Shown here: positions 1-64,000 of the stretch, piece by piece
Layout of the letters: every line of letters begins with the position of its first letter
Numbering within the stretch: the stretch's first letter is position 1
From: Phallusia mammillata
Taxonomy: Eukaryota
Direction of reading: 5' to 3'
Length of the DNA stretch: 64,000 nucleotides
NCBI GenBank assembly: GCA_965637545.1
Contig: OZ281494.1
Location: 32,364,001-32,428,000 of the forward strand
Program-made: the position numbers and the translations under genes
Notes under the pieces: model-generated
Told to the model about the DNA's origin: nothing
Database searches by the model: none
The model's input: the letters and a program-made list of their open reading frames with translations, nothing else

Positions 1-3000
1 CGGTTGCTCGTTTTTTCTTTCTCTTGACTCGGTTTGGCCTATACACCAACATGCATTGCGTTCGCTGGTACCTTGTAGTCGTCTACCTCCCAAATCCAAT
101 CTTATTACAGACCACAACGATAGCACTAGACCTAGGTATGCGTTTAAGCATATGAGTCATAAAATGATTAGAAATTAAACGTTACACCAACCAAGTATTT
201 TGCGTTAACTTTTGCAAATATTTTTCTTGACATAAACAATTTTTCCTTTGTGCCTATTTTATAGCCAAGAGTTAATACGTGGTAAAATGCCTCAAGAGAC
301 GTTGCCTAGGTTACCCTCGAATACTACCTAAATACTACTATCTAAATACCAAAGGTAAAGTTCGAAAAAAATTGACCACACTTTGTCGCAAGACGCTATG
401 TTTAGACTAATTTCCATTTAGCAGTCGCTTTTCTGTATTTGTACAGTCATAATAATACGACAATTCTTCGTAGTTATTGCTCCAAAATCGACAATAAAAA
501 TCGAACAGTCCATTTTCTTCAACTTCAAAACTATGACAAAAGAACATATTACAAGGATAAGAAAAAAAGTTCAACAAATAAATGAATAAACTGATAGAGA
601 GTTTGTATGTACCGAAAATAATGTGTTACAGACTCTTCAAAAACCGATGTCCCAAACTTTTACTTGAGCAATACGACATAGACACAGTTGAACTAGAAAC
701 GTATGCTTACTACAAAAACTCTCTTATGACAAGGAACTATATTTCTGCAGTGCCTTAATCAACATATACCGCACACAAGGCCAGTCTAAGGCCCTCGGCA
801 TGGGAATTGCGCCTCCGCTTCGTTTCCGAACCAACGACAATTTCGTCTTGAATTTCACTTTCTTGCGCGCCCGCCATATGCGAAATACGCGGCACCGGCA
901 GAAAATTTAATTATTTATTAATTAAACGCTCCCCCCGCCCTCCTTCATGTAATTCCCGAGCCGACGCGGGTTACTGTGTCACGTGACGATAGCGCGCGTT
1001 CACTTGTGACGTCAGGATTACGTGAAAAATGGATTGGAAAACAAACAATTATGAAAAAATCGTAATTTGGATCATTTTTTGGTGTTTCTGAGAACCTCAT
1101 TCAACGGAGGTGCTGTTTAGAAAAAAAATGAAGGAAGCAAATAGCATAAAAACACATTGGTGTATTTCAATATGTCGTATGTGCTCTGTCTACATGTAGC
1201 CTGTGTGGTTCAATTCCAACCCACTGAAATTCACCAACACTTGAAAGGACTTTTTTGGAAGACTTGAACCCAACTTAAGTATCACAAGAATTATATTTAT
1301 TCCAACGGCTGTTTTTGTGCAATTAAACAACACTTGAAATTTAATTTAGTTTGTCTTGAAGAATTGTGAAGATGTAAAACTTTCAGGTCATTATTTTAGT
1401 TGAAATTTGACAATAGCACAATAGTACGACCTAATTCCAAGAAATAAAAAAAAACATTCAAATATATACACAAAGAAAACGATCTATATGGGTGAAAACA
1501 GTGTATTTTGAGGCCTGATCTGTTTTTGTTTGTTTTTTCGCGCAAAATACACATAATTATTATTTTTCTTCCGATAAAATCATGTAGCAAAATAACCTAA
1601 AAAGTATAAAGTTATTGTTATGAACGCGAAATCAGCAATATCTAACAAAACTGGATCAAAACACCCAAAATCGTTGGGCTAAAAATTAGATTTTACTTTC
1701 ACACGGACCGAATTCGGTTCGCGTGGAGTGTCGGGCGAAGCGTTGTGAAGTTACGATATTCATAACGCGTGGTCGCAAGACAGGATCGATATTAGAAAGA
1801 CTAATTAGTGGTGAAAGGTTGAATTAATAACATAGGAGGTGACAGCAAGCTCATGTTGGGGTTTGGTTGTTTAAGTCTTTCAGCACTGGTCAGGCCTAAT
1901 GTGACTGAATTACTTGAAATTGATGGAAGGTTTCGACATGCCTAGGTCGGAAAAATTTATTAGTGTTACTGGGTTTCAACGGGGTGAATCATTCCTTAAT
2001 TGGGTTAAAGTTTTTTCAATATTTTCTGAAACGGTTTGACCGTGTCTAGAGCATTTTACATTTGAGGCTGATTTTGCTGTAAAATGTACAAATGTTTAGG
2101 TAAAATTTTTGGGTGTTTTTTTTCACAGGGTCTGAACTAACTAATCTATTCTTGAAATTGGGTTGTAATTTTTCAATAATATTTTCGGAATACTTGACGA
2201 GGTCAAGTGCGGTTTACATTCCAGGTTGATTTTTGGGAAAAAGTGCATATTTTTTTAGTATTTGCTCGCAATTGGCTACAAAAGAAAAAGCATTAACACC
2301 CATAAGATTTTCTGAAACTTGGACTTTTTGACTGTCAACTTCAAAAAAAGCCCATTTTAATTCCACGTTTAGTGGCATTAATCGCCCAGATGCTTGTCAA
2401 AAAATATATCTAAAATCAAAAAAGCAGAACAATGCCTTTGGCAAAAACAAATATCGCCACAATAAAAACACGATCTCCGACGCCATATTGAATTTCATTA
2501 CAAGGCTAATTGACAAGCCAACGTGTCATCACGTGACCTTCACGTCACAAAGGCGGCTGTCAGAGATTATTTCGTCATAATGCTTGTTATTAATTCCAAC
2601 TAGTCCCGTCAAGTCGCTTGGTCGTTCGCGTTTGATGAGAAGTTGATTGTTTTATTACTTGCCACGCCGAATTGGGTACAAGGCCTTGCATCAAAATGCA
2701 TTCGACGGCCTGCTACTGCTTTTATTGAGGTATTTTAGGACCCAAAATCGGTTTTAGCATAATGCAAAGTTTATGTGGAAATTATGGGATTACAGTTAGG
2801 CCTTTGAAAGTTTTATCACAAGTGTATAAAGTACGACTATATTGCTGCAAATGTGGAACACACTTGGTGCTACAAAACCCGAAATATTAAGCCAGATTAT
2901 TGTAGCAATACATTTTTTCGCGGGTAATTGGCCATTTTTGGCGCCAAGCGAATCGTCAGCGGGGGTCGTTACAGCGATTACCAATTTCGTCACGGTCCAG

Positions 3001-6000
3001 TGCCTTCGAGCCTTATTGGTCCAATTTAGTTGCCATTAACAACGTCTTAAAAATGCGAAAATGATTTCATCAAGGCAATTTTCCCGGTAACTGCATCAGG
3101 GGATAAAGAGAAAGTGAGAGAATGAAAGAGAATAAGAGAGGACAACCCGTGAAGCAGTCACAGCTTGAAAGGAACGAACAATCACCGTGCTGTGATAACC
3201 GACCACGCACCACAAACGTTAGTTTCTCCCTGATCGAGGTTATAAGATAACGCAATTTGGACACACGAAATCGATATTTATGAGCAATTATATGCGACAA
3301 TTGTGACCGCGCTTTTTCGATATTGCTTATTATTGATGGCTGGATGTTATTTTATTGACAAATCTACAGGCAGTCGACCCCTTGCCCAGCGGGGCGCGCC
3401 TTTATTGAGATAACTGTCGAAATAGATTAAAGCGTCGAAGATTGGCGGGCCCTCCTCCCCCATCAGCCGCGCGAATGTCGCGTCATATTCTAGAATTCAA
3501 CTTGATTTAATCTGGCCGCGATTTCGATTCGCCGAAAACTACTTTAATAACCTTTCAAATCGAGTTGCTGCCTTTAGAATGGCTTCGTGCAGCAAAAAAC
3601 TTCACTCATTTTTTTCAGTACACGTTTCTCACCACGTGGTCTTATCCATGTTAACTCCAGTAGGTTTATCTCCACCTAACAATTACAATTTGTTTGTTAC
3701 TGAACACTGGACCATTACCATTTCAAATGCATTATGGCTTGTTTTTGAAAAGCATACATTAGGGTACTCAATTTATCTTCTACAAACTGTCTGTACTTCA
3801 CAACTACAGCAATAGTTTAAGTGCTAGCAATGTTTTTACTTATATTTGAAGTCCGCATCTACAAGCGAATTTAAAGGATGGTTTTGAAATGTTCTACCCA
3901 ATTTTCAAGGTTACATGAAGGTCACATCGACCGTTAGGTCCACGCCATTATGGGGCCTTCTTCCCGCTGTGTCAAAGCCATTAGCTGGAAGCAGACGTTG
4001 CTTAGCAATTTAGCTTAATCACGTTCTTATGAAGAGCGACCGGGTGCACATTTTTCCGCTAACAAGTTCCCGCGGAAATGAAAGACAGGCGTGAAATTCG
4101 AATTTTGCCTTCTGTTTATTTTTAACCGAGCGCCCTCAAAACGAAACAGCGGTCTTCACGAGCGAGCGAGAAAACATTGCTTAATGAGAAATCGTTCCGC
4201 AGAGGCGACAGAATTAACGCGAGAGATCCGATCAGCGATTAATTGCGATGCCCTGTCGGTGAGGATTGTTTGTTGTGGTGAATTAACCGCAGCGAACACA
4301 CCGCTCATCGGATGTGGTCTGCGTTTTGGGGAGGAGGCTAGCTTCGAGGAAACTGACCACGTGTTTTGAAGGTCACAGGGGTCGCGACCTTTGCACTGCA
4401 AGGAATTCCTTTGAATAATCTATGGGTTATGTTTCTGGTCAGGACTGTGGTCAAATTGCGTCTAAGAGTTTTTGCTAAATTCGTGTTTGGGGGGCGTTTT
4501 TATTTCGGTTTAAAAACGAAACTATTTAAGAAAGCACTCTTAATATTTGTGCGTCCAAAGATTTTTTTATATGAGTCAAAATTTTTTTCACACAGTTTAG
4601 GGGACAAATCTCCTTGCAACGGTCTGCGCATGCGGACAAGCAGTCACAAGATCCATTTTTTACCCGCAAAATCACTCGAAAATTTAGTACTGAAAGTTGA
4701 AAAGTTCAACCAGAGTACGACAAAAATCTAAAATTAAGGACGAAACGAGGTTCTTTGAACTTGCGACATGCGGTTTTGGGGGGGTATCACCTCCACGTCG
4801 CGTGATTAATTGTAGCTGTAGGAAGCTGCAGCAAGGTGTGATTTCTATGTTTTGTGTGACGGTAATTGCTGATTCGTTGTTTCAATTAAAGCTGATCACG
4901 TGAAGTTGCCCGGAACCTTAAGATGTAACAAGGAATTATATTTTCATTTTTAAGGTCGCGGGGTAAATTACGGAAAAAATTACGCAAAATATCGCAAATT
5001 TTCGTATCGGAGATTATGAAACAAACCGAAAGATTTTGAGGGCAATGCGATGAATTACTTTTGGGCAAATTTTGTTTGTAATTTTAACGCTTTTACCTTC
5101 TTAAATCAAGTCGAAAGAGGTATTTTCGTCACAGAAACTTCTGTTGTGCAAAAAAAAAACGTCGGTATAACATACTTTGGACAAATAAAATACGCTGTCT
5201 TGTCACCAGCTACACTGATGAGACCTCATAAAGTAGATCGAAACAGTGTGCAATATCTGCAGCTGAATTATCGTATAATGGCTCCATATGTTTACGTTGC
5301 TAACATAATAAATGAGAGAAAAAACAGCGTTAAAGTCTTTGCAAGAAATTGGATCAGCTTAAAACATGTAATTGTCACACGGAACCCAACTTAGCTGATC
5401 GGAGGTTATTTCAACAAACTTGCAAATTTTAGGGAAAACCGGCTTTAAGGTTGCTTTGAACTTGTTCCAATCCGGCTGAACCAATATCCGTTTGACAGCA
5501 GATTAATGATGGCAAAATGTTGCGAGGGCCCGCAATTATCGCACAAATTCCTCCGTCGTTTTTCCCGGACGTTGGCAGATACGGTCGAAAAACATTTGAC
5601 TACAGCGGCTAAATTGGGCTATAGCGGGCAATCAGAAGGCAGTGAAACATTTTTAACACCTCGCCAACGGGTAATTAAACTGCTCAACCTTGGTATCACA
5701 ACGCCTCGGCTAATTGGCTTTCGCTCTGAGCGGCTTAGGAGCAGCGGTTTTCTATTTTCGGACACGCCGATAATTAAAACGACGGCCCAGCGTTTGGTTT
5801 CACACCGCTTCGCGACACCGTAGTGCGTGGATGTGCTTAACCGGTGTGAATTGCACTTAATGGTCTGAAATCCATTCAGGATCGTTAATGGCACCTTTGT
5901 TTAGCGCTAATTAAGTCTCTGGACTCTGCAAACGACCGGAGATAGATTACAGGAACTCTGGCGGAAATCGGGGGTGCAAAAGTACCCCTAAACGGTTTAA

Positions 6001-7355
6001 AAGCGTTTTTTCTTTCTACTTGCTGCCAAGAAATGTGTTTCTAACACACTAAAGTACAAATTCATACTTTTCGCTTGTTTTGTAAATAGTTTTAATAACT
6101 GTTTAAAATTTAGACGGTTAACTTGGTCATTAAATGCATTTGTCAGTGTTCAAAATAACAAACCTTTAAAAAACTTCATAAGCAAGCCAAAATGGATTTC
6201 TTATTTTCTTATGGGTCCATTGGCGCGCCTTAACCGCATGTAACAAATAAAATCGTTTTATACCCCAGAAAAGTTAACACATGACTTTGTAGATTGGATT
6301 TAATGAGGGGTCAAACAAAGGTGACAGCACCTGGATCGTTTGTGACGTCACATAGCGCATTATTGCACGTGAAGAGGACAATTAACTCTTAAGGCTTGAA
6401 ATAAATCAAAAACAAAATGGGCGATAGCAAGGTCGAAGTTTTCAATGGTTTGCGGCCTTCCAAAATCGGTGACATGCAATTAATGTCAAAAACAAACTTA
6501 GCCCGTAGAGATAATGGCAGTTTAATACAACACTTTTGTGACTCGTTTAATTTAATATAAAACTTAAAAACAGTAAAACTCATACAAGGCTTTTTATTTT
6601 CCAAATGATCTATTATGAAAATTTAGCTACAGAAAAAAGTTCTATAATTCGAAAACACGCATTTTTGGTGTTTAATGAATTAAGCGTATAACCTTTATGA
6701 CGTCATGAATACCATCGTTCGAGATTACCGCCACAATGCGCGTAGCGCGAAACCTAATGCGGTGTTCAAAAATCGGCTATTTTCCTTAAAACTGATGCAT
6801 TATTTGAACACGCTCAACCTATTACATACACCACTTTACAAAACACAAACGGCAAGCCATCATGGGGAAAAATAGGACTGTTTGGATTAGTGGTTTAGTG
6901 CCCTTATAGAGGAACTTTGTTGTGTATTGGAACTTGCCTTATTTGCAAACACAAGGGGGTCTTAATCTTCCTAGTGAATGCAATTGCTTTGAAGTTTGAA
7001 AACACAGGAGATAAGACGATTATATTTAAAGACGCATAGTTGACAAAAATAGGCTAATCTTGTCAACATAATGGGGGAATTGGTTTTAACTGGGTTTTAC
7101 AGATAAGAAAAAGGGGGCATTTTGTTAATTGGGGTTTCAAACTAATAGTGGATGCTCATTTGGGCACTTTGCGAACGTTTGGCAAGAAAATTCCGACCCT
7201 TTGAACAAAGGAAAAGAGCTCCTATTGTGACGTGACAAAGCAAGTCGTCCATGCGCGACAGAGATAAATAAATTTGCTCTAATTATTGTGACGAAACAAT
7301 CGTAGCACCTGGTAACAATGGAAAAGCGAAAATTGGGCGAATTTTTGGTATAGAC

Positions 7356-7960
7356 CAGGGCTACTCAAATGGCGGACCGCGGTCCATATCCGGACCTTTG
7401 AGGCGTTGGATGTGGACCTCGACGGTGTTTTGATTACGGCTACATACACACTATTATTTGTGTGTTAATTACTTGATCATTGCTATGTATCGACAGTTTT
7501 TAAACTGGGGCCCGCATAACGATTGTTAGGGGCTGCGAGAAGCCTAAATCTTTGCAAAATCTTATGTGAGGTCAGTTTTTTCAACTGTGAAGAAAAAATA
7601 GTCCGTTATTCCATTACACAATTAACAAAATGGCGATTGTTTGCGCACAATTATATCTGCGATGTAATAAACTGAATTGTGATTCATTACCGTACAAAGC
7701 AATCCTGCAAATCCAGATAAAAGTAATCTGAATGTCGTTGTGCCAAGGTACTCTCACAAGCAGTAAATTCGCGTTTATTGCCTAATTTAAGCTTTTGTTT
7801 TTCTGACATAAACATTCTGCTTGAACAAAAGTGTTCATCTTGCACCGCGATTCTACGCCAAAACAGGCTGTGTTGCATATACATTACTGACGGAAGTGTC
7901 CGGACCCTCGATAATCTTTACCCTTTCTATCTGGTTGACAAAACTGATTGAGTAGCCCTG
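7356..7960. mobile_element. Non-autonomous hAT (Charlie/Buster-like) DNA transposon, 605 bp
   Basis: Perfect 13-bp TIR CAGGGCTACTCAA...TTGAGTAGCCCTG. Perfect 8-bp TSD GTATAGAC at 7348-7355 and 7961-7968. No transposase ORF. Confidence 0.92.
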
Positions 7961-8795
7961 GTATAGACGTTTGCTGTTTTTACCAGAAACCTACTTTTAA
8001 ACCTTAAGAGGTGTGACAATTTGCAGTTTCATACCTGTTACGTAATAATAAATCGCCCTTGGGCAAAATCTTTTGCTGCGTGAAAGTTTTTTTTTTGCTT
8101 TTCCTGCGGGGGCGCAAAACGTGAAATGATACGTGAGAAGACAGATACAAAATTTCAAGGCTGGCGCAATAATTTTCGATTGAAATACCCAGAAAAGGTT
8201 TCGATGTGTCTTTTTCTGCGGGTAACGTTTTGGGATAGGCGTATGCTTTCATACCCAAAAATGTCGATTAGACCCAAAACGTGCAAATGACATCAGATCA
8301 ATACCTACTGAATGCCTAAAAACACACTAAAAATTTCCCATTTACACACTAAAAGAAATCATTAGGTCATTATTGTGGGGAAACGTGAAAATACGTACGA
8401 ACCGTTGTGAACTTTATGAATATTCGGTCTCGAATAACTGAAGCGAGTCAAATTATCGAGTAATTGCCCCTGTTTTGGGCGGCTTTGTGACTCACAAAAG
8501 AAACAAACAAAAGTCTTGGTGACGTCACAATATGACGCATCTAATTACGCGGGAAGCATTATGAGGAGATTCAATAAATACAAGACTGTTGTAATAATTG
8601 GGTACAAAGTCATAAGTAGATAAACTTGATACTATTTTTCTTTCAGTAAAAAGATATTTAAATCTTTTTTGTTATGGTACCTTGAGACAGAAATTAGTTC
8701 AATTAGTCGGTTTGCAATACAAACATAAACAGAGGCGATTAGAAAGGAGGAAATTGGAGCAGGATAAACAAACAGCCCAAAACGGGGGGAAACGG

Positions 8796-8870
8796 TGGCA
8801 CCTGTCATTGCCAGTCACCGTGACACCTGCCACTACCAGTTACCGTGGCACATGCCACTGCCACTTGGCA
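8796..8870 (+). repeat. Degenerate 25-bp tandem repeat x3
   Basis: TGGCACCTGTCATTGCCAGTCACCG / TGACACCTGCCACTACCAGTTACCG / TGGCACATGCCACTGCCACTTGGCA. Confidence 0.75.
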
Positions 8871-11800
8871 CAAACTTGGAGTAAACAAGAATTGAGCTTG
8901 GTGGTAAGCGGAGAGACAAAGCTCAAGCGGAATTCGGAATAAACAAGAATTAAGACAATGATCCCCCCGAGCGGTATAAGCCGATTATCGCGCTGCATTG
9001 ATTGGCAATTCCAGAACTTGCGACAATTGGCTGCGACGAATTAATCTCAACTGTGGATTTAAGGCAAATTCGTGAAGCGCAGTTTGGCAAACATAACGGT
9101 TTAAGACAACTCATTGCGCAGGAGTTTCTGTAGCCATTCGCGCGTACGGTTTCGAAGTTTGTTTTTAGTTAGTATGTTTACAATAGGCAATACGCGGTAA
9201 CTGGAATAAAAATGATTCCACAATCCCATACTATTTATTTATTCGTTCACTACTAGTACAAACTTTCCATATATGACAATCTTTATACTTTTCTAAAGCA
9301 GTACAAACTTGTTCTGTAGTAACCTGCTTTAAGCGCAGAATTGTTCAAATAAACATTATGCTGCACTTAAATGTGCTTGGAAAGTTAACACGTTTTTAAA
9401 AGTAAGCTACCTTTTGTGATTTTCATTGCTGCCATGCGTTTATACAGAAGTACACAACTACGTCGGTAATTAGGATACTCGAAAAAAAACATAAAAAATG
9501 AGCAGCAGTCTATCGACAACACAATATAATCCGATGCAAAACAATTTCGGTAATTTTGAATGCCACTATTCATGCGGTACCACATAACTGTTGCGTAACT
9601 CTAAATATCCGGTGATCGAATTTCCCAGAATTTTACCAAATGCAGCGGCCAACAGACCTAACACATGTGTCCACAAATCGGGTTTTCGAACGAGTAACGT
9701 GCAGCCAACCGTGTCACAGGGTTAAAGGTTGTTTAAGTATACTTAAATGTCTACTGGGAGTTGTTGTTTAACATTTAATAACGTTTACAACAGGTTTTAA
9801 ATGGGCTTAGCTAAATGCTCAAGGGTTTTAAACGTTAATTGGAACATAAAAATTTCAAGTATAAGTAACTTTTCTCACATATAGAGTAGCAAATAATAAA
9901 CATGGAAATTTCCTACAACCTACTAGCTGTTTCTATACAACAGGGTAGTCTGGTTTACCGTGTATTGTTTCGTATGCCAACTTACAATTCTGAAGGCACC
10001 TGCTTTGAAATTGACCAAAGTGCAACGATTTGGTTACATCGATGGGACCAACTTAACTTGCGTTAATGAAGTTTGCATTATATTACTTAAGAAATATTTT
10101 CATCCCAAAACGACAGAATACAAGCTAAACCGTAGTAAACCTTTCGGGCAAACAACTAAACTGTACTCTCTGTAAAATGTAACAACACTAAATGTAGACA
10201 CCTAAATCTTCTCTCATTTTGTGCAAGCATATTTCACAACCTTAGCATTGACGCTGAAAACACCGTCTCGACATCGCTCTGCAGTCTCACGTTGTGGCCT
10301 AAACTCGTGTGTGGCGAAGTGAGAGAGGCGGGTAGGTACTTGGCAGTCACAACACAAACCCTGGGAAAAAATGCCTGACAGCGGATCGTTAACCCATCGA
10401 CACCGACTCGACATGAAGAATTTCGCGACCAAACCGGCGTTGAAACCCCGCCGTTACTCACTCAGCTGGGTGGAGCGCAATTAACGCACTTGGGAGAAAG
10501 GTAGAAAGGCACGCGGAAATCTTTCCAATGCGGTGTAAGAAAAATGTAAAACGAGACAAGCGCAAAGCTAACAGGGCACAGCGATGCTGTAGAATTTAAT
10601 TCGGCCATTCCGATGGAAAGTGACCGCATTTTTCGGTGGAAGAAATGATCGTAGAACAGACTTCAATTCGGAGGGAGGATCTTTTTGATAAAATCGCGAC
10701 TCTCGAACGTGATGAAGGATAATTGTCGCCACTTTGCGCTGTCACGGTGGAAAGGAAAGAAAAGATAAAAGGAGCGGTGCGACACGTTACATGCATCACA
10801 ACTCAAATTGGTCGAAGGGAAATGATTAGTGCATCCGTTTTTTTTTTTGCCGTTTATTTTCGCTCGACTTTTTCTGAAGATCAAATATAAAGTACAAAGC
10901 TTTTTGGGGGGTGTATACATTAACTGAGGTGAAAATTTTAAGCAAACTAAAATTGTAAACTTTAAAAAAGAATTGCCAAAGTTGGTTTCATTTAATAGGC
11001 AATTGTAACACTATGTCAAACTGTTTTAAAGGTTCATGCAAGGTTATTTTTAGCTGGGAACAAAATACACAATACATACGCGAAAAATTTTCACGCTTTC
11101 AGAGGTATTTCCTTGAAAAAGACGTCAATGTGTAAAAATACATTTAATAGGAGACCATATAGGATTTTCATTATGTCTGGAATCGATAATTTACCTACTT
11201 ATGACACACAACGGCCACACATGCCCAAAAGCTCTAAAAAATTTGTAGTTAGAATGGAAAAAAATAGCTAAAGTGTTACTTTATTACCAATACTTTCGAC
11301 ACAATGCAGTTTCTATGATGCAATAAAGAACAGCAAAGTCTTGTGACATTTTAACGCCGATGGTAATGAGTTGGAGAAAACCTGATACTTAAATTGGGAG
11401 CAACATAATTGGCCCAGGACCGCGCTCTTTTGCAAGACTGTTTGCAGCGGGCTGAGGGGAAGGTGATGGGGGGCGGCCCGCCGTGTGGTCACAACACACG
11501 TGACATTTTAAGGCGTGCGAATTTTTTGCCGGTTTCGGTGCAATTAGGCAAAGACGGTTGTCGACCTGCGTTGTAAAGGGACAAATATTTTGTTTTTATT
11601 TTTCGATGCAAATGAGTTATGCATTTTTTTGTCAAGTAATGCTTGTACATTTTTATATATTTTTCTTTTATCTGTACTGTTTGAAGTATGTGACTGATAA
11701 ATTCGCCAAATAATGAAGAGCAGTACGCGTTTACAGCCGTTATGTGAAGTCATCTTTGGCCAAAACCATTTTCAAATGTTACATAAAATACCGTAAGCAA

Positions 11801-14800
11801 AAAATATAGGAATAAAATCAACATTTAAATTTCAAAAACGAGTGTAATTCAATTCCGAAATTGATTAGTCGCACAAAAAGCCAAAGAGAAACACACACAG
11901 AGAATGTCATTGCCCTTGGCTAAGCGCCGGTGGTAAGTGTTTGCACAAACGGGTGATGAAATATATTGCGCAAAGAATTTAATTAAAAGTCTCGTTAATT
12001 AGGAAACGCCAATCACCAAGGGGTCGCCGCACACGCTGTCCCAAAATACACCTTAGTTAAATATTGTTAGCACGAAAGGTATATTGTCAGAATATATATT
12101 CAGGACACATATATGATTAAAATATATTTTTGTCTGTTTTAATCGCATGCACAACCCTGTAGGTTTAAGTGGTTATTATAACTAATTTTAAGTGGTGAAT
12201 CGTTGCGTCAAAGATTTTAAAGTACATATTCTTAGGATTACATCAAAACGCTACTTTACAAAATGTAACGTTGTGACACTGGCTTACAATTTAAAACGTA
12301 CATTCCTAATGCTAATAAACAGTCCAATATAGAAAGTAACGTTTTGCTGTTGATGGGGTCGGCATTTATAACGGGTTAAACCTCTTCGTTTAAGAGAAAA
12401 GACATTCTAAAATCTACACATGTTGAAGAAAACATATATTACGAGAGGCTCTCATTTGCGTTTAGCTGATATAACCACATATTTGCATTTTGTTTACACA
12501 ACTTGACCAAAAAACAATGCAACTAAAGTAACTTCATCAAGAACATAACTGCCTTGTAGAGCTTGTATGTACTGTAAAACAACGTAATGTAGATGTTTCG
12601 ACAATCTAAAACTGCAACCAAGCTTCTCTGTCTATAACTTTTACTAAACTTTACGCGCTATTATTACGCAACAAAGGTTTCCGAAACGCGATCGAAATTT
12701 TCTCAATCAACGCACCGAACTAACCTTCCAATTACAGCCAACTTTTTTCGCCGTCGTGCCACAATCACTGTTTGTTTGCCCAACAATCACAACTGTCTAT
12801 GACGTAACAACCGCTCAAGAGGGCATGATTCAAGTGGGGGGAGAGGGGTGATTAATTAAGGCCGGGAGACGAAATTAATTGCGCTTGGCGTTTGTTGTTT
12901 TTATGATCAGTATCAAAGTTAGATCTATATCACACTTCACGATCAATGTTTGCATGAAATTCGCTGCTCGGGTTGTGTTTGTAAAATGACACCGACACCA
13001 ATTAACGGCGGAGCTTTTCTTTCATCTTACTCTCAGGTGTTGCCTAATTTGCCTTTAGGCGGCACTGTTAAAGTAAGCGGAAGACAGAGGTTTCTTTTAC
13101 TTTGAGAGAAAATCTCGATTTCCGATTTAAATTCGAGCTAATGAAAGACTGATTTTGTTGATAGTGTTGGAATAGTTAACGAAAATCTGAAAACATTGTC
13201 TAGTTTTGGAATCGGTTGACTGTTGGTTGAACAACTGCATTTACTTAAGTTAAAATTTAATTTTTATTCCGCAAATCAAAATTTAATTTTTAAAACTTTT
13301 GAAAACAACAAAATTTAGGCTGCAGTCTAAATTCACATCCAAGATATTTTTTATAGCAAAACAAAGTTTTTAACAAAACAATAGAAATGCAATTTTGCAA
13401 AAAAAATGATTAACCAATCTTTCACAAATTAATTCAAGTCCAAGTGCTTGCCACTTGATGTCACTAAAGAGTTAAACAATGTAAGTACAGTTAAAGGGAT
13501 TACGTCATAGAGAATAAATCAGTATTCTCGAATATGGCAGATAAGGGTTTGTTTTCTATGCACAAAAAGACCTGCTTTTCCAACAACAGATTTTAAGTGC
13601 CGAAGCACACAGTTTTACATTGTACAAAGTTAGCGTAAAAAGATAAAAAATGCCATTTAATTAGACATTGGCGGCAAAGGAACAAAACTAGACTGTTGTT
13701 TTTTGGCTTTTTGTACGATGTTTATATGTTACCTGTCTGCTAGCTTAGGAAAGCCAAAGCATAACAATACCACAAATGCGCGTAACACCTTCACAGTCAT
13801 AATTCAAATGGAAGTACAGTTCTTTTTGTACTTTACATTAGTTATACTAAGACGACATGCACGCGACTCTAACAGTGTTTAAACCACATAATTTGAGTTT
13901 TAACCTAAAGGATATTAACATTTTTTTCAAAAAGACATATCAAATAGAAATAACAAATCATTTTTTGATGGATTAGGTAAGGTAAAGATTGAAAAGCGCT
14001 GGGTTCTATGTAGACCCGTATATGTTGATATTTCCGACTATACGTTACGCATAAAGCAAGTTGCTGGAACAATTACTACATTCCAGAACATAACAATCGA
14101 ACAATGCAAACGTTCGAATTCGTTCCCACCAAGCCAATATGTAGTTGTTTCACAACAGTCAAACTCAGCAGTTATTGCATTGTGACCGAATAATGGTTCG
14201 CGCGAATATCGTGGGAACACCCATCAAAACCGCGTTTTCGGGCCAATTAACGCGCAGGCATTTGCCGCGGTTGGGCCGCAAACGCGGGAGCTAATTTAAT
14301 TTCAGTGCCAACGGAGAAAACGCTGCCTCCCGCGGGACGCGTTCGAATTTCTTTGTTATATTTCCATTTTGCGTGCACCTTATCGCGTATTAGGCTTATG
14401 ACAGGCACAGTCCACAGGGAAATGTCATTAAAATTACCAATAACGAATCGCTTGGCCTTGCTGTTTGCGAGAAAAGGAAACGTCTGCTGGCAAATAATGA
14501 AATAAGCCTTCCAGCAAGCGACTGAGATTTTCCTAATTTCGGGACTGCTTGTCGTTCATTTAAATCCCTTATTTTGCTAATATTGGAAGTTGTTGATGTT
14601 AATGGACTACTTGTGCCATTTGCAGTACGGAATTGGCAACTTACAAAAACAATTTTATCAAAATAATTAAATTATTGAAATTTACCTAATTTATATTGAA
14701 ACGCATTTTTTTACTTCATGGTCTTGTTGCAAACAATTTCTGCACTTGATTTAGCAATTTATACCAAAAAGTTACACTAAATCCTTAAATACCATCATAT

Positions 14801-17379
14801 TTTTATCTCTCGCCAACATTTGGCACTCAAAAGTCGTTTCCACATGGTTAGAGCGACTCTGGCTGTGTTTCTGCAAATCCACAATGACGTAACAATGGAA
14901 ACTATTAGCTAACAATACGCGAACAGGAACAAAAACTTCGAAAGAAAACATAGACCTTCTACAAAGAACAGGAAATAAAACCCAGAAACAGATTCGACTG
15001 ACTAAAGATACGGTTTGATTCAAATCAAAACACAAGTAATGTGGGTTATTATGAGACAGGTTGAGGCATGCTAGGCCTGAAAAACAACACTTGGAAATTA
15101 CATAGTGTGAAAAGAGGCCAGGGACCTTGTCAAATCAGGTTGTGTTTGTTGTGATTAAGCGAGAGAGCTGGCCATTGCTAGGAAGTACAAACTAGCACAA
15201 CGGAAGTTACTAATCTCATATTTTTTCTCTCTTTTCGCTTTGCACGCCCCGTTTTGAAGACTGAAATAACACAACGGTTGACTCTGGTCAACACCAATCA
15301 TATAGAATCTAACGCAGTTTTAACAATATATGTCTATTGAAGATTGTACTTAACACTTGTAAATTTTAAGAAATACGTATACTGTTGTTTTTGAGTACTT
15401 AATGTTTATGCACTTTACAATTGGTAACCTTTTGGTCCTTAATGGAACAAAAAGTTTAGGGATTTTTTTTTACAAATTTCATAAAACTTTGCCAAATGTG
15501 ATTCTGGTACTCCTTTTCCTTGTTTGATTGCTCTAATTAAATCACTAGCGTACTTACTTCATGTTTTTGCACAAACAAACATTTCGTTAAAAGAAACATG
15601 ATGCACAACACCTTTTGCAATTTAGACAAATTTAATAATATATTCCAAATCAAAGTAAACAGAGAACATAAGTTCGTCCTAACCTTTCTACCATAAAAAA
15701 TTAATGGCAAAAATAAATCAGAACATAAACTTTCGTTCTTGGGTACACACTAATTTACTATCTTGACTTTAACGTAAAACTTAACTAATTCTACAGACTT
15801 GGCTATTCCAAAACCTTTGTCGCCTAATTTCCACTGACAGTAAGTACTTTGTTATAAATTGCTCATAAATTCTAAGTCACACAACAAGGGAAAAAAACTG
15901 CGACAACATTTTCTCTGAGCTGCAAAGTTGCTTCTGCAAAAGCGGTGTGAAACGTTTAACCAACGTCAGTAATTTTTGAAAGGCGGCCAATACTGAGTGC
16001 GAATTGTGGAAGACTTGTAATCTTTCGCATAAGAAAGCTTTGCGATGGGCGGAAACAATTGCACTTGCCCTGTCTTGTCGAACCCAGGCTTCGCTTTCTC
16101 TCACACATCGACTTGTGAATGGCCCGGCGCCGTTAAAGAACCGAAGGGGGGTCAAGGTAGTCAAATTACCCCAACATATGGTACCCAACCAATTAGTTAA
16201 AAAATTTAATTTAAGAGTAAAATTTAATTAAACACTCAGATTTTGTTTTTTAATAATATACAGTTCAACGACTGCTTACTAAAAATGATATGATTTTAAA
16301 ATAAGTGACGTCTTAAGTTTACAATTGTTTCATAAGGTATGTATTATTCTTTAGCCAACTTTTCATTTTATCCCAACATATAGTGTCCAACCATTAACTT
16401 TGAAGTAAAATTTGAATAAAAACAGCTATATTTTTGAAAACTAAAACGGTTTACAGTCTGATTACTATAATATGCAATAATTTCTAAACAAGTCACATTC
16501 AAAGGTAAAATTGCGTCGGGCATACGTTTCAATATTTTGTCTATATTTTATCTCCATATCCCACTTTGTTTTAAAATTGGAATGTGACCGCTACAGTATA
16601 TATTCAAAGGTTTCACAAACTGTGGTTCTCTTCTGAATATACTTTTCAACACATATGCAACAAACAATAGTGCATTTAAACCTGATCCTCACAACAAAAC
16701 AAATCCTAAAAACCGCAAAGAAGCATCAAACCTACATTCTACACCTCCATCATATAAAATTATTACACCAACCCTTGCAGCCAGCATCGAACATTGCCAG
16801 GTTGTGGAGCAGGCTGCATGGGAAAAGGAATATCACTGTGGTGATTTTGAAGGCAATTAAGTCTCTGTTGAAATTGCGGTCACAAATGTCGGTGGTAGCA
16901 TTCAATGGTGGGAGTAACATTGCATATGCGCAGCTCATTGCAATGTATTGCCGCTGATTGGACAACCAATCGTACAAAATACCGCCGGATTACGCATGGA
17001 CTCTGTTCACATGGTTGAGTCTTTTTTCGAATTAACTTAAACGCAATGTTTACACTAAAAAACTTGAATTTACAAAATATATAGAATTTTTCAGAATCAT
17101 TAAAATTAGCCCATACCAATATAAAGTAGACAACTGCTTTCAAGATCAATCACTAATGGGCGACTTTTGTTTCTACAAGTAACAAGCGAAAAATGTAATC
17201 ATTTATTTTTGAAAACAGTTAGTTTAGACTTTTTTCTACTTCTATCATTGGTTCTCATTCCACACACAACTTTAACGCCCATTTCCAAAACAATCATGCT
17301 GTTAAAACGCCTATCTTAGCACAATACCATGTCTTCTAATTGAGCAAATCCCCTAAAATCGAATTTGCCTGTTCTGTAC

Positions 17380-18577
17380 CTGATCGCCACTCATGGCTAC
17401 ATCCGCTTCCATGACTACCGGAGGTTCGTCAGTGCCAGTGACGTCCTGTTTCGGTGCTTGTATCTTCTCTAGAAAGCAAAGTATGCTTTTTCCTGTCGAG
17501 GATTTCTGGAAGCAAAACTTTAAAATTTAGCAAACGCGGCATTCGATTTCAACAAATACGTTTGTGACATCACATAGAGACGAATTAGTTCAAAGAAATA
17601 TGACACAAAATGGAAATACCTGCAATACGATTCCAGCACCTTTTCCTTCCGATATTAAACGTTCTCGTTCATTCATTGTGACATCATGCTCTGACGTCAC
17701 GTGTTTCTGGAATGACGTCATGCTGTCGAAAGTCAGGCGGCATGGAAAGCACATAAGTATCTGGGATTCACTGAAAAAGACGAAAGGCTATTAGAACCCT
17801 GTTTTTGTTTGCAAATTTTTAGCCGATTTAAATTACCTTCGCTGTTCGGTAGAAGTTGCATCGTTTTCTGCAGCATTTATCTGCATCAGTCGATCGAACT
17901 CGGAATCGCAAGACTTCAGATTTTCATCTCCCTCGCTAAAAGTCAGAACTCGAAAACTTTTCGCGATCTTCTCAAAAGAATTTCCACCTAAAAATGGTGC
18001 AATAAAGTTACAGCACAAAACTTACGGAGTCACTGATTTTAAACTGAAAAAGCAATTTTAGACATTTGACTTTTTTTGATAAAAACCAACCGAGTTAAAC
18101 TACAGTAGAAAATACTTTTAACTAACTGTCTGCTCAAATCAAACGCAAACCCGACTTACTTTCACTTCCGGTCACTGTTTCCGTTTTCCCACGGTCTTTC
18201 TCCCACTGACTCCACCAAGTGGTTGCAGAATTATTAAAAAACGTAAGAAACCTGGGAATTTTCGGTATTGATTCACAACTAATATTGTTGTTGTTTGCAT
18301 TCGCGTTAATAGATGACGTAATTGTGACGTCACAGGCATCGTACGCTGCGTCATGAAGGTCAGAAAGCTTTGAGATAAGGTCAGAATCGGTGACGTTGTT
18401 CGAAATCAACAGCGCGGAACCGTTGGCTCGGTACATGATTTGACCTTGGAATGACCTTGCCCCAGACGGTGGGTCGGGAGAGGATGATTGCGTCACAGTG
18501 CTTGAGTTTGTGACATCAGTAAGCTCTGTCTGATCCACGCATGGAAGTGATCCGTGAGTATGCGTAGGTGACGTCAT
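17380..18577 (-). CDS. ZFHX: ZFHX3/ZFHX4 (ATBF1/zfh2)-like zinc-finger homeobox gene, first four coding exons only (3'-partial)
   Basis: Exons are 18577-18160, 17987-17837, 17770-17620 and 17505-17380, with GT-AG introns and consistent phases 1, 2, 0, 0. The translation has FQGQIMYRANGSALLI (cf. vertebrate GEIVYQPDGSAYIV), then KSFRV, then the C2H2 finger ILMCFPCRLTFDSMTSFQKHVTSEHDVTMNERER...SILCFLEK (cf. ILMCFLCKLSFG...H....H.MTLSEEER...LVSFLEPK). Vertebrate motifs are recalled from memory. No downstream exon was recognised in 1-17379. Confidence 0.88.
18441..18457 (-). promoter_or_regulatory. Perfect DR5 nuclear-receptor element (candidate RARE) inside ZFHX coding exon 1
   Basis: The minus strand reads AGGTCA TTCCA AGGTCA. 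The sequence match is exact; function is untested. Confidence 0.5.
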
Positions 18578-21500
18578 TGTTTATCTTTCACAGACTTGGG
18601 GTGTTTTAAGAAACATCTGAAATTCAAATAAAATGGGTAAAATTTCACATCAGTAAGCGATAAAACGTCTGGGAAAATACATTTGCTGATCAATATCTTA
18701 TTCCACCAGTGCATAGGAAGCGCGGATTATAAGTCAACAACACATTACACGGCGGTTCGCCCCTTTTTAAATCATCCTTGCAGAAGACAAGTCTGGTGTC
18801 AAAAGTTTAACAACCCAAGGTCATATTGTTTACCAAGTTAAGAGAAAGACATTTAGAAAAAGGTTTGTTAAATAAGCTCCTCGTGTCTTCGTTTAACGTA
18901 TGTTCTTTAAATCCACTTGAGATAAGAACATTTGGCAATGTTTACTACACTTTTGTAACCTTCAGTAGAACATAGTTACGCATGTTCTACTGTTTAATCT
19001 GCACTATAAAACTCACTCACGTGCCAAAATTGCAGCTCAGTTATCCTGACTCATTGTTGGCGCATAAACAGTAACTATAGGCACTGAACAGTGAACTCAT
19101 GTTGACAAACAAACTCAGAGCTGCCGCTTTTGATATCTGTTAAAGAAAGCTTTAATACTGATTAATTAATACAACTTTTACAACAATACTTACTAAAAGT
19201 TACTACTGAATACTAACCTAAGCACACAACGCAACATTCAGTACATAAACAAACTACAGCAACGTTTTTTACGCTAAGTTGAAGTCACAGAACAATTGGA
19301 AGAAACCAAACAATACAGTTAAGACATGTATTTGAATTAAACTAATCATGTAACAGTAAATCCCTGAAGCAAGTACATAACACAGCTTTAACAGTTACTA
19401 TATCCGCCTATTCTGTTTCACAACTTAGTTTTTTTTATTAAAAAAGAACTGATTTGGCAGAATAAAACTGCAAATTTTTTATAGGTGCTGTTAGCTTTAA
19501 GTCAAGCCCTACGAGGCCTATACTGTACAGAACAAATGAATGGTCGCACCACGCCTTTGAACAAACGAGGCGCCTATCAGAAAATCACGAAATTAAACAA
19601 TTAATTTGTGTCAAGCTCTGCTAGCGGAGAGCAAGACAAAAAGCGAAATCCCTTTTTACGGCGCGCACAATTCAAACACACACAACCTGTGATTGTTGAT
19701 TGTTACGTCAGAATCAACATTGTTACGTGAATGCTGGCAATCCCAACATATAGTTGAGAATGGGGCTAATGACTGTTAGCCTTTGGTGGTCTTTGCTTGG
19801 AATAATTACTCTGCGCTAGGAGAATAATTAAAGTCGTAAACGTTAAACAAACAAGCCAGGCGCGGGCTTTCAGCCAGTATGAGTCGTTAAAGCCCGTTCG
19901 TAGAAATTTCGGCTACAAATTGGAAATCCTTTGTGGAGTGATTCGCTTGTTTTTTTGACCAACGGAATTGCTTTGTTTGGAATTCAATTGTTACGGCGTA
20001 ATTGGAAAGGGTCTGACAATTTTGCATCGCTATTTTACAAGCATTAGTTCAAAGTCAGACAGTTTGGGAAAAAAACTTCGCACAAAAGGGTTATAGCCTA
20101 ACTGAGAATTGTAACACTAAGCTATTACCGTCTTTAGCAAAATTTAACAATTTTTTAACAACAAAAACACATAAATTACATTGTTTAAAATGGCGGATAT
20201 ACAAATTAAATATACATGTACTACCCAAGCCATGTTCTCTTAAACACCTTTCCATTGATTTTCCATTGAATGTCCGACACAGTTCAGCTAATAATTCATC
20301 AGTACAAGGCAATAAACTCGAAACATCGATCCATTTTGCCGTAAATGATCTGTAAACAACGCATTGCAGATGGAATCCCAATGCGTTGTAACGAGGTTGA
20401 GTTTATCACCAGAAAGGTTAAAGGTATTTTGGATGATTAAAAAATAATTTCACCCCCTCTCCTTTCCGGATGTTCTTTTAAATGCCAATTCCGTTTTTAT
20501 TAATGCCAAAAATGTTGATTGATTTTTATAATGCGGTAGATACTAAATGATGCTGATAGTACAAATTATGTTGCACCTTTTTGTGTTGTTGTTGTTGTTA
20601 TTGTTTGTCGACTGTAAGAGCCTGTTTATTACTTCTGTACATTTTACAAAGTTTAAACCACGTTTTATTGCCCAAAAAACAGAAACTGGCCAGCGTTGGG
20701 CACAAAAAACAAGTGCATAAACAATATTCTACTCCTTTAAGAAAGGGTCCCGTCAGAAAATTAAAAAAAAACGTAAATGTATTTTGTTTTACTACTGTAT
20801 GGTATACGATTTACTTAAATCGTTTAAGGCAACGCAATTTAACATTTTCCGAAGGCAAACAGTTTCAACACCGCCAACTAATCAATCTTTAGGACGACAT
20901 TTGCGATAGAAAACAGACAAAAGCCTTATTGCTTGAAACGTTTAATCACAAAGATCGTAAAAATACGTCCGCACCAACGGTTGTGAAAATAACGCACCCC
21001 ATGGAGGCTTTTAAAATCAGACAAGCGACTGTGGAAAGCAGGGTCATTAAAAAAGCAATTACTCTTGACGAAAGGGATTTGACTTTACGTTGGAGAAGTC
21101 AATTTACTGACACTCAATATTTACCTAATTTAATGCCAGTCCAAAATTAACAGCAAACATAAAAATGGTGAAAAACGAATTTGGAAAGTTCAAACGACTG
21201 TAGAGGGGAGGAGTAATTAAAAGCTGACAGTTAATTGGAAAAGAATGTTAATTAACCAGCTAAAAGTGTGCTGAAATCGAATTACAGAAAGTACTGTAAT
21301 GTAAAAAATCAATCACAATTACAAAGTCCCTGTACGCTGGAAATCAAACTAAATGCCAAGCTGCTGGAATAAAAGAAATAATATAAAATGTTCAAGTCAA
21401 TTTGAGGGCTCTAAACAAACATGTAGATAAAATTTATTTTCAAGTTAAAAAGTGCATTTCCGAAACTAAGTCAATATAGGGGATTTTTTAGATAAGGTCA

Positions 21501-22670
21501 AACCATTTTTTATGTTTAAAATGTGTAATTTGCTGTCAAAAAAATGATCGGTGAAAATTAGGTGGTAACGTAATGCTATTATGACGTCACACACAAATTC
21601 TTGTTACGTGTAAAATTGGCGTCAAAAATATTAAAAGAGTGGGTGGGTATAATGAATGTTACTTTTGAGACTCATTAGGTCTTTAAAGTTTACGAAGCGC
21701 AAAGACATTCGCGATCTTTCAACATCAGCGGAAATTCACGTAACGCATCGCTGCCCCCCGACGCTTAATTGGCGCATCCCGTCACGGTTAGACGACTCCG
21801 TATGACAGAGTTGTCGGCAGAAGGCAAAATAAACCCAATGGGAATTTCAAGCCTTTCAAGTCGAAACACAGCACTAATTTTCTTTCCTGGCTGTTTCTTT
21901 GCCACACAGGCTACTCGCATATGCGACATTTTGGTTTTAAAGGCAACTAATTGGCCGCTTTTAGAACATGCTTTATGTTGCACGTAATTGTGTTTGACGT
22001 CACAATGATAAAAACAGAGTTTATAAATTCGCTGTTTAAACTCTCTACGTCTTTTGACACATTTTCAAATTGCACCTTAGGGTATCCGTATGTACCTTTT
22101 CTTAACTAAACGCCAGCTTTTGCAACACGTTTGTAGTTTCGAAAAAACAAAGGACATTTTGACATGTATTGTAAGCATGCGAATGTTTTCTTCCGTTTTG
22201 CTACACTTACATAATAAATTCTCCAGAAGTACGAATTACCAAATCACACAAATACACAAAACATGCTTATTCAAGTACGAAATTTGATTGTTCGCTTATA
22301 ATAGCATAAATTTTGTTATTTACACTATTATTTTGTACTAGAGCAAAATGACTTTGAATTCAATTTTGAATCGTTTCTTCACATGCTTAATCAGACGAGC
22401 GCTGCTTTTGTCACGCCATAGTTTGTAGACCGTAGAAATTGCAGACTCTTTGTCTGTGCAATTGTGACATCACAATGGCATACTTAAGGTTTATTTTTAA
22501 ATTTGCTGCATTTTTCCGTTCAATATCTTAATACCTTGATAAAATGTGTATTAGAATTGACTTTTATGATAAATAAGCCTAAACTAATTTAACAAACTTT
22601 ATGACGTCACAGTGGCTACACCTGACTTTAAAACGTTTTCTTTTCCGGGTTGAGCTCACGAATTTCGCAG

Positions 22671-22687
22671 TGACCTATGTTTGACCT
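22671..22687 (-). promoter_or_regulatory. Perfect DR5 nuclear-receptor element (candidate RARE) 4.1 kb upstream of the ZFHX ATG
   Basis: The minus strand reads AGGTCA AACAT AGGTCA. The sequence match is exact; function is untested. Confidence 0.55.
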
Positions 22688-25600
22688 CAATTACGCTATT
22701 AGGTGCTTGAAGTAATCGTTACTGCCTTGCTTGCTACAGAATAAAGAGAACCCAAAATTGCCTGCTCCAATTTTGCTAGACCGCTCCTCTAACCCCCAAA
22801 ATTGAAGTAAATAAACAAAAATCATCCCAACTACAGAGAGCACACGTGATGTACATTAATTAGAAATGAATTATTCATCGAAAATGAAACATACGCACTT
22901 AATTATTAATTACACGAGCCTGTATGATGTGCACATTAAAACTGTCTTAAACTATAAATCATAAAACTAAAATATCCACTGTCGCTTAAAACAAACTAAT
23001 TGGAGGCGACTGGACGAAATTCAGCAGCATGATGCTCTAAAACGCCACGCTGAGCTAATTTCAGCAAGACGGGCGAAATATTTCTCTCTAGAACACAGCG
23101 ATCGTCGCACAAGACAGGGAAAAAAGTCTGCTTATTATCGCCAGTCATTAATTTCGCCCAGGCCCAACAATTCGGCAGCCAACCGTAGGGGCATTAAGAC
23201 GCCTAGATCCGGGGCGGCGAGGGAGCTTAAAAGAGAGAGAGCTCTTCTCTAACGAGAGAGACAGGGGAGCTTAAGCGGAGATAGAAATGAATCGGAACGG
23301 TGAAAAAACTGAAGGTTCTGTCGTTAGAGTGAAGTCGTTTAAATCATGTTTTTTGCGTCTTGGGAAATACAATCGAAGTCACGTTGACTTTAAATTGAAC
23401 CAATAAAACATTAGGTTTCCATATACGATACGAATAAAGCGGGTTGCTCAAACAAGCTTTGTGCAGTCAACCATAAAAGTCGCTTGCAAGATATTTTTAT
23501 TTATTTTTAAAGCTTGCAAAAAAAATTAACGGGTGATCGGACGAAGCTCGTTCGCGAACCCAACTCAATCGCGCTGGGAACCAAAGGTGTTTTTGACATC
23601 GGCTCATTGCAATCGCATCAGCATAAAGTCACTTGCCATGAAAATCAATATCACCGGGTCTGTTCGCGCCTTTTGCCCGACTAATGACTGCCAGCAGTCA
23701 GCGGATTTTAATTTTGCCACCGTTGACAGATTTTCAACAAAACACATGAAATTCCTGAATCGTCGAATTTCTACTTTGTTGTTCGCAATATCCAGAAGCT
23801 GTTTTTTTTTCATACTAACGTTTTTTTAAGATTGCCAATGTTTTTGGTATAATCTTCATAATACGGTGTAGCTGCGGGTTTAATTATGATCCACCAATTG
23901 TGCCCTCCACTTTTTGCGCTCAATAACGTCTTAACGTTGCGCAGCTATTTCCGGCTTGGTGATTGTTCAGTGCAATTGTGCCGCTATGTTGTCTTTCACC
24001 ATCCGAAATAAACTCAACTCAATTCAAACTTCCGCCTGACTTCACAATTGCAACTTGTGACTTCATAAAAACCAAAACAATTCTTCCCGTTTTCCAACTA
24101 CTTAGCTTCAATGTGACATCCCAGTTGCTATTTCTTACGTTTTAAAGTACAATGTTTTAATAAACCAACAAACAACAAAATCAACGTTACTATATAGGTG
24201 CTAGTTTTGCGTTACCAAATTTTCTACATTTTGTGATGTGAATTGTTTTGTTACAGAAAGTGAATGAATAACCATGGCAACATCAAACAATCTCCTCGTA
24301 TTTCGAATGATCAAAGCGAAAATTGTAAAAATAAAAAATCGATGAAAAGAAGGTTTCGGGACAAAGGAGGCACATCTGTTAAACTAATGAGCTGGAGTTA
24401 AATTTACGGCAGCCCGCTGTTGACGGAAGGAAACTTTTAATTGTATGATCGATTGTTAATCTTGAAACGTCTGTTTGCCAAGAACCTTGATTATTACGTC
24501 ACAGTGACTTAGCAGGCGAATTTAATTCGTTCTAGAAGCACTTGAAGGAGAAATGGAAGCCATAGCGTGGGAATGGACGTTTTATGGCAAACGAATTAAA
24601 AATTCATTTTTGCAAAATTTTGTAGGTGTTGCTACAAAATAAACTATTCGTATGAAAACTGTTCAAAACAATTGGATTTCCAGAAGAATATATTTCACAA
24701 TTTTCTTGTGACGAGTTTGAAACCTTTCTGATATTATGTAACTACGTCAAACAAACAGTTATGACCATTACGACATTATTGCACAACTGCTTTGTAATAA
24801 TAAGCTAACATTTTGACCTTTTTAACCCCTTGATAGATTATGAAGAAAAAGTTGGGGTTTAAGACTCTTGAACACGCATGCTCAAAAAAGGTTTGCTTAC
24901 TAACATTTACCTAACTATGTTAAATTAACCCCTTGGGGATGATTTAGCCCAAGTTGAAAACCTTTGCAATAAACAGAAAACCATTTATTCATTAAACATT
25001 ATTATGAAGACCACCCGGTAAGCAATAAGCACCGACATATGCCCTCGAATTACGTTAAAGCTAAATAATTCCACATAGGGTAGCCCAAAGTTTACGGATG
25101 CAGATTTACTGCTTAAATTTACGGATCGGCTCATCCGAAATAACTAAACAACACAAACCCACGCGTTTCAAATAAATATTGATGAAAAAATAATCCACAC
25201 TAAATTACTTTCGGGGATAGGTTATTGGGAAGGGCAACTAAGAATATTACACATAAAGGCGTAGGAAGAAATGGCATTATTAGGTCACAATTGAATTCGC
25301 GATTCAGGTGAGGTTTTTTAATAAACACATTAAATCTCTAGAATGATCAAAGAGATTTCCGTCGCAAAGTCGCGGCATTTCAATTCAAAAACGTGTCGCT
25401 TGTATTGTCGCCTCCCTAATCCCGCCTCAGCATCTAAATGGAACGGCTCGAATTGTTTCGTTCCATTTAGTTTGTTTGCACAATTCGCAAAATGCCCAGT
25501 GACCGCGTTAATATTCGAAAATAAGTGTATCGCACGGGTCGACAGAACTATTGTCTGGCATTTTTAATCGAGCGACCCCCCCCCCCCCTCTCTTTTCCCC

Positions 25601-28600
25601 CAACGCCAGCCTAATACCTTCTGGCGACGTAAAATCTTGAGATGTTAATCTGTGAGGTTTTCCCACAATGGCGTGATGTTCTAGAGGGCAAAAGGTTTCC
25701 CAGCGTTATTAATGAAGACCTCAATCGCGCTTCTACGGCGCCGAGACGTTCGAAAAATCAAAGGCTTGCTAAAGCAAACACTTCCAAGCAATTAGGTATG
25801 TTTCACGATTTACGCGGCGCTGTTTTAATGCGTCACAACGCCCCATTGCCTACGTAACAATAGGCGCAAAAGCATTTTCGACATCCTGTTTGGTGCCGAG
25901 GCAAAAGTATTCCACAACCATTGTCCGCGCACGATTCGAATTCCTTTCAAAGTCGCGCCATTAACGCTCTCAGCGCGACTCCGCTAAATTAAAGCTTGAT
26001 GCCTCCTCGGTTTTTGCCGTCGAGCGCGATAAGAAACAGTGTTTTGTGACGTCATACACGACGGTTATCGAATGAAAACAATCGCTCGGGAGTTTGGGAA
26101 TAGACGATTGTTGCTTTAGCGCCAAACGCGTTTTCAATCAAGTTTTATGTTCATAATCTCGCCCATGGAACGGTTCCGCCCACGTACATTTAACTATTGA
26201 GTTGTATTTAGTTTTTGTTTACTACTAAAAACAGCAAGATCAAAAGTTCAAGTAATGCTTCCATTTAAAACAAATTGAAAACCACATTAGATACCTTTTG
26301 CGGATAATGACAGTTGACTTCGTAATGTAGGATCTTAAATGCACAGCGGGTCTAAAACCAAGCTCCTTGTACTCAACTCTCTAGGACCTTGCCAGTGTAT
26401 TAGTTTTTCACTTTTAAAAACCATGTTTTGTCTTAGCATTACATTACCCTGAGCCGGCCAAACGAAAATTTCAATTAATATGACAAGAATTGAGTCACAA
26501 AAGTGTTTTGTATGTCATTAAGTCGGTCAATCGAACACTCACAAAAAGTCATTTCATTCCCCGAGCTCTGAATTAAGCAACAGTAAGTATGGCTTTTTCT
26601 GATTTGAAAATCAGGTTTTAGAAGATTTTTATGCCAGAATTTGTGGGTCTATGTAATAATACTTGGTATTATTGTTTAAGCTAGTTTCAACCTTATTCGT
26701 TGATAGGCGAAATACACATTGTTGTAAATCTAAAATCAAGGATAAGACTACGTGCTATTTGCACTGCAGACGAAAAAATCGCCAAACGTCCAATTTTGTT
26801 TTATTGCCAATTTAACATACGGGTGATTTTAAATCGTTTAGTTTATCGCTGCAGTCGGTCGCCAGATTTCGCGTTGTTTTGATCGATTCAAGCCCGATCG
26901 GTTCGTGGTAATCGAACCCACAACCGTCGTAACATTAACACCCAATCGGGGATTTTACGACGTAAACAAATAGAGGTCCCATATTTTCGCGCCAATAATA
27001 GACCTCTCATAAATAATCTGACAAAATGTGGCGAGGGTGATTAGAATAGTCGATTGTGAGACAAACATCTCCAAGGACGGTCGTTGTAATGTCATAAAAT
27101 TAATTTGCGTAATCAATATGCTATTAAAATAGATTTTTTTCACGGCATTTTGTCACATGTGACTGTAATAGGTAAAAGGGTTCGAATTTTACCACTGGGC
27201 AAGCTTTTTTGCATTGCTTGAGAACAATCCTGTATACTTTAAACTAAAATCACCCAGCTCGTTGCTTGGTGGATAAATAATATAATGAGCCTTATACTTA
27301 TTGATTCAAGTTTATGATAAATTTGTAATTCATTCATCCTTAAGATTCTAAGATAAATATATTTCTTTACAGCATCATTGGTTCTATAAGCAAGTTTTTC
27401 ATAAAATTGAATGCTTAAAAAGCTGTGCATTTTTCGTTCAAATTTCGGACGACAATTGAAAGCATTTGTTGTATGCCTAAATATTACGATTTAAAGGTTC
27501 TAGCATCAAACAAAAATATAACAAAAACGCTTCCAAGGGCGACTGGTCAATCTAAAATTCACAGAGCAATGATTGTTTAACGCAACGTTACTGTATGACG
27601 TCACAAGTTACAATCCCGAGTAATCACGTCACTATCCATTTTCAAATAACGTCAGTTTGCTCCTAATTTTCTTTAGCCTAAACGGGGCGATCTGTGTTTA
27701 ACGTATAAATAGAACAAAGGGGCTTTGGTTTTGATAGAAATGGGGACTTCAATAACAATGTTTATCGTTTGGGAAGCAGAACATGAATCAGATCGAATAA
27801 TCGTTTCGAAACTTGTGTCATCAAATCCTGTTCCAGTTTGAATCGCAATGAAATCATCAAAACCTCGACAAGTTGATGGCGCCATAATATTTGGCTACTT
27901 CACTGTGACAATATTGTCTAACCGGATGCATCAACATTAAGTCAACACAACACATTGTGACTTTGATGGTGGGCTTGATAATGGTTTGAGTTTCGAGTTT
28001 ATGTGGTAAATAGCATTCTACAATGTCTCTGCAATTAGTTTAGAGTTACTTTTTTCCCCACTAATTTCTACACACAAAAATTGTTTGCGTTACAACCCTC
28101 GAAGAAGCCCTTTTGCCATCATCAGTGATATGAAATGCCACATCAGTTATACCCGTTTATAACCACTAAACCCATGAGTCGCATAAAAAATTGATGAAAA
28201 GGTGCAAACAAGGAGCGCGTAAAAAAGATAGATAAAGCAAGTCGCTTTTTACGTCCATTTGGGCCGTTATATTCGTCGGGAAACATATAGACAGGCCGTG
28301 TATGATGTTACATAGTTAAACATATTTCTAATTATCATTAAAAAAAGTTGTTGTTGCTATCCAACGTAAACGTACCTAACAAACACGCATTACAACAGCG
28401 TAGGAGGTCCTAGTACAAAACCGATTGATCCGGGGAACAAAAAGGGGGACAATGAGAAATTCGAAAACAGCGTTGAAAGCCAAAAACCCGACGGCAATCA
28501 AGCAAATGTCGGACTATCAGGGGAAACACACACGAAGAGGTGCGTCCAATCATGCGCGACCGACGCTCTATTGTTCGTCGGGTTCGAGAAGCAATCGCGA

Positions 28601-28629
28601 TTCGCGGCGGGTGGGGGGAGGGTTATTAC

Positions 28630-28643
28630 GTTGCCATGGCGAC
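28630..28643. promoter_or_regulatory. RFX X-box within a CpG/GC-rich promoter-like island
   Basis: GTTGCCATGGCGAC matches the palindromic X-box GTTGCCATGGCAAC at 13/14 positions, with a CCAAT box about 85 bp away. Confidence 0.45.
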
Positions 28644-30791
28644 CGACAGACACGGGATAATCTAGGTATTCCTCGACAGGCAAGACAAAGGCCATCGCGA
28701 ATCGCGCCGCGCGTAATTAAGCGCCGTGCCCATTCGAACTCGCCCGAGCGTGACGGGAGCGGCGAAAAAATAAACGAGAAGCTTTTTGTGTGGGACGTTT
28801 TGGAACGGCGGGCGTTCGAAGTGGAGGGGAGGTATTAATACAGCGAATAGCACGAGAGTAAATAGATTATGAATTAACGAGCAAAAAGCGCCGGAACGTT
28901 TAATTGATGAAGGAAGGCTCGACCCGCGAAGACCTTCTTTTCTTCTCGCGCCGTTTATCAAAATATTCCAGCGCCTGTTTTGTTTTCCTATGCGTTTAAT
29001 TGAAAGCAACGCTCCGTTGAGGCGACGACGCTAGTTTTTGTGTAACTGGTTTTAATTGGCCTCGGTCACACAATGCGCACTGAAATAATATTGATACGGG
29101 GAGTAGATGCCGTTTTGCGATTCATTAGTTCTATTTCTATTGTCATAAACGCGAATAGCAAAAGAAAATTGATCAGCGATTGTTCGCGGCACTACACACA
29201 AACGAAGCATAACAAATTTCAAAATGTCTTCATATTGGCTAGGAATAATTTCATAGGTAAAATCCTTCTGTAAAATTCCCTTAGAATTTAGACTCACCGA
29301 CTTCATAAGCCCGTAGTCGGTTACAAACAAGAACTGAAATTGCCTGAAATAGTTTTCATGTTCATCTTAATCGCTTGCAAATTATTCAGAAGACTGGATA
29401 CGTCTGACTGCACAAACTTGTTTGCAAACCCGCTTTCTTTGCTGCGCGTTGTAATCTCTCATTTTTGACAATTTAATTACCTACTGAAGTCACAAACGAA
29501 ACACTCTAAATTCGATGGGAATTCGAAAAGCAACCCATAAATTTAAAACATCAACCAAAACGATTAGAACTAAAAACTTTGTTTATCACCTATTCTGATC
29601 AGAATATATAACGTACACCTTCAAAATCCAAACCTTCCAAAAATGACACAATCGAACATTTTAAAGTGACAAACCAAGAAAAGAAACACAATACTTTCTT
29701 TCAGAAATGCGTCAAGAGTTCCCATCAAAAGCGGACGTAGCACGACTTCCGGGTTTCACATGCTCAAAACTCCCACGCTCCCAACGGCAGACAATCGGAA
29801 GTGGCAATTAACGCAGAATGACCTTAGAATGACTTTGGCGTCAGATTTGCGTGAAGCACGCGTCGGTTTTGGCCCAGACGCCGGGTTTTAGGGCCGACGG
29901 GCGTGTGAATGGCCGACATTTTTGGCCAGGGCTCTATGACAACCGTTTGATGACATGTATTTGGCGTGGAGGGCCGACTTTTCAATGCTTCAGGGGCCAG
30001 AAGTAGTGCGTAATGCAATGAGCTATAATTAGATGCCAGTTATAAGGGAATCGCGACTTGAATTTCGGCTCACACTGCGCTGGTAGGGCCTGAAATTTTT
30101 AGCTATGTTGCATGAAATAAAACATGGAGGGTATAAACTTTATCATTGCGGCCAATGTCTCGTCACCAGCCGCATTGATAAGACTGCAAAGGTCAAAACA
30201 GTGTGCACTGTCTACAGCTGTCTACATTTAACATGTATGGGCCCGATGCTTTTGTAATTTCGATTTTAAACTGCGTTTACGAAATAAAGGCTGGAGAGTA
30301 ATACATTATCGTTTTTGTCTTGTTTATTTATTTTTTTAATCAAAAGAGTGGTCAACTATACAAAAAAATTAAAAAATAACCCCAAAAAAACCAAACACAA
30401 TTTTTTACCTTTTAGGCATTTCATAACAAGTACAAAACATTTTAAAAAAGCATTGGTCAATCTAATCAACGTTACACCAGCGCAGAAAAATGTTGTTGCG
30501 GAAAAAACAAATGTAACTCAATCCACAATCGAAATCTACAACAATCAAAAAAGCGTACAAGTACTATGACGTCACTATGCGAAAACCGCGCGGCACCTGT
30601 AGATTACAGAACAACATGCATTGTTACGTCATCGAAAATGGAAACCCGATGAGCCAATGAAACAATACCTCGACGAGAAGCACCTGAAAAGCGCATTGTG
30701 ACGTCACAAGCACGCGTGACATTCTAGAATGCATGGACAAGTGACACGAAATGGAGCGCGACCATTGTACGGGGCTAGAGGGGCAATTAAT

Positions 30792-30823
30792 TGAACTTTG
30801 ACCTCGTCTGTTTCCATAACAAC
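30792..30823. promoter_or_regulatory. Adjacent DR1 nuclear-receptor element and X-box-like site
   Basis: TGAACTTTGACCT (minus strand AGGTCA A AGTTCA) at 30792-30804, and GTTTCCATAACAAC at 30810-30823. Confidence 0.4.
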
Positions 30824-33800
30824 TCGTTTTTCCACGCTGGGTTGACTGTAATTTCAAAACAGCGTCGACCCTTAGTTTCCGTAGGTGTGCTGCTGCGTTT
30901 AATTGACGGAACGAAAATAGAAATATACCCGTCTACCCTAGGGGCGAACCCCCCACACCCCCAAACCTTGATTGTCGCGAAAATTCCGTAACAATTTGGA
31001 TAATGTTGTTTGGCCTGAAACGTTGTTTTTTCCGGGTAGAATGAAGAGACATTATTGGTGCTGTAAAATTTGCCGAGCTCCTAAAAGGCGTTGATTATCC
31101 ATAACGTCCAGATTGGGCCATATTACCAACTATAGCAGACACTATACTGAAAATGTTGTGCCTCTGATTATGTGTCCCAAGTCGTTTTCTTACTTGTTTT
31201 AAATAAGAATAAAATACTGATAATGGAGTTTGAGCTGAGGAATAGACACATCTACATACCCAAGCAAGATCACAGCTTGGACACACAAGCTTATTTCTAT
31301 ATTTACAAAACCGAAATCTTTCTGCGACTTATGCTGGGTTTTCATGAGTTACTAAAGTTTATTGTCAGAAAATTTCCTTATTCAATCAATAACATGACTT
31401 TAGAAACAGAAATTCGTGCTTCGTCTCGCGTTCTAAACACAGTTATTCGAATTTCAATTATGACGTCACACAAGGGAATACTCGAGCGGTGTCAAGTGTT
31501 CGACAACTAGTGGAAAAAGAAGCGTCGCGGTTTGTTCGATTGTCCTCGTATTCTAGAACAACGCAATAAACGACTTAGATGACTTCACGAATGGATATTG
31601 GGGGGACAAGGGGTTAGGTGAGTAATTAAGAACTCCCAGCTTTGTAATTACGTTTGCTTGGGACTTATTTTTAGCGTTGTTATATTGATTTTTGTCTTTG
31701 TAAAGTGTTAAGAGCCTTGGCTTAATGAAAATTTGAACTTTTTGCCAAGTGGACTTAACTGTTGACTTTGACCTTGACTGATCGTTAATTACCACCAGCT
31801 TGCAATTGAAATTTGAATTTTGAGGTTTTTGCGCTATTTGGCGCACACAAATATATTTAGATTACAAATTCGTATATTTTTTACCTTAAACTGGTTGCTT
31901 TACCACGCGTGAGAAACTAAAACACCTGCAGCCACGCATTACAAAGATTTTAAGAATTTCGGCAAGTTTTTGTCAAGTTCATTTATTCGTTTGCCTAATA
32001 ACCTTAAATCCGACCGTAAACAACTCAAATCACGTGTAAAAATGCAGAAAACTAATTGAAAACCGGTCGTCACGGTTCTCTAAACATGTGCAGCGATGCG
32101 GGAGTCCCATTATGACATTATGATATGATAAACGATGGAAATGGCGTCTATATGGGTGGATTTTTTCGTTTCCGATTTAATGCGACTTTGGCTGACAAAA
32201 AACACATAATTGAAACTCACGTAATAGCTTGAAAACTGGAATACGTAGACCTGCTGGTATTATGAAAACATGACGCACAAAGCTATTTTATTTCCTATTT
32301 ACATGACAATTAGGTTTAGTAAATCTTTCTTTATTGGTGAAATCTCCTTGCAAATAAAGAAAATACTGCGACATTTCAGGGTCAGTAATGCAGGAAATTG
32401 CGAAGTGAAAACACTAAACCACTCGCTGTATTTTATTGTTTTTCAAAACGAATGCATGTCGCTTTTATAAGCATTGTAAGTGTCTGAAAAATCGAAAACA
32501 AGACAATTAGGCTTTTTTGAGTAATGACTTCAACAAAATTCTTTTTAAAGATTTAAGACAGCTTTTTGAACACGCCATGCTTTGTTTTTGAGGAACTTCG
32601 AGATCAATAGTGATCAACTCATTCCAGACAAAACCAAAAAAGCGTTCGGTTTTCGCTTGACTGCTGCAAATAATAGGCACAAAAAAGAGCATCGCAAAAA
32701 CAGCACTTTGCCCCACACTAGAGGATTTATCAGATTTTACATCAAAATAACTGACTCCTCAACCCATTAATTAGGGTTTGTCAACGCATCATGCACCTGC
32801 ATAAGGCCAGAACGTTCGTGATTCGGTCGAAAATAGGTCCTCGTTAATTTTGATCGGGTTCTGAGAGCCATAGCGGGAAGGGGCCTGTTTTTCGATAAAC
32901 ATTGTTGTAAAAGATAAGATAAGGATGGGCTCTTTGATGCTAGGACAGGTGTCGCATTTCAGAGTGGGTTAATTATTTTAATGGCCGGCGCCCCTCCTTA
33001 CGGACACTCGCGCTGCGCTCATATGGTAAAATCATGCAGCTATTTTTATGCACTTAAAATTTGATCATATGATTGGATCCAAAATTGTTTTCTGTGCGTG
33101 AGTTGTTTTTGTATTATATCGCTTGTAAATTAAGGTGAATATACAGAACCCAGGTACCCATGATAGTATCTTTTATTAAAGCGTTTTAACAAGCATTGAA
33201 ACAAAGTCTTTTTAATAATTATTTACCATTAATTGGCAAATTTTGTACATAAAATAAGCCTCCTAATTTTAAACATACCTCTTATATCACAACTATTACA
33301 TTTTTTTGTTTATTTACCACCAAAGCCAGTAAATTTCTTTCAATGCTTTCAAAATGCAAAATACTTCTGAAATTGCGTAATTACCACGAAAAACGTTGCC
33401 CCCAGCAACGAGTAATAAAAAAAAATGCTTTACTGGGAGCTCATTTTCGTAAAACGTGATTAAAATGTTTAAAACGAGTTGAAACCGAATCCGAAAATTG
33501 CCATTTACCTTTCGCAGACGGTTTCCCAAATATACCACCAACGGTTTAAAGGAGATTAAAATCTGGGAACACTAAATTCCATTCACTGATTCCTGCGTGG
33601 GAAAACGTCACAACGGGCATTGTTACGTCACTTTAATGACTAACAATCGGACTAAAAAGCAAAACGAAGCAGCATGAAACGGCGCTTTTTTGTGGCAATA
33701 TTACTTTTACCGTTGATCAACAGCCAGGTGCTGGAGATTAAGGAGTCTAATCGCGGAATTACAGGGCCCGTACGGTCCACTGACCAGGCCGGTTGCGTCA

Positions 33801-36800
33801 GATGGTTTGAATAGGGAAGACTTAACAAAATGATGGTAATTACTGCGACTCTTGGTAACGTTTTGATGAAAATATGCTTGATTTTGTTTAAAAAGAAATT
33901 GGTGACCGATGAGTTTTTAATAAGGTCGCTATCTTGTCCACAAAAAATAAATTTACGTTTTTAGATTCTTAACAAGCAACATACATATTTTTACTTTTGT
34001 AGTGTTTCGCAAGTGCCAATGTTTCTGTTTATTTAAAGCCACCTGAGCCATTTTAACTAGTAGATTATCTCTGTATTAAAATTGCAACCTAATTTTAAAC
34101 AAATTTGTACATAATGTTAAAATATCCGATTTCGACAGTAATTAGGTACAGATGCGACCTCAAGCAATCTAAAATCATAAAACAAATCCAAATAAAACAT
34201 TTAGTGGTGATTTTGACGACTTAAAAAAGTTGAGCCAAATAAAGGGAAATTGCGTCGTGACGTCATTGCTAGAGCATTTTTTCGTTCTTCTTTGTAGGCG
34301 CGCTATTTTTGTGGCATTTCCGATTTTCGCGGAAACGCATCAGATCGAGAATTTTTCTTGCAACTTCGCGCGCCGTAAAAACCACGTGACGACAAGCGCC
34401 GGTGATCCGTGACGAGTGCGTCGATTGGAGGAAGAAATCTCCAACTCGTTCAGCTGATTAAATAACGTCCGGAGGGGAAGGGAGTGTTTATTACTCCATG
34501 AAGAAAAGGAATTTCCATTGTAATATCACATAAGTTGGACCAGGTAGCCTACTAAGGATTAAAATTTATCTTACTCGAAAATGAAAAGAAATTGAATTTC
34601 TGAGTTAAACTTAAAAGGTCTTTCTATTTTTTGGGGGTCGATTATCGTTTGTTTGTTGTACGCTTTCACTAACTCTTGGTTGACGACTCAATGTTGTATC
34701 GTGGTTCGTGTTTGTCTACTCTCTCTGCGCAGGCTCAAATAAGTTATATCACACCCACACAGCCTTTCAAAAAAGGCGTTTAAAGGTTTTTACCGTCATG
34801 ATACAGTATATCAAACATAGGTATAAAGAACAATTGCAAAAACGAGCTCTGTTAGTTTATTTTTATGCCTTGCAGCAACAGTTTATGCATATACTTAAGA
34901 TCGTCACGCATTTTTTGACCACAGCAAAAAATAACAATCCACCAATCTTTATGAGTGTTGCAGAAATTATACTGAATGTATCACCCAGCTGTTGTAGGCC
35001 GCTCGGACAATAACTCTCATATCATCCGTTTTAAAGGATTTGAAAAAAATACATACTATTTACCTGGCACGAATTCATGTTTGTCAAACCCAACGATTGA
35101 CAACATTGCAATATTAGGACCAATCATAAAAATTGACCCTTTGGGCATTCCGGACCCTATTTTTTACCCACTGATTGGGGGTGCTCAAAGGGGGCGTTTA
35201 CATACGTCACAAAATACCCTTAGTTTAGAACCCCGAAATTCCGAGGGGCCAAATATTGTAATGAGGGGCTTTAAATCACCCATCTAGACCCATGTAATTG
35301 GGGCCGAGGCACGGATTAGAGATTATTGAGTGCAATCCGGCATAAAATTGAAGTCTGCCGCTGGATATTTGGTTTGAGACTAATGATCGCGCGTTACGCA
35401 TGAATGAAGATGATAACCAGTGACGAAAGATTGCGATGAAGGTCACCTTGAGGGGCACGTGTAGTTCATCGTTTTTTTTCGGTAGAATAGTGGTAAATTT
35501 AAAGTAACTCGTCTCTATAAATTACATTTTGAGATATTTGCATTGGGGCAACTTTATTTCTCTGTCAAAAGACCACGCTACTAAACTTAAATCCTCTTTT
35601 ACAGGGCTGTTTAAAACAATAAATAAATGATCTTGTAACTTTTCCGTCAGATTATTTGACAACTGAATTTCTTTCTTTCATAATTTAATGAATTTTAAAA
35701 GGGGTCCTGAACCAGGGGTAAATTGACCCCCAAATTTACAGGGGTAAATATACGACTTATGAGATATTCAAGTAAGCGTCATTTTGGACATTCCTTGTAC
35801 GATGCGAAATGATTTGTGTGATTTGGTCCATAAAGTTAACAATGTCATGAACACTATAGCAACACATACTGTTAAGTAAGTCGTTGACAATTAAAACGCA
35901 GTAAAATGTGAGGGGATATATATAACTATCTTCGGAAGCGACCAAGCGTTAAACAAAGGGCTTGAGGGTAGTTTTAAGCATTAACAACGGTTATTTCATT
36001 AATAAAAGTGCTCTGATGAACGGTTGTTCCATTTTCCTGTCGCATTTTAGCTACACCATCATAAGACTAAATGGTTAAAAATCATAATTTTTCAACACAA
36101 TCGTGACCGAAGTGTTTGTGCTAATATCATTAACTGCAGTTGTGGTTCAAATTTTGCAAAAGAGTGTTTCTCAATCTAATACTGTTTATTGTTCAATGCT
36201 GTTTGGCCATGAGGGTAATCAAATTTTCACAAATGTTATCTATGTTCGCACATACCTCAACCGTACCATTATATCAACCCAAAAGCGATTATGCATTCGG
36301 TAAAAAGTAAAAGAGCACAGATGGCTGATATAAATGCCCGGAGAAAAGAACTTCAAAAACAGGCAATCACCGATTAAAATAACCGGCCTAGCGTCTTGTA
36401 AAGCTTTCAAGACATCAGTTGGACGATTGTAGTCGCAGATAAGGCAAAATATTCAACAATTTCATGCTTGAATTTACTTTTGTAATCAAACACGGCCGAA
36501 CAATTTACGGGCCTGCTTTAAATCGGCCTTAAAGAATTGCAGAGATAAAATTGTTTTGGAGAAATAAAAGTGCTCTGATGTTTTGAGAGCTCCAAATGAG
36601 CGTTCGTTTGAAACACGTTTTTACGGTTTCTAAATCTTTTAGAAACATAATGTCTATGCTTGTTTCAAAAGTCAAAACATGCACTTTTAATGACCAGAAT
36701 ACACTAAATTGTAGCAGTAAAAAATATTTGGTTTCTTGTTGCAAAAAGCTTGTTGTTGGCCAAAATAATTCAAACAATTTAGCCTAAAAATGAAGTCTGA

Positions 36801-39800
36801 ATTATTGGTTGTTTTGTAACATCTTTGTTTTATTTGACACCGAAATAGAAAAAGGCCATAAAGGTTTTTAATTTCAACAACACGGGTAAAATTCCTATCC
36901 ATTTGTTTCCCTGCTTTACGTCGTCATAATGAAACACATTATTACAACATAACCCATAGACTAGGTGGGAGAAGATTTCGAAAAACTCAAAAATCAGGAA
37001 AAAACAAAAAAATAAACGATGCAACTGATGGTTTCGGAGCGCATCGAGGCGCGAGAAAACAACTTCTCTAGAATGCGCTTCATTGTGACGTCACAGAGCG
37101 CGTAGGGGGATAATTAGAAGGCGGCGACCGAATAGCGTGCGACGGCAAGAGGAGCGGTATTAATGCATGCGATGTAATATAAGCAAGGTAATTGAGATGC
37201 TATCGCAAAGTTTGGGGGGGTAATTGAAGTTGCTTTGGGGGGGCCACAAAAATTGGCGTGAAGAGCAATTTCGTGTCGCTGATGTCTTAACGTGACGATC
37301 AAAACTCGCAATTACGGAGAAATTATTACGTTTTTTTGCGCAACATGATCTTTCTAATCGCTCCTGCGTTGCCGCGACGAAGGTCATGGCGTTTAAGGGA
37401 TTTTACTTCTCCATCAATCGGGCGTATTTAAAATGCCGCCGGAATATCGCATGTGCAATTTACCTGGTCACAGTACACCGGATCAATGCTCTCGGACCAG
37501 CGACATGCCGACAAGTGTACGTTTAAGTATTAAAACACAACTATACACTTATTCTCGCAAACTCAAATTAAAATGACATTAAATTATCAAAACGTCAAAA
37601 TCGACACCCTCGCCCCTGGCGCTCGGGATAAATCTCTCTTCTTCTCTCTATCCTGCTTCCTCCCGTTGCTTGGCAACCTGATTCTAAGCGTTAAATTCGC
37701 AATTACGTTAAGCCCTGAACTGGAACCCGGAACCAGGAACGCGGTGTCGTCGCGCCCCGAGGCAGTAATAGAAACAATATTAAACTGTTTAGTCAGGTCG
37801 CGTGAAAAACTGCTAAGATAATATTACAAGTGAATCAACGCCGAAAATGACATTAAGTTACGACTTTATACTTCCCTTTAGCAGGTTGTGGTTTAAAAAA
37901 TCTGAACTAGTACAAACGAGACCTAGGATATAAAGTCATAGCATTTCACTACCCTACTCCCAAAATCATTCCTTTAGTAAGTATGTAAACTACAAAATTT
38001 CTGCTTTGCGCTTTGTAAACTCTGACAAGGTGGTAAAGCATGGATATGATTTAGAAACTATTGAGGATCTTAAGCACAAAGGTCCCCTTAAATTTGCATA
38101 AAAGGCTGAAAATCCCCAAACACAAACGATTTACGGGGTTCTGTGATGTAATGCGATTTCCAAGACGTCCAAGCATTCCATTTACCTTTACAACCAAGAT
38201 TCTAGGGACGTTAAATCAACATTTGAAACATAATTTGCCAAGTCACAAAAACTTCTGTAGATACTGTAGGTACTTTTTACCTAGGGTAAGTGTGCCCCCT
38301 GGGGTACGAAGCACCTAGGTACGAGATATGGTTTCAACATAGTGGTGTTGAAGGTCCATTTGTTTACGTCAAGTTTTCGGTTATGGTAATGAATGTTTAT
38401 TAAAGAACAATTTCACAACTATGCCACTAAATGGGTAAAAATCCATCCATTTACCCACAATTACTGTATTTTTGTCTACTTATGTCATTTCATTTCAGAC
38501 CATGGGTATGAAAAGGAAAAGTCATAGCAACGTTAAGAACGGTAAAGAGTTAAAAGCCACTCGGCCAATGTATCCGTTTCATGGAATGATTTAAAGACAT
38601 TGTGAGAATATTTACGCAAAAGTTGCGTTTGATATATAATCTTTAATTAGGTCGCCGATATTTGTAAGTTGCAGACTTTTGGCTATATGCAATTTTTCTA
38701 TCTCTAAAAACATGCAAATAAAGACAAAACAACGAACCATGACTGAAAGGCCGGACAAAGACGTCACATTCTGGCGTTACGTCATACCGATGATGTCACG
38801 AGAATGTCGAAATCCGAGCAACAGAAAAGAAATGATCTTCAATGCAACAAAGTCTGTTTGCGCTTCGACAAAGATCTGACCGGTATCGGTTAAGGGAATA
38901 CCCCTCGACATGACTGTTTCACTTCAGGTTTTTCTACATGTTGTTTTTACGGCCTGCAACACAGAAGTTTAGGGAGGGTTTGGTGTTCAAAACAAAGCGG
39001 TCAGTAAACTTGAATAGAATGCATTGTTTTGGACATTAACAAGTGCTGTTGTCATCATTAATCATCATTTTTTATCAGCAACATTTTTTTTTCTTTTGTC
39101 AAGCGATGACGTCATCATTTACCGATGATGTTTGTACGTGGTTATTTGAAAATGCTAAAAGTGTTGGCTATTACTTGTTTATTTGTCAACTTTTGTCCAA
39201 GCTTTAATAAGGCTAAGAATGCAAGATCAATTTGTACACTATACCTTTAAAAATATCAACGCGAAAACCAAATATAGTCACACAATTATTTGCAAGCTTC
39301 GTCGCAATTTGCCAGCATACCAGGAAAAAGGGTTCAACAACGCTATGCGAAACAGAACAACGAGTTTTCAAAACAAGAACCTGCAACAAACAGACGTTAA
39401 TTGTTACGCAACAAGCGAAGAACCCGCGAAAAAGTTGGCCGCGTCGCGTTTAATCAGCTCGAACGGGGTACCGAGAAGCGCTAATTGAAGCGCGCGGCAT
39501 AACTAGTTCTAGAACGGCGTGACGAGCCCGTGAGGACATCACAGAAGTTTCGCGACCCTTATCACCTGACTCCAATTTCCGCGCTCTTGATTGGTTTTCC
39601 CACGAATGCGGTGAAGCGTGACGACGTTCAGGTCGTTAACTGTGCCCCAGTAAATATTGTTGCTAATTGGGGGAGGGGGTAAGAGAGAGGGGGCTGATGC
39701 GCCCCTCTCGGCCTCCACTCTAATTGCTCGTGTATTGTCAAAACACTTGGGCTCTTAATTGACGAGGAAACGGTTCGACTGTCTCGAACTATTTTTCGCC

Positions 39801-39955
39801 TGTCATTTGCACGGGATATTTTTTCCTGGACAAATTTTGGTTTAACGAACATTTTAACCATCTGTCGCCTCTAGTGGCTGGACTTTATGTCGACCAGTGC
39901 CAGGGAAAAAAGTTACATTAGGTTTGACCATCAAGTATACACGAGAACATATTCA

Positions 39956-40021
39956 GGTGTAGTCTTTAGTGTTCAAGCCCTCTGCAAACAAAATATAAGG
40001 TGGTGAGTTCAAATCCCACCA
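39956..40021 (+). mobile_element. Degenerate tRNA-derived SINE head (not a functional tRNA)
   Basis: An A-box-like GGTGTAGTCTTTAGTGTT is followed by a B-box/T-arm GGTGAGTTCAAATCCCACC. No complete cloverleaf. Confidence 0.4.
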
Positions 40022-40740
40022 AAATCGTAACTGGTCGCAGTCTATGGTCAACACAGGTTCCGTATTTTCCCTATTGATATGAATCTATATTAATGAGCCA
40101 TTGACGAAATATATCTATATCAATTTAAATATGTGACATAGAATTTTATTGTCAATGTACATCTTTTATACACCGTTCTCACTGCTTTTCAAAGTTATTG
40201 CCAATCCTTTTTCACATCCAGTTGGTAATATAGAATGCTTTTTAAATACGTTAGCTCTTTGAAATCATAGTAAACGTTTCCCTTTGACTGTTAGAGAAAA
40301 TAATGACTCAGTTTCAGCCCAAAAGTACATCTATAGCCTTCATTAAGTCAATACAGTGCCTTGCTATTGGGCATTATCAAGGTAAAAAGCAAATTACTGC
40401 TTACTTGCGCCTACTAGCGGACACATAAAGCTCATTTTGTTTATTTTTCGCTACGATTTCACAGTGAATCCTGTATGGCTTCAGACGAGCAATATAACAT
40501 CATGAACACTTACAAAGAAAGTTACGAAAAAAGTACACACGATTTAACGAAATAGGTACAACAACAGGTACCACAACACAAAAATAAAACTAGTTTTTGT
40601 GACCCATATAAAAATATTTCTTGTAAATAACGACAAATTTTTTTCATCAATAACGATCTCCTGGGATGATTAGAATGCAAAATACATTTTAGGCAAATTG
40701 CGATTAAAAACCTTTACCTAAAAGGCATTCAGTTTCATTT

Positions 40741-42864
40741 TTACTCGTAATAAAGTCCATAGATCATAGCGATTGCATAAAGCGATGTGTTTTGGTACCT
40801 AACAGTTGCGAAAGAATCGGTTTTATCATTCCACAAGCATCTACTACCTAAATAAACACCCGGTCTCTCCTTAATACTCCCAATACTAACAACTACAACG
40901 TGTTTGTATCTTTTGTAGTTCTTCGCCTTCAACGCTTCGGATATTTTGGCGGCTATGATTTGACACTCGGACCTACAAAGCTCCGGATCGTACGATTTGT
41001 CTCCGATGTGTTGTTTCAGAATGTTAGAGGCTGTTCCCTCGATTTCATAGGATTTAAAACGCGACTGCGGAAAACAAATGCAGGATATTAAACAAATCGT
41101 TCGTATACCGTCTGTTATATAACATGAGTATAGTGCAAACCAGAAAGCTATTCGGGCCGAAATCCGATTTGAACCAGTTTCAGGCTTAGTTTGAATCAAA
41201 TGGGCTTGGTGAGGGCCTGGTTTTACATTCGGCATAATTCATTAAAAAAATAAAACAAAACATTTTGTATTTAAAGTAGAGATGTACCGAATATTCGGTT
41301 TGCCGAATTTATTCGGCCGAATCGATCATTTTTGCAAAGATTCGGTTTCGGCCGAATAATTTGTTGCGATTCGGCCGAAACCGAATCTTTTACCAACACA
41401 AATTTTAAGCGTTAAACGTGTCTTTTCTGCTTATTAAGGTCCACGCAATCTTTCAAAAGTCCAAACATAACGAAAATTGCGTCAATGTTTATCTTTTTCA
41501 ACACATTATCGTTTTTCCCACGGTAGTCAAAAAAATTAGTAATTCATCGGCAAGTTGCCAATCATGCTTAAGGCAATTTTAAACCCCACAGAACTGAAAT
41601 AAGGACGAAACACAACTATTTTGCACTGGCTGCCTGGTAGATAAACATTTTTTTTTCACGTCAAACGCGAAGCGTACGACTTCGCGTGACGTCATAAATG
41701 ATTCGGTTGATTCGGCCGAATTTATTCGGCAAAACCGCCGAATATTCGGTTTCGGCCGAATCGAAATTTAGCCGATTCGGTACATCACTAATTTAAAGTA
41801 TTCGAGACAGGGAATTGTAAAAGTTACAGATATGCATTCATTCCTTGGATTGGTCGCAGTTCTGGATTAGTTAAAGGCCTAGAATAGATTTTTTGACGGT
41901 TTAACAGTCAGAGTTTGGAGCAGGGGTCGGCAACCCTGGCACGCGATGCAAATTTCCGTATGGCACGCCAAACGATTCGAATGTTTATTTCAAGTTATAC
42001 TTTAAACTGTTACACTACTTTTTTTGATTTGTACAGTCTTAAACATTTAATAGTCTTAAAACCCAGCCTACTCGCAAATAAAACTATTACTGAAAACAAC
42101 ATTGGCACGCTAAGTCATTACCACATGGAATGACAAGTAAATTGAAACGCTTTGCTTAAAAAGGTTGCTGGTCCCTGGTTAAGGGTCACGTTAAGTTTTT
42201 TTAAAAATTTAGGTATGACATCATAACTTACGTCAGGATCCATCTTGTACGTGTTTTCGTATTGTACTTTCTTGGGTTGCATGACAAACGACGCCTCACT
42301 AGCGCCCCTTTGTGATCGGATCTCGTCTGTTGCTAATAAAGAAAAAAAAATATTATATTTTTGTTTAGTACAGGTGACGTATCTAAACGAACGACGCGTG
42401 TAATCAGTAGAAAAAACAGAGTTTTTAATTACCGTGATTACTGTAAAAAAATAAATTTGGGAAAACACTATGCTAAACGTAATGCTGTCAAGATTTGCTG
42501 AGGAAATCCCCTAAAATGTAAAAGAAAGGAATTTAAAACGACAAAAACTCAATGATATCAAAAGGCTTTCTAGTGGTCTTATTGTACTACGTAGTTCCGA
42601 TGTACATTAATCACACATTTGATGTTTCCCTTGTTATTAAGTGACACTTGGAACTGTCATTGCAAACACTGGTTTTATTTTCAATGAGGACAAAAGTAAC
42701 ACTACTCCACGACTTATTGTACGCGTCAACTTTGGGAATCGAACCCACGACCTATGGATTAAACAAAACATCAAATCCTTACCATCGTCCATAGGAGAGT
42801 TGTCTGACGGAGCTAGAAGTTTTCCCTTTGACTTATCAAGCTTGACTTTCCGCGATTTATTCAT
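40741..42864 (-). CDS. Tctex1-domain dynein light chain (TCTEX1D1/DYNLT5-like), 166 aa, 3 coding exons
   Basis: Exons are 42864-42783, 42326-42232 and 41064-40741 (phases 1, 0; 501 nt). Family motifs: QYENTYKMDP, YDPELCR, RYKHVVVVSIG, GSRCLWNDKTDSF, SLYAIAMIYGLYYE*. The exact paralog is unresolved. Confidence 0.9.
41277..41790. mobile_element. Non-autonomous hAT element, 514 bp, in Tctex gene intron 2
   Basis: TIR TAGAGATGTACCGAAT / ATTCGGTACATCACTA (15/16). Perfect 8-bp TSD ATTTAAAG at 41269-41276 and 41791-41798. Many subterminal CCGAA/TTCGG repeats. Confidence 0.92.
41921..42177. mobile_element. Older Charlie-like hAT MITE, 257 bp, in Tctex gene intron 2
   Basis: Ends CAGGGGTCGGCAACC and GGTTGCTGGTCCCTG form an imperfect TIR. 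Flanks GTTTGGAG / GTTAAGGG match at 5/8 as a decayed TSD. Confidence 0.65.
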
Positions 42865-44882
42865 TGTGTTTTTTGGGGGTCAAGTTAGTCGTACGAAGTC
42901 TGAATTAGGTTCTGTGGGGAAACAACGTAATTGTATCCTGCTGGTTATGAGAACAAATGCTTAACGGTTTTCTAAAGCTGATAGCTTTGAATGTGTCTAC
43001 TGTGGCCTTAAAATGGCCCCATTTAGCCGGTACAAATAAGTTTAGCCTGTACGTTAGCCTTAAAAATTGCAAAACACGGACAATAACTTCAACCCATGTT
43101 TTGCTTATTAACTGGTCATTTCAAAATCAGTTGCTAATATCGCAGGTTAAAAATAGTTTGCAATCGATATTGGTTAGCTTCAAATATCTTCTGCTGCAAA
43201 CCTTATTATCTAAATTGCACTTGGTAAAATGCAAAAAACGTTCATGTAGCAACATAAACAATCGCCTGTTCTGCTGAAAACTAAACGATACATTGTGTAA
43301 GTCTTATTTTTTAATCCCTTCCAGCTACGGTCACCACTCTGGCCTTAGATACACGACGTCTTATTTACATTGGACTCACAGATGGTATTATTGTGGTTTG
43401 GTGGCAAGCTATTGTGCTGCATCATAGCGAGCCTTCAATTGTCAGCCTCAAAGCTCACAATATCAACACTTGTTACTGAGAATAGAACTCATTGAAACCC
43501 ACAGATCGCTGAGCATAAAAAAATGAACTCAGGGGCGAAAATGAAAACGTTCATATTTTTAAAGCTAAGCCGTAACAGGGTTTTAAATAAATGCCGTTAC
43601 ATGGACGTTTACATCCACCAATACGAACGCTTAAGCCTTAAGGTATAGGCTACGAGCTATTTTCATGTGTTAAAGTGGTAAGCTTTAACATAATGGCAAA
43701 AGCACATGGTAGCCTACGTAACAAGGTTTTATAAATCGTAGACACAGAATTGTTTTTGACTGTTTTGTGACAGACATTTATCTCCACTACAAAAAATTGT
43801 ACATGTGCTTATATAGCCTACATGAGATTAATTATGTAAAAGCGCTACTTTCGTTTTGGTTTTCTTTCTCTTGATGTCATTTAACTGTTGTCCAGAAGCA
43901 CAAAGTTTTTCAAAAAAAGCTGTCTAGTTCTATTTTGACTGTACATCAATTTAGAGCAAGCTACACTATCTAACCCATGGTGGTATAACAGCAGATATTA
44001 CAATCAATATTAACTACCGACCCTTCAAACAGTATCAAGTACATGTCGTCCGCAGAGGGTCAAAAGCTTGTTAATTATTAGCCCGGCACTGCCTTACACT
44101 AACAGTTAATCGTTTTATACCATCAGGCAACTTACCTGAAGCTAGAATTGTCGTAACTAAGATACCGTCTCCAACCGAAGTGTATCATGTTACACGTTCC
44201 GATCTTTTGTTTCGAAAACGAACACATCAGATAGAGGCAATAAATTGGATTCGTTTTGTTGAACACATTGTCGTTTTTTTCTCTCAAGTCGTCCCCCGTT
44301 GCAATTTTGTCAGGCATTCGGCAATAATTCAACAGCAAAACAGATTTAGTTGTGTTGAGTTTTTACATACATCAAGTTACACAATTATTACCAAATTTTT
44401 AACATAAATCTTAACATGTACACGGACAGATACAAACTGAAACAAAAACATGTTTTTGTATGTGTTGCATTCGCATCAAAATGCTTGGCAACAATTATTC
44501 ATGTTTAAGTTGAAATTATCCATTACAAAACAATTATTTTATGTTGTGACTATCAATATACACAGTAATTTTAGGAGTAAAACCCAAACCTAATTTAATT
44601 AATGTCATATTAAAAATGTTGACCATTGCAGTATTTTGTACTTTACCGAGTGCAATACAAAAAAAGAGTTACAAAATGCTGTACAGACCCGGATATGCTA
44701 GCGGTTGATTAATCAGCTGGCCCGACGTCATTTCCGATTAAGAGTAAACAATCGAATTTGTGTCGCAGAGGAAAAGTGGTTCAAATTAAACAATGGGTAG
44801 AATTAGTTAATCAGTATTTAATGCCAACGTAATAAAAAAATCACCGTATTCGTATCATGGAAATGCTGCGAATGACATCGGT

Positions 44883-47311
44883 ATGACTCTGGTCAAAGCA
44901 GCAAGTGCCCATGAACTGTTAAAACGCCGCTTGTCAGAGTCTATTCGAGAAATAGGCGAAAATGGAAGGAAAAATAAAACCATGAACCACAGAGCTGCCC
45001 CAAACTTAATGTACAACCCCACACAGAATGAGCATTGGGCCAACACAGCTTCTCATGGGCTGATGGTGGTTCCAAGTATTCTTGCCAACGAACTGCTTGT
45101 TTGGAAATCGCAGCAAATTCGAAACACCTTGAATAATTGGAAAGACAGGTGATTATTGCTATTTATGCTAGTATTACTGTAATTATATTGCTACATTGCA
45201 ACTTTTGTATGTTGGGTAAAAACTGTTTTTAACATTAATAAAAATAGAACAGCATAGTGCTTGTATCTTGCATGTGATAAATTAATTCCATTGTATTGAT
45301 CTACTTTAGACCCAAGTTATTAATTTTAGCAATGAAGTAAGTGAAACAAATTTAATTTCCAAATGCACTTTGAAAAGTGAAACAGTTTGTTGTATACTTT
45401 AAACCCCCAAAAATGGCAAAAGCATGGAGCTACTTGATAATTAAGCTGCAGGCAGTGCACACTGTTTCAGCCTGTAAGATCTCATCAGTGTAGCTAGTGA
45501 CAATATATTGCCTGGATAGGCTAGTGTAGCCACATTACAGTGCTTCGGTGTGTCAGGATAAAAGCCAAAATTTTGATTTGCTGCTCTTTTTTGTTTCATC
45601 ATACTTATAAAACACACTGATATGTTGTTATTTTTCAGTTGTTCTGACGGAGACTTTAAAGAAAGTATCACCTCATATTGTTATGGCAACCAATCTCATC
45701 CAACATTTGCTGAGTTTGAGTTTACTTCTCGAACTTACGGTGCATCACTCATCAGTCTGTTTTTGATTTCAACATTGTACCATTGGATTTGTTGGACACA
45801 AAGTCAATGGAAGGTGAAAACAGGTTGTTTCTTCTTTCAATATGTTTCTGCTTGCAGATAATTCTGATTAGCTGAAATATTTACGATTGGCAAATTTGGG
45901 GTTCAATAAACTAGAAATATATATATAATGCATGTGTGTTTGTTACCCTATTAAATATTAAATTATAGTCTTGGAGTAATTGCTTAAAAGGTTTGGACTT
46001 AACAAACAACTATTTCCTCTTTAGGGCAGACATAAAGGTTGTGCCGAACGGCGCCCATCTCTCAACAAATCCTTCCACTACTGTGACAGAACAACTATTT
46101 ATTTCTTCATTGCTGGCTCATACACTCCTTGGTTAATGCTACGCAAGATTCACCCAAGCATTGTCTGGCTACAGTAAGACATACAGAATGCTAAATTTCC
46201 CTAAAATTATTACTTGACACTTAGTTTATTAATTGACACTAATTATTAATTGACACTAATTGCTTGAACATTTTGTTTGACTTTTTTAAACTAGCTTGAA
46301 ATTGGTGTTTTTAATATGCCAACTCGGTGCCATTTTTGAACAAATATGTAATTAGGTCAAAAATTATTTGTACAAATAAAAAAGTACACTTCCAATTTGG
46401 GCCAAACATCCATGGCAAAGGTGTAATCAGCTATGAAATCAAATTCAACAAAAAAGAGCTGCATCCTAAACTTATGCAACTGAATCTTGCTTTAAGGCTA
46501 ACAGTTTTGAGTGCTATAAATAATGAATAGAGCTTGTTACTACCTAGATCATGTATATTTTAAATAAACCCTTTTATAATTCTACAGATGGATTGTGTGG
46601 CTTGGTGCTGCTGGAGGGGTTACATATTCTTATTTGTTTTTTGAGAAATATAAGCTCTTGGACACTGTGCTTTACATCGTAGCTGGATTGTTTCCGGGCC
46701 TTGCCATGGTCTTGTTTCAGGCAGAAAACACTGTGTAAGTATGACAACATATGAGTTTTATCAACATACCAATATACTAATAAATGCACAACATTTGTTA
46801 AAGTACACAGCCAACTCTGTAAATGCTATATGTTATGCAGGGATATGTGGGATAAAAAAAGGGACAAGAAAATGTCAAAAGGGTGTAATGAGAATCCTAA
46901 TGGGCAAAATCGACATAAAAACTGATTTGCTTTTTTGTATTTTCGTTAAATATCATTTAGTAATCTGTCAATTACATATTTTGGCAAAAACATAATTAAA
47001 TCTAGGAGCGTACTATATTTTCAAGTAGGAAGTAAAGAGTGATAAAATACATTGTAGACGTTACCTTGCTAAACTAAAATAAAAAAACATGTCTTTTAAT
47101 TTATGACAAGTCTAACATTGTCTTTGTGTTTATCCATTTCAGATCAGGAATGCCCGAACTGGCCATTGGAGGGGCATTTTACCTGACTGGTGTGATATTT
47201 TTTAAGTGTGACGGCATACTACCCTATGCACATGCTATTTGGCATCTGTTTGTTGCTTGTGGTGCATTCACACACTACTATGGGATTTACTTTCATTTAT
47301 ATTCCCAATGA
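44883..47311 (+). CDS. MMD: MMD/MMD2 (PAQR11/10, haemolysin-III family) 7-TM protein, about 301 aa, 5 exons
   Basis: Exons are 44883-45148, 45639-45813, 46025-46173, 46588-46734 and 47143-47311 (phases 2, 0, 2, 2; 906 nt). Motifs: [59 protein letters not shown]. The start could alternatively be the in-frame ATG at 44982. Confidence 0.93.
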
Positions 47312-49365
47312 AGCTTTCTCTATCCTGTATAAATTTCACCATACATATATTGTGTTAATGTTCAAACAAATTTTCACAACATGTTTTCAAAATTTATGCA
47401 ACATGTTAAAGATTTGCTTTAACTGAATTCGGAAAAATATTGTACACACATCTCAATCTTCTGAATTTAATGCCTCACATTTATGAATTGTATTTCTTTA
47501 GCATGCATTCTATTTTTCAATTTTTTTACATTCATTACAGTTCGCAAACAAAATCTTTACTATTTTCACATTTTCTGCACAATCAAAATTGCCCACTGTT
47601 TTAATAGCATCAGCATCACTAACACTACTAACAGCATCAAAATGTGTTTCTGATCCACTTTCAACTTTTCAAATTCTAAATTCTTGCCCAAAATATTTTA
47701 AAACCTAATCCAAAAGCCATAAACCTGCCGTTACCATCTATTTATTGTTTAAATGTATAGACAAGGTGTTTATCCACTGGTATTTTACATGTTAAAAAAT
47801 GCACGAGTTTGCTGTTTATCACTCTGGTTAACATTAAAACCTTTAGTTGCACAGGAATACCTTTTAAATGTCCCAAAAACAACATTCTGTTAAACATTGG
47901 CATATTATAATAAAAACTGCATGCAAGGGCTAAACATCTTTTACATTTCTTAAACATTCAATTTGTCACAAGAAAGAGTTGAATATGTGATTTGAGTTTT
48001 GCTTCAAATTTACTGTTACTGAAACTGTAAACACCATGTTTTATTTCACTCTTTTTTTCTATCAACATTTTATACTTAATCAACATTTGTTTTAAATCGC
48101 ACTGTTTCTTCAACTTGTAAACAACATCATTTTATTCCCCTCATTGTAAAACTGTTTATGTATGTTATTTGTAACTTTGGACCCATTTACATTACTTGCC
48201 TTAAACTTAAAATCCTGTCAAAAAGCATAACAATATTTGCTATAATGATTGAATCACAATTTAGCATCATTTTAACTGTTGTTTCACATTCACAGTATTT
48301 TGTTTATGTTGTTGCTTTGCACTTTTCTGTGTAAACCACTGGATAATATTCACTGTTTTTTACATCAAAGTATTTTATACCAGTGGCATTTCTGCTAAAT
48401 GCATTTTATTCTCTAAAATAACTATGAAGTATAATATTAGCACTTTTATTAAAGTTGCTGTTGAAGCAATCATTGATTTTTGTTGATACTTGGCGCAATT
48501 GATTCTGCTTATTTGCATATTCCAATTTTATTGCATACTGATTTCCAAACTGAATTAGTAAAGAAAATATTCTGGTTAACTGCATATAAAAGCTTGGCAA
48601 ATTGGGTGTGTGATTTAATAGGCATCATCTGTGAGGTGGTATTCCATAAAGGAAACATATGTTTATTGTGTTGTGTTTTTTGCACCCTGTATTTTGTCTG
48701 TGCACTTACGGCTGCTAAATGTGGTATAGTTTAAACAGATTTAAGCATTAAATCTCAGTCCCTTTATAAAAGGTTTAATTAATTGAATTTTGGTTCTCAG
48801 GCTCACTCTGCTCTATACAAAAAACTTATTCATCACCCATGTACTAAAGAAACCTAAACAATAGATTTACAGTTTGCATATGGAATGTTGTAGCGCTTGA
48901 TTTACCTTTAAAACAATTATCCCCCTAACAATATACAAATCAGAACCTATTGTGTTTGTATTTGAAGCAACTATTGGCAGTGCAATGTCCATTGTTTTGT
49001 TTGCTATATTGATTTAATTTTTCAGCGGGTTTTTACCATTATTCTGCAAATCATAATGCACATATAATTTTTGACATTTGCACACAAGGATTTTAGTTGA
49101 CAGTTGCAGAAAACAAGTTTTTAGCCATCATTATTTTGTTTTTAATACAGTTTTAACTTTGAAAGCAGTTCACTAAAAAGTATCTGTCTGAACAGAACAT
49201 AACTATTGCTAATTTTTACATTTTATTAAAAAAGTGTCGTCTTGAAATTAAAAATCTTTCATATGTTTCCTGGTTAAATGGGAGGCAAATACAAAATAAA
49301 TAATATGTTAAATATGTGATATAGCAACCCTTATCCTGTGGACAAAACAGCAAAATATTACAACA

Positions 49366-51670
49366 TCAAACATTTGCATCTGTTGGATTTAGCTTCCCAG
49401 TGTGTATTAGACCAGGGATTGCAAAGATGACAAGCACTAGAAACCAAAATCAATACATGATTAATATTTCCTGTTTACTATACAACATGCTGGTTAGCTA
49501 ATACAATGATTTTAAGCTTTAAAAAGTACTCATAGCAAGATTTAGGGTAAAAATGCCAAACTAACTGCAGCAGTTTCTGTGGTGGGCAATAGCCAACCTA
49601 TTCATACTTGTTTATATTATAAGCTGAAAACTTTGGACAAACATCCACAAGGATATCCTATTATCTAGGCTTGCTAACTTTTATTATGGTGGGGAAAAAT
49701 GAGATTTTTTGGGCCTAATTTTGGGTGTAACAAGTATGTTACATCGTCAGCCATTGTTGTTTTGCTAGATGTCAACAGAACCTGTTATTTTTTCACCAAC
49801 ATCTTAAGAATGGAACCCTCATAATTTTAAGTTGGTAATCGCATTTCTCCCCATTGATAAAATAGTAAGGTAAAAGTGCTTTAACTTAGTGTAGCACAGT
49901 TTATTTCCTTTATAAATATGGATGTACTTTAGTATAATCCAGAGTATTCTACCGTAAGCTTGCGCACACAAAGTAATAAAGAATCTTTACCTGAAATGTA
50001 CACAAACAGAAATGTTGAAATCAATGTTCCCAGCCAAGCAATAGACAAACCACTACCAATTGTAGTTATGTAAAATGCAACAGGATTGGTTTGTTTTAGT
50101 TCATACAAATCCATAAACGATGATTTGAGAAGAAGGACTGTTTGGTCAATGTTGTCACAAACAACAGTCAAATCCTCGTCTACATATTTGCTGTGAAAGT
50201 GAAAGTAAACAAAGCATGGTTACGGGACCAAAATCATTCATTTTATGGGATACTGTGCAGTTACTGTAGCATGTTTAAACAAAGACACAACTATCCATTC
50301 AAGTGGCACACAGCTTGGATTTTGTAATATAAGCACCAAAATCCATTCCACCAAGTGCCTTTATAATAAGTTTAATACAATTATATAGTTTACCACTTAC
50401 TAGTGATGGGAAACGAGATTTAACCATATTTAAACATTACCAACAAGTCCAATAGAGCTATAGCTGATCTAATAATAGTGTATCTTTATCATGCTTGCTT
50501 CCTTATATAAATGCATATAAAGTATATTTGTTGTTAATTTTTCACATTCAAAACTGTATGCACTATTGAATTTAAGCATAAATAAACTAATTATTGTTAC
50601 CTTTCCATTTTGGTGGCAAAGGCATCAGATAGCATTTGCATGAAAAGAGTGCCAGAAATGAACAACGCTACAGTAGTTACAACAGATAAATTGACAAACG
50701 ACAATGTTCTGAAAAGATACAACCCAATTTTGGGCAAAAGTAGTCATTAGTTCATGTCAGACAAAAACAAACTTTTCTTAAAAAACATTTTTTTTAAGTG
50801 CTCTACTGTCCCACTAATAGTGGGCATGTTAATGTCCACGACCACTCTGTCAAACTGTTTCAGTAAGTGATAATAAAGAAGCAAATGCATTTTACTTGTA
50901 TATCTGTTCTCCTCTAATTACCCTTCATTGTTTTCAGTTTTTACCAACTAACAATGCCTGTCTAGGCAGAACATATACTTTAATTTTAACAACTTCGTGT
51001 TTACTTATTGTAAGTCAGAAGCAATTGCTTTTTTATTATAAATTCTGAAAATGTCAATTAGTATTGGTGTAACAATAGGGCCTTTGTGTACTTATATGTT
51101 ATTAAAATAGGACATTTTGTACAAGATCCAGTGTCAAATATTTTTGTATGTGTATACAGTTTTGTTTTACCTTCAACAAATGCTGTTTTTTGTTGTGCAT
51201 TTCAATGTAATATTAGGCATAATTACTTATTACTTACATGAACATGGCGGATATACATAAAAATACAACACCAGCATAATATGGTTCACGCCACATCAAA
51301 ATGTTCCATAGGGGCACTACTATGCATTTGTTGTTGCTCAAAAACCGTCGAACAGTGCTGTGTTTTGCATCCTGAAATGATAAATATTGTGTAGAAAAAG
51401 TACCATGTAAAACAAAACCACATACAACAACAATTACTAAGGTAAAATAGCCATACAAAAGCATACAATATTCCAACCTATAATTTGATTTCATTAGTTT
51501 GACTACCAATTTCATAAAGAAAGTATAGGCTTGACGTTTAAACTAAATAAAACACTGTTAATGTTTGGGCATGTGTGTAATTATTACGTAATGAACTATG
51601 CAATCACCTGGTAACAGTTTTCTGCATCGTCTTGTAACTTTGAGCTGTGTACGTGTGACTTTTTGTCCAT
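49366..51670 (-). CDS. ARL6IP1: ARL6IP1-like ER-shaping (reticulon-homology) membrane protein, 191 aa, 5 exons
   Basis: Exons are 51670-51608, 51371-51238, 50708-50601, 50190-49991 and 49436-49366 (phases 0, 2, 2, 1; 576 nt). Motifs ILMWREPYY, LYELKQTNPVAFYITTIGSGLSIAWLG and IPGLIHTG align with the recalled ARL6IP1 VLRWERAW, LFTLKEEKPKMYFMTMIVSLAAVAWVG and LPGLNQHG. FAM134/RETREG is a weaker alternative. Confidence 0.78.
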
Positions 51671-51839
51671 TTAGGAAACTCATAGCCGTTGCAACCGATT
51701 ATTGCGCAAGATTTTTTTGTGAAAATCACCCTTACGAGATTATGTGCAGTAACCAAGTAACTTGAACACCTAAAGAGGAACTAAAAAATTGTTTTTTTCC
51801 AATACGTAACCTTCAACAAACACACGGGAAAAAAACTTG

Positions 51840-51849
51840 GGGAAGTCCC
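51840..51849. promoter_or_regulatory. Consensus NF-kB site in the ARL6IP1/kinase divergent intergenic region
   Basis: GGGAAGTCCC fits GGGRNNYYCC and lies between the two start codons (51670 and 52431). Confidence 0.45.
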
Positions 51850-52430
51850 AGGGATTTTTTTCTGGGTCTTCGAAAAAGTCTATTGTTTTGTTTCAGGTTA
51901 ATATTTTGTATTCCGGTTGCTGCGAAATAAATTAAATTGTTTACTTTACATAGGTCTGTCTTTAAAGCAGAACCACTTTCAAACTTTAAATGACCAACGT
52001 AACCTGTATCGAAAAAGGGGAAAAACCATAGTTGGTGATGTAATCATTGATCAACAACACTGTATAAGTGCGTATTACTTGTAAGTTATTATCGGAACTA
52101 AATATGTATTGGAAGTTAGAACACCAAACTGTAAATAGCTGCCAGCTGCTCTTTTGAAGCAACAAAGAAAAGATTAAATGAAAAAGGCCTGCCTACGTAC
52201 TTAATTAGGGGTGAACATACCTTAGTATTACTTTTTCAATTAGATTTGTACAATCTTTTGATGATACAGGTTGATTGTTCAGTATCAGTTTCAGCAACAG
52301 ATTATAATCAATAAAGTAAAAGATGTAGGAATTAAGGATAGCCTGTGATTTAAACGCTTTGTTCTGTGGTGCTTATTTCTACTGTATTGTACACTTGGAC
52401 ACTGAAAATAGTTTTTGAAGAACATGAAGT

Positions 52431-55400
52431 ATGGAAGCTGCTCATAAGGTTAGTGATTGCCAAAGTCACCAAATCTACTGTTACCGTCTTAAACCAAGAG
52501 CCTACAAAGCCACTACATGATAATTATAACTTTCTACTATTTTGAACAATACACATGGTTAGGGCTAGTGGGTTTGGGGTGAGGGTTTGTAATGAAAATA
52601 ATGCTATAATTTAATCTTCTATAGGACCTGGGTATGGTGCAGACTTTGCACAAGCTTAGCGCTGACTCAGTGTAGGCTAAGTTGGCTTGTAGTTTTAGTA
52701 GGCGGCATCCCCAAAATTTTGCTATTTGTTTAATGCATTCAGACATGGATCAAATATAGTACCTAGCACAGTCTGTGGTTGTAAAGTATAAAAGTATATT
52801 TTTTACTGTAGTTTGTAACCTTTTGTTTGCAGATAAGAAACTTCAAAGCCAATGAAATCAAATTCGTACATGGAAGAGGAGGTCATATTGGAACAGGCAC
52901 ATATGGTGTGGTGAGGCTTGCTTATCACAAAGTACATCAATGGCTGGCTGTAAAATGTCTCAAGGTCAATGTGGAAGAAAAGTGAGTATTTTTACCATTT
53001 AGTTTTCTGTGTGAAAACATGCATTTTTTATTAACAGACACTTGAATCCTGCACAAACCACTTAAACACACTTCTTTTATTTGAAATTCTGTACACTTAC
53101 TGAAAGATTCTATTATTTAGAGGGCCATTTAAAAAACATAAGCACATAACTGATAATAGCAAACTGATATTTTTTGATTGGTGTTAAGTTCATTTGCAGA
53201 ACAGAAACTTGTTGCCAAGGTCAAAAAGACCAGTTGTTGATAATCTGTCTTTGCTATAAATTAAAAAAAAACATTGTTGATTAGGTTGCATGATGAAGTA
53301 GGCCCTGTCCAAGAAGCAAATAACCCAAATGTCGTACGAGTGTTCGGTGTCTTAAAATCTCCACAAGTTATGGGAATGGTTATGGAATATTTACCAGGAA
53401 ACTGCCTTTCTGATTTGGCTTTTAACACTGAAATCCCTATTTCTCCTTTACTTTCCTTGAGATTTTGCCGAGATATCAGCAATGGAGTTGCAGGAATTCA
53501 CAATTTGCAGCCAGAAAAGCGACTAACCCATGGAGATTTAAAACTGGAAAACATACTACTGTCAAGTAACCTTGAATGCAAAATTGGCGATTTCGGCAGT
53601 TCAGAACTTGCATGGAATACTGGACATAACTCAGCTAGGGACAGAATGGAAAGAAATGATTTTACAGAAATATATGCTGCTCCTGAACGTCTGATGAATC
53701 CACACATGAAAATGAATACAGCAATGGATGTTTTTAGTATTGGCATGATCTTTTACTATCTATTGTGCCGTGAGCTTTGTGGTATGGACATATATTGCAT
53801 GCTTTTGCAGCAGGGTGGACGGCCAAGGATGGAAAAAATCAACAGTTTAAAACAAGCATTACAAAATGATCTTACCAGTTTAAAAATTATTCACACGATT
53901 GTAGCGCAGATAAAAAAATGCTGGGCACAGAATCCATTACATCGGCCGAAAATTTTGCAAATTAGAGACAACCTACAAAAGGAATTAGACCTATACAGTG
54001 ACACATGTATATTCCAATGTGTTCAAGCCACCCTTGAGAAATATGAAATTGCCAAACCCATTCTTGCAAACCACAATGATTGGATCCAAATTGAGGATTT
54101 AGGTATGTCATACCAAAATTGTATATACCTATCATGTGGAACAAACCAAAAACTGTCCTTGTGTTTGTAATATTTTTATCTTTAATATTTGGATTTAAAA
54201 AAATGGATTTAACCTTTTTTATGATGGTGTTGAACACAAGATTCCACTAGGCCAGGGCAATTGAGCTCAGTAATTAGGGTTAGAACTGACAATTTCGTAA
54301 GCCAAGGGATTTGCACTAGCCCACCAGTTACCTATGTGTTATGTTTTTCTGTAATTTCTGCAAGTAAGTTTAATGATAGTGCCAAATTGCAGATTTCCAC
54401 TCTAAACCATCACAGAGCTAAACCTAATCTGGTATGCAATGGAACATGGCTTAAGACCTTAACAAAGATAATTATTTGTACACAGATATCAATCTACAAA
54501 GTAAAGATGAAAATAATGTCACTCAAGACCGCACTGAAAGCATCAACGTTTTTCCTCTGTCTCCAGCAGCTGGTAATTACAACAAAATGATTAAATTTTG
54601 CAACAAAATATGCATAAAAGCTGCCTATACTTACTTTAGGGGTAAGAGATATTGAAGATACAACCTCACCAAAGGCAGTTCTCCAAACTTTTCTCTCTAG
54701 TTCAGGAGACTTACTCACAAATGGTAAATAAGTGATTAGATATTGTGAAGCTGGTTCAGTAACTATCTTGTGACAAGCCGGAGCATTGTTTACAATGCTC
54801 AGTTAAGCCTTTTTGGTAATTTTCTGAAAAGTTTATTATTATTAGCCATACTGATGTGTTGTTATGTTTACCAATTTAATGAGCTCAAAATAAAACATAT
54901 ATAAAGATATGTACAAAAACATTGTTCAAAGAGGTGATTCTAGCAATTTGTCAGCATTTTATCCACTTGTCAGCATTTTATCCACTTTTTTATTTGTCAG
55001 CATTTTATTCACTTTTTTAGACTTCGAACCGAATAACACTACATCACCCAAAGTTGTTTGCTCTTCAAATCGAAATGCTCCTGAAACAAGATGCGGACTA
55101 CAGTCTTCAGGTAAAAAGCACACTTATACTTTTTTACTACTTCATGTTCTGCAAGGGCTTAAAATATTTGAAATTTTTCAGACTCCGCATCCAATGACAC
55201 AACAGCACCAAAGGATGTTTTTTCTTCAAATGAATATGAAACATACACTGTACAACAACCAAGTGGTAAACAATTTATTTTATAATGCAACAGATTTTAT
55301 AAAAAATGTTTCCATTCTTTTTCAATTTCTTATATAACCAATATTCACTATATGTTTATCTTCTATTTTGCAGGGTTTAATTGCAATCTAACAGAACCAA

Positions 55401-56875
55401 AGATTGTTTTTCCTCCAAATGGAAATGAAAGAAGCACCAGACAACACCATACTGGTAAACTATTCGATAATACAATTTAATTGCACAGACTTGTTTTGCA
55501 TGGGCCTTTTCTTTTGTGACAAATGGACACCTTTTAGCATTAGTTATGATAGCAACCATTGGTCGTGTTTACCCACAATGCACCAACCTCACTTTCTTGT
55601 GAGCATGAGTCACATGTTGCTTTATAATACAGTGTACCTGCAGCGCATTTAGCCATTATTCTTTGGGCCCTTCACTGTTTCACATTCTAAAATGTTTTTA
55701 TCTTACACAGCTATATATGGCTTTGTGATTGTTTTAGTGCTTTTTTGTCGTTACTAGTTTTTTAACCAAGTGAAATAAACTCAACTCACCCATTTTTTTT
55801 TCAGGATTCAATCCCAATGATGCAACTGCTCCAAAGGTTGTATTTCCTCCAAGTGAAGCTACAGAAGAAGAAACCACCAGACAACACCCAGATGGTAAGC
55901 ATATTTTAGTGCTAAAATTAACAACTTCAAGTAACTGTAATCATAGTATGCCAGGCCTAATGATGGCGTCATACCAAATAATCGTAAGGCAATGCATAGG
56001 GTAAAAAAGACTCATGTTCTACTCACTGAGCTATCCAGGCTGTCTAAGCCTTTAAAAAATCAAATCACAAGCACTTTTCATATGCTGCACATGTCAGCTT
56101 CATTGTAGGTAATCGCATGTTTGATCATATGCATTCTTTTAGATAGTCAACTGTTTTGAAATGTACTGCTTTTTGTACCTTTAAATTCACATAACCTTTT
56201 TGCACTTGCAAAAAGCTTCCATTCTAAACCATAAATATGCAGTATGTAAATCGGAAATTATGTTGGTTTATTGCATCTATTTTAAAATGTAACAAATGTA
56301 CATGTGTTTAATTTTTAGATCAACCAAATGATTTGGAAACAGCACTGCTCATGACCCGAATGACATTGGATATCACTGTTAGCAACAATGACTGTACGTT
56401 GTCTACAAAAAGAAACGTTTGGACAGAAATAAACAAATTTTGTAAAGCTGCAACAACACACATCCAATCTCATCACAACCAAGATGGGCGAATTCTTCAA
56501 TCAGTCAAAACTATTTTAGAGAAAGTCAGAAACCTACCTTTCAATGTTAGGTTTAAATCATTGCTTGAGGCAAAGTTATTGTGCTTTTTAGCGGACTGTT
56601 ATTTGCACTTCAGTGAGTTTGGTGAAGCAATGGTCATGGCAACTCAGGCAAAATCACTTTTGGACGCCTTTACTGAACAATCAGAAAAGTTATCATTATT
56701 CCCCTGTTGTAACCACATCATTGGGAGAGCTTACATAGGCTTGGGTCGCAATAAAGAAGCCGAACAAGTCATTTTTAATGCCATATCAATGACTGAACAA
56801 AGCGAAGATTTTGGAAGTACAGAACAAAAAAATGCTGCCCTACGAAATTTACATCAATTACTCTATACATGCTAA
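52431..56875 (+). CDS. RIPK-like (TKL group) Ser/Thr kinase with five repeat exons and a C-terminal TPR-like domain, about 656 aa, 9 exons
   Basis: Exons are 52431-52448 (start, less certain), 52833-52981, 53285-54102, 54640-54723, 55021-55110, 55182-55265, 55374-55454, 55805-55894 and 56319-56875, all GT-AG and in frame (1971 nt). Kinase motifs: GTGTYG, LAVK, HGDLKLENILL, KIGDFG, YAAPE, DVFSIG, CW...P..RP. Two TPR-like motifs: FLADCYLHFSEFGEA and IIGRAYIGLGRNKEA. Confidence 0.85.
54948..55020 (+). repeat. Three TTGTCAGCATTTTAT(C/T)CAC units ending at the exon-5 splice acceptor of the kinase
   Basis: Directly visible tandem repeat. Confidence 0.8.
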
Positions 56876-58289
56876 ATTTTTGTTGATTTAAAATGTGGTG
56901 ATAATCTTCAAATTGTGTGACATGATATATGCAATCTTTTTAGTTTAATGATTATGTGTTTTATTGTACATATTTGATGAGATGTGTAAGTGTGTTTTCA
57001 TGAATTCTGTTTCAGCTTTTATCACTTTTTATTCGTTTTGAAGATGCATTATGTATTTTTTTTTATCTGTGTTTGCATTTTTACTGTTTTCTCAATGCTC
57101 TTTTGCTGTTACATCAAAATGGGTAGATCTGTTTTATGAGGAAGTGTAAACTTAATTAATAATGAAACCAACTTTTGAAGTGCGCAAAATGGTGCATTTT
57201 TGTGTTGTTAGTATGCTGGTTTGAAAATAAATAAATAAAAATTGTTTGATGAAACACTATTGCCAAAAGCGGCGTCAACTGGACATATTTATAGCCACGT
57301 TTTAGATTGTTCTAAAGTTATTTTATTCAGCTAACAACAATGTCAAAATGTGACACTTTTTGTCATGTTTTCTATTATTATCACATGGATTTCTTAAACT
57401 AAGTGCGTTCATGCTTGTCTAAGTAACGTGTACAATTATCCCGATATAGACGAGTGAACTAATGACAATGACGATTCTTAAAATGTCTACATTACGTTTA
57501 GTGATGTTCTGTGTCATAGAAGCTCTCTGGTAGTATTGTTTTTGATCAAGAAAAAGCATAATTAATTAAGGTCGTGTGACCGCTGCAAATGCTCGTTTTT
57601 TCAGAAACAAGATCTTCGGTAACCAGTGCATAAGGCGGAAAACACATGTTACAGTGCTCTTTGGATCATACAAATGTCACAAAAACTTGTTCAATTAAGG
57701 CAATGGTTTTCTTTAAAGGTTAACCCAGCAACCTGTAACCAACTTCTGACCTTGGAAATTTAAAAAATGATACAACAGACTTGCAATAAAACATGCAACT
57801 TTACGGTGGATGAGCATGACGGACTGTAGCGTTGGACCTGCATCAAGGATAAAAAAGAGAAACCCAGGTAATTTTGGCGGCAAGTAGTTTATCGCTAATT
57901 GACAGTCAGCGTCAAACTGTTGCCGTCCAATCGTCCATAAGCTGCTAACATGGCAAAGGCACTTGGAGCCTTTCTTATGTGGGATAGTTCAACGCCAAGC
58001 GTCATAACTGCTGCCGACTTGGAATTGATTAGAATTTGATTCAGCAAATAATGTGGTATGTTTATGTCTTGTATAATCGCGTTTTCTTTGGTGCGAAAAA
58101 GGAAAGCAATACACGTCACGGATGACTAAACTCCAGAGGAAGGAAAGCCAACGCACTGTTTTGTTTGGTGTCGTCATACAGTCAAGAGTCAACCTCTGTT
58201 CATGTGGCAAACGTTATCAAAGAGGAACTAATTTTTCGAAAGCGGAACCAACCTCTTTTGTGTACTCTTTGCACCAGCTGCAGTTGTAA

Positions 58290-58500
58290 TCGTGTTTTTC
58301 TTTGCTCGGCTTCAGACCTTATCGCATTTTTTTGCAAAGTATGTGATACATAGATTTTTTTTGTTTCATTGTTTACCTGGCTTATACTCACACACACATT
58401 TTAATGTGGTACAACTACATTCCACCGAAGCCTTGGTTGTCGGATATACAGACAGTATTTGCATGAAGATCAGATATTTTTGCAAAAATCCAATTAAGCT
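58290..58500 (-). pseudogene. Decayed hAT transposase C-terminal dimerisation-domain relic
   Basis: Minus-strand translation ILSVYPTTKASVECSCTTLKCV*V*AR*TMKQ...FAKK resembles the hATC consensus LsiP.TsAS.ERSFStLKrvKtwlRstM.Q...FAkk. Multiple stops. Confidence 0.45.
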
Positions 58501-59828
58501 TCTTTATTCAGTTCCTAACAGGATCCTTACAAAAAACAGCAAGGGAAACATAAACTAGTTAAACCAGACTGAATTACGCAAACAATTTTGAAGCGTCGGA
58601 CATAACAGGTGGGGAAAAACTGTCATTTTTTCTGTTGCGGCCGCCTGACAACCTAAACCGGAACTGACGCACGTCGATTGGCAACAAATGTTTCGACAGT
58701 GGGACTTTCCCCCAGTGGAAACTAGACTCCCGCAGGCAGCCTTTTTCTTTAAAACACCAGACGATCATACACCGAGCGCGTCTACCTCTGCGCGTGACTT
58801 TTAGTATTCATGAAGAGAGTTTACCTTCTGAATAGGCGGCTGGGGACAGGTCGCACAAAGTAGGAAACAAAGGTTAAGGTGCGGCGATTGACAAACAGCT
58901 GAATTGTAGCGTTGCAAGGTTTCCTGAACACAGTGTTCAAATGTCCTTATCAGCTGTGTTTGTGGGTTGGCAAATTGCATGGTTTTAACGATCAGTTTAA
59001 AGTAGAGATTCGGCGAATCGGCAAAAATTGGGTTAGGCTGAAACCAAATTGTCGGCAGTTTTGACAGCACCGAATCATTTGACGTCACGCGAAATCGTAC
59101 GCTACGGGCTCGAACTAGTTTTCCTACTAGACAAACCGTGCAGAATAGTTGTGTTTCATTGTCATTCTGTTTCTGTGGGGTTTGAATTAATGAATTACTT
59201 TACGCATTTTTAGTTATTGGATAGTTTAAAAGATTGTGTGGTACCTTATAAAGCAGAAAAAAACAATTACGTTTGAAATTTGTGTTCTTAAAAGATTTAG
59301 TTTTGACCAAATCCTAATTAATTATGTGAACGAAACCAAATCATTGCAAAAAAGGCCAATTCGGCTGAATATATTGAGCAAACCGAATACTCGGCAGATC
59401 TTTGATTAAAAGGCAACAAAATTAATGTAAAATTAGGTTTCATGCAAAGATGTTGGTTTGTCCGTTTTTTTTTTATTGCTGTTGAAACCATAAATTGTGT
59501 GCTTTACATAAGCAAACACAAAAACTTTTCATTTTCTTTTAGTTGTTTAGGTTTAGGCAAACTGAACTATGTGTGAAAAACAATGTCCATAAAGGGATAC
59601 ATTATTTCATTAGCTCCTCTGTTTGAAGAATTTTTATCTAATGGAGAGTTGAAGGATATTTGTGGAAATTTGTACAGAAATCGTATTCTCACATCTGGTT
59701 AGTAGTGCTTTTATAAACTTGGCATGTCTTTTTTTAGAATCAGATTACGCTACCCTAGACTGAAACCTAAACCTGTACAATGGTCAGACTGAAAACTTTG
59801 ACAAGTCTGAAGTCGTCCACCGTTTTAT

Positions 59829-59873
59829 TAGACATATATATTTCGCCTAAGTAATAGGCATCGTCAGTATCTA
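59829..59873 (-). ncRNA. Minimal type-I hammerhead ribozyme (Penelope pLTR copy 1)
   Basis: UAGAUA-CUGACGA-U-GCCUA(UUACU)UAGGC-GAAA-UAUAUA-UGUCUA: 6-bp stem I, conserved core, 5-bp stem II, palindromic AUAUAU stem III. Predicted cleavage is after AUA. Confidence 0.82.
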
Positions 59874-60137
59874 AAAACAAAACAGCGCTAAAAAATGGTA
59901 TGCAGGTATAACTATAAAGCACAAACAAAACATATTAAAAACTGCTGACAGTAAGGTAGAACTAGGACCTGCAGATGGCGCGGCCAAACACGCACTAGTA
60001 AAGATGGAAAGAAAAGGAAAAACGCTCAATCTGTGGCGCGGGGCAAAAGAAGGTAGATAAGGACGGCAGAAGCGTTGTAAAAACCAATGGCGGAAACACT
60101 GATAAAAATGAACGCGTAGGAATAAACAAATAAAATG

Positions 60138-62981
60138 TTATTTAATGTAGGGTAAAAACATTTTTTGTAAGTTTATTTCAGCTCCAATCTTGCTGGCCCA
60201 CTTACTTTCATAGATGTCCAGTAGATGGATAGGTGGCTGCTCCAAAAACTGCACCCGAAAACACGTGCTGATAGGGTCACGGGCGTTGGCGCTATGCTCT
60301 GTGGCATAGTGCTGACAAAGGGCTGCCTTTTCGTTATAATCACCCGGTTTGAAAGAATTCCACATAGATCTGTGTCCCGTCCAACGTACTGAAAACTTAT
60401 TTTTTGTTTGACCGACATACTGCTTTTGGCATATTGTGCAGGTGGCAGCATATATGCCATAGTTGCGGCATGTGAGTGTTTGCCGTAACTTTGTTACACC
60501 CTTTTTGCTTTCTATGTTAGTGGTATAGTCAACCATTCCTTTGTGATTTCCAAAGTGTCCACACAAAGCACAGTGTCCACAAGGTGCAGATGAGCCCCCA
60601 ATAGGCATGGAACTGTTTTTCCCGACTTGCGCTAGCCGTCTGTAGCGGGTAAGGAGGTTTCCGAGTGTTGGTGGTCGTTTGTATGTTATTGTGATATTTT
60701 TTACCAAACTTCGGTCTTTTGCGGAAGGTTGTAGTAGTAATGGAAAGCTCGTTGCCCAAACATTCAGAGCCTTTTGCGAGCTGTTGCCATTCGAGGGTGG
60801 AAATCTGTTTGTCCACATACTTGCTTTTTCAATGACGTCATTTGTCATTGACGTAGGGAAGCAGGATAGTTTGGCTTTGATACGCAGTTTGCCAAGGCTG
60901 GCTCTGAAATCATCGTCACGTTCGTTTAAGCGCCGTAGTCGTTTTGACTCTCCATGTATAATGGACTTAAAAACGGAAGGAGGGTGGTGGGACCATCCGT
61001 TTAAAAATCGTCGGCCGGTTGCGGTGTCTTTGACGTAGTCTGTTGTTTTAAATTTAAATTTATTCTGTCGGCTGATGACGTGGTTTACATCCAGAAATGG
61101 AATATGCCCCTCGGTTTGGGCGGTTGTAAGGTAGTTGTGGGTTATTTCCAAACCGTGAGTGGCAAACACGCTCTCGATACCCCTAATGGTTGTTCTGAAG
61201 ATATCGTAGCCAAAACAGAGATAAATCATATCGTCAATGAACCTCATGAACAGTTCTGTTCTTTGTATAAAGCACGCTGCCTGCACCATGATATAATGAA
61301 CGCCAATGTTGGCGAGCGAGACAGAATGGTTGTCACCAGTTACGATGCCCTTTTTCTGAGTGTAAAAATTGTCCCCGTGTTTGAGGATGGCATTTTCCAA
61401 ACATAAGAATGTTAGTTCGATGAGGTTTTCTATACTATGTTTGCTGAAGTTGCTCTCCGTTGCAAGCGCGTCTTTAAGCGCCGCACGCAGGTGCGACCGG
61501 TCCATGTTGTTGTAAAGTGATTTGACATCTGCTGTTACGATAAACAGAGGCGTATCCGCAAGTTGTTTTTCAATTGTTGATGTTGTCTTTTCCTTCCAAT
61601 TTAAAAGTTCACGTAAATAATGAGAACTGTCCCGGCAGTACTCAGGAACAACGGCTTGGTTGTATGAGACACTTATTGGCTTTAACAGATATTCTAAGAA
61701 CGCTGTAATTCTGGACATGGGTGTGTGACTCAGCGATTGCAGCAACCGAACAGGTATTTCACTGACGTCCATCTCTACCAGTTGCTTCAAACCCACCTTG
61801 TGCGTTTTGAACAAGGGATAGGCGTATGATGGTGTACAACATGAAAAGTGCTTAGCCGAGGGGCCAGGAACATGTTGATAGCTATTTCCCTTGCATTTTA
61901 TACCGAGTGTGTGCCATAGCATTATGTCGCTTAAAACGTTATCTCTGTGAAGGTTTATGATTTTTTCTTCACACTTCTTTTTGGCCCGAGAAAGGTTTCC
62001 TAAGTATACTTCAGAGGAATATTCCAGCTTGACGTGTGTTTCGAGCGATTTTTCCATAACCTGTTGGTAGTCTTCATAGTCAATGATTATGATTTTGCCA
62101 TCCTTGTCCGATTTGCAAATGACAATTGTGTGGCTTGATGTCAGGCGAATCAGCTTGCGTAGACTCCACTTCATGCTGGTATTAAGGTTGCATCGTTGGT
62201 GATACCGTTGCATTACCTTTGTTCCTAATTGACGCAGCTTGGCGAAGGCAATATCACCATAAACTTTAATGGCGTCACCAAGAAGGTCTTTATGTGGTCT
62301 GGAGTATTTTTGCACTTTTAGTTTTTCGGGTATCGCTGGTTCTTGGTGATTTTCTTCGAACAGTGAACTCCACTCGAGCCTCCGAACATGTTGGTAGGCA
62401 TTTAACCACTCGCGATTTTCAATTGTTTCCGTCCACCGTGGTGTAGGAGCGAAATTGAGACCGTAACTAAGCAACAGCTTGTCGTTAAAATCCAATGTCA
62501 CGGAGGACTTATTGATAACGGTTTGTCCTAGGTTGTCGACTAACGCTGCTTTTCTTAACGTATCACGTCGGTTGTTGTATCTTTTTCTATCTTTCTTGTT
62601 TCTCCTGTTTTTTGACGTATTTCTGTAATTGGTGGGTGTTTTGAATTGAGATAAATTGGTCATTAAGCGCGTTTTTTCCTGTTTTCTGTATAAAAAGTTG
62701 AATTTCCTGATATGTTTCCGTTTACATGTCACATTGGCGTATCTTAATTGTTCCCGATCAACCTTCGTAAGATTGTGCCAAGAAGGTTCTATTTTGGCCG
62801 CTGCGTTTTGCAGTCGAGGAAGGTCTTTAGCAATTCTTCTCTGTTGTTGAATTAAAAGCAAGTCAAAATCCATACCCTTGCGTTGGTTTGATGGCAGTAG
62901 AACGTTGCATGATAAACAACGTTTGAGCAAGACCGTCCTTTGTTTGTACGATACGTACTGCAAGAACTGCTTGTTGGTCAT
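60138..62981 (-). CDS. Penelope-like reverse transcriptase + GIY-YIG endonuclease, intact 947-aa ORF
   Basis: LSYGLNFAPTP, KSDKDGKIIIIDYEDY, FKTHK, TADVKSLY, QKKGIVTG, RFIDD, IPFLDV, SHHP; linker CGHCALC; YGIYAATCTICQKQYVGQT...RWTGH. Confidence 0.95.
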   Translation of the reverse strand: MTNKQFLQYVSYKQRTVLLKRCLSCNVLLPSNQRKGMDFDLLLIQQQRRIAKDLPRLQNAAAKIEPSWHNLTKVDREQLRYANVTCKRKHIRKFNFLYRKQEKTRLMTNLSQFKTPTNYRNTSKNRRNKKDRKRYNNRRDTLRKAALVDNLGQTVINKSSVTLDFNDKLLLSYGLNFAPTPRWTETIENREWLNAYQHVRRLEWSSLFEENHQEPAIPEKLKVQKYSRPHKDLLGDAIKVYGDIAFAKLRQLGTKVMQRYHQRCNLNTSMKWSLRKLIRLTSSHTIVICKSDKDGKIIIIDYEDYQQVMEKSLETHVKLEYSSEVYLGNLSRAKKKCEEKIINLHRDNVLSDIMLWHTLGIKCKGNSYQHVPGPSAKHFSCCTPSYAYPLFKTHKVGLKQLVEMDVSEIPVRLLQSLSHTPMSRITAFLEYLLKPISVSYNQAVVPEYCRDSSHYLRELLNWKEKTTSTIEKQLADTPLFIVTADVKSLYNNMDRSHLRAALKDALATESNFSKHSIENLIELTFLCLENAILKHGDNFYTQKKGIVTGDNHSVSLANIGVHYIMVQAACFIQRTELFMRFIDDMIYLCFGYDIFRTTIRGIESVFATHGLEITHNYLTTAQTEGHIPFLDVNHVISRQNKFKFKTTDYVKDTATGRRFLNGWSHHPPSVFKSIIHGESKRLRRLNERDDDFRASLGKLRIKAKLSCFPTSMTNDVIEKASMWTNRFPPSNGNSSQKALNVWATSFPLLLQPSAKDRSLVKNITITYKRPPTLGNLLTRYRRLAQVGKNSSMPIGGSSAPCGHCALCGHFGNHKGMVDYTTNIESKKGVTKLRQTLTCRNYGIYAATCTICQKQYVGQTKNKFSVRWTGHRSMWNSFKPGDYNEKAALCQHYATEHSANARDPISTCFRVQFLEQPPIHLLDIYESKWASKIGAEINLQKMFLPYIK

Positions 62982-63139
62982 ACTGAGCTACACAGGACGT
63001 CGCTGCTTGTAGACAATAAACTGTGTAGTATATTATAAATCACGAGTCACCAGAGACTCAGTACGACAGATGGAGACAACAGTCGCATATAATAACAGAC
63101 TGAAAACTTTGACAAGTCTGAAGTCGTCCACCGTTTTAT

Positions 63140-63184
63140 TAGACATATATATTTCGCCTAAGTAATAGGCATCGTCAGTATCTA
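63140..63184 (-). ncRNA. Minimal type-I hammerhead ribozyme (Penelope pLTR copy 2)
   Basis: Identical to 59829-59873 and 3311 nt upstream on the sense strand, about 160 nt before the ORF ATG. Confidence 0.82.
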
Positions 63185-63448
63185 AAAACAAAACAGCGCT
63201 AAAAAATGGTATGCAGGTATAACTATAAAGCACAAACAAAACATATTAAAAACTGCTGACAGTAAGGTAGAACTAGGACCTGCAGATGGCGCGGCCAAAC
63301 ACGCACTAGTAAAGATGGAAAGAAAAGGAAAAACGCTCAATCTGTGGCGCGGGGCAAAAGAAGGTAGATAAGGACGGCAGAAGCGTTGTAAAAACCAATG
63401 GCGGAAACACTGATAAAAATGAACGCGTAGGAATAAACAAATAAAATG

Positions 63449-64000
63449 TTATTTAATGTAGGGTAAAAACATTTTTTGTAAGTTTATTTCAGCTCCAATC
63501 TTGCTGGCCCACTTACTTTCATAGATGTCCAGTAGATGGATAGGTGGCTGCTCCAAAAAATGCACCCGAAAACACGTGCTGATAGGGTCACGGGCGTTGG
63601 CGCTATGCTCTGTGGCATAGTGCTGACAAAGGGCTGCCTTTTCGTTATAATCACCCGGTTTGAAAGAATTCCACATAGATCTGTGTCCCGTCCAACGTAC
63701 TGAAAACTTATTTTTTGTTTGACCGACATACTGCTTTTGGCATATTGTGCAGGTGGCAGCATATATGCCATAGTTGCGGCATGTGAGTGTTTGCCGTAAC
63801 TTTGTTACACCCTTTTTGCTTTCTATGTTAGTGGTATAGTCAACCATTCCTTTGTGATTTCCAAAGTGTCCACACAAAGCACAGTGTCCACAAGGTGCAG
63901 ATGAGCCCCCAATAGGCATGGAACTGTTTTCCCCGACTTGCGCTAGCCGTCTGTAGCGGGTAAGGAGGTTTCCGAGTGTTGGTGGTCGTTTGTATGTTAT
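63449..64000 (-). CDS. 3' part (linker + GIY-YIG) of the second tandem Penelope copy, 5'-truncated by the window edge
   Basis: Near-identical to 60138-60689, differing by Q>H and K>E substitutions. Confidence 0.85.
   Translation of the reverse strand: MTYKRPPTLGNLLTRYRRLAQVGENSSMPIGGSSAPCGHCALCGHFGNHKGMVDYTTNIESKKGVTKLRQTLTCRNYGIYAATCTICQKQYVGQTKNKFSVRWTGHRSMWNSFKPGDYNEKAALCQHYATEHSANARDPISTCFRVHFLEQPPIHLLDIYESKWASKIGAEINLQKMFLPYIK

What the first reader, a model, noticed from the sequence alone, without database searches (positions are those of the whole stretch)
18441..18457. Perfect DR5 RARE embedded in the conserved coding motif of ZFHX exon 1
AGGTCA-TTCCA-AGGTCA is read in frame as part of A-R-S-F-Q-G-Q, abutting the conserved G-x-I-x-Y motif. 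A perfect DR5 of this hexamer is expected about 0.005 times per 64 kb, yet two occur near this gene in the same orientation. DR5 is the canonical RAR/RXR element, and mammalian ZFHX3/ATBF1 is reported to be induced during retinoic-acid-driven neuronal differentiation (recalled). An exonic RARE would be an unusual dual-function sequence.
Basis: partly seen in the sequence, partly recalled or inferred. Interest (0 to 1): 0.72.

Follow-up and report, generated by a model that had tools for sequence, protein, structure and literature searches.

The report
Perfect retinoic-acid-type site in ZFHX exon
A textbook docking site for the vitamin A (retinoic acid) receptor really does sit inside the first protein-coding exon of a sea-squirt ZFHX-like gene, with a second one 4 kb upstream; the pair is too unlikely to dismiss as chance, but whether the site works is untested.

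Summary
AGGTCAttccaAGGTCA lies on the minus strand at 18441-18457 and reads in frame as R41-S42-F43-Q44-G45-Q46. A second perfect DR5 lies at 22671-22687 on the same strand. No shuffle of the window gave even one. Among all spacings, orientations and hexamers, AGGTCA-N5-AGGTCA is the only non-trivial hexamer pair present twice.

Two corrections. Spliced RNA contigs show the exon is the first coding exon, not exon 1: a 5' UTR exon lies at 19021-19150. The ZFHX identity rests only on N-terminal motifs and an mRNA of at least 9.4 kb; the rest of the gene is outside the window.

I could fetch one related ascidian. It keeps the RSFQGQ peptide but reads AGGTCGtttcaAGGTCA. Synonymous change inside the element (2 of 6 codons) equals the exon background (31 of 86). 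So there is no sign of selection on the DNA beyond the protein, though power is low.

Points in favour of function: the improbable pair, earlier scan notes of DR5 clusters at this genome's RAR gene, and mouse Zfhx4. Mouse Zfhx4 is RA-dependent and has a DR5 conserved to fish (PMC7259794).

Verdict: a credible but unproven RAR/RXR site, about 45% likely to work in vivo. Coincidence is about 38%, another nuclear receptor about 12%. Interest is moderate.

The parts
18441..18457 (-). Perfect DR5, AGGTCA-ttcca-AGGTCA. The 5' half-site (18452-18457) is codons R41 and S42. The 3' half-site (18441-18446) spans Q44, G45 and Q46.
22671..22687 (-). Second perfect DR5, AGGTCA-aacat-AGGTCA. It is in unique intergenic DNA, 4.1 kb upstream of the ATG and at least 3.5 kb upstream of the known 5' end of the transcript.
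18158..18616 (-). First coding exon of the ZFHX-like gene (ATG at 18577, 140 codons, ends in phase 0).
   Evidence: spliced RNA contigs X6, X10 and X11; ORF
19021..19150 (-). Upstream non-coding (5' UTR) exon. The RNA contig ends at 19150, so the true 5' end is at or beyond that position.
   Evidence: joint 18616/19021 with GT..AG on the minus strand
17837..17985 (-). Second coding exon.
17620..17770 (-). Third coding exon. It carries the only C2H2 zinc finger in the window (17686-17751).
17380..17505 (-). Fourth coding exon. The next exon is not in the window, so the following intron is longer than 17 kb.
18357..18383 (+). Two further AGGTCA half-sites (18357-18362 and 18378-18383) in the same exon, in the opposite orientation. 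They are made by the two S-D-L codon triplets (TCT GAC CTT). Neither is kept intact in the relative.
19652..19729 (-). Conserved non-coding core, 77 of 78 bases identical to the relative. It is a benchmark for what a constrained regulatory element looks like between these two species. It contains no DR5.

Best explanation
The element is a genuine perfect DR5 written into the codons R-S-F-Q-G-Q of the first coding exon of a ZFHX-like gene. Most likely it is one of two RAR/RXR docking sites that make the gene retinoic-acid responsive; the other is the upstream DR5 at 22671-22687. By the standard DR5 model, RXR would sit on the 5' half-site (AGG TCA, R41-S42) and RAR on the 3' half-site (A GGT CA, Q44-G45-Q46). 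Shown here: the sequence, its reading frame, the exon structure, that the gene is transcribed, and the statistical improbability and DR5-specificity of the pair. Inferred: receptor binding, RA response, and any selection on the DNA motif itself. The amino-acid sequence keeps 12 of the 17 bases in place. The perfect match then needs four particular synonymous choices (AGG, TCA, CAA, GGT), about 1 chance in 290 given the peptide. So the protein code explains why the site persists but not why it is there.
For: Two perfect DR5s against about 0.006 expected per window, with 0 of 100 shuffles giving any. Both are on the gene's sense strand, 4.2 kb apart, at the gene's 5' end. AGGTCA pairs occur only at spacing 5, and AGGTCA is the only non-trivial hexamer with two h-N5-h loci. 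They are not repeats or copies. P(DR5 | peptide RSFQGQ) is about 0.0035, so coding alone does not force it. The relative keeps the element with one mismatch, AGGTCGtttcaAGGTCA; published conserved-RARE criteria accept one mismatch, and a GGGTCG half-site is listed at Pbx1 (PMC7259794). Vertebrate precedent: Zfhx4 falls by log2 2.26 in Aldh1a2 knockout mice and has a DR5, GGGTCAgcctgAGGTCA, conserved from mouse to fish inside an RA-dependent H3K27ac peak. Atbf1/Zfhx3 rises 50-fold in RA-treated P19 cells. Earlier scan notes, untested here, report four perfect DR5s and a DR5 minisatellite at this genome's RAR gene.
Against: No binding, chromatin or RA-response data exist. In the only relative, 2 of the 6 DR5 codons differ synonymously, the same rate as the exon overall (31 of 86). 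One of these changes (TCA>TCG) removes the perfect 5' half-site. The other two AGGTCA half-sites in the exon are not conserved either. The clearly constrained non-coding blocks upstream contain no DR5. The relative has no consensus DR5 in 3.9 kb upstream of its ATG, although its contig stops just short of the expected position of DR5 #2. RA responsiveness is reported to be limited in Ciona embryos, where only Hox1 among the Hox genes clearly responds (PMC3227721). The scan read very many windows and many motif types, so a few chance pairs are expected scan-wide.
Confidence: 0.45

Rival explanations
1. Coincidence held in place by the protein code. The conserved peptide RSFQGQ happens to be encoded with codons that spell a DR5. 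The perfect match in this species may be recent, since TCG>TCA is an ordinary CpG transition. The upstream DR5 would be an unrelated chance match. Under this reading neither site has a regulatory role.
For: Synonymous divergence inside the element equals the exon background (2/6 against 31/86). The relative has AGGTCG, not AGGTCA. The other exon half-sites are not conserved. No DR5 lies in the conserved non-coding blocks. The hexamer AGGTCA itself is not significantly enriched (28 against 21). From the per-window rate, a genome of this size should hold roughly 10-20 chance perfect DR5s, and the scan covers about 250,000 windows and many motif classes.
Against: Two perfect DR5s in one window has a probability of about 2e-5. 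Within 4.2 kb on the same strand, about 0.01 such pairs are expected per genome. The effect is specific to DR5 among 11 spacings and to AGGTCA among all hexamers. The gene's vertebrate orthologues are RA targets, which a random location would rarely match.
Confidence: 0.38
2. The site is real but serves a nuclear receptor other than RAR/RXR. The 3' half-site with its 5' extension reads CCAAGGTCA (TCAAGGTCA in the relative). That is the YCAAGGTCA type of extended half-site bound by monomeric NR5A (FTZ-F1/SF-1) and ERR receptors. DR5s can also be bound by NR4A/RXR, COUP-TF or TR2/4. These receptor specificities come from my own knowledge and were not checked here.
For: The extended 3' half-site YCAAGGTCA is intact in both species, whereas the 5' half-site is not.
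Against: The extension is forced by the Phe (TTY) and Gln (CAA) codons. A 5' A before AGGTCA is common across the window (18 of 28 sites), so there is no specific signal for a monomer site. The upstream DR5 has no such extension. The excess is specific to the DR5 spacing.
Confidence: 0.12

Closest known systems
Canonical DR5 retinoic acid response elements (RARb2, Hoxa1 3' RARE, Cyp26a1, Dhrs3)
   Same: Two RGKTCA half-sites as a direct repeat with a 5-bp spacer. The spacer TTCCA is even the same as in the mouse Dhrs3 DR5 listed in PMC7259794. There are two elements near one gene, as at Hoxa1 and Dhrs3.
   Different: Both half-sites here are the idealised AGGTCA, whereas none of the 24 deeply conserved mouse RAREs in that table is AGGTCA twice. 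One element lies inside a coding exon. No binding or response data exist.
Mouse Zfhx4 intragenic DR5 (GGGTCA gcctg AGGTCA, mm10 chr3:5388103-5388119)
   Same: It is a DR5 inside the gene body of a ZFHX-family gene. That gene depends on RA in vivo, and the element lies in an RA-dependent H3K27ac peak and in one of two RAR ChIP-seq data sets.
   Different: It lies about 170 kb into the mouse locus and there is no evidence of positional homology. I could not establish whether it is exonic. [quoted passage not shown]
Exonic enhancers and dual-use codons ('duons')
   Same: A transcription-factor motif superimposed on conserved codons.
   Different: The expected signature, reduced synonymous divergence over the motif, is not seen here (2/6 against 31/86). 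The sample is only six codons and one relative.
Ciona Hox1 epidermal RARE
   Same: It is the one functionally characterised ascidian RARE and shows that ascidian RAR/RXR uses direct-repeat elements near developmental genes (PMC3227721).
   Different: It is a different gene and lies in non-coding DNA. I could not retrieve its spacing type.

Membership tests
DR5-type RARE | Two (A/G)G(G/T)TCA half-sites in direct repeat, separated by 5 bp | tested here: met
   Perfect AGGTCA-N5-AGGTCA at 18441-18457 and at 22671-22687.
DR5-type RARE | Bound by the RAR/RXR heterodimer | not testable with these tools
   No EMSA or ChIP is available. Only sequence is in hand.
DR5-type RARE | Confers retinoic acid responsiveness on the linked gene | not testable with these tools
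   No RA-treated RNA data were accessible. Literature searches for ascidian RA targets that include ZFHX/ATBF found nothing.
DR5-type RARE | The organism has RAR and RXR | not tested
   An earlier scan note (s1-382235) reports an RAR gene in the same genome. A review states that Phallusia and Ciona express RAR and RXR (PMC7827873).
DR5-type RARE | Conserved in relatives beyond neutral or coding expectation | tested here: inconclusive
   The relative keeps 15 of 17 bases and stays within one mismatch of the consensus. The changes are synonymous and at the background rate. DR5 #2 lies outside the relative's contig.
Exonic enhancer / dual-use codons | Reduced synonymous divergence over the motif relative to the rest of the exon | tested here: not met
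   2 of 6 codons (33%) in the motif against 31 of 86 (36%) exon-wide. Power is low.
ZFHX3/4 (ATBF1) family gene | N-terminal G-x-I-x-Y-x-x-x-G-S-A motif followed by an isolated C2H2 finger | tested here: inconclusive
   GQIMYRANGSA (18413-18445) and CFPCRLTFDSMTSFQKHVTSEH (17686-17751) are present. The comparison with vertebrate ZFHX3/4 is from memory only. Pfam gives sub-threshold C2H2 hits and PDB gives nothing.
ZFHX3/4 (ATBF1) family gene | Many C2H2 fingers plus three or four homeodomains in a protein of about 3,000 aa or more | not testable with these tools
   The remaining roughly 8.4 kb of the 9,427-nt RNA contig maps outside the window. The mRNA length is consistent with the family.
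NR5A/ERR extended half-site (YCAAGGTCA) | Nine-base match to the extended monomer site | tested here: met
   CCAAGGTCA in the window and TCAAGGTCA in L001. The match is forced by the F-Q-G codons, and a 5' A is common window-wide.

The most novel reading that the evidence does not exclude
Both perfect DR5s are working RAREs, so ZFHX is a direct retinoic-acid target in an ascidian as Zfhx4 and Zfhx3 are in mouse. The RA-to-ZFHX link would then predate the split between tunicates and vertebrates. One of the two elements would be embedded in conserved codons (RSFQGQ) next to the family's N-terminal motif, which would be a true dual-use coding and hormone-response sequence.
Probability: 0.35. Interest if true: 0.6.

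Novelty: new member of a known kind. Interest (0 to 1): 0.4.

Why it matters
Direct retinoic-acid targets in ascidians are very few. According to PMC3227721, Hox1 is the only Hox gene shown to respond clearly. This limits what can be said about how the vertebrate RA network evolved. A ZFHX gene with two consensus DR5s, whose mouse orthologues are RA-dependent, would be a cheap candidate to test for a second conserved RA target in the chordate lineage. If the exon site works, it would also be a clean example of a hormone response element overlaid on conserved codons. If it does not work, it is a useful warning that even perfect, statistically improbable motif pairs can be inert.

Tried and rejected
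1. Repeat or duplication origin. blastn of both DR5 regions against the window found no other copies and no similarity between the two regions. An 11-bp tandem duplication is unlikely because the structure is out of frame and is shared with the relative.

2. Monomer-receptor signature. All five AGGTCA sites around the exon have a 5' A, but so do 18 of 28 sites window-wide. I dropped this idea.

3. Local AGGTCA inflation from the genome-wide TGACGTCA excess (22 against 0.86). AGGTCA is only 1.3-fold over expectation, so this does not explain the pair.

4. More relatives. These searches yielded only P0001/L001: the representative-library search (the other hits are spurious), three word-index searches and a metagenome scan.

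5. Orthologue of DR5 #2. L001 ends at about window position 22400, and no DR5-like site lies in its first 546 bases.

6. ZFHX identity. Pfam and PDB were uninformative.

In one search the four exons were concatenated inside a script only to count codons.

8. The variant check in another individual (X3) found 27 SNPs in 5.9 kb and none in either DR5. For 17-bp targets this is uninformative.

Full report
**Observation.** On the minus strand, 18441-18457 reads AGGTCATTCCAAGGTCA, and 22671-22687 reads AGGTCAAACATAGGTCA. None of 100 dinucleotide-preserving shuffles of the window produced a single perfect DR5. From the observed hexamer frequency (28 AGGTCA sites on both strands), about 0.006 are expected per window.

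With the ATG at 18577, the element is read GCA AGG TCA TTC CAA GGT CAA ATC ATG TAC. That is A40 R41 S42 F43 Q44 G45 Q46 I47 M48 Y49. The 3' half-site therefore contains the Gly codon of the GQIMY...GSA motif.

**Specificity controls.**
- Perfect AGGTCA pairs occur at no other direct-repeat spacing from 0 to 10, and in no inverted or everted arrangement.
- Allowing one mismatch to RGKTCA, DR5 has 8 matches against about 3 expected. The other ten spacings have 0-6.
- Across all hexamers, only three have two h-N5-h loci in the window. These are AGGTCA, the AT-rich TATTTT, and a hexamer that lies in two copies of a 3.3-kb repeat.
- The two DR5 regions are unique sequence and unrelated to each other.

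**Gene context.** Contigs from RNA-like public runs of the same organism are spliced exactly at GT..AG borders. They give these exons on the minus strand:
- 19021-19150, non-coding, where the contig ends
- 18158-18616, with the ATG at 18577
- 17837-17985
- 17620-17770
- 17380-17505

One RNA contig is 9,427 nt long. Its remaining 8.4 kb maps outside the window, because the sequence that follows 17380 in the RNA is absent from the window. The intron there is longer than 17 kb.

Only the GQIMYRANGSA motif and one C2H2 finger are in the window. Pfam and PDB give nothing above threshold. The ZFHX assignment rests on my recollection of the vertebrate ZFHX3/4 N-terminus and on the very long mRNA. It is plausible but not tested.

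Earlier notes of this scan call the genome Phallusia mammillata. I did not verify that.

**Comparison with a relative.** All protein searches returned only one orthologue. It is a genomic ORF from run DRR090687 (P0001, 63% identity) on a 4.8-kb contig, L001. Collinear conserved blocks upstream support orthology.

In L001 the peptide SRSFQGQIMYRANGSALLIS is kept, but the DNA reads AGGTCGTTTCAAGGTCA. Ser TCA has become TCG, which breaks the perfect 5' half-site. Phe TTC has become TTT in the spacer.

Over the whole exon, 31 of 86 identical-residue codons (36%) differ synonymously. Within the DR5 the figure is 2 of 6 (33%). So the DNA motif shows no constraint beyond that of the protein.

The two other AGGTCA half-sites in the exon (18357 and 18378) are made by two S-D-L triplets. 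They are not kept either.

Power is low, with six codons and one species. Published criteria for conserved RAREs accept one mismatch, and a GGGTCG half-site is listed at Pbx1. I therefore score this test as inconclusive rather than negative.

Truly constrained non-coding DNA between the two species is easy to see. One example is a 78-bp core at 19652-19729 with 77 of 78 identical bases. It contains no DR5.

L001 stops about 270 bp short of the expected position of the second DR5, and nothing DR5-like lies in its first 546 bases. The upstream element could not be tested.

**What the code does and does not explain.** Given the peptide RSFQGQ, a perfect DR5 needs AGG (Arg), TCA (Ser), CAA (Gln) and GGT (Gly). 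That is about 0.0035 with either local or uniform codon use. The protein explains why 12 of the 17 bases stay put. It does not explain why the match is perfect. TCG to TCA is an ordinary CpG transition, so the perfect form may be recent in this lineage. That last point is inference.

**Weighing chance against function.** Two perfect DR5s in one window has a probability of about 2e-5. A same-strand pair within 4.2 kb is expected about 0.01 times in a genome of this size. A multiplicity of 10-20 textbook composite motifs raises this to about 0.1-0.2.

Several points count against chance. The pair flanks the 5' end of one gene. The excess is specific to DR5. The gene family has independent links to RA:
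- Atbf1/Zfhx3 rises 50-fold in RA-treated P19 cells (as cited in PMC3520988).
- Mouse Zfhx4 falls by log2 2.26 in Aldh1a2 knockouts.
- Mouse Zfhx4 carries a DR5, GGGTCAgcctgAGGTCA, conserved from mouse to fish. It lies in an RA-dependent H3K27ac peak and in one of two RAR ChIP-seq sets (PMC7259794).

Earlier notes, untested here, report clusters of perfect DR5s at this genome's RAR gene.

Several points count against function. There is no synonymous-site signal. No DR5 lies in the conserved non-coding blocks. RA responsiveness is reported to be limited in Ciona embryos (PMC3227721). All experimental evidence is missing.

**Verdict.**
- About 0.45: the exon DR5, together with the upstream one, is a working RAR/RXR element.
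- About 0.38: coincidence preserved by the protein code.
- About 0.12: a site for another nuclear receptor. The 3' half-site reads YCAAGGTCA in both species, but that extension is forced by the Phe and Gln codons, and a 5' A is common window-wide.

This is a new candidate member of a known class of element. Its exonic position would make it an unusual variant only if function is shown.

Noticed in passing
window 19548-19729: Three collinear non-coding blocks are conserved with the relative, about 0.5 kb upstream of the known 5' UTR exon. The core at 19652-19729 is 77/78 identical and holds two ACGTAACAAT repeats and three AACAAT (Sox-like) words. Block 19581-19606 has a TAATTA-type word. This is a likely promoter or enhancer of the ZFHX-like gene.
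   Followed up: partly
window 1007-60840: The palindrome TGACGTCA occurs 22 times against 0.86 expected. Sites include the start codon (ATGACGTCA, M-T-S, conserved in the relative) and other exon positions. Earlier notes show the excess is genome-wide.
   Followed up: partly
L001 4108-4124: The relative has a second quasi-DR5, AGGTCAtttcaAGGCTT, 76 bp downstream of the first and in another reading frame (E-V-I-S-R-L). At the same place the window has TGACCT in the opposite orientation.
   Followed up: no
window 23385-23401 and 29819-29835: Two one-mismatch DR5-like elements (GGTTCAatttaAAGTCA and AAGTCAttctaAGGTCA) lie on the same strand as the two perfect DR5s, further upstream of the gene.
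   Followed up: no
window 1-17380: No further exons of the gene were found on the minus strand. The RNA contigs continue with sequence absent from the window, so the intron after exon 17380-17505 exceeds 17 kb.
   Followed up: partly
window 18409: There is an A>G polymorphism in two other samples (X3, X11). It is a synonymous TTG>CTG change at L57, and the derived codon equals the relative's codon.
   Followed up: no
window 40741-41235 (-): A 164-aa ORF ends in a Tctex-1/dynein-light-chain-like sequence (recognised from memory). It is the first clear coding sequence upstream of the ZFHX-like gene, so about 20 kb of gene-poor DNA lies between them.
   Followed up: no

What the first reader, a model, noticed from the sequence alone, without database searches (positions are those of the whole stretch)
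22671..22687. Second perfect DR5 RARE 4.1 kb upstream of the ZFHX start codon
AGGTCA-AACAT-AGGTCA lies in non-coding DNA 70 bp from a TGACGTCA (22602), in the same orientation as the exonic DR5. An imperfect DR5 (AGGTCA-AGTGC-GGTTTA) is at 2200-2216. Together they argue that ZFHX is a direct retinoic-acid target in this animal.
Basis: partly seen in the sequence, partly recalled or inferred. Interest (0 to 1): 0.7.

Follow-up and report, generated by a model that had tools for sequence, protein, structure and literature searches.

The report
Candidate retinoic-acid site upstream of ZFHX-like gene
A perfect copy of the DNA motif that the vitamin A (retinoic acid) receptor pair binds lies 4.1 kb upstream of a sea-squirt ZFHX-like gene and is unlikely to be chance, but nothing I could run shows that it is used.

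Summary
AGGTCA-aacat-AGGTCA lies at 22671-22687 on the minus strand. That is the strand of a conserved first coding exon (ATG 18577, donor after 18160), so the site is 4,094 bp upstream of the ATG and in non-coding, non-repeated DNA. The window holds two perfect DR5 sites, this one and an exonic one at 18441-18457. Shuffles gave none, and about 0.005 are expected. No other spacing from 0 to 12 gives a perfect repeat.

Function is untested. The only relative I could fetch is a 4.8 kb contig of a related ascidian, and it ends about 290 bp short of the expected orthologous position. In that species the exonic DR5 carries two synonymous changes, which is no more constraint than neighbouring codons show. 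Its 3.9 kb upstream region has no RARE-like repeat, although it shares near-perfect conserved blocks with the window.

The neighbouring CRE is one of 22 in the window, so it adds little. The ZFHX label could not be verified with tools. Mouse Zfhx4 has a DR5 RARE conserved as far as fish, which is a real precedent.

My reading is a candidate RAR/RXR response element (about 0.4), with a functionless chance match close behind (about 0.38). An earlier follow-up in this scan (s1-399134) already mentioned this site.

The parts
22671..22687 (-). Perfect DR5: AGGTCA-aacat-AGGTCA. This is the finding, a candidate RAR/RXR response element.
   Evidence: It is non-coding and not repeated in the window.
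22602..22609 (.). TGACGTCA (CRE-type palindrome), with a 61 bp gap on the gene side of the DR5.
   Evidence: It is one of 22 such sites in the window, against 0.86 expected.
18441..18457 (-). Second perfect DR5, AGGTCA-ttcca-AGGTCA, inside coding exon 1 (codons R41 S F Q G Q46).
   Evidence: The related species has AGGTCG-tttca-AGGTCA.
18160..18577 (-). First coding exon of the ZFHX-like gene. The ATG is at 18577 and a GTAAGT donor follows 18160.
   Evidence: It is 62% identical to P0001, and the donor is conserved (GTGAGT in L001).
17593..17787 (-). Open frame holding one C-x2-C-x12-H-x4-H zinc finger. It is a probable second coding exon.
   Evidence: zf-C2H2_jaz, E=0.003, below the Pfam cut-off.
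23385..23401 (-). DR5-like GGTTCA-attta-AAGTCA, one mismatch to RGKTCA, in the same orientation.
2200..2216 (+).
19652..19729 (-). Conserved non-coding block, 77 of 78 identical to the related ascidian. It holds two ACGTAACAAT repeats.
19581..19606 (-). Conserved non-coding block, 26 of 26 identical.
21041..21062 (-). Conserved non-coding block, 22 of 22 identical. It contains one TGACCC (GGGTCA) half-site.
21764..21785 (-). Conserved block GTGACGGGATGCGCCAATTAAG, 22 of 22 identical, with a CCAAT and a CRE half-site. It may be promoter-proximal (inference). The DR5 lies 902 bp upstream of it.
40741..41235 (-). Next recognisable gene upstream: an intronless Tctex-1 family ORF. It bounds a 22 kb intergenic region.
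   Evidence: PF03645, E=4.9e-25

Best explanation
The site is a consensus nuclear-receptor DR5 element. Most likely it is bound by the RAR/RXR heterodimer and acts as a retinoic-acid-responsive enhancer for the ZFHX-like gene, whose first coding exon starts 4.1 kb downstream on the same strand. It would be one of a loose group of DR5-type sites in this locus. What is shown: the motif, its strand, its non-coding and non-repeated setting, its statistical rarity, and its nearness to this gene. What is inferred: RAR/RXR binding, RA dependence, and the assignment to this gene.
For: Two perfect AGGTCA-N5-AGGTCA sites lie 4.2 kb apart in the same orientation, while 100 shuffles gave none. About 0.0046 are expected, so P(>=2) is about 1e-5 per window. 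Only spacing 5 gives perfect repeats among spacings 0 to 12. DR5 sites with at most one mismatch to RGKTCA number 8 against 3.3 simulated (P about 0.02). This is the highest count of any spacing, and all 8 lie in 1-36 kb around the gene. The site is not a copy of a repeat, and the flanks of the two DR5s are unrelated. The nearest recognisable gene on the other side is 18 kb away. For precedent, mouse Zfhx4 has a DR5 RARE (GGGTCA-gcctg-AGGTCA) in an RA-regulated chromatin peak, conserved from rodent to fish (PMC7259794). Ascidians have RAR and RXR (PMC7827873), and Ciona Hox1 is directly RA-activated (cited in PMC3227721). Earlier scan note s1-382235 reports four perfect DR5s at this genome's RAR gene (I did not check it).
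Against: There is no binding, accessibility, expression or RA-response evidence. Conservation of this site could not be tested, because the only related contig ends about 290 bp short. That species has no RARE-like DR1, DR2 or DR5 in the 3.9 kb it does cover, although real constrained elements there are near-perfect. The partner exonic DR5 is not perfectly conserved and shows only background synonymous conservation. Exon 1 is locally rich in the hexamer for coding reasons, because S-D-L is encoded twice by TCTGACCTT. RA responsiveness in ascidian embryos is reported as limited, with Hox1 the only clear responder (PMC3227721). A genome of a few hundred Mb should hold roughly 20 chance perfect DR5s; this figure is my own calculation from the window's hexamer frequency.
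Confidence: 0.4

Rival explanations
1. The site is a chance match with no regulatory role. The upstream DR5 is one of the roughly 20 perfect DR5s that a genome of this size holds by chance. The exonic one is a by-product of the codons for the conserved peptide RSFQGQ. Their nearness is coincidence, noticed because the reader was looking for such motifs.
For: The exonic site changes synonymously in the related species at the background rate, 2 of 6 codons against 28 of 61. The related species has no RARE-like repeat in 3.9 kb upstream. DNA between the conserved blocks is unalignable, so most of this upstream region is unconstrained. AGGTCA as a single hexamer is not enriched: 28 against 21 expected, and 9 of 100 shuffles reach that count. 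Many motifs and many windows were inspected by the scan.
Against: Two perfect sites in one window have a probability of about 1e-5, or about 0.007 over the 710 windows of this genome read so far. Only spacing 5 is hit. One-mismatch DR5s are also in excess and confined to the gene's side of the window.
Confidence: 0.38
2. The site is a functional nuclear-receptor element read by receptors other than RAR. Candidates are COUP-TF or TR2/4 homodimers, or an NR4A/RXR heterodimer, on the DR5. Alternatively a monomeric receptor (ROR or Rev-erb type) could use the A/T-rich spacer plus the second half-site (aaacatAGGTCA).
For: The same sequence evidence applies as for the RARE reading. Ascidians express TR2/4, COUP-TF, ROR, Rev-erb and ERR during development (PMC7827873). 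That these receptors accept DR5 or extended half-sites is established knowledge recalled from memory and was not tested here.
Against: A perfect AGGTCA DR5 is the textbook RAR/RXR configuration. The spacer fits the ROR/Rev-erb 5' extension with one mismatch only by my own reading. Nothing here tells the receptors apart.
Confidence: 0.15
3. The site is functional but serves another gene, or it arrived on a lineage-specific insertion such as a transposon fragment and has no orthologue.
For: A weak 15-nt inverted repeat (22354-22368 and 22797-22811, 87% complementary) brackets the site. The related contig shows no similarity in its last 480 bp.
Against: There is no second copy in 64 kb. The inverted repeat is short and at chance level. 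The nearest other recognisable gene is 18 kb away.
Confidence: 0.05

Closest known systems
Mouse Zfhx4 DR5 RARE enhancer (Berenguer et al. 2020, PMC7259794, Table 2)
   Same: It is a DR5 of RGKTCA half-sites next to a ZFHX-family gene. The mouse site lies in an RA-regulated H3K27ac/H3K27me3 peak and is conserved from rodent to fish. This makes RA-to-ZFHX regulation a documented vertebrate candidate.
   Different: The mouse site is GGGTCA-gcctg-AGGTCA. Its position relative to the gene was not compared here, and no sequence homology between the two elements is claimed. The ascidian site has no chromatin, expression or conservation support, and the ascidian gene's ZFHX identity is unverified.
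RARbeta2 promoter betaRARE (DR5 GGTTCA-ccgaa-AGTTCA; sequence as listed for Rarb in PMC7259794 Table 2)
   Same: It is a DR5 architecture. I recall a CRE-like element close to the RARE in that promoter; this comes from memory and was not checked.
   Different: The betaRARE is promoter-proximal and imperfect. Here the half-sites are perfect, the distance to any transcription start is unknown, the CRE lies on the gene side of the DR5, and CREs are frequent throughout this window.
Ciona Hox1 retinoic acid response element (Kanda et al. 2009, cited in PMC3227721 and PMC3458022)
   Same: It is the only ascidian RARE reported as directly RA-activated. It shows that ascidian RAR/RXR can drive a developmental transcription factor gene through a nearby element.
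   Different: It is intronic (the intron-2 reporter in PMC3458022), and reporter, RA and DEAB assays have shown it to work. The present site has none of this.

Membership tests
DR5-type retinoic acid response element (RARE) | Two direct repeats of (A/G)G(G/T)TCA separated by 5 nt | tested here: met
   AGGTCA-aacat-AGGTCA at 22671-22687 on the minus strand
DR5-type retinoic acid response element (RARE) | Bound by the RAR/RXR heterodimer | not testable with these tools
DR5-type retinoic acid response element (RARE) | Confers an RA-dependent change in transcription of the linked gene or a reporter | not testable with these tools
   No expression data could be reached. No paper linking an ascidian ZFHX gene to RA was found.
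DR5-type retinoic acid response element (RARE) | Conserved at the orthologous position in related species | tested here: inconclusive
   The only related contig (L001) ends about 290 bp short of the predicted position. It has no RARE-like repeat in the 3.9 kb it covers.
DR5-type retinoic acid response element (RARE) | The organism possesses RAR and RXR | not tested
   The literature says ascidians have both (PMC7827873). Scan note s1-382235 reports a RAR gene in this genome.
ZFHX3/4-type zinc finger homeobox gene (identity of the linked gene) | Several homeodomains | tested here: not met
   No homeodomain pattern or Pfam hit was found on the minus strand of 1-18.6 kb. The rest of the gene may lie beyond the window start, so this does not exclude ZFHX.
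ZFHX3/4-type zinc finger homeobox gene (identity of the linked gene) | Many C2H2 (U1/jaz-like) zinc fingers | tested here: inconclusive
   There is a single C-x2-C-x12-H-x4-H finger at 17593-17787. Its zf-C2H2_jaz score is 18.2 bits, below the 22.6 cut-off.
ZFHX3/4-type zinc finger homeobox gene (identity of the linked gene) | Sequence similarity to named ZFHX proteins | tested here: inconclusive
   Exon 1 hits only one unnamed 182-aa ORF of a related ascidian. Exon 2 has no word match. I recall a resemblance of GQIMYRANGSALLI and of the LMCF-C-L-F finger to vertebrate ZFHX3/4 N-termini. That is a lead, not a test.

The most novel reading that the evidence does not exclude
Retinoic acid control of ZFHX through DR5 elements predates the split of tunicates and vertebrates. 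On this reading the ascidian locus carries a cluster of DR5 RAREs, including one written into conserved codons of exon 1, which parallels the fish-to-mouse conserved Zfhx4 DR5. That would add a second direct RA target to the very short ascidian list, where Hox1 is the only clear case.
Probability: 0.2. Interest if true: 0.6.

Novelty: new member of a known kind. Interest (0 to 1): 0.35.

Why it matters
RA signalling in ascidians is regarded as reduced, and Hox1 is the only clearly direct target. A working DR5 at a ZFHX-type gene would give a second direct target. Together with the conserved mouse-to-fish Zfhx4 RARE, it would point to an ancient RA-to-ZFHX link in chordate neural and axial patterning. 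The claim is cheap to test by electroporating reporters into ascidian zygotes. If the site is inert, the locus becomes a useful caution: even two perfect consensus sites 4 kb apart can be meaningless.

Tried and rejected
- **Read evidence.** I have no transcription start, expression or accessibility data.
- **More orthologues.** The word search with exon 1, the same search with the two-species alignment, the full HMMER representative search, an exact look-up of the window's exon and two metagenome scans all gave nothing beyond one 4.8 kb contig.
- **Gene identity.** Pfam on exons 1-3 and on ten further minus-strand ORFs, the PDB sequence search (only chance-level KCMF1 finger matches) and the exon 2 word search did not confirm ZFHX.
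- **Repeat or transposon origin.** Self-BLAST and the repeat finder show no second copy. The flanks of the two DR5s are unrelated.
- **RNA gene.** There are no Rfam matches in the window.
- **CRE as specific support.** I rejected this, because 22 such sites occur in the window.
- **A non-collinear weak BLAST hit.** L001 1388-1547 against window 22454-22610 (E=0.15) was treated as chance.
- **ZFHX1B elements in PMC3836708.** These concern ZEB2, not ZFHX3/4.

Full report
**Observation.** On the + strand the window reads TGACCT-ATGTT-TGACCT at 22671-22687. The minus strand therefore carries AGGTCA-AACAT-AGGTCA, a perfect DR5. The only other perfect match in 64 kb is at 18441-18457, also on the minus strand. 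TGACGTCA lies at 22602-22609, 69 bp away start to start. The imperfect AGGTCA-agtgc-GGTTTA at 2200-2216 is present on the + strand. The one thing to add is that the motif reads as a DR5 on the minus strand, which is the strand of the gene.

**Is it more than chance?**
- The single hexamer AGGTCA is not enriched: 28 copies against 21 expected, and 9 of 100 shuffles reach 28.
- The perfect DR5 is rare. None appeared in 100 dinucleotide-preserving shuffles.
- The window's own hexamer frequency predicts about 0.0046 perfect DR5 per window, so P(>=2) is about 1e-5.
- Of all 60 places where any hexamer recurs after a 5-nt gap, two are AGGTCA.
- No perfect AGGTCA repeat occurs at any other spacing from 0 to 12.
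- With the degenerate consensus RGKTCA, 0.073 exact DR5 are expected and 2 are seen. With at most one mismatch, 8 are seen against 3.3 simulated (P about 0.02). This is the highest count of any spacing from 0 to 10, and all eight lie in 1-36 kb.

Extrapolating the window's frequency, a genome of a few hundred Mb should hold roughly 20 perfect DR5s by chance. A single site therefore proves little. Two of them 4.2 kb apart is what is unusual.

**Setting.**
- The ORF at 18137-18577 (minus) starts with ATG at 18577. It is 62% identical over 141 residues to the one relative found, P0001.
- The similarity ends at a donor site conserved in both species, GTAAGT here and GTGAGT there. Coding exon 1 is therefore 18577-18160.
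- The DR5 is 4,094-4,110 bp upstream of the ATG.
- It is non-coding, since each of the six frames has a stop within 33 codons.
- It is not part of a repeat in the window, and its flanks are unrelated to those of the exonic DR5.
- No Rfam family matches anywhere in the window.
- The next recognisable gene upstream is an intronless Tctex-1 family ORF at 40741-41235. The DR5 therefore sits in a 22 kb intergenic stretch, nearest the ZFHX-like gene.

**Is the gene a ZFHX gene?** I could not verify this with tools.
- Exon 1 has no Pfam match.
- A full HMMER search of 1.8 billion representatives hit nothing convincing except P0001. The other four hits with E <= 0.001 cover only short stretches. The one I inspected (P0005) is an unrelated repeat protein, and I did not inspect the rest.
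- A probable second exon (17593-17787) holds one C-x2-C-x12-H-x4-H finger with a sub-threshold zf-C2H2_jaz match. It has no word-level relatives, and its PDB matches are at chance level.
- No homeodomain or further finger is found on the minus strand of 1-18 kb. If this is a ZFHX gene, its large exons lie beyond the window.
- From memory, GQIMYRANGSALLI and the LMCF-C-L-F...H finger resemble the N-terminal part of vertebrate ZFHX3/4. I mark this as a lead only.

**Comparative evidence.** P0001 lies on a single 4,782-bp Logan contig (run DRR090687, locus L001). It has 3,917 bp upstream of its ATG. Earlier agents name the window's species as Phallusia mammillata (I did not verify this). At 46% synonymous difference, L001 belongs to a fairly distant relative.

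The two upstream regions are collinear and share sharply defined conserved blocks in otherwise unalignable DNA:

| Window coordinates | Identity | Content |
|---|---|---|
| 19652-19729 | 77 of 78 | two ACGTAACAAT repeats |
| 19581-19606 | 26 of 26 | not examined |
| 21041-21062 | 22 of 22 | one TGACCC half-site |
| 21764-21785 | 22 of 22 | GTGACGGGATGCGCCAATTAAG, with a CCAAT and a CRE half-site |

Constrained elements are therefore easy to see in this pair of species. The last block lies 3,208 bp from the ATG in the window and 3,303 bp in L001. The DR5 lies 902 bp beyond it, but L001 has only 614 bp beyond it. The orthologous position is therefore about 290 bp off the end of the contig, and conservation of this site cannot be judged.

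Three things can be said from the part that is covered.
- L001 has no DR1, DR2 or DR5 with at most one mismatch to RGKTCA anywhere in its 3.9 kb upstream.
- The exonic DR5 is AGGTCG-tttca-AGGTCA in L001. That is two synonymous changes in six codons, against 28 of 61 for the other conserved codons of the exon. There is no constraint beyond the protein.
- The other AGGTCA copies in exon 1 come from S-D-L encoded twice by TCTGACCTT. They are not kept in L001.

**The neighbouring CRE.** TGACGTCA occurs 22 times in the window against 0.86 expected. It often appears as TGTGACGTCACA, and 20 of the copies lie in 1-42 kb. At that density, a CRE within 70 bp of a given point has a chance of about 7% (my calculation). 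L001 has no TGACGTCA anywhere upstream of its ATG, so the window's CREs at 21582 and 21995 have no counterpart there. The CRE at 22602 lies beyond the contig end. The CRE adds little to the case. The enrichment itself is striking and is recorded separately.

**Literature.**
- RAREs are direct repeats of (A/G)G(G/T)TCA spaced by 1, 2 or 5 nt (PMC8834484).
- In mouse trunk, Zfhx4 is a candidate RA target. It has RA-regulated H3K27ac and H3K27me3 peaks and a DR5 (GGGTCA-gcctg-AGGTCA) conserved in rodent, human, bird, reptile, frog and fish. It is one of only six RAREs conserved from mouse to zebrafish (PMC7259794).
- zfhx3 is cited as an RA target in other systems, but it did not respond to RAR manipulation in zebrafish lateral-line neurons (PMC12215742).
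- In Ciona, Hox1 is described as the only gene that clearly responds, through an epidermal RA-responsive element. Mouse RARE-containing enhancers did not drive reporter expression in Ciona, which the authors link to a very reduced RA response (PMC3227721).
- Cyp26 is also RA-induced in Ciona (PMC3458022).
- Ascidians have 17 nuclear receptors, including RAR, RXR, TR2/4, COUP-TF, ROR, Rev-erb and ERR (PMC7827873).
- I found no paper linking an ascidian ZFHX gene with RA.

**Mechanism and rivals.**
- **Candidate RARE (confidence 0.4).** The site is a genuine nuclear-receptor DR5, most likely read by RAR/RXR, and makes the downstream gene RA-responsive. It lies about 0.9 kb upstream of a conserved CCAAT-containing block that may be promoter-proximal (inference).
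- **Chance match with no function (0.38).** The exonic partner would then be a by-product of its codons.
- **Functional, but read by another receptor (0.15).**
- **Serves another gene, or arrived on a lineage-specific insertion (0.05).**

The motif statistics favour function. The comparative data that exist show no constraint on the partner site and no RARE in the sister's 3.9 kb.

**Verdict.** Earlier follow-up s1-399134 on the exonic site had already mentioned this upstream DR5, and I reach the same position independently. I add three points: the exonic site is not under extra constraint, the CRE argument is weak, and the ZFHX label is unverified. This is a reasonable, cheap-to-test candidate, not a discovery.

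Noticed in passing
window 1-42000 (e.g. 6343, 8520, 18325, 21582, 21995, 22602, 27596, 30699, 37086): The CRE palindrome TGACGTCA occurs 22 times against 0.86 expected. It often appears as the 12-nt palindrome TGTGACGTCACA, and 20 of the 22 copies lie in the first 42 kb. L001 has no upstream CRE, so the two upstream window copies that its span covers (21582, 21995) have no counterpart. The copy overlapping the ATG (aTGACGTCA = M-T-S) is kept.
   Followed up: partly
window 19652-19729 and 19581-19606: Near-perfect conserved non-coding blocks (77 of 78 and 26 of 26) are shared with a relative whose synonymous sites differ by 46%. The first holds two ACGTAACAAT repeats. They are strong enhancer candidates about 1.0-1.15 kb upstream of the ATG.
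   Followed up: partly
window 21764-21785: A 22-nt block, GTGACGGGATGCGCCAATTAAG, is identical in both species and holds a CCAAT and a CRE half-site. It may be the core promoter region of the gene.
   Followed up: no
window 41313-41752: Five copies of the palindrome TCGGCCGA lie within 440 bp, just upstream of the Tctex-1 family ORF (40741-41235, minus). There are six copies in the whole window, about 14 times more than expected.
   Followed up: no
window 40741-41235 (-): An intronless 164-aa ORF has a clear Tctex-1 dynein light chain domain (PF03645, E=4.9e-25).
   Followed up: partly
window 21041-21062: A conserved 22-nt block contains a single GGGTCA half-site (TGACCC on the gene strand). 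In the related contig a second TGACCC follows 11 nt later, but it is absent from the window.
   Followed up: no

What the first reader, a model, noticed from the sequence alone, without database searches (positions are those of the whole stretch)
52431..56875. Unusual kinase architecture: non-RD RIPK-like domain, repeat linker and C-terminal TPRs
The catalytic residues look intact (K of AVK, D of HGD, DFG, APE). The non-RD loop is typical of kinases tied to innate-immune receptors. Vertebrate RIPKs end in death, CARD, RHIM or ankyrin modules; here a helical domain with two TPR-like motifs replaces them. I do not recognise this kinase-repeat-TPR layout as a named family. It may be a lineage-specific sensor or adaptor kinase in which the TPRs detect a ligand and the repeats set spacing or docking.
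Basis: partly seen in the sequence, partly recalled or inferred. Interest (0 to 1): 0.75.

Follow-up and report, generated by a model that had tools for sequence, protein, structure and literature searches.

The report
Sea-squirt RIPK-like kinase with TPR tail
This is a real, expressed sea-squirt gene that joins an immune-type (RIPK-like) protein kinase, through a flexible linker built from six repeated mini-exons, to a small helical TPR-like docking domain; it belongs to an uncharacterised sea-squirt kinase family whose tail domains are swapped between members, and its function is untested.

Summary
One 2,179-nt RNA contig with no mismatches joins ten GT..AG exons from 52306 to 56871. Two further studies support parts of it, and a DNA run lacks the joints. 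So the last exon, 56319-56875, belongs to the kinase transcript.

The 685-aa protein has three parts:
- An N-terminal kinase with every catalytic motif intact and a non-RD HGD loop.
- A 173-aa Thr/Ser/Asn/Pro-rich linker encoded by six phase-1 mini-exons.
- A 184-aa all-helical tail that looks TPR-like by fold and by weak sequence signals, though it stays below Pfam's cut-off.

Among solved structures the kinase is closest to RIPK2 and RIPK1. It nests in a clade of about 60 proteins; all named members are ascidian, and nearly all carry HGD. Members of that clade carry different tails: TPR-like here and in a Ciona protein, armadillo-like in Clavelina, Kelch in another Ciona protein, and SPRY.

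This tail has no detectable sequence relative among 1.84 billion representatives, apart from three generic TPR proteins. I found no paper on the family.

The scan has already flagged sister genes elsewhere in this genome. I did not check those notes. An immune-sensor role is plausible but untested.

The parts
52306..52448 (+). Exon 1: 5' UTR (from 52306, the start of the RNA contig) plus the first 6 codons (ATG 52431). Two short upstream ATGs lie at 52323 (one codon) and 52424 (7 codons, overlapping the main ATG).
   Evidence: RNA contigs in three studies start at 52306-52338 and splice from 52448 to 52833. In-frame TGA at 52425 and the uATGs.
52833..52981 (+). Exon 2: kinase N-lobe with the Gly-loop GTGTYG (52890-52907) and the AVK lysine K47 (52953-52955). 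It ends in phase 2.
   Evidence: Pfam Pkinase positions 5-38. The same exon sits upstream of the kinase exon in related loci L002 and L003.
53285..54102 (+). Exon 3: the rest of the kinase domain, with E60, HGD (53529-53537), DFG (53589-53597), APE (53679-53687) and HRP. It also holds a conserved 28-aa post-kinase segment (54018-54101).
   Evidence: Pfam Pkinase E 2.1e-28. RIPK2 best in PDB, with the alignment running into the post-kinase helix. Family alignment A1. Motif positions.
54486..55894 (+). Linker region of six phase-1 symmetric mini-exons: 54486-54572, 54640-54723, 55021-55110, 55182-55265, 55374-55454 and 55805-55894. Together they encode residues 329-501. The linker is rich in T, S, N, P, D and E. 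Five exons share a core motif T-[TA]-[SA]-P-K-V-V-F-[PS]-[PS].
   Evidence: All six are joined in order in one RNA contig. DNA repeat families D1-D4. Peptide alignment, a repeat HMM that matches only this gene, and composition.
56319..56875 (+). Exon 10: C-terminal 184-aa all-helical domain plus the stop codon (56873-56875). The TPR-like part is about residues 553-679 (56474-56854). The clearest TPR motif is at residues 628-661 (56699-56800).
   Evidence: Joined to mini-exon 9 in RNA from two studies. AF2 gives 8 helices. Foldseek and VIA top matches are TPR domains. The only sequence hits are TPR proteins. Pfam TPR_8 is sub-threshold. Language-model features score 0.95 to TPR clusters.

Best explanation
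What it is. This is a single-copy member (within this window) of a RIPK-like Ser/Thr kinase clade found so far only in ascidians. It is transcribed and correctly spliced.

The protein is cytosolic, with no signal peptide or membrane segment. It keeps the general RIPK design of an N-terminal kinase, a flexible intermediate region and a C-terminal protein-interaction module. Here the module is a short TPR-like solenoid of about four helical hairpins, not a DD, CARD, RHIM or ankyrin domain.

Inferred mechanism, not shown:
1. The TPR-like groove docks the kinase onto a partner protein or peptide, such as a receptor tail, an adaptor or a non-self ligand.
2. Clustering of several molecules brings the non-RD kinase domains together. 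They then activate by proximity or autophosphorylation, as RIPK and IRAK kinases do.
3. The roughly 170-residue disordered linker, encoded by repeated mini-exons, gives reach and carries repeated short motifs that could serve as docking or phosphorylation sites.

Across the clade the same kinase is combined with TPR-like, armadillo-like, Kelch or SPRY domains. This suggests a common signalling head aimed by exchangeable recognition or docking modules.
For: Shown here:
- Gene model and expression: one perfect 2,179-nt RNA contig, partial contigs from two other studies, and no such joints in the DNA run. Sixteen RNA-like runs from four studies hold part of the gene.
- Intact 685-codon frame and all catalytic motifs.
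- RIPK affinity: phmmer gives RIPK2 2.5e-19, against RIPK1 and TAK1 at about 1e-12. The family profile gives RIPK2 1.7e-36 and RIPK1 2.1e-36, then RIPK4 5e-31, RIPK3 and TAK1 at about 1e-27, and IRAK4 2e-26.
- Tree: the gene lies inside a 60-row clade (SH-aLRT 99). That clade plus Ciona and Phallusia proteins groups with shark RIPK1 and away from Pelle and plant RLCK (SH-aLRT 96).
- HGD in 63 of 67 catalytic loops scored in the tree set.
- No membrane segment and no RHIM.
- Tail is a TPR-like fold: AF2 pLDDT 78.8; Foldseek top hits sNASP-TPR, BtubC, LGN/Pins and NprR, TM 0.57-0.62; VIA Z 14.9 to LGN; Atlas TM 0.61-0.71 to TPR and Sel1 clusters; phmmer hits only TPR-rich proteins.
- Swapped tails within the clade: Ciona P0136 is TPR-like. 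The Clavelina tails are armadillo-like, with APC-ARM at E 4e-5 and 88 hits at or below 1e-3. Ciona P0141 and P0138 carry Kelch, and Clavelina P0133 carries SPRY.

Against: - There is no functional or tissue data. The runs are coded, so whether the gene is expressed in haemocytes or after immune challenge is unknown.
- The TPR call is below Pfam's gathering score. By VIA Z-score it ties with 14-3-3 (Z about 14), which the tool itself warns is a common level for helical repeats.
- The structure comes from a single sequence.
- The tree holds only one vertebrate RIPK (RIPK1) and no RIPK2-4, TAK1, MLK or LRRK, so placement within TKL kinases is provisional.
- The gene sits on a long branch (1.02; best identity 37%) and its tail has no sequence relatives. 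That would also fit a drifting paralogue.
- P0126, a kinase with TSP1 repeats, may be an annotation fusion, so not every 'swapped tail' is secure.
Confidence: 0.6

Rival explanations
1. The tail is an intramolecular regulator rather than a sensor. The TPR-like (or 14-3-3-like) groove binds the repeated linker motifs, possibly after the kinase phosphorylates them. Binding in cis would give auto-inhibition. Binding in trans would give head-to-tail oligomers.
For: The linker carries five copies of a conserved short motif, T-x-x-P-K-V-V-F-P/S, and is rich in Ser and Thr. TPR and 14-3-3 domains bind extended peptides, and the fold matches include many 14-3-3-phosphopeptide complexes at Z about 14. 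The linker repeats are private to this gene among all sequences fetched, as would be expected if they co-evolve with their own tail.
Against: No interaction was modelled or measured. Relatives have quite different linkers and tails. The motif has no known TPR-ligand signature.
Confidence: 0.15
2. It is an ordinary non-immune signalling or scaffold kinase, for example in development, polarity or the cytoskeleton. The RIPK-like and non-RD features reflect ancestry only.
For: The best structural matches of the tail include LGN/Pins and NASP, which are not immune proteins. The gene is solitary in this 64-kb window rather than in a tandem cluster. Parts of the transcript occur in 16 RNA-like runs from four studies, which would fit broad expression.
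Against: Housekeeping kinases are normally conserved, yet this one has no relative above 41% identity in the kinase (37% over the aligned columns of the tree) and none at all in the tail. The clade is lineage-restricted, expanded and domain-shuffled, which is the usual pattern of defence or recognition families.
Confidence: 0.15
3. It is a drifting paralogue. It is still transcribed and open, but under relaxed constraint and on its way to loss.
For: It sits on a long terminal branch. Its tail is an orphan by sequence. Among the variants listed for another individual (X7), all 10 changed codons in the last mini-exon and the tail change the amino acid, while its 610-nt kinase contig is identical to the window.
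Against: The frame is intact across ten exons, every catalytic residue is kept, all splice sites are canonical, and expression appears in several studies. An identical kinase next to a varying tail fits diversifying selection at least as well as decay. The variant list is partial (45 rows hidden) and may include a close paralogue.
Confidence: 0.08
4. The gene model is a chimera of two genes, a kinase gene and a separate TPR gene.
For: None found.
Against: One RNA contig with 0 mismatches spans all ten exons. The join from 55893/55894 to 56318/56319 is seen in two studies. All exons are phase-compatible.
Confidence: 0.02

Closest known systems
Vertebrate RIPK2 and RIPK1 (TKL group)
   Same: The kinase domain is the best match among all solved structures. 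The catalytic loop is non-RD: the RIPK2 chain aligned reads HHD and shark RIPK1 reads HKD. The layout is an N-terminal kinase, a flexible middle and a C-terminal interaction module. The alignment to RIPK2 runs on into the post-kinase helix.
   Different: There is no CARD, death domain or RHIM. A TPR-like solenoid takes their place. Sequence identity is low. Orthology to any one RIPK is not established.
Ciona intestinalis LOC100178883 (P0136, 739 aa, 'uncharacterized protein')
   Same: It has an N-terminal HGD RIPK-like kinase followed by a C-terminal TPR-like region of about 290 aa (features 0.94, structural TM about 0.5 to TPR clusters; faint Pfam TPR_2). It is an ascidian protein.
   Different: Its kinase lies outside the 60-row core clade. 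Its tail is longer and is not alignable to this one (BLASTP E above 0.2). No mini-exon repeat linker was detected in it.
Clavelina lepadiformis proteins annotated 'RIPK4-like' or uncharacterised (P0031, P0124-P0132)
   Same: They fall in the same core kinase clade and share HGD, a kinase at the very N-terminus and a low-complexity linker followed by a helical repeat tail.
   Different: Their tail is an armadillo-like domain of about 300 aa. It is unrelated to this tail by profile comparison (hhalign probability 0.15%).
Ciona intestinalis LOC100184958 (P0141) and P0138: RIPK-like kinase with a Kelch propeller
   Same: The kinase is related and N-terminal, with a repeat-type interaction domain at the C-terminus. 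Locus L002 appears to have the same layout.
   Different: The tail is a beta-propeller, not a helical solenoid.
Plant BSK kinases and mycobacterial PknG (kinase with C-terminal TPR; from my own knowledge, not tested here)
   Same: The domain order is the same: a Ser/Thr kinase followed by TPRs used for protein docking. Bacterial Pkinase-TPR clusters also appear among the structural neighbours.
   Different: The kinase lineages are different, and plant kinases score far below RIPKs. This protein has no Gly at position 2, so N-myristoylation is ruled out; I recall BSKs as N-myristoylated. The resemblance is convergent, not a sign of kinship.

Membership tests
RIPK family (vertebrate RIPK1-4) | Kinase domain closest to RIPKs among characterised kinases | tested here: met
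   phmmer gives RIPK2 2.5e-19 as top hit. The family profile gives RIPK2 1.7e-36 and RIPK1 2.1e-36, then RIPK4 5e-31, RIPK3 and TAK1 at about 1e-27, and IRAK4 2e-26.
RIPK family (vertebrate RIPK1-4) | Groups with RIPKs rather than IRAK/Pelle or other TKL kinases in a tree | tested here: inconclusive
   The clade joins shark RIPK1 and separates from Pelle and plant RLCK/WAK (SH-aLRT 96). However, only one RIPK could be fetched, and no RIPK2-4, TAK1, MLK or LRRK.
RIPK family (vertebrate RIPK1-4) | C-terminal death domain, CARD, RHIM or ankyrin repeats | tested here: not met
   Pfam finds none. No [IV]Q[ILV]G motif is present.
TPR superfamily | Sequence match at Pfam gathering score | tested here: not met
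   TPR_8 scores 16.7 bits against 25.7, and TPR_7 scores 14.8 against 27.9.
TPR superfamily | Helix-hairpin right-handed solenoid matching solved TPR domains | tested here: met
   Eight helices. Matches to LGN, sNASP, BtubC and NprR with TM 0.57-0.62. Z 14.9 and 14.8. Atlas TM 0.61-0.71. Caveat: 14-3-3 ties at Z about 14, and that level is common for helical repeats.
TPR superfamily | Distant sequence relatives are TPR proteins | tested here: met
   Only 3 hits among 1.84 billion representatives (E 9e-5 to 3.5e-4). All three are TPR-rich, with 3-6 matched stretches each. Language-model features score 0.95 to TPR clusters.
Ascidian HGD RIPK-like kinase clade (unnamed) | Nested within the clade with support | tested here: met
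   It lies inside the 60-row clade, SH-aLRT 99. Profile scores drop sharply after the clade, from 1e-50 to 1e-44 and then 1e-29.
Ascidian HGD RIPK-like kinase clade (unnamed) | HGD catalytic loop, YAAPE, and a conserved post-kinase segment | tested here: met
   HGD in 63 of 67 catalytic loops scored in the tree set. This gene reads LTHGDLKLENIL and YAAPE. Post-kinase columns are conserved in A1.
Ascidian HGD RIPK-like kinase clade (unnamed) | Shared intron position between the Gly-loop exon and the main kinase exon | tested here: met
   In L002 and L003 a separate upstream exon matches residues 6-49/50, and the kinase exon starts at residue 56, as it does here. The invariant 'R' at that column of A1 is the read-through of the AG acceptor.
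IRAK/Pelle family | N-terminal death domain before the kinase | tested here: not met
   The kinase starts about 20 residues from the N-terminus, and an in-frame stop lies upstream of the ATG. No DD is found by Pfam.
Plant BSK-type kinase-TPR proteins | RLCK-type kinase; N-terminal Gly2 for myristoylation (I recall BSKs as N-myristoylated) | tested here: not met
   Plant RLCK and STY kinases score about 1e-22 to 1e-29 against 1e-36 for RIPKs. The N-terminus reads MEAAHK, with no Gly at position 2.
Pseudokinase | Loss of the VAIK Lys, the HxD Asp or the DFG Asp | tested here: not met
   K47, D140, N145 and D158 are all present.

The most novel reading that the evidence does not exclude
This gene is one receptor of a diversified intracellular surveillance system in ascidians. 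A common RIPK-type kinase head is fused to exchangeable, fast-evolving recognition domains (TPR-like, armadillo-like, Kelch, SPRY). Binding of a pathogen-derived or non-self ligand by the tail clusters the kinases and triggers inflammatory or cell-death signalling. That would be a role like that of NLRs or plant tandem-kinase and RLCK sensors, but without a NACHT/NB-ARC module, in the closest invertebrate relatives of vertebrates.
Probability: 0.2. Interest if true: 0.85.

Novelty: new variant of a known kind. Interest (0 to 1): 0.55.

Why it matters
Tunicates are the sister group of vertebrates, yet the origin and early diversity of RIPK signalling (NF-kB activation, necroptosis, NOD signalling) is poorly mapped outside vertebrates. 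One paper I read notes that RIPKs are fast-evolving and hard to identify in invertebrates (PMC11507063).

This locus gives a fully RNA-supported gene model for one member of a RIPK-like clade found so far only in ascidians, in which the usual death-fold tail is replaced by repeat-type binding domains. If the tails are recognition modules, the family would be a new class of animal sensor-kinase. It would also be a natural experiment in how a signalling kinase is re-aimed by domain swapping.

If not, the locus still documents a sizeable unannotated part of the ascidian kinome. It is also a clear case of a linker built by duplication of a mini-exon.

Tried and rejected
- Whole-protein searches were not possible. 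The spliced protein has no reference, and read-through references are not accepted. I searched the kinase exon and the tail exon separately and did not type the sequence.
- The word-index search with the kinase exon alone gave only 5 hits. The family appeared only with profiles A1 and A2.
- A full TKL phylogeny against RIPK1-5, IRAK, LRRK and MLK could not be built. The searches returned only one RIPK (shark RIPK1) and Pelle. PDB hits carry no protein ids, and I did not type sequences from memory.
- The tail was compared with the tails of relatives. BLASTP against all fetched proteins found nothing beyond generic TPR proteins. hhalign against the Clavelina tail profile gave probability 0.15%. 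BLASTP against the Ciona P0136 and Clavelina P0035 tails was not significant.
I replaced it with protein comparison.
- tblastn of every part of the protein against the window found no second copy.
- A repeat-unit HMM run against all fetched proteins and the six-frame ORFs of L001-L003 found no convincing match (best E 0.01).
- The PDB sequence search with the tail found nothing meaningful.
- Rfam and ARAGORN on 50000-64000 gave no hits, so the high-copy intronic repeats stay unclassified. No inverted repeats were found there.
- Paper searches for RIPK with ascidian, tunicate, Ciona or TPR found no description of the family.
- Exon skipping among the mini-exons was not seen in the listed joints, but 4 joints were not shown.
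Full report
**1. What is at 52431-56875**

The window is AT-rich eukaryotic DNA. Reading the three forward frames gave:
- a Gly-loop exon;
- a roughly 270-codon kinase exon;
- a series of short open pieces, each flanked by AG and GT;
- a final 185-codon open frame.

All boundaries I derived by eye were phase-compatible. RNA data then confirmed them. Run X1 holds a 2,179-nt contig that matches the window without a single mismatch. It joins 52306-52448, 52833-52981, 53285-54102, 54486-54572, 54640-54723, 55021-55110, 55182-55265, 55374-55454, 55805-55894 and 56319-56871, and every skipped part is GT..AG. Contigs from two other studies (X5, X7) carry subsets of the same joints. The DNA-like run X17 covers the introns and shows none of the joints.

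Sixteen RNA-like runs from four studies hold part of the gene. The best four hold 0.37-0.38 of the sampled words, close to the exonic share of the stretch.

The RNA contig answers this: it is the last exon of the kinase mRNA.

**2. The protein**

The protein has 685 residues. ATG 52431 has a good context (A at -3, G at +4). An in-frame TGA lies two codons upstream, so the frame cannot extend 5' in this mRNA. Two short upstream ATGs sit in the 125-nt leader. There is no hydrophobic segment and no RHIM-like tetrapeptide.

| Residues | Part |
|---|---|
| about 20-300 | kinase domain |
| 301-328 | conserved post-kinase segment |
| 329-501 | linker |
| 502-685 | helical tail |

**3. Kinase**

- Pfam Pkinase scores E 2.1e-28 on the main exon.
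- All catalytic elements are present: GTGTYG, K47, E60, HGD-LK-LEN, DFG, APE and HRP.

Against all PDB sequences the exon matches RIPK2 best (2.5e-19). The next hits are an EGFR chain (2.2e-15) and Snf1 (1.3e-13), then RIPK1 and TAK1 (about 1e-12). The RIPK2 alignment continues into the post-kinase helix. A profile of the exon with four relatives gives this ranking:

| PDB family | E-value |
|---|---|
| RIPK2 | 1.7e-36 |
| RIPK1 | 2.1e-36 |
| RIPK4 | 5e-31 |
| RIPK3, TAK1 | about 1e-27 |
| IRAK4 | 2e-26 |

So the kinase is RIPK-like, without a clear preference between RIPK1 and RIPK2.

**4. The family**

The word-index search with the exon alone gave five unnamed fragments. Profiles gave about 50 more, most of them exon-sized ORFs called on large eukaryote-like contigs filed as metagenomes. 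They also returned annotated full-length proteins:
- Clavelina lepadiformis: P0031, named 'RIPK4-like' by NCBI, plus P0035 and P0124-P0134;
- Ciona intestinalis: P0136 and P0141;
- Phallusia mammillata: P0137, and P0140, named 'RIPK1-like'.

Scores fall sharply after the family.

In a quick maximum-likelihood tree of 69 kinase domains, the window's protein lies inside a 60-row clade (SH-aLRT 99). It sits on a long branch (1.02), and its best identity to any row is 37%. That clade, together with the Ciona and Phallusia proteins, groups with shark RIPK1 and away from Pelle and plant RLCK/WAK (SH-aLRT 96). Sampling of reference kinases is thin, because no other RIPK could be fetched.

HGD occurs in 63 of the 67 catalytic loops scored, and YAAPE is almost invariant. 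The intron between the Gly-loop exon and the main exon is at the same place in two related loci.

All named relatives are ascidians. From that, and from the scan's earlier notes, I take the window to be from a sea squirt. I did not identify the species.

**5. The linker**

Six mini-exons of 81-90 nt, all phase 1 at both ends, encode residues 329-501. Five share 60-79% DNA identity limited to the exon and its splice sites. They also share a peptide core, T-[TA]-[SA]-P-K-V-V-F-[PS]-[PS], followed by a polar stretch that ends in Gly or Asp at the splice junction. The first mini-exon is a weaker match.

T, S, N, P, D and E make up 57% of the linker. From that composition I infer that it is disordered. 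All six mini-exons are present in the full RNA contig, and no skipping appears among the listed joints. An HMM of the unit finds nothing convincing in any other sequence fetched, so the repeat arose within this gene or its close kin.

**6. The tail**

Sequence evidence is weak but consistent:
- Pfam gives only sub-threshold TPR_8 and TPR_7 hits at residues 633-658.
- The PDB sequence search gives nothing.
- An exhaustive phmmer run over 1.84 billion representatives gives only three hits (E 9e-5 to 3.5e-4). All three are long TPR-rich proteins (NB-ARC-TPR, TPR, TPR-CHAT), each matched in several stretches.
- Language-model features place the tail with TPR clusters (0.95).

Fold evidence points the same way. 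AF2 from the single sequence gives eight helices (pLDDT 78.8, pTM 0.76).

| Search | Best matches | Score |
|---|---|---|
| Foldseek, PDB | sNASP-TPR, BtubC, LGN/Pins, NprR | E 4e-3 to 2e-2, TM 0.57-0.62 |
| VIA-align | LGN, sNASP | Z 14.9, 14.8 |
| Atlas shape search | NASP, Sel1, CHAT-TPR, kinesin light chain | TM 0.61-0.71 |

In the VIA-align list 14-3-3 ties at Z about 14, a level the tool warns is common for helical repeats.

I conclude that the tail is a TPR-like alpha-solenoid of about four hairpins. It is not a certified Pfam TPR, and it is an orphan by sequence.

**7. Tails differ within the clade**

- The Clavelina tails form their own homologous domain of about 300 aa. That domain folds as armadillo repeats (pLDDT 80; APC-ARM and designed ARM at E 4e-5; 88 hits at or below 1e-3). 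It is unrelated to this tail (hhalign probability 0.15%).
- Ciona P0136 has a tail of about 290 aa that looks TPR-like by features and by the Atlas model. It does not align with this one.
- Ciona P0141 and P0138 carry Kelch propellers.
- Clavelina P0133 has an N-terminal SPRY.
- P0126 carries TSP1 repeats and may be a fused annotation.
- Locus L002 shows a kinase exon followed by a Ser-rich repeat ORF and a Kelch-like ORF.

So the constant part of the family is the kinase, and the variable part is a repeat-type interaction domain.

**8. Variation between individuals**

In run X7 the 610-nt kinase contig is identical to the window. The contigs over the last mini-exon and the first half of the tail differ at about 5%. 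The 11 listed differences fall in 10 codons, and all 10 change the amino acid. Across both runs, the listed kinase-region variants are 2 non-synonymous and 4 synonymous.

The list is partial (45 rows hidden), and a close paralogue cannot be excluded. I treat this as a lead towards diversifying selection on the tail and not as a result.

**9. How it most likely works**

Shown here: the gene is real and expressed; the kinase looks catalytically competent, is cytosolic and is RIPK-like; the linker is flexible and repeated; the tail is a helical solenoid.

Inferred from what is known of RIPK and IRAK kinases and of TPR domains: the tail docks the protein to a partner or ligand, clustering activates the kinase heads, and the linker gives reach and carries short motifs. 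An immune or cell-death role is suggested by four things:
- the RIPK affinity;
- the non-RD loop (abstract of PMC8463890);
- the restriction to one lineage;
- the domain shuffling.

Nothing here tests that role. Rival readings and my odds for them are given in the Rival explanations section.

**10. Comparison with what is known, and novelty**

The protein works like a RIPK in design. It fails RIPK membership on the tail, and orthology is not shown. The order kinase-then-TPR is known in plant BSKs and in bacterial kinases such as PknG (from my own knowledge). The kinase there is of a different lineage, so the likeness is convergent.

Five paper searches found no description of an ascidian RIPK-like family with TPR, ARM or Kelch tails. 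The one relevant paper I read only lists Ciona among the genomes it screened, and says RIPKs are hard to find in invertebrates.

I rate this a new variant of a known kind.

**11. Earlier notes of this scan**

The scan had already flagged sister genes on other parts of this genome. Those notes describe tandem clusters, 'well over 100 copies', variable TPRs, and the same mini-exon array read separately. I could not read those loci, so I use their claims only as leads.

My independent results agree on the architecture and on the lack of literature. They add three points:
- this copy's tail is an orphan by sequence;
- the Clavelina tails are armadillo-like;
- by my scores RIPK2 is at least as close as RIPK1.

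Noticed in passing
window 55537-56127 (introns 8 and 9): Contig depth in the DNA run is 19,000-38,000 here, against about 150-900 elsewhere. Many loose ends cluster at 55562-55604 and 55939. These look like high-copy interspersed repeats inside the introns. The stretch 55990-56050 read on the minus strand looks tRNA-like by eye, but ARAGORN and Rfam find nothing, and no inverted repeats were found.
   Followed up: partly
window 52560-52620 (intron 1): A short G-rich stretch with degenerate TTAGGG-like units. RNA contigs of two studies touch only about 40 nt here and continue on both sides into unlike TTAGGG-like sequence. This is probably a dispersed repeat transcribed elsewhere.
   Followed up: no
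window 51607-51800: RNA contigs from three studies (754, 659 and 159 nt) match only about 100-190 nt here and run on into sequence that is not in this stretch. It is either an exon of another transcript or a transcribed repeat, just upstream of the kinase gene.
   Followed up: no
window 52323 and 52424: Two upstream ATGs lie in the 125-nt 5' leader. One is followed at once by a stop. The other opens a 7-codon uORF that overlaps the main ATG out of frame, so it may regulate translation.
   Followed up: no
window 54948-55019: A perfect or near-perfect 19/27-nt tandem repeat (TTGTCAGCATTTTATCCAC...) forms the pyrimidine-rich tract directly upstream of the acceptor of mini-exon 3 of the linker. 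One DNA contig lacks 40 nt of it (joint 54946 to 54987), so its length varies.
   Followed up: no
window 55805-56530, run X7 against the window: The last mini-exon and the first half of the tail differ by about 5% in another individual's RNA contigs, while its kinase contig is identical. All 10 changed codons listed change the amino acid. The list is partial, and a close paralogue is possible.
   Followed up: partly
L002 9881-20481 (contig filed as a metagenome, ENA ERZ25067576): A related kinase exon is followed about 6 kb downstream by an ORF with four or more Ser-rich units of about 25 aa (16786-17277), and then by a Kelch-like ORF (20251-20481). This looks like a kinase-linker-Kelch gene on a large eukaryotic contig labelled as metagenome.
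   Followed up: partly
P0126 and P0129 (Clavelina lepadiformis): These annotated proteins join the RIPK-like kinase to thrombospondin type-1 repeats, which are normally extracellular. They are likely fused gene models rather than real architectures.
   Followed up: no

What the first reader, a model, noticed from the sequence alone, without database searches (positions are those of the whole stretch)
54640..55894. Five homologous, symmetric phase-1 mini-exons forming a potential combinatorial cassette array
Exons of 84, 90, 84, 81 and 90 nt are all multiples of 3 and phase 1-1. They encode GVRDIEDTTSPKAVL.., DFEPNNTTSPKVVC.., DSASNDTTAPKDVF.., GFNCNLTEPKIVFPP..TRQHH and GFNPNDATAPKVVFPP..TRQHP, with consensus F-x-P-N-D-T-T-x-P-K-V-V-F. 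They arose by exon duplication, and any subset can be skipped in frame (up to 32 isoforms). The last two contain KIVF and KVVF, matching the PP1-docking RVxF consensus; the first two carry proline-directed SP sites. Splicing or copy number could therefore tune phosphatase recruitment or oligomerisation of the kinase (hypothesis).
Basis: partly seen in the sequence, partly recalled or inferred. Interest (0 to 1): 0.8.

Follow-up and report, generated by a model that had tools for sequence, protein, structure and literature searches.

The report
Duplicated mini-exons in kinase linker
Five short, related coding pieces really do sit in a row inside a sea-squirt kinase gene, but they look like an ordinary repeated flexible linker made by exon duplication, and nothing I could run shows that they are mixed and matched or that they recruit a phosphatase.

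Summary
Five AG/GT-flanked, phase 1-1 exons of 84, 90, 84, 81 and 90 nt lie at the stated coordinates, and they are homologous: E2-E5 strongly, E1 only in its core.

They form most of the 173-residue acidic, Ser/Thr/Asn/Pro-rich linker of a 10-exon, 685-codon gene. That gene encodes a RIPK-like kinase with a short TPR-like tail. It is a divergent member of a sea-squirt family with at least 142 kinase-exon matches in this genome, which the scan had already flagged on other DNA.

Phase 1-1 is not special to this array. Every linker exon I mapped in relatives is 1-1 (five Clavelina genes and one paralogue in this genome), and their number varies from 1 to 7.

The paralogue on contig C4 has its own array of homologous 66-nt mini-exons, and a public Phallusia protein contains all of them. 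Conversely, one Clavelina relative has an 84-nt linker exon annotated as skipped.

The window's exons therefore could be cassettes, but no RNA data were available.

The PP1 idea is weak. KIVF and KVVF fit only the loose RVxF pattern, which 37% of relatives also match, and they fail the stricter patterns.

Verdict: real tandem exon duplication, an ordinary kind, with a speculative function.

The parts
52431..52448 (+). Exon 1: ATG plus 5 codons, phase 0 to 0
   Evidence: Gene model. Clavelina relatives have a matching short first exon of 6-21 nt.
52833..52981 (+). Exon 2: kinase N-lobe start (GTGTYG loop, LAVK lysine), phase 0 to 2
   Evidence: tblastn of relatives' N-termini hits 52830-52982. 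Pfam Pkinase match is weak.
53285..54102 (+). Exon 3: main kinase exon (HGDLKLEN, DFG, APE), phase 2 to 1
   Evidence: Pfam Pkinase 2.6e-28. Nearest solved structure is RIPK2, 2.2e-19. Motifs.
54486..54572 (+). E0: 87-nt phase 1-1 linker exon, not detectably homologous to the five
54640..54723 (+). E1: 84-nt phase 1-1 repeat exon, homologous in the core only (DTTSPKAVL)
55021..55110 (+). E2: 90-nt phase 1-1 repeat exon
55182..55265 (+). E3: 84-nt phase 1-1 repeat exon
55374..55454 (+). E4: 81-nt phase 1-1 repeat exon (KIVF)
55805..55894 (+). E5: 90-nt phase 1-1 repeat exon (KVVF)
56319..56875 (+). Last exon: 184-residue TPR-like tail plus stop codon, phase 1 to 0
   Evidence: Weak Pfam TPR_8 match. 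Aligns to the TPR region of Clavelina P0132 at E 4e-9. Single copy in the genome. No further family exons downstream. An AATAAA-type signal lies near 57227.
54948..55019 (+). Intronic tandem repeat (19/27-nt unit) whose last copy supplies the T-rich tract and AG of the E2 acceptor

Best explanation
The five exons are tandem duplicates of one ancestral linker mini-exon. The gene encodes a cytosolic RIPK-like Ser/Thr kinase joined to a short TPR-like tail.

Shown:
- In this sea-squirt gene family the kinase exon always ends in phase 1 and the C-terminal domain exon always starts in phase 1.
- Any exon placed between them must therefore be phase 1-1 and can be gained, duplicated or lost without breaking the frame.
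- Different family members carry 1 to 7 such exons.
- This gene expanded one of them to five copies, plus an unrelated sixth.

Inferred:
- Most likely all are spliced in together.
- The product would be a 173-residue, acidic, Ser/Thr/Asn/Pro-rich, probably disordered tether. It carries five copies of a short T-x-P-K-x-V core, a repeated short motif or phospho-acceptor cluster with an unknown partner.
- Copy number, set by evolution rather than by splicing, fixes the reach and valency between the kinase and its docking domain.
For: Gene model:
- One open 685-codon frame across 10 GT-AG exons.
- Intact kinase motifs. Pfam Pkinase 2.6e-28.
- The exon-phase scaffold is identical to five Clavelina lepadiformis gene models: 0-0, 0-2, 2-1, then n exons of 1-1, then the C-terminal exons. 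There n is 2, 1, 4, 1 and 6.

Duplication:
- Peptide and DNA similarity are far above shuffles.
- The profile finds only these five sites in the genome.
- No decayed copies lie in the introns.
- Introns are not alignable.

Family trait and co-inclusion:
- A paralogue on contig C4 has seven 1-1 linker mini-exons, five of them homologous 66-nt units.
- A public Phallusia mammillata protein (CAB3227504.1, 96% identical in the kinase exon) contains all seven in series.

Linker composition: mean hydropathy -0.94, 72% polar or disorder-promoting residues, net charge -13.
Against: - No transcript data for this gene exist in any collection I could reach, so inclusion of all five is inferred, not seen.
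- One Clavelina relative has an 84-nt linker mini-exon annotated as present in isoform X1 and absent in X2, so skipping occurs in the family.
- Among E3, E4 and E5, synonymous sites differ little (pS 0.18-0.31) and third codon positions vary no more than first and second, yet the flanking introns show no similarity. That pattern is not what a plain neutral linker predicts. It could mean RNA-level constraint or gene conversion.
- Disorder is judged from composition only. The joined protein was not folded.
Confidence: 0.68

Rival explanations
1. Regulated cassette array: individual exons E1-E5 are skipped in tissue- or challenge-specific combinations. This would give isoforms with different numbers of the core motif.
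For: - All exons are symmetric, so any subset keeps the frame.
- A family precedent exists: Clavelina LOC143451280 isoforms X1 and X2 differ by exactly one 84-nt phase 1-1 linker exon.
- Synonymous divergence among E3-E5 is low although the introns are unalignable. This would fit splicing-signal constraint.
Against: - No RNA evidence.
- Splice-site scores lie within the ordinary range of family introns (22nd-98th percentile). They do not separate the known Clavelina cassette exon either.
- Of about 30 clusters of relatives checked for annotated isoforms, only one shows a skipped linker exon.
- The public Phallusia protein contains all seven linker mini-exons of a paralogue.
- The symmetry is explained by the family scaffold.
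Confidence: 0.15
2. PP1 docking: KIVF in E4 and KVVF in E5 are RVxF motifs that recruit protein phosphatase 1 to the kinase.
For: Both fit [RK]x0-1[VI]{P}[FW] and lie in a probably disordered region.
Against: - The loose pattern is expected 0.71 times per shuffled copy of this protein, and 50% of shuffles have at least one.
- 56 of 150 relatives carry it.
- PMC4794898 states that it occurs by chance in about 25% of proteins.
- Neither site fits the 5-residue stringent pattern or the extended [KR][KR][ACHKMNQRSTV]V[CHKNQRST][FW] pattern.
- The two hits are duplicates of each other, not independent.
- The other three copies (KAVL, KVVC, KDVF) do not fit.
Confidence: 0.04
3. Mutually exclusive exon cluster: only one of the homologous exons enters each mRNA, as in Dscam-type arrays.
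For: Tandem duplicated homologous exons are the classic substrate for mutually exclusive splicing (PMC9013439).
Against: - All lengths are multiples of 3, so joint inclusion is not penalised.
- Introns are at least 67 nt, so steric exclusion is not expected.
- I found no shared selector or docking complementarity. The one 33-nt inverted repeat brackets the whole array and is not the best duplex in the pre-mRNA.
- The paralogue's homologous mini-exons are co-included in a public protein.
Confidence: 0.03
4. Not functional exons: the gene is a decaying paralogue, or the mini-exons are chance open frames.
For: - No transcript or protein record for this gene in the 1.84-billion-protein library.
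- dN/dS is about 1 or higher among E3-E5.
Against: - An uninterrupted 685-codon frame across 10 exons, with intact catalytic motifs.
- Only the correct frame is open in all five.
- Exons are conserved while introns are not.
- Older pairs show dN/dS of 0.3-0.7.
- The scaffold matches annotated relatives.
Confidence: 0.06

Closest known systems
Tandem exon duplication in animal genes (about 10% of animal genes, as reviewed in PMC9013439)
   Same: Adjacent homologous exons in one gene, on the same strand, each with its own splice sites and frame-compatible.
   Different: Many textbook cases are mutually exclusive pairs inside folded domains. Here there are five copies in a linker that is probably disordered and are most likely all included.
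Sea-squirt RIPK-like kinase - mini-exon linker - C-terminal repeat-domain family (Clavelina LOC143448618, LOC143447220, LOC143451280; Phallusia CAB3227504.1)
   Same: Same exon-phase scaffold, with the kinase in one large 2-to-1 exon and the linker built of phase 1-1 mini-exons. The tail aligns weakly to the Clavelina TPR region (E 4e-9).
   Different: - The kinase is only 31-41% identical to any relative, and no orthologue was found.
- The TPR tail is short (184 residues, one exon).
- The repeat sequence is private to this gene, apart from an 8-residue N-x-T-x-P-K-x-V core shared with some C4-cluster paralogues.
Vertebrate RIPK2 / RIPK1 / RIPK3
   Same: Nearest solved kinase domains (RIPK2 2.2e-19, RIPK1 1.5e-12, RIPK3 2e-11).
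   Different: - No CARD or death domain found by Pfam in the exons scanned (the mini-exon linker was not scanned), and no RHIM core anywhere in the model by regex.
- Non-RD catalytic loop (HGD).
- TPR-like tail instead.
Dscam-type mutually exclusive exon clusters
   Same: A tandem array of homologous exons.
   Different: Unequal lengths that are all multiples of 3. No convincing competing RNA structures. No evidence of one-only choice.
PP1-interacting proteins with an RVxF motif
   Same: KIVF and KVVF fit the loose consensus in a flexible region.
   Different: They fail the stricter consensus patterns, have no basic residues upstream, and are not enriched above chance.

Membership tests
Tandemly duplicated exon array | Adjacent exons of one gene with sequence similarity beyond chance | tested here: met
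   Among E2-E5, peptide z is 4.9-9.9 and DNA z is 3.8-16.8; E1 is weaker. Profile hits have E 7.7e-12 to 7.1e-7.
Tandemly duplicated exon array | Each copy has its own acceptor and donor and keeps the reading frame | tested here: met
   All copies are AG...GTAA-flanked, phase 1-1, and lie in one open 685-codon frame.
Cassette (skipped) exons / combinatorial splicing | Transcripts both with and without the exon | not testable with these tools
   No transcript or protein of this gene is in the libraries. The only precedent is in a Clavelina relative.
Cassette (skipped) exons / combinatorial splicing | Exon length a multiple of 3, with symmetric phase | tested here: met
   The same holds for every linker exon mapped in the family.
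Cassette (skipped) exons / combinatorial splicing | Weaker splice sites than constitutive neighbours | tested here: inconclusive
   A rough position-weight matrix from 47 family introns puts these sites at the 22nd-98th percentile. The known cassette exon is not separated either.
Mutually exclusive exon cluster | A mechanism enforcing one-only choice (frame incompatibility, steric hindrance, or docking/selector RNA pairing) | tested here: not met
   All lengths are multiples of 3 and introns are 67-424 nt. No shared selector was found.
PP1-binding RVxF protein | Loose consensus [RK]x0-1[VI]{P}[FW] | tested here: met
   KIVF at residue 453 and KVVF at residue 481.
PP1-binding RVxF protein | Stringent or extended consensus ([HKR][ACHKMNQRSTV]V[CHKNQRST][FW], or the same with [KR][KR] in front) | tested here: not met
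   No match. The extended pattern is from PMC4794898; the 5-residue pattern is from my own knowledge.
PP1-binding RVxF protein | Physical binding to the PP1 catalytic subunit | not tested
   No complex prediction was run, because I do not claim binding.
RIPK-like (TKL-group) protein kinase | Protein kinase fold with catalytic motifs, nearest to RIP kinases | tested here: met
   Pfam Pkinase 2.6e-28. RIPK2 is the top solved structure. GTGTYG, HGDLKLEN, DFG and APE are present.
RIPK-like (TKL-group) protein kinase | RHIM, CARD or death domain as in vertebrate RIPK1-3 | tested here: not met
   Pfam finds no such domain in the three exons scanned (exon 2, kinase exon, tail); the mini-exon linker was not scanned. 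The regex finds no [IV]Q[IVLC]G core anywhere in the model.
Sea-squirt kinase - mini-exon linker - repeat-domain family | Exon-phase scaffold 0-0 / 0-2 / 2-1 / n x (1-1) / 1-... | tested here: met
   The window model against five Clavelina models.
Sea-squirt kinase - mini-exon linker - repeat-domain family | C-terminal helical TPR-like domain homologous to relatives | tested here: met
   BLASTP E 4e-9 to P0132 residues 488-675 and phmmer 6e-9. Pfam TPR matches are sub-threshold only.

The most novel reading that the evidence does not exclude
The phase-1 linker slot of this expanded, immune-type sea-squirt kinase family is a tunable module. Arrays of mini-exons carrying a short N-x-T-x-P-K-x-V type motif would be varied in number by duplication between paralogues and haplotypes and by exon skipping within a gene. 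That would set how many copies of an unknown partner, or how many phosphorylation sites, sit between the kinase and its sensor or docking domain.
Probability: 0.1. Interest if true: 0.6.

Novelty: new member of a known kind. Interest (0 to 1): 0.3.

Why it matters
On its own this is a clean but ordinary example of tandem exon duplication lengthening a flexible linker.

Its wider value is as one data point on how a very large sea-squirt kinase family diversifies. I found no paper on this family with the single literature search I ran. The kinase exon ends in phase 1, the downstream domain (TPR here, Kelch or other elsewhere) begins in phase 1, and between them mini-exons are freely added, duplicated and occasionally skipped.

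If the repeated core proved to be a binding or phosphorylation motif, linker copy number would be a simple handle on signalling strength in a candidate innate-immune kinase family.

Tried and rejected
- **Word search with the C-terminal exon**: no hit in the length range allowed. This says nothing about longer proteins.
- **Big HMMER search with the kinase exon**: no self hit and no orthologue. The best is 35-41% identity, plus one 47-51% fragment too short to reach the linker. Conservation in orthologues therefore could not be tested.
- **Repeat profile against the 150 best relatives**: nothing.
- **E0 as a sixth repeat copy**: rejected (z at most 1.3).
- **Decayed extra copies in the long introns**: none.
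- **Intron homology between units**: none detectable.
- **Splice-site strength as a discriminator**: uninformative.
- **Inverted repeat bracketing the array** (54591-54623 with 55889-55921, -17 kcal/mol). It stands out against shuffles, but it is not among the 12 best duplexes listed from the scan of the pre-mRNA, which run from -19.9 to -24 kcal/mol. I treat it as unproven.
- **Ab initio listing of mini-exons downstream of other paralogues**: too noisy. Direct-repeat scans of two paralogues gave only single pairs.
- **N-x-T-x-P-K core as a family-wide motif**: 2 sense against 1 antisense hits in 20 downstream regions, so not family-wide.
- **RHIM and TRAF6-type motifs**: no RHIM, and one low-information P-x-E match in E5.
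- **Literature search for the family**: nothing relevant.
- **The joined 685-residue model**: used only inside local scripts, for the frame check, motif counts and composition. For that reason the linker was not folded and no complex prediction with PP1 was run.
Full report
**What is there.** The window has no N, is AT-rich and has short GT-AG introns. It is not human. Earlier notes of this scan call the genome a sea squirt. I confirmed that in part:
- The nearest named proteins are all ascidian: Clavelina, Ciona and Phallusia.
- A Phallusia mammillata protein matches a paralogue in this genome at 96% identity.
- Clavelina proteins reach only 38-39%.

The genome is therefore Phallusia or a close relative.

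Their lengths are 84, 90, 84, 81 and 90 nt. Each follows a T-rich tract ending in AG and precedes GTAA. Only the phase-1 frame is open in all five.

**Gene model.** I joined the neighbouring exons in a local script only. This gives a 10-exon, 685-codon open frame on the + strand:
- a short ATG exon (52431-52448);
- a 0-to-2 exon with the glycine loop and catalytic lysine (52833-52981);
- one large 2-to-1 kinase exon (53285-54102);
- six consecutive phase 1-1 mini-exons: E0 at 54486-54572, then E1-E5;
- a last 1-to-0 exon (56319-56875), followed by a poly(A)-type signal near 57227.

The kinase exon matches Pfam Pkinase at 2.6e-28. It keeps GTGTYG, HGDLKLEN, DFG and APE. It is closest to RIPK2, then RIPK1, TAK1 and RIPK3 among solved structures. 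The tail is weakly TPR-like and aligns to the TPR region of a Clavelina relative at E 4e-9. No further family exons lie downstream.

**Are the five exons homologous?** Yes.
- Peptide alignment scores against 2000 shuffles give z 4.9-9.9 among E2-E5.
- E1 gives z 3.1-5.0 against E2, E3 and E5, and only 2.1 against E4. E0 is not related.
- T, P, K and V of a T-x-P-K-x-V core are invariant.
- At the DNA level the exon z-scores reach 16.8.
- The flanking 55 nt of intron and the whole introns give z near 0.
- A profile of the five finds only these five places in the 240-Mb genome.
- nhmmer finds no decayed copies in the long introns, and finds E1 only in its core.

I mapped public Clavelina lepadiformis protein models onto their own loci. 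All five share the scaffold short exon / 0-2 / kinase 2-1 / n x (1-1) / C-terminal exons. The linker exons are:
- 120 and 81 nt;
- 216 nt, or 207 nt by an alternative acceptor;
- 99, 126, 156 and 135 nt;
- 102 nt;
- 72, 60, 114, 84, 60 and 60 nt.

The symmetry of the window's exons is therefore inherited from a family-wide phase-1 slot between the kinase and the downstream domain. That downstream domain is TPR here and in several relatives. It is Kelch in the Phallusia protein P0034 and something else in LOC143451280. This is what phase-1 exon shuffling would produce.

In this genome the kinase exon has at least 142 matches at 28-43% identity, in tandem clusters on contigs C2, C4, C1, C6 and others. 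Earlier notes of this scan describe the same family on other DNA.

**Repeated mini-exon arrays elsewhere in the family.**
- The two linker exons of Clavelina P0132 look like duplicates of each other.
- The paralogue on C4 that matches the Phallusia protein has seven phase 1-1 linker mini-exons of 66, 51, 66, 66, 66, 66 and 54 nt. Five are homologous (P-x-x-E-A-S-x-S-x-L-N-L-T-Q-x-x-S-x-E-I). The public protein contains all seven in series.
- I could not check whether that record rests on cDNA.
- The window's repeats share only an 8-residue core with these (N-L-T-E-P-K-I-V against N-L-T-Q-P-K-S-V). The best pair gives z 5.6 and the others 2-3.4.
- In 20 other paralogues the strict core appears twice in sense frames, both in the C4 cluster, against once in antisense. 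The core is not family-wide.

**Alternative splicing.** No transcript or protein of this gene is in the libraries I could search, so use of the exons cannot be seen directly. The indirect evidence points both ways.

For skipping:
- Clavelina LOC143451280 isoforms X1 and X2 differ by exactly one 84-nt phase 1-1 linker exon.

Against a general cassette design:
- That is the only case among about 30 clusters of relatives inspected. The other annotated differences are an alternative acceptor at a linker exon, N-terminal truncations, and 1-6-residue changes that I did not map to exons.
- The Phallusia record co-includes all repeats.
- A rough splice-site matrix puts the window's sites in the ordinary range.
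- No selector-type RNA pairing was found.

**PP1.** KIVF and KVVF match [RK]x0-1[VI]{P}[FW].
- That pattern is expected 0.71 times per shuffled copy of this protein, and half of the shuffles have at least one.
- It occurs in 56 of 150 relatives.
- PMC4794898 says it occurs by chance in about 25% of proteins, which is why that paper uses an extended pattern. The window's sites fail that pattern, and they also fail a 5-residue stringent pattern that I recalled from memory.
- The two hits are copies of each other, and three of the five repeats do not fit.

**Selection.** Older pairs involving E1 or E2 have dN/dS of 0.3-0.7. This supports coding constraint. Among E3, E4 and E5, pS is only 0.18-0.31, dN/dS is 1.1-2.4, and differences are spread evenly over codon positions. 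Yet their introns are unalignable. I cannot explain this with confidence. The candidates are exonic splicing signals in very short exons, gene conversion limited to exons, or heavy indel turnover in introns. The counts are small, about 17 synonymous sites per pair.

**Most likely function.** The linker has mean hydropathy -0.94, 72% polar or disorder-promoting residues and net charge -13. I read it as a flexible tether whose length and motif valency were raised by exon duplication. The T-x-P-K-x-V core would be a short linear motif or phospho-acceptor with an unknown partner. This last step is inference.

**Limits.**
- No orthologue was found.

**Verdict.** The kind is ordinary: tandem exon duplication in a phase-1 linker slot. 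The family context is interesting but already flagged by the scan. The combinatorial-cassette and PP1 readings are unsupported.

Noticed in passing
window 60138-62981 (-), 63449-63919 (-), 59767-60029 and 63033-63340: A 947-codon open frame with reverse transcriptase and a GIY-YIG nuclease match, which looks like a Penelope-like retroelement. A partial second copy and repeated flanking segments follow it, so the arrangement is tandem. Another first-stage note on this window reports hammerheads here.
   Followed up: partly
window 54948-55019: A 19/27-nt tandem repeat (TTGTCAGCATTTTATCCAC...) fills the end of the intron before E2. Its last copy provides the T-rich tract and the AG of the E2 acceptor.
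   Followed up: partly
window 54591-54623 and 55889-55921: A 33-nt, 76% complementary inverted repeat brackets the whole E1-E5 array: one arm in the intron before E1, the other on the E5 donor and the intron start. The duplex is about -17 kcal/mol. It is unusual against shuffles but is not among the 12 best duplexes listed from the pre-mRNA scan. It could favour skipping or back-splicing of the block, or it could be chance.
   Followed up: partly
window 55182-55894 (E3, E4, E5): Synonymous sites of the three youngest copies are much less diverged (pS 0.18-0.31) than the unalignable introns around them, and dN/dS is 1 or higher. This is unexplained. It may reflect splicing-signal constraint, exon-limited gene conversion or intron turnover.
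   Followed up: partly
G000 contigs C2 (0.7-4.3 Mb), C4 (0.5-2.8 Mb), C1 (33-36 Mb), C6 (9.8 Mb): At least 142 matches to the kinase exon at 28-43% identity, mostly single large exons in tandem clusters. This is a very large lineage-specific kinase expansion. The window's gene is a divergent outlier, and its TPR tail is single-copy.
   Followed up: partly
L033 (G000 C4:2328000-2337999, reverse strand) and protein P0034: A paralogue joins the same kinase and a seven-mini-exon linker to a Kelch beta-propeller instead of TPRs (Pfam Kelch_1 2.5e-53). The downstream domain of the family is therefore interchangeable. An extra repeat-like piece (SSSEINLTQ) at about 1983-2012 of the reversed locus is not in the public protein.
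   Followed up: partly
L030 (Clavelina OX392442.1, LOC143451280): The C-terminal part of this relative is an internal duplication of a seven-exon block. The exon sizes 140, 110, 157, 138, 117, 175/172 and 130/136 nt recur with the same phases.
   Followed up: no
window 40741-41235 (-) and 47126-47311 (+): An open frame with a Tctex-1 dynein light-chain domain (4.9e-25), and the last exon of a gene related to haemolysin-III (PAQR-type; weak, 9e-4). Both lie upstream of the kinase gene.
   Followed up: partly
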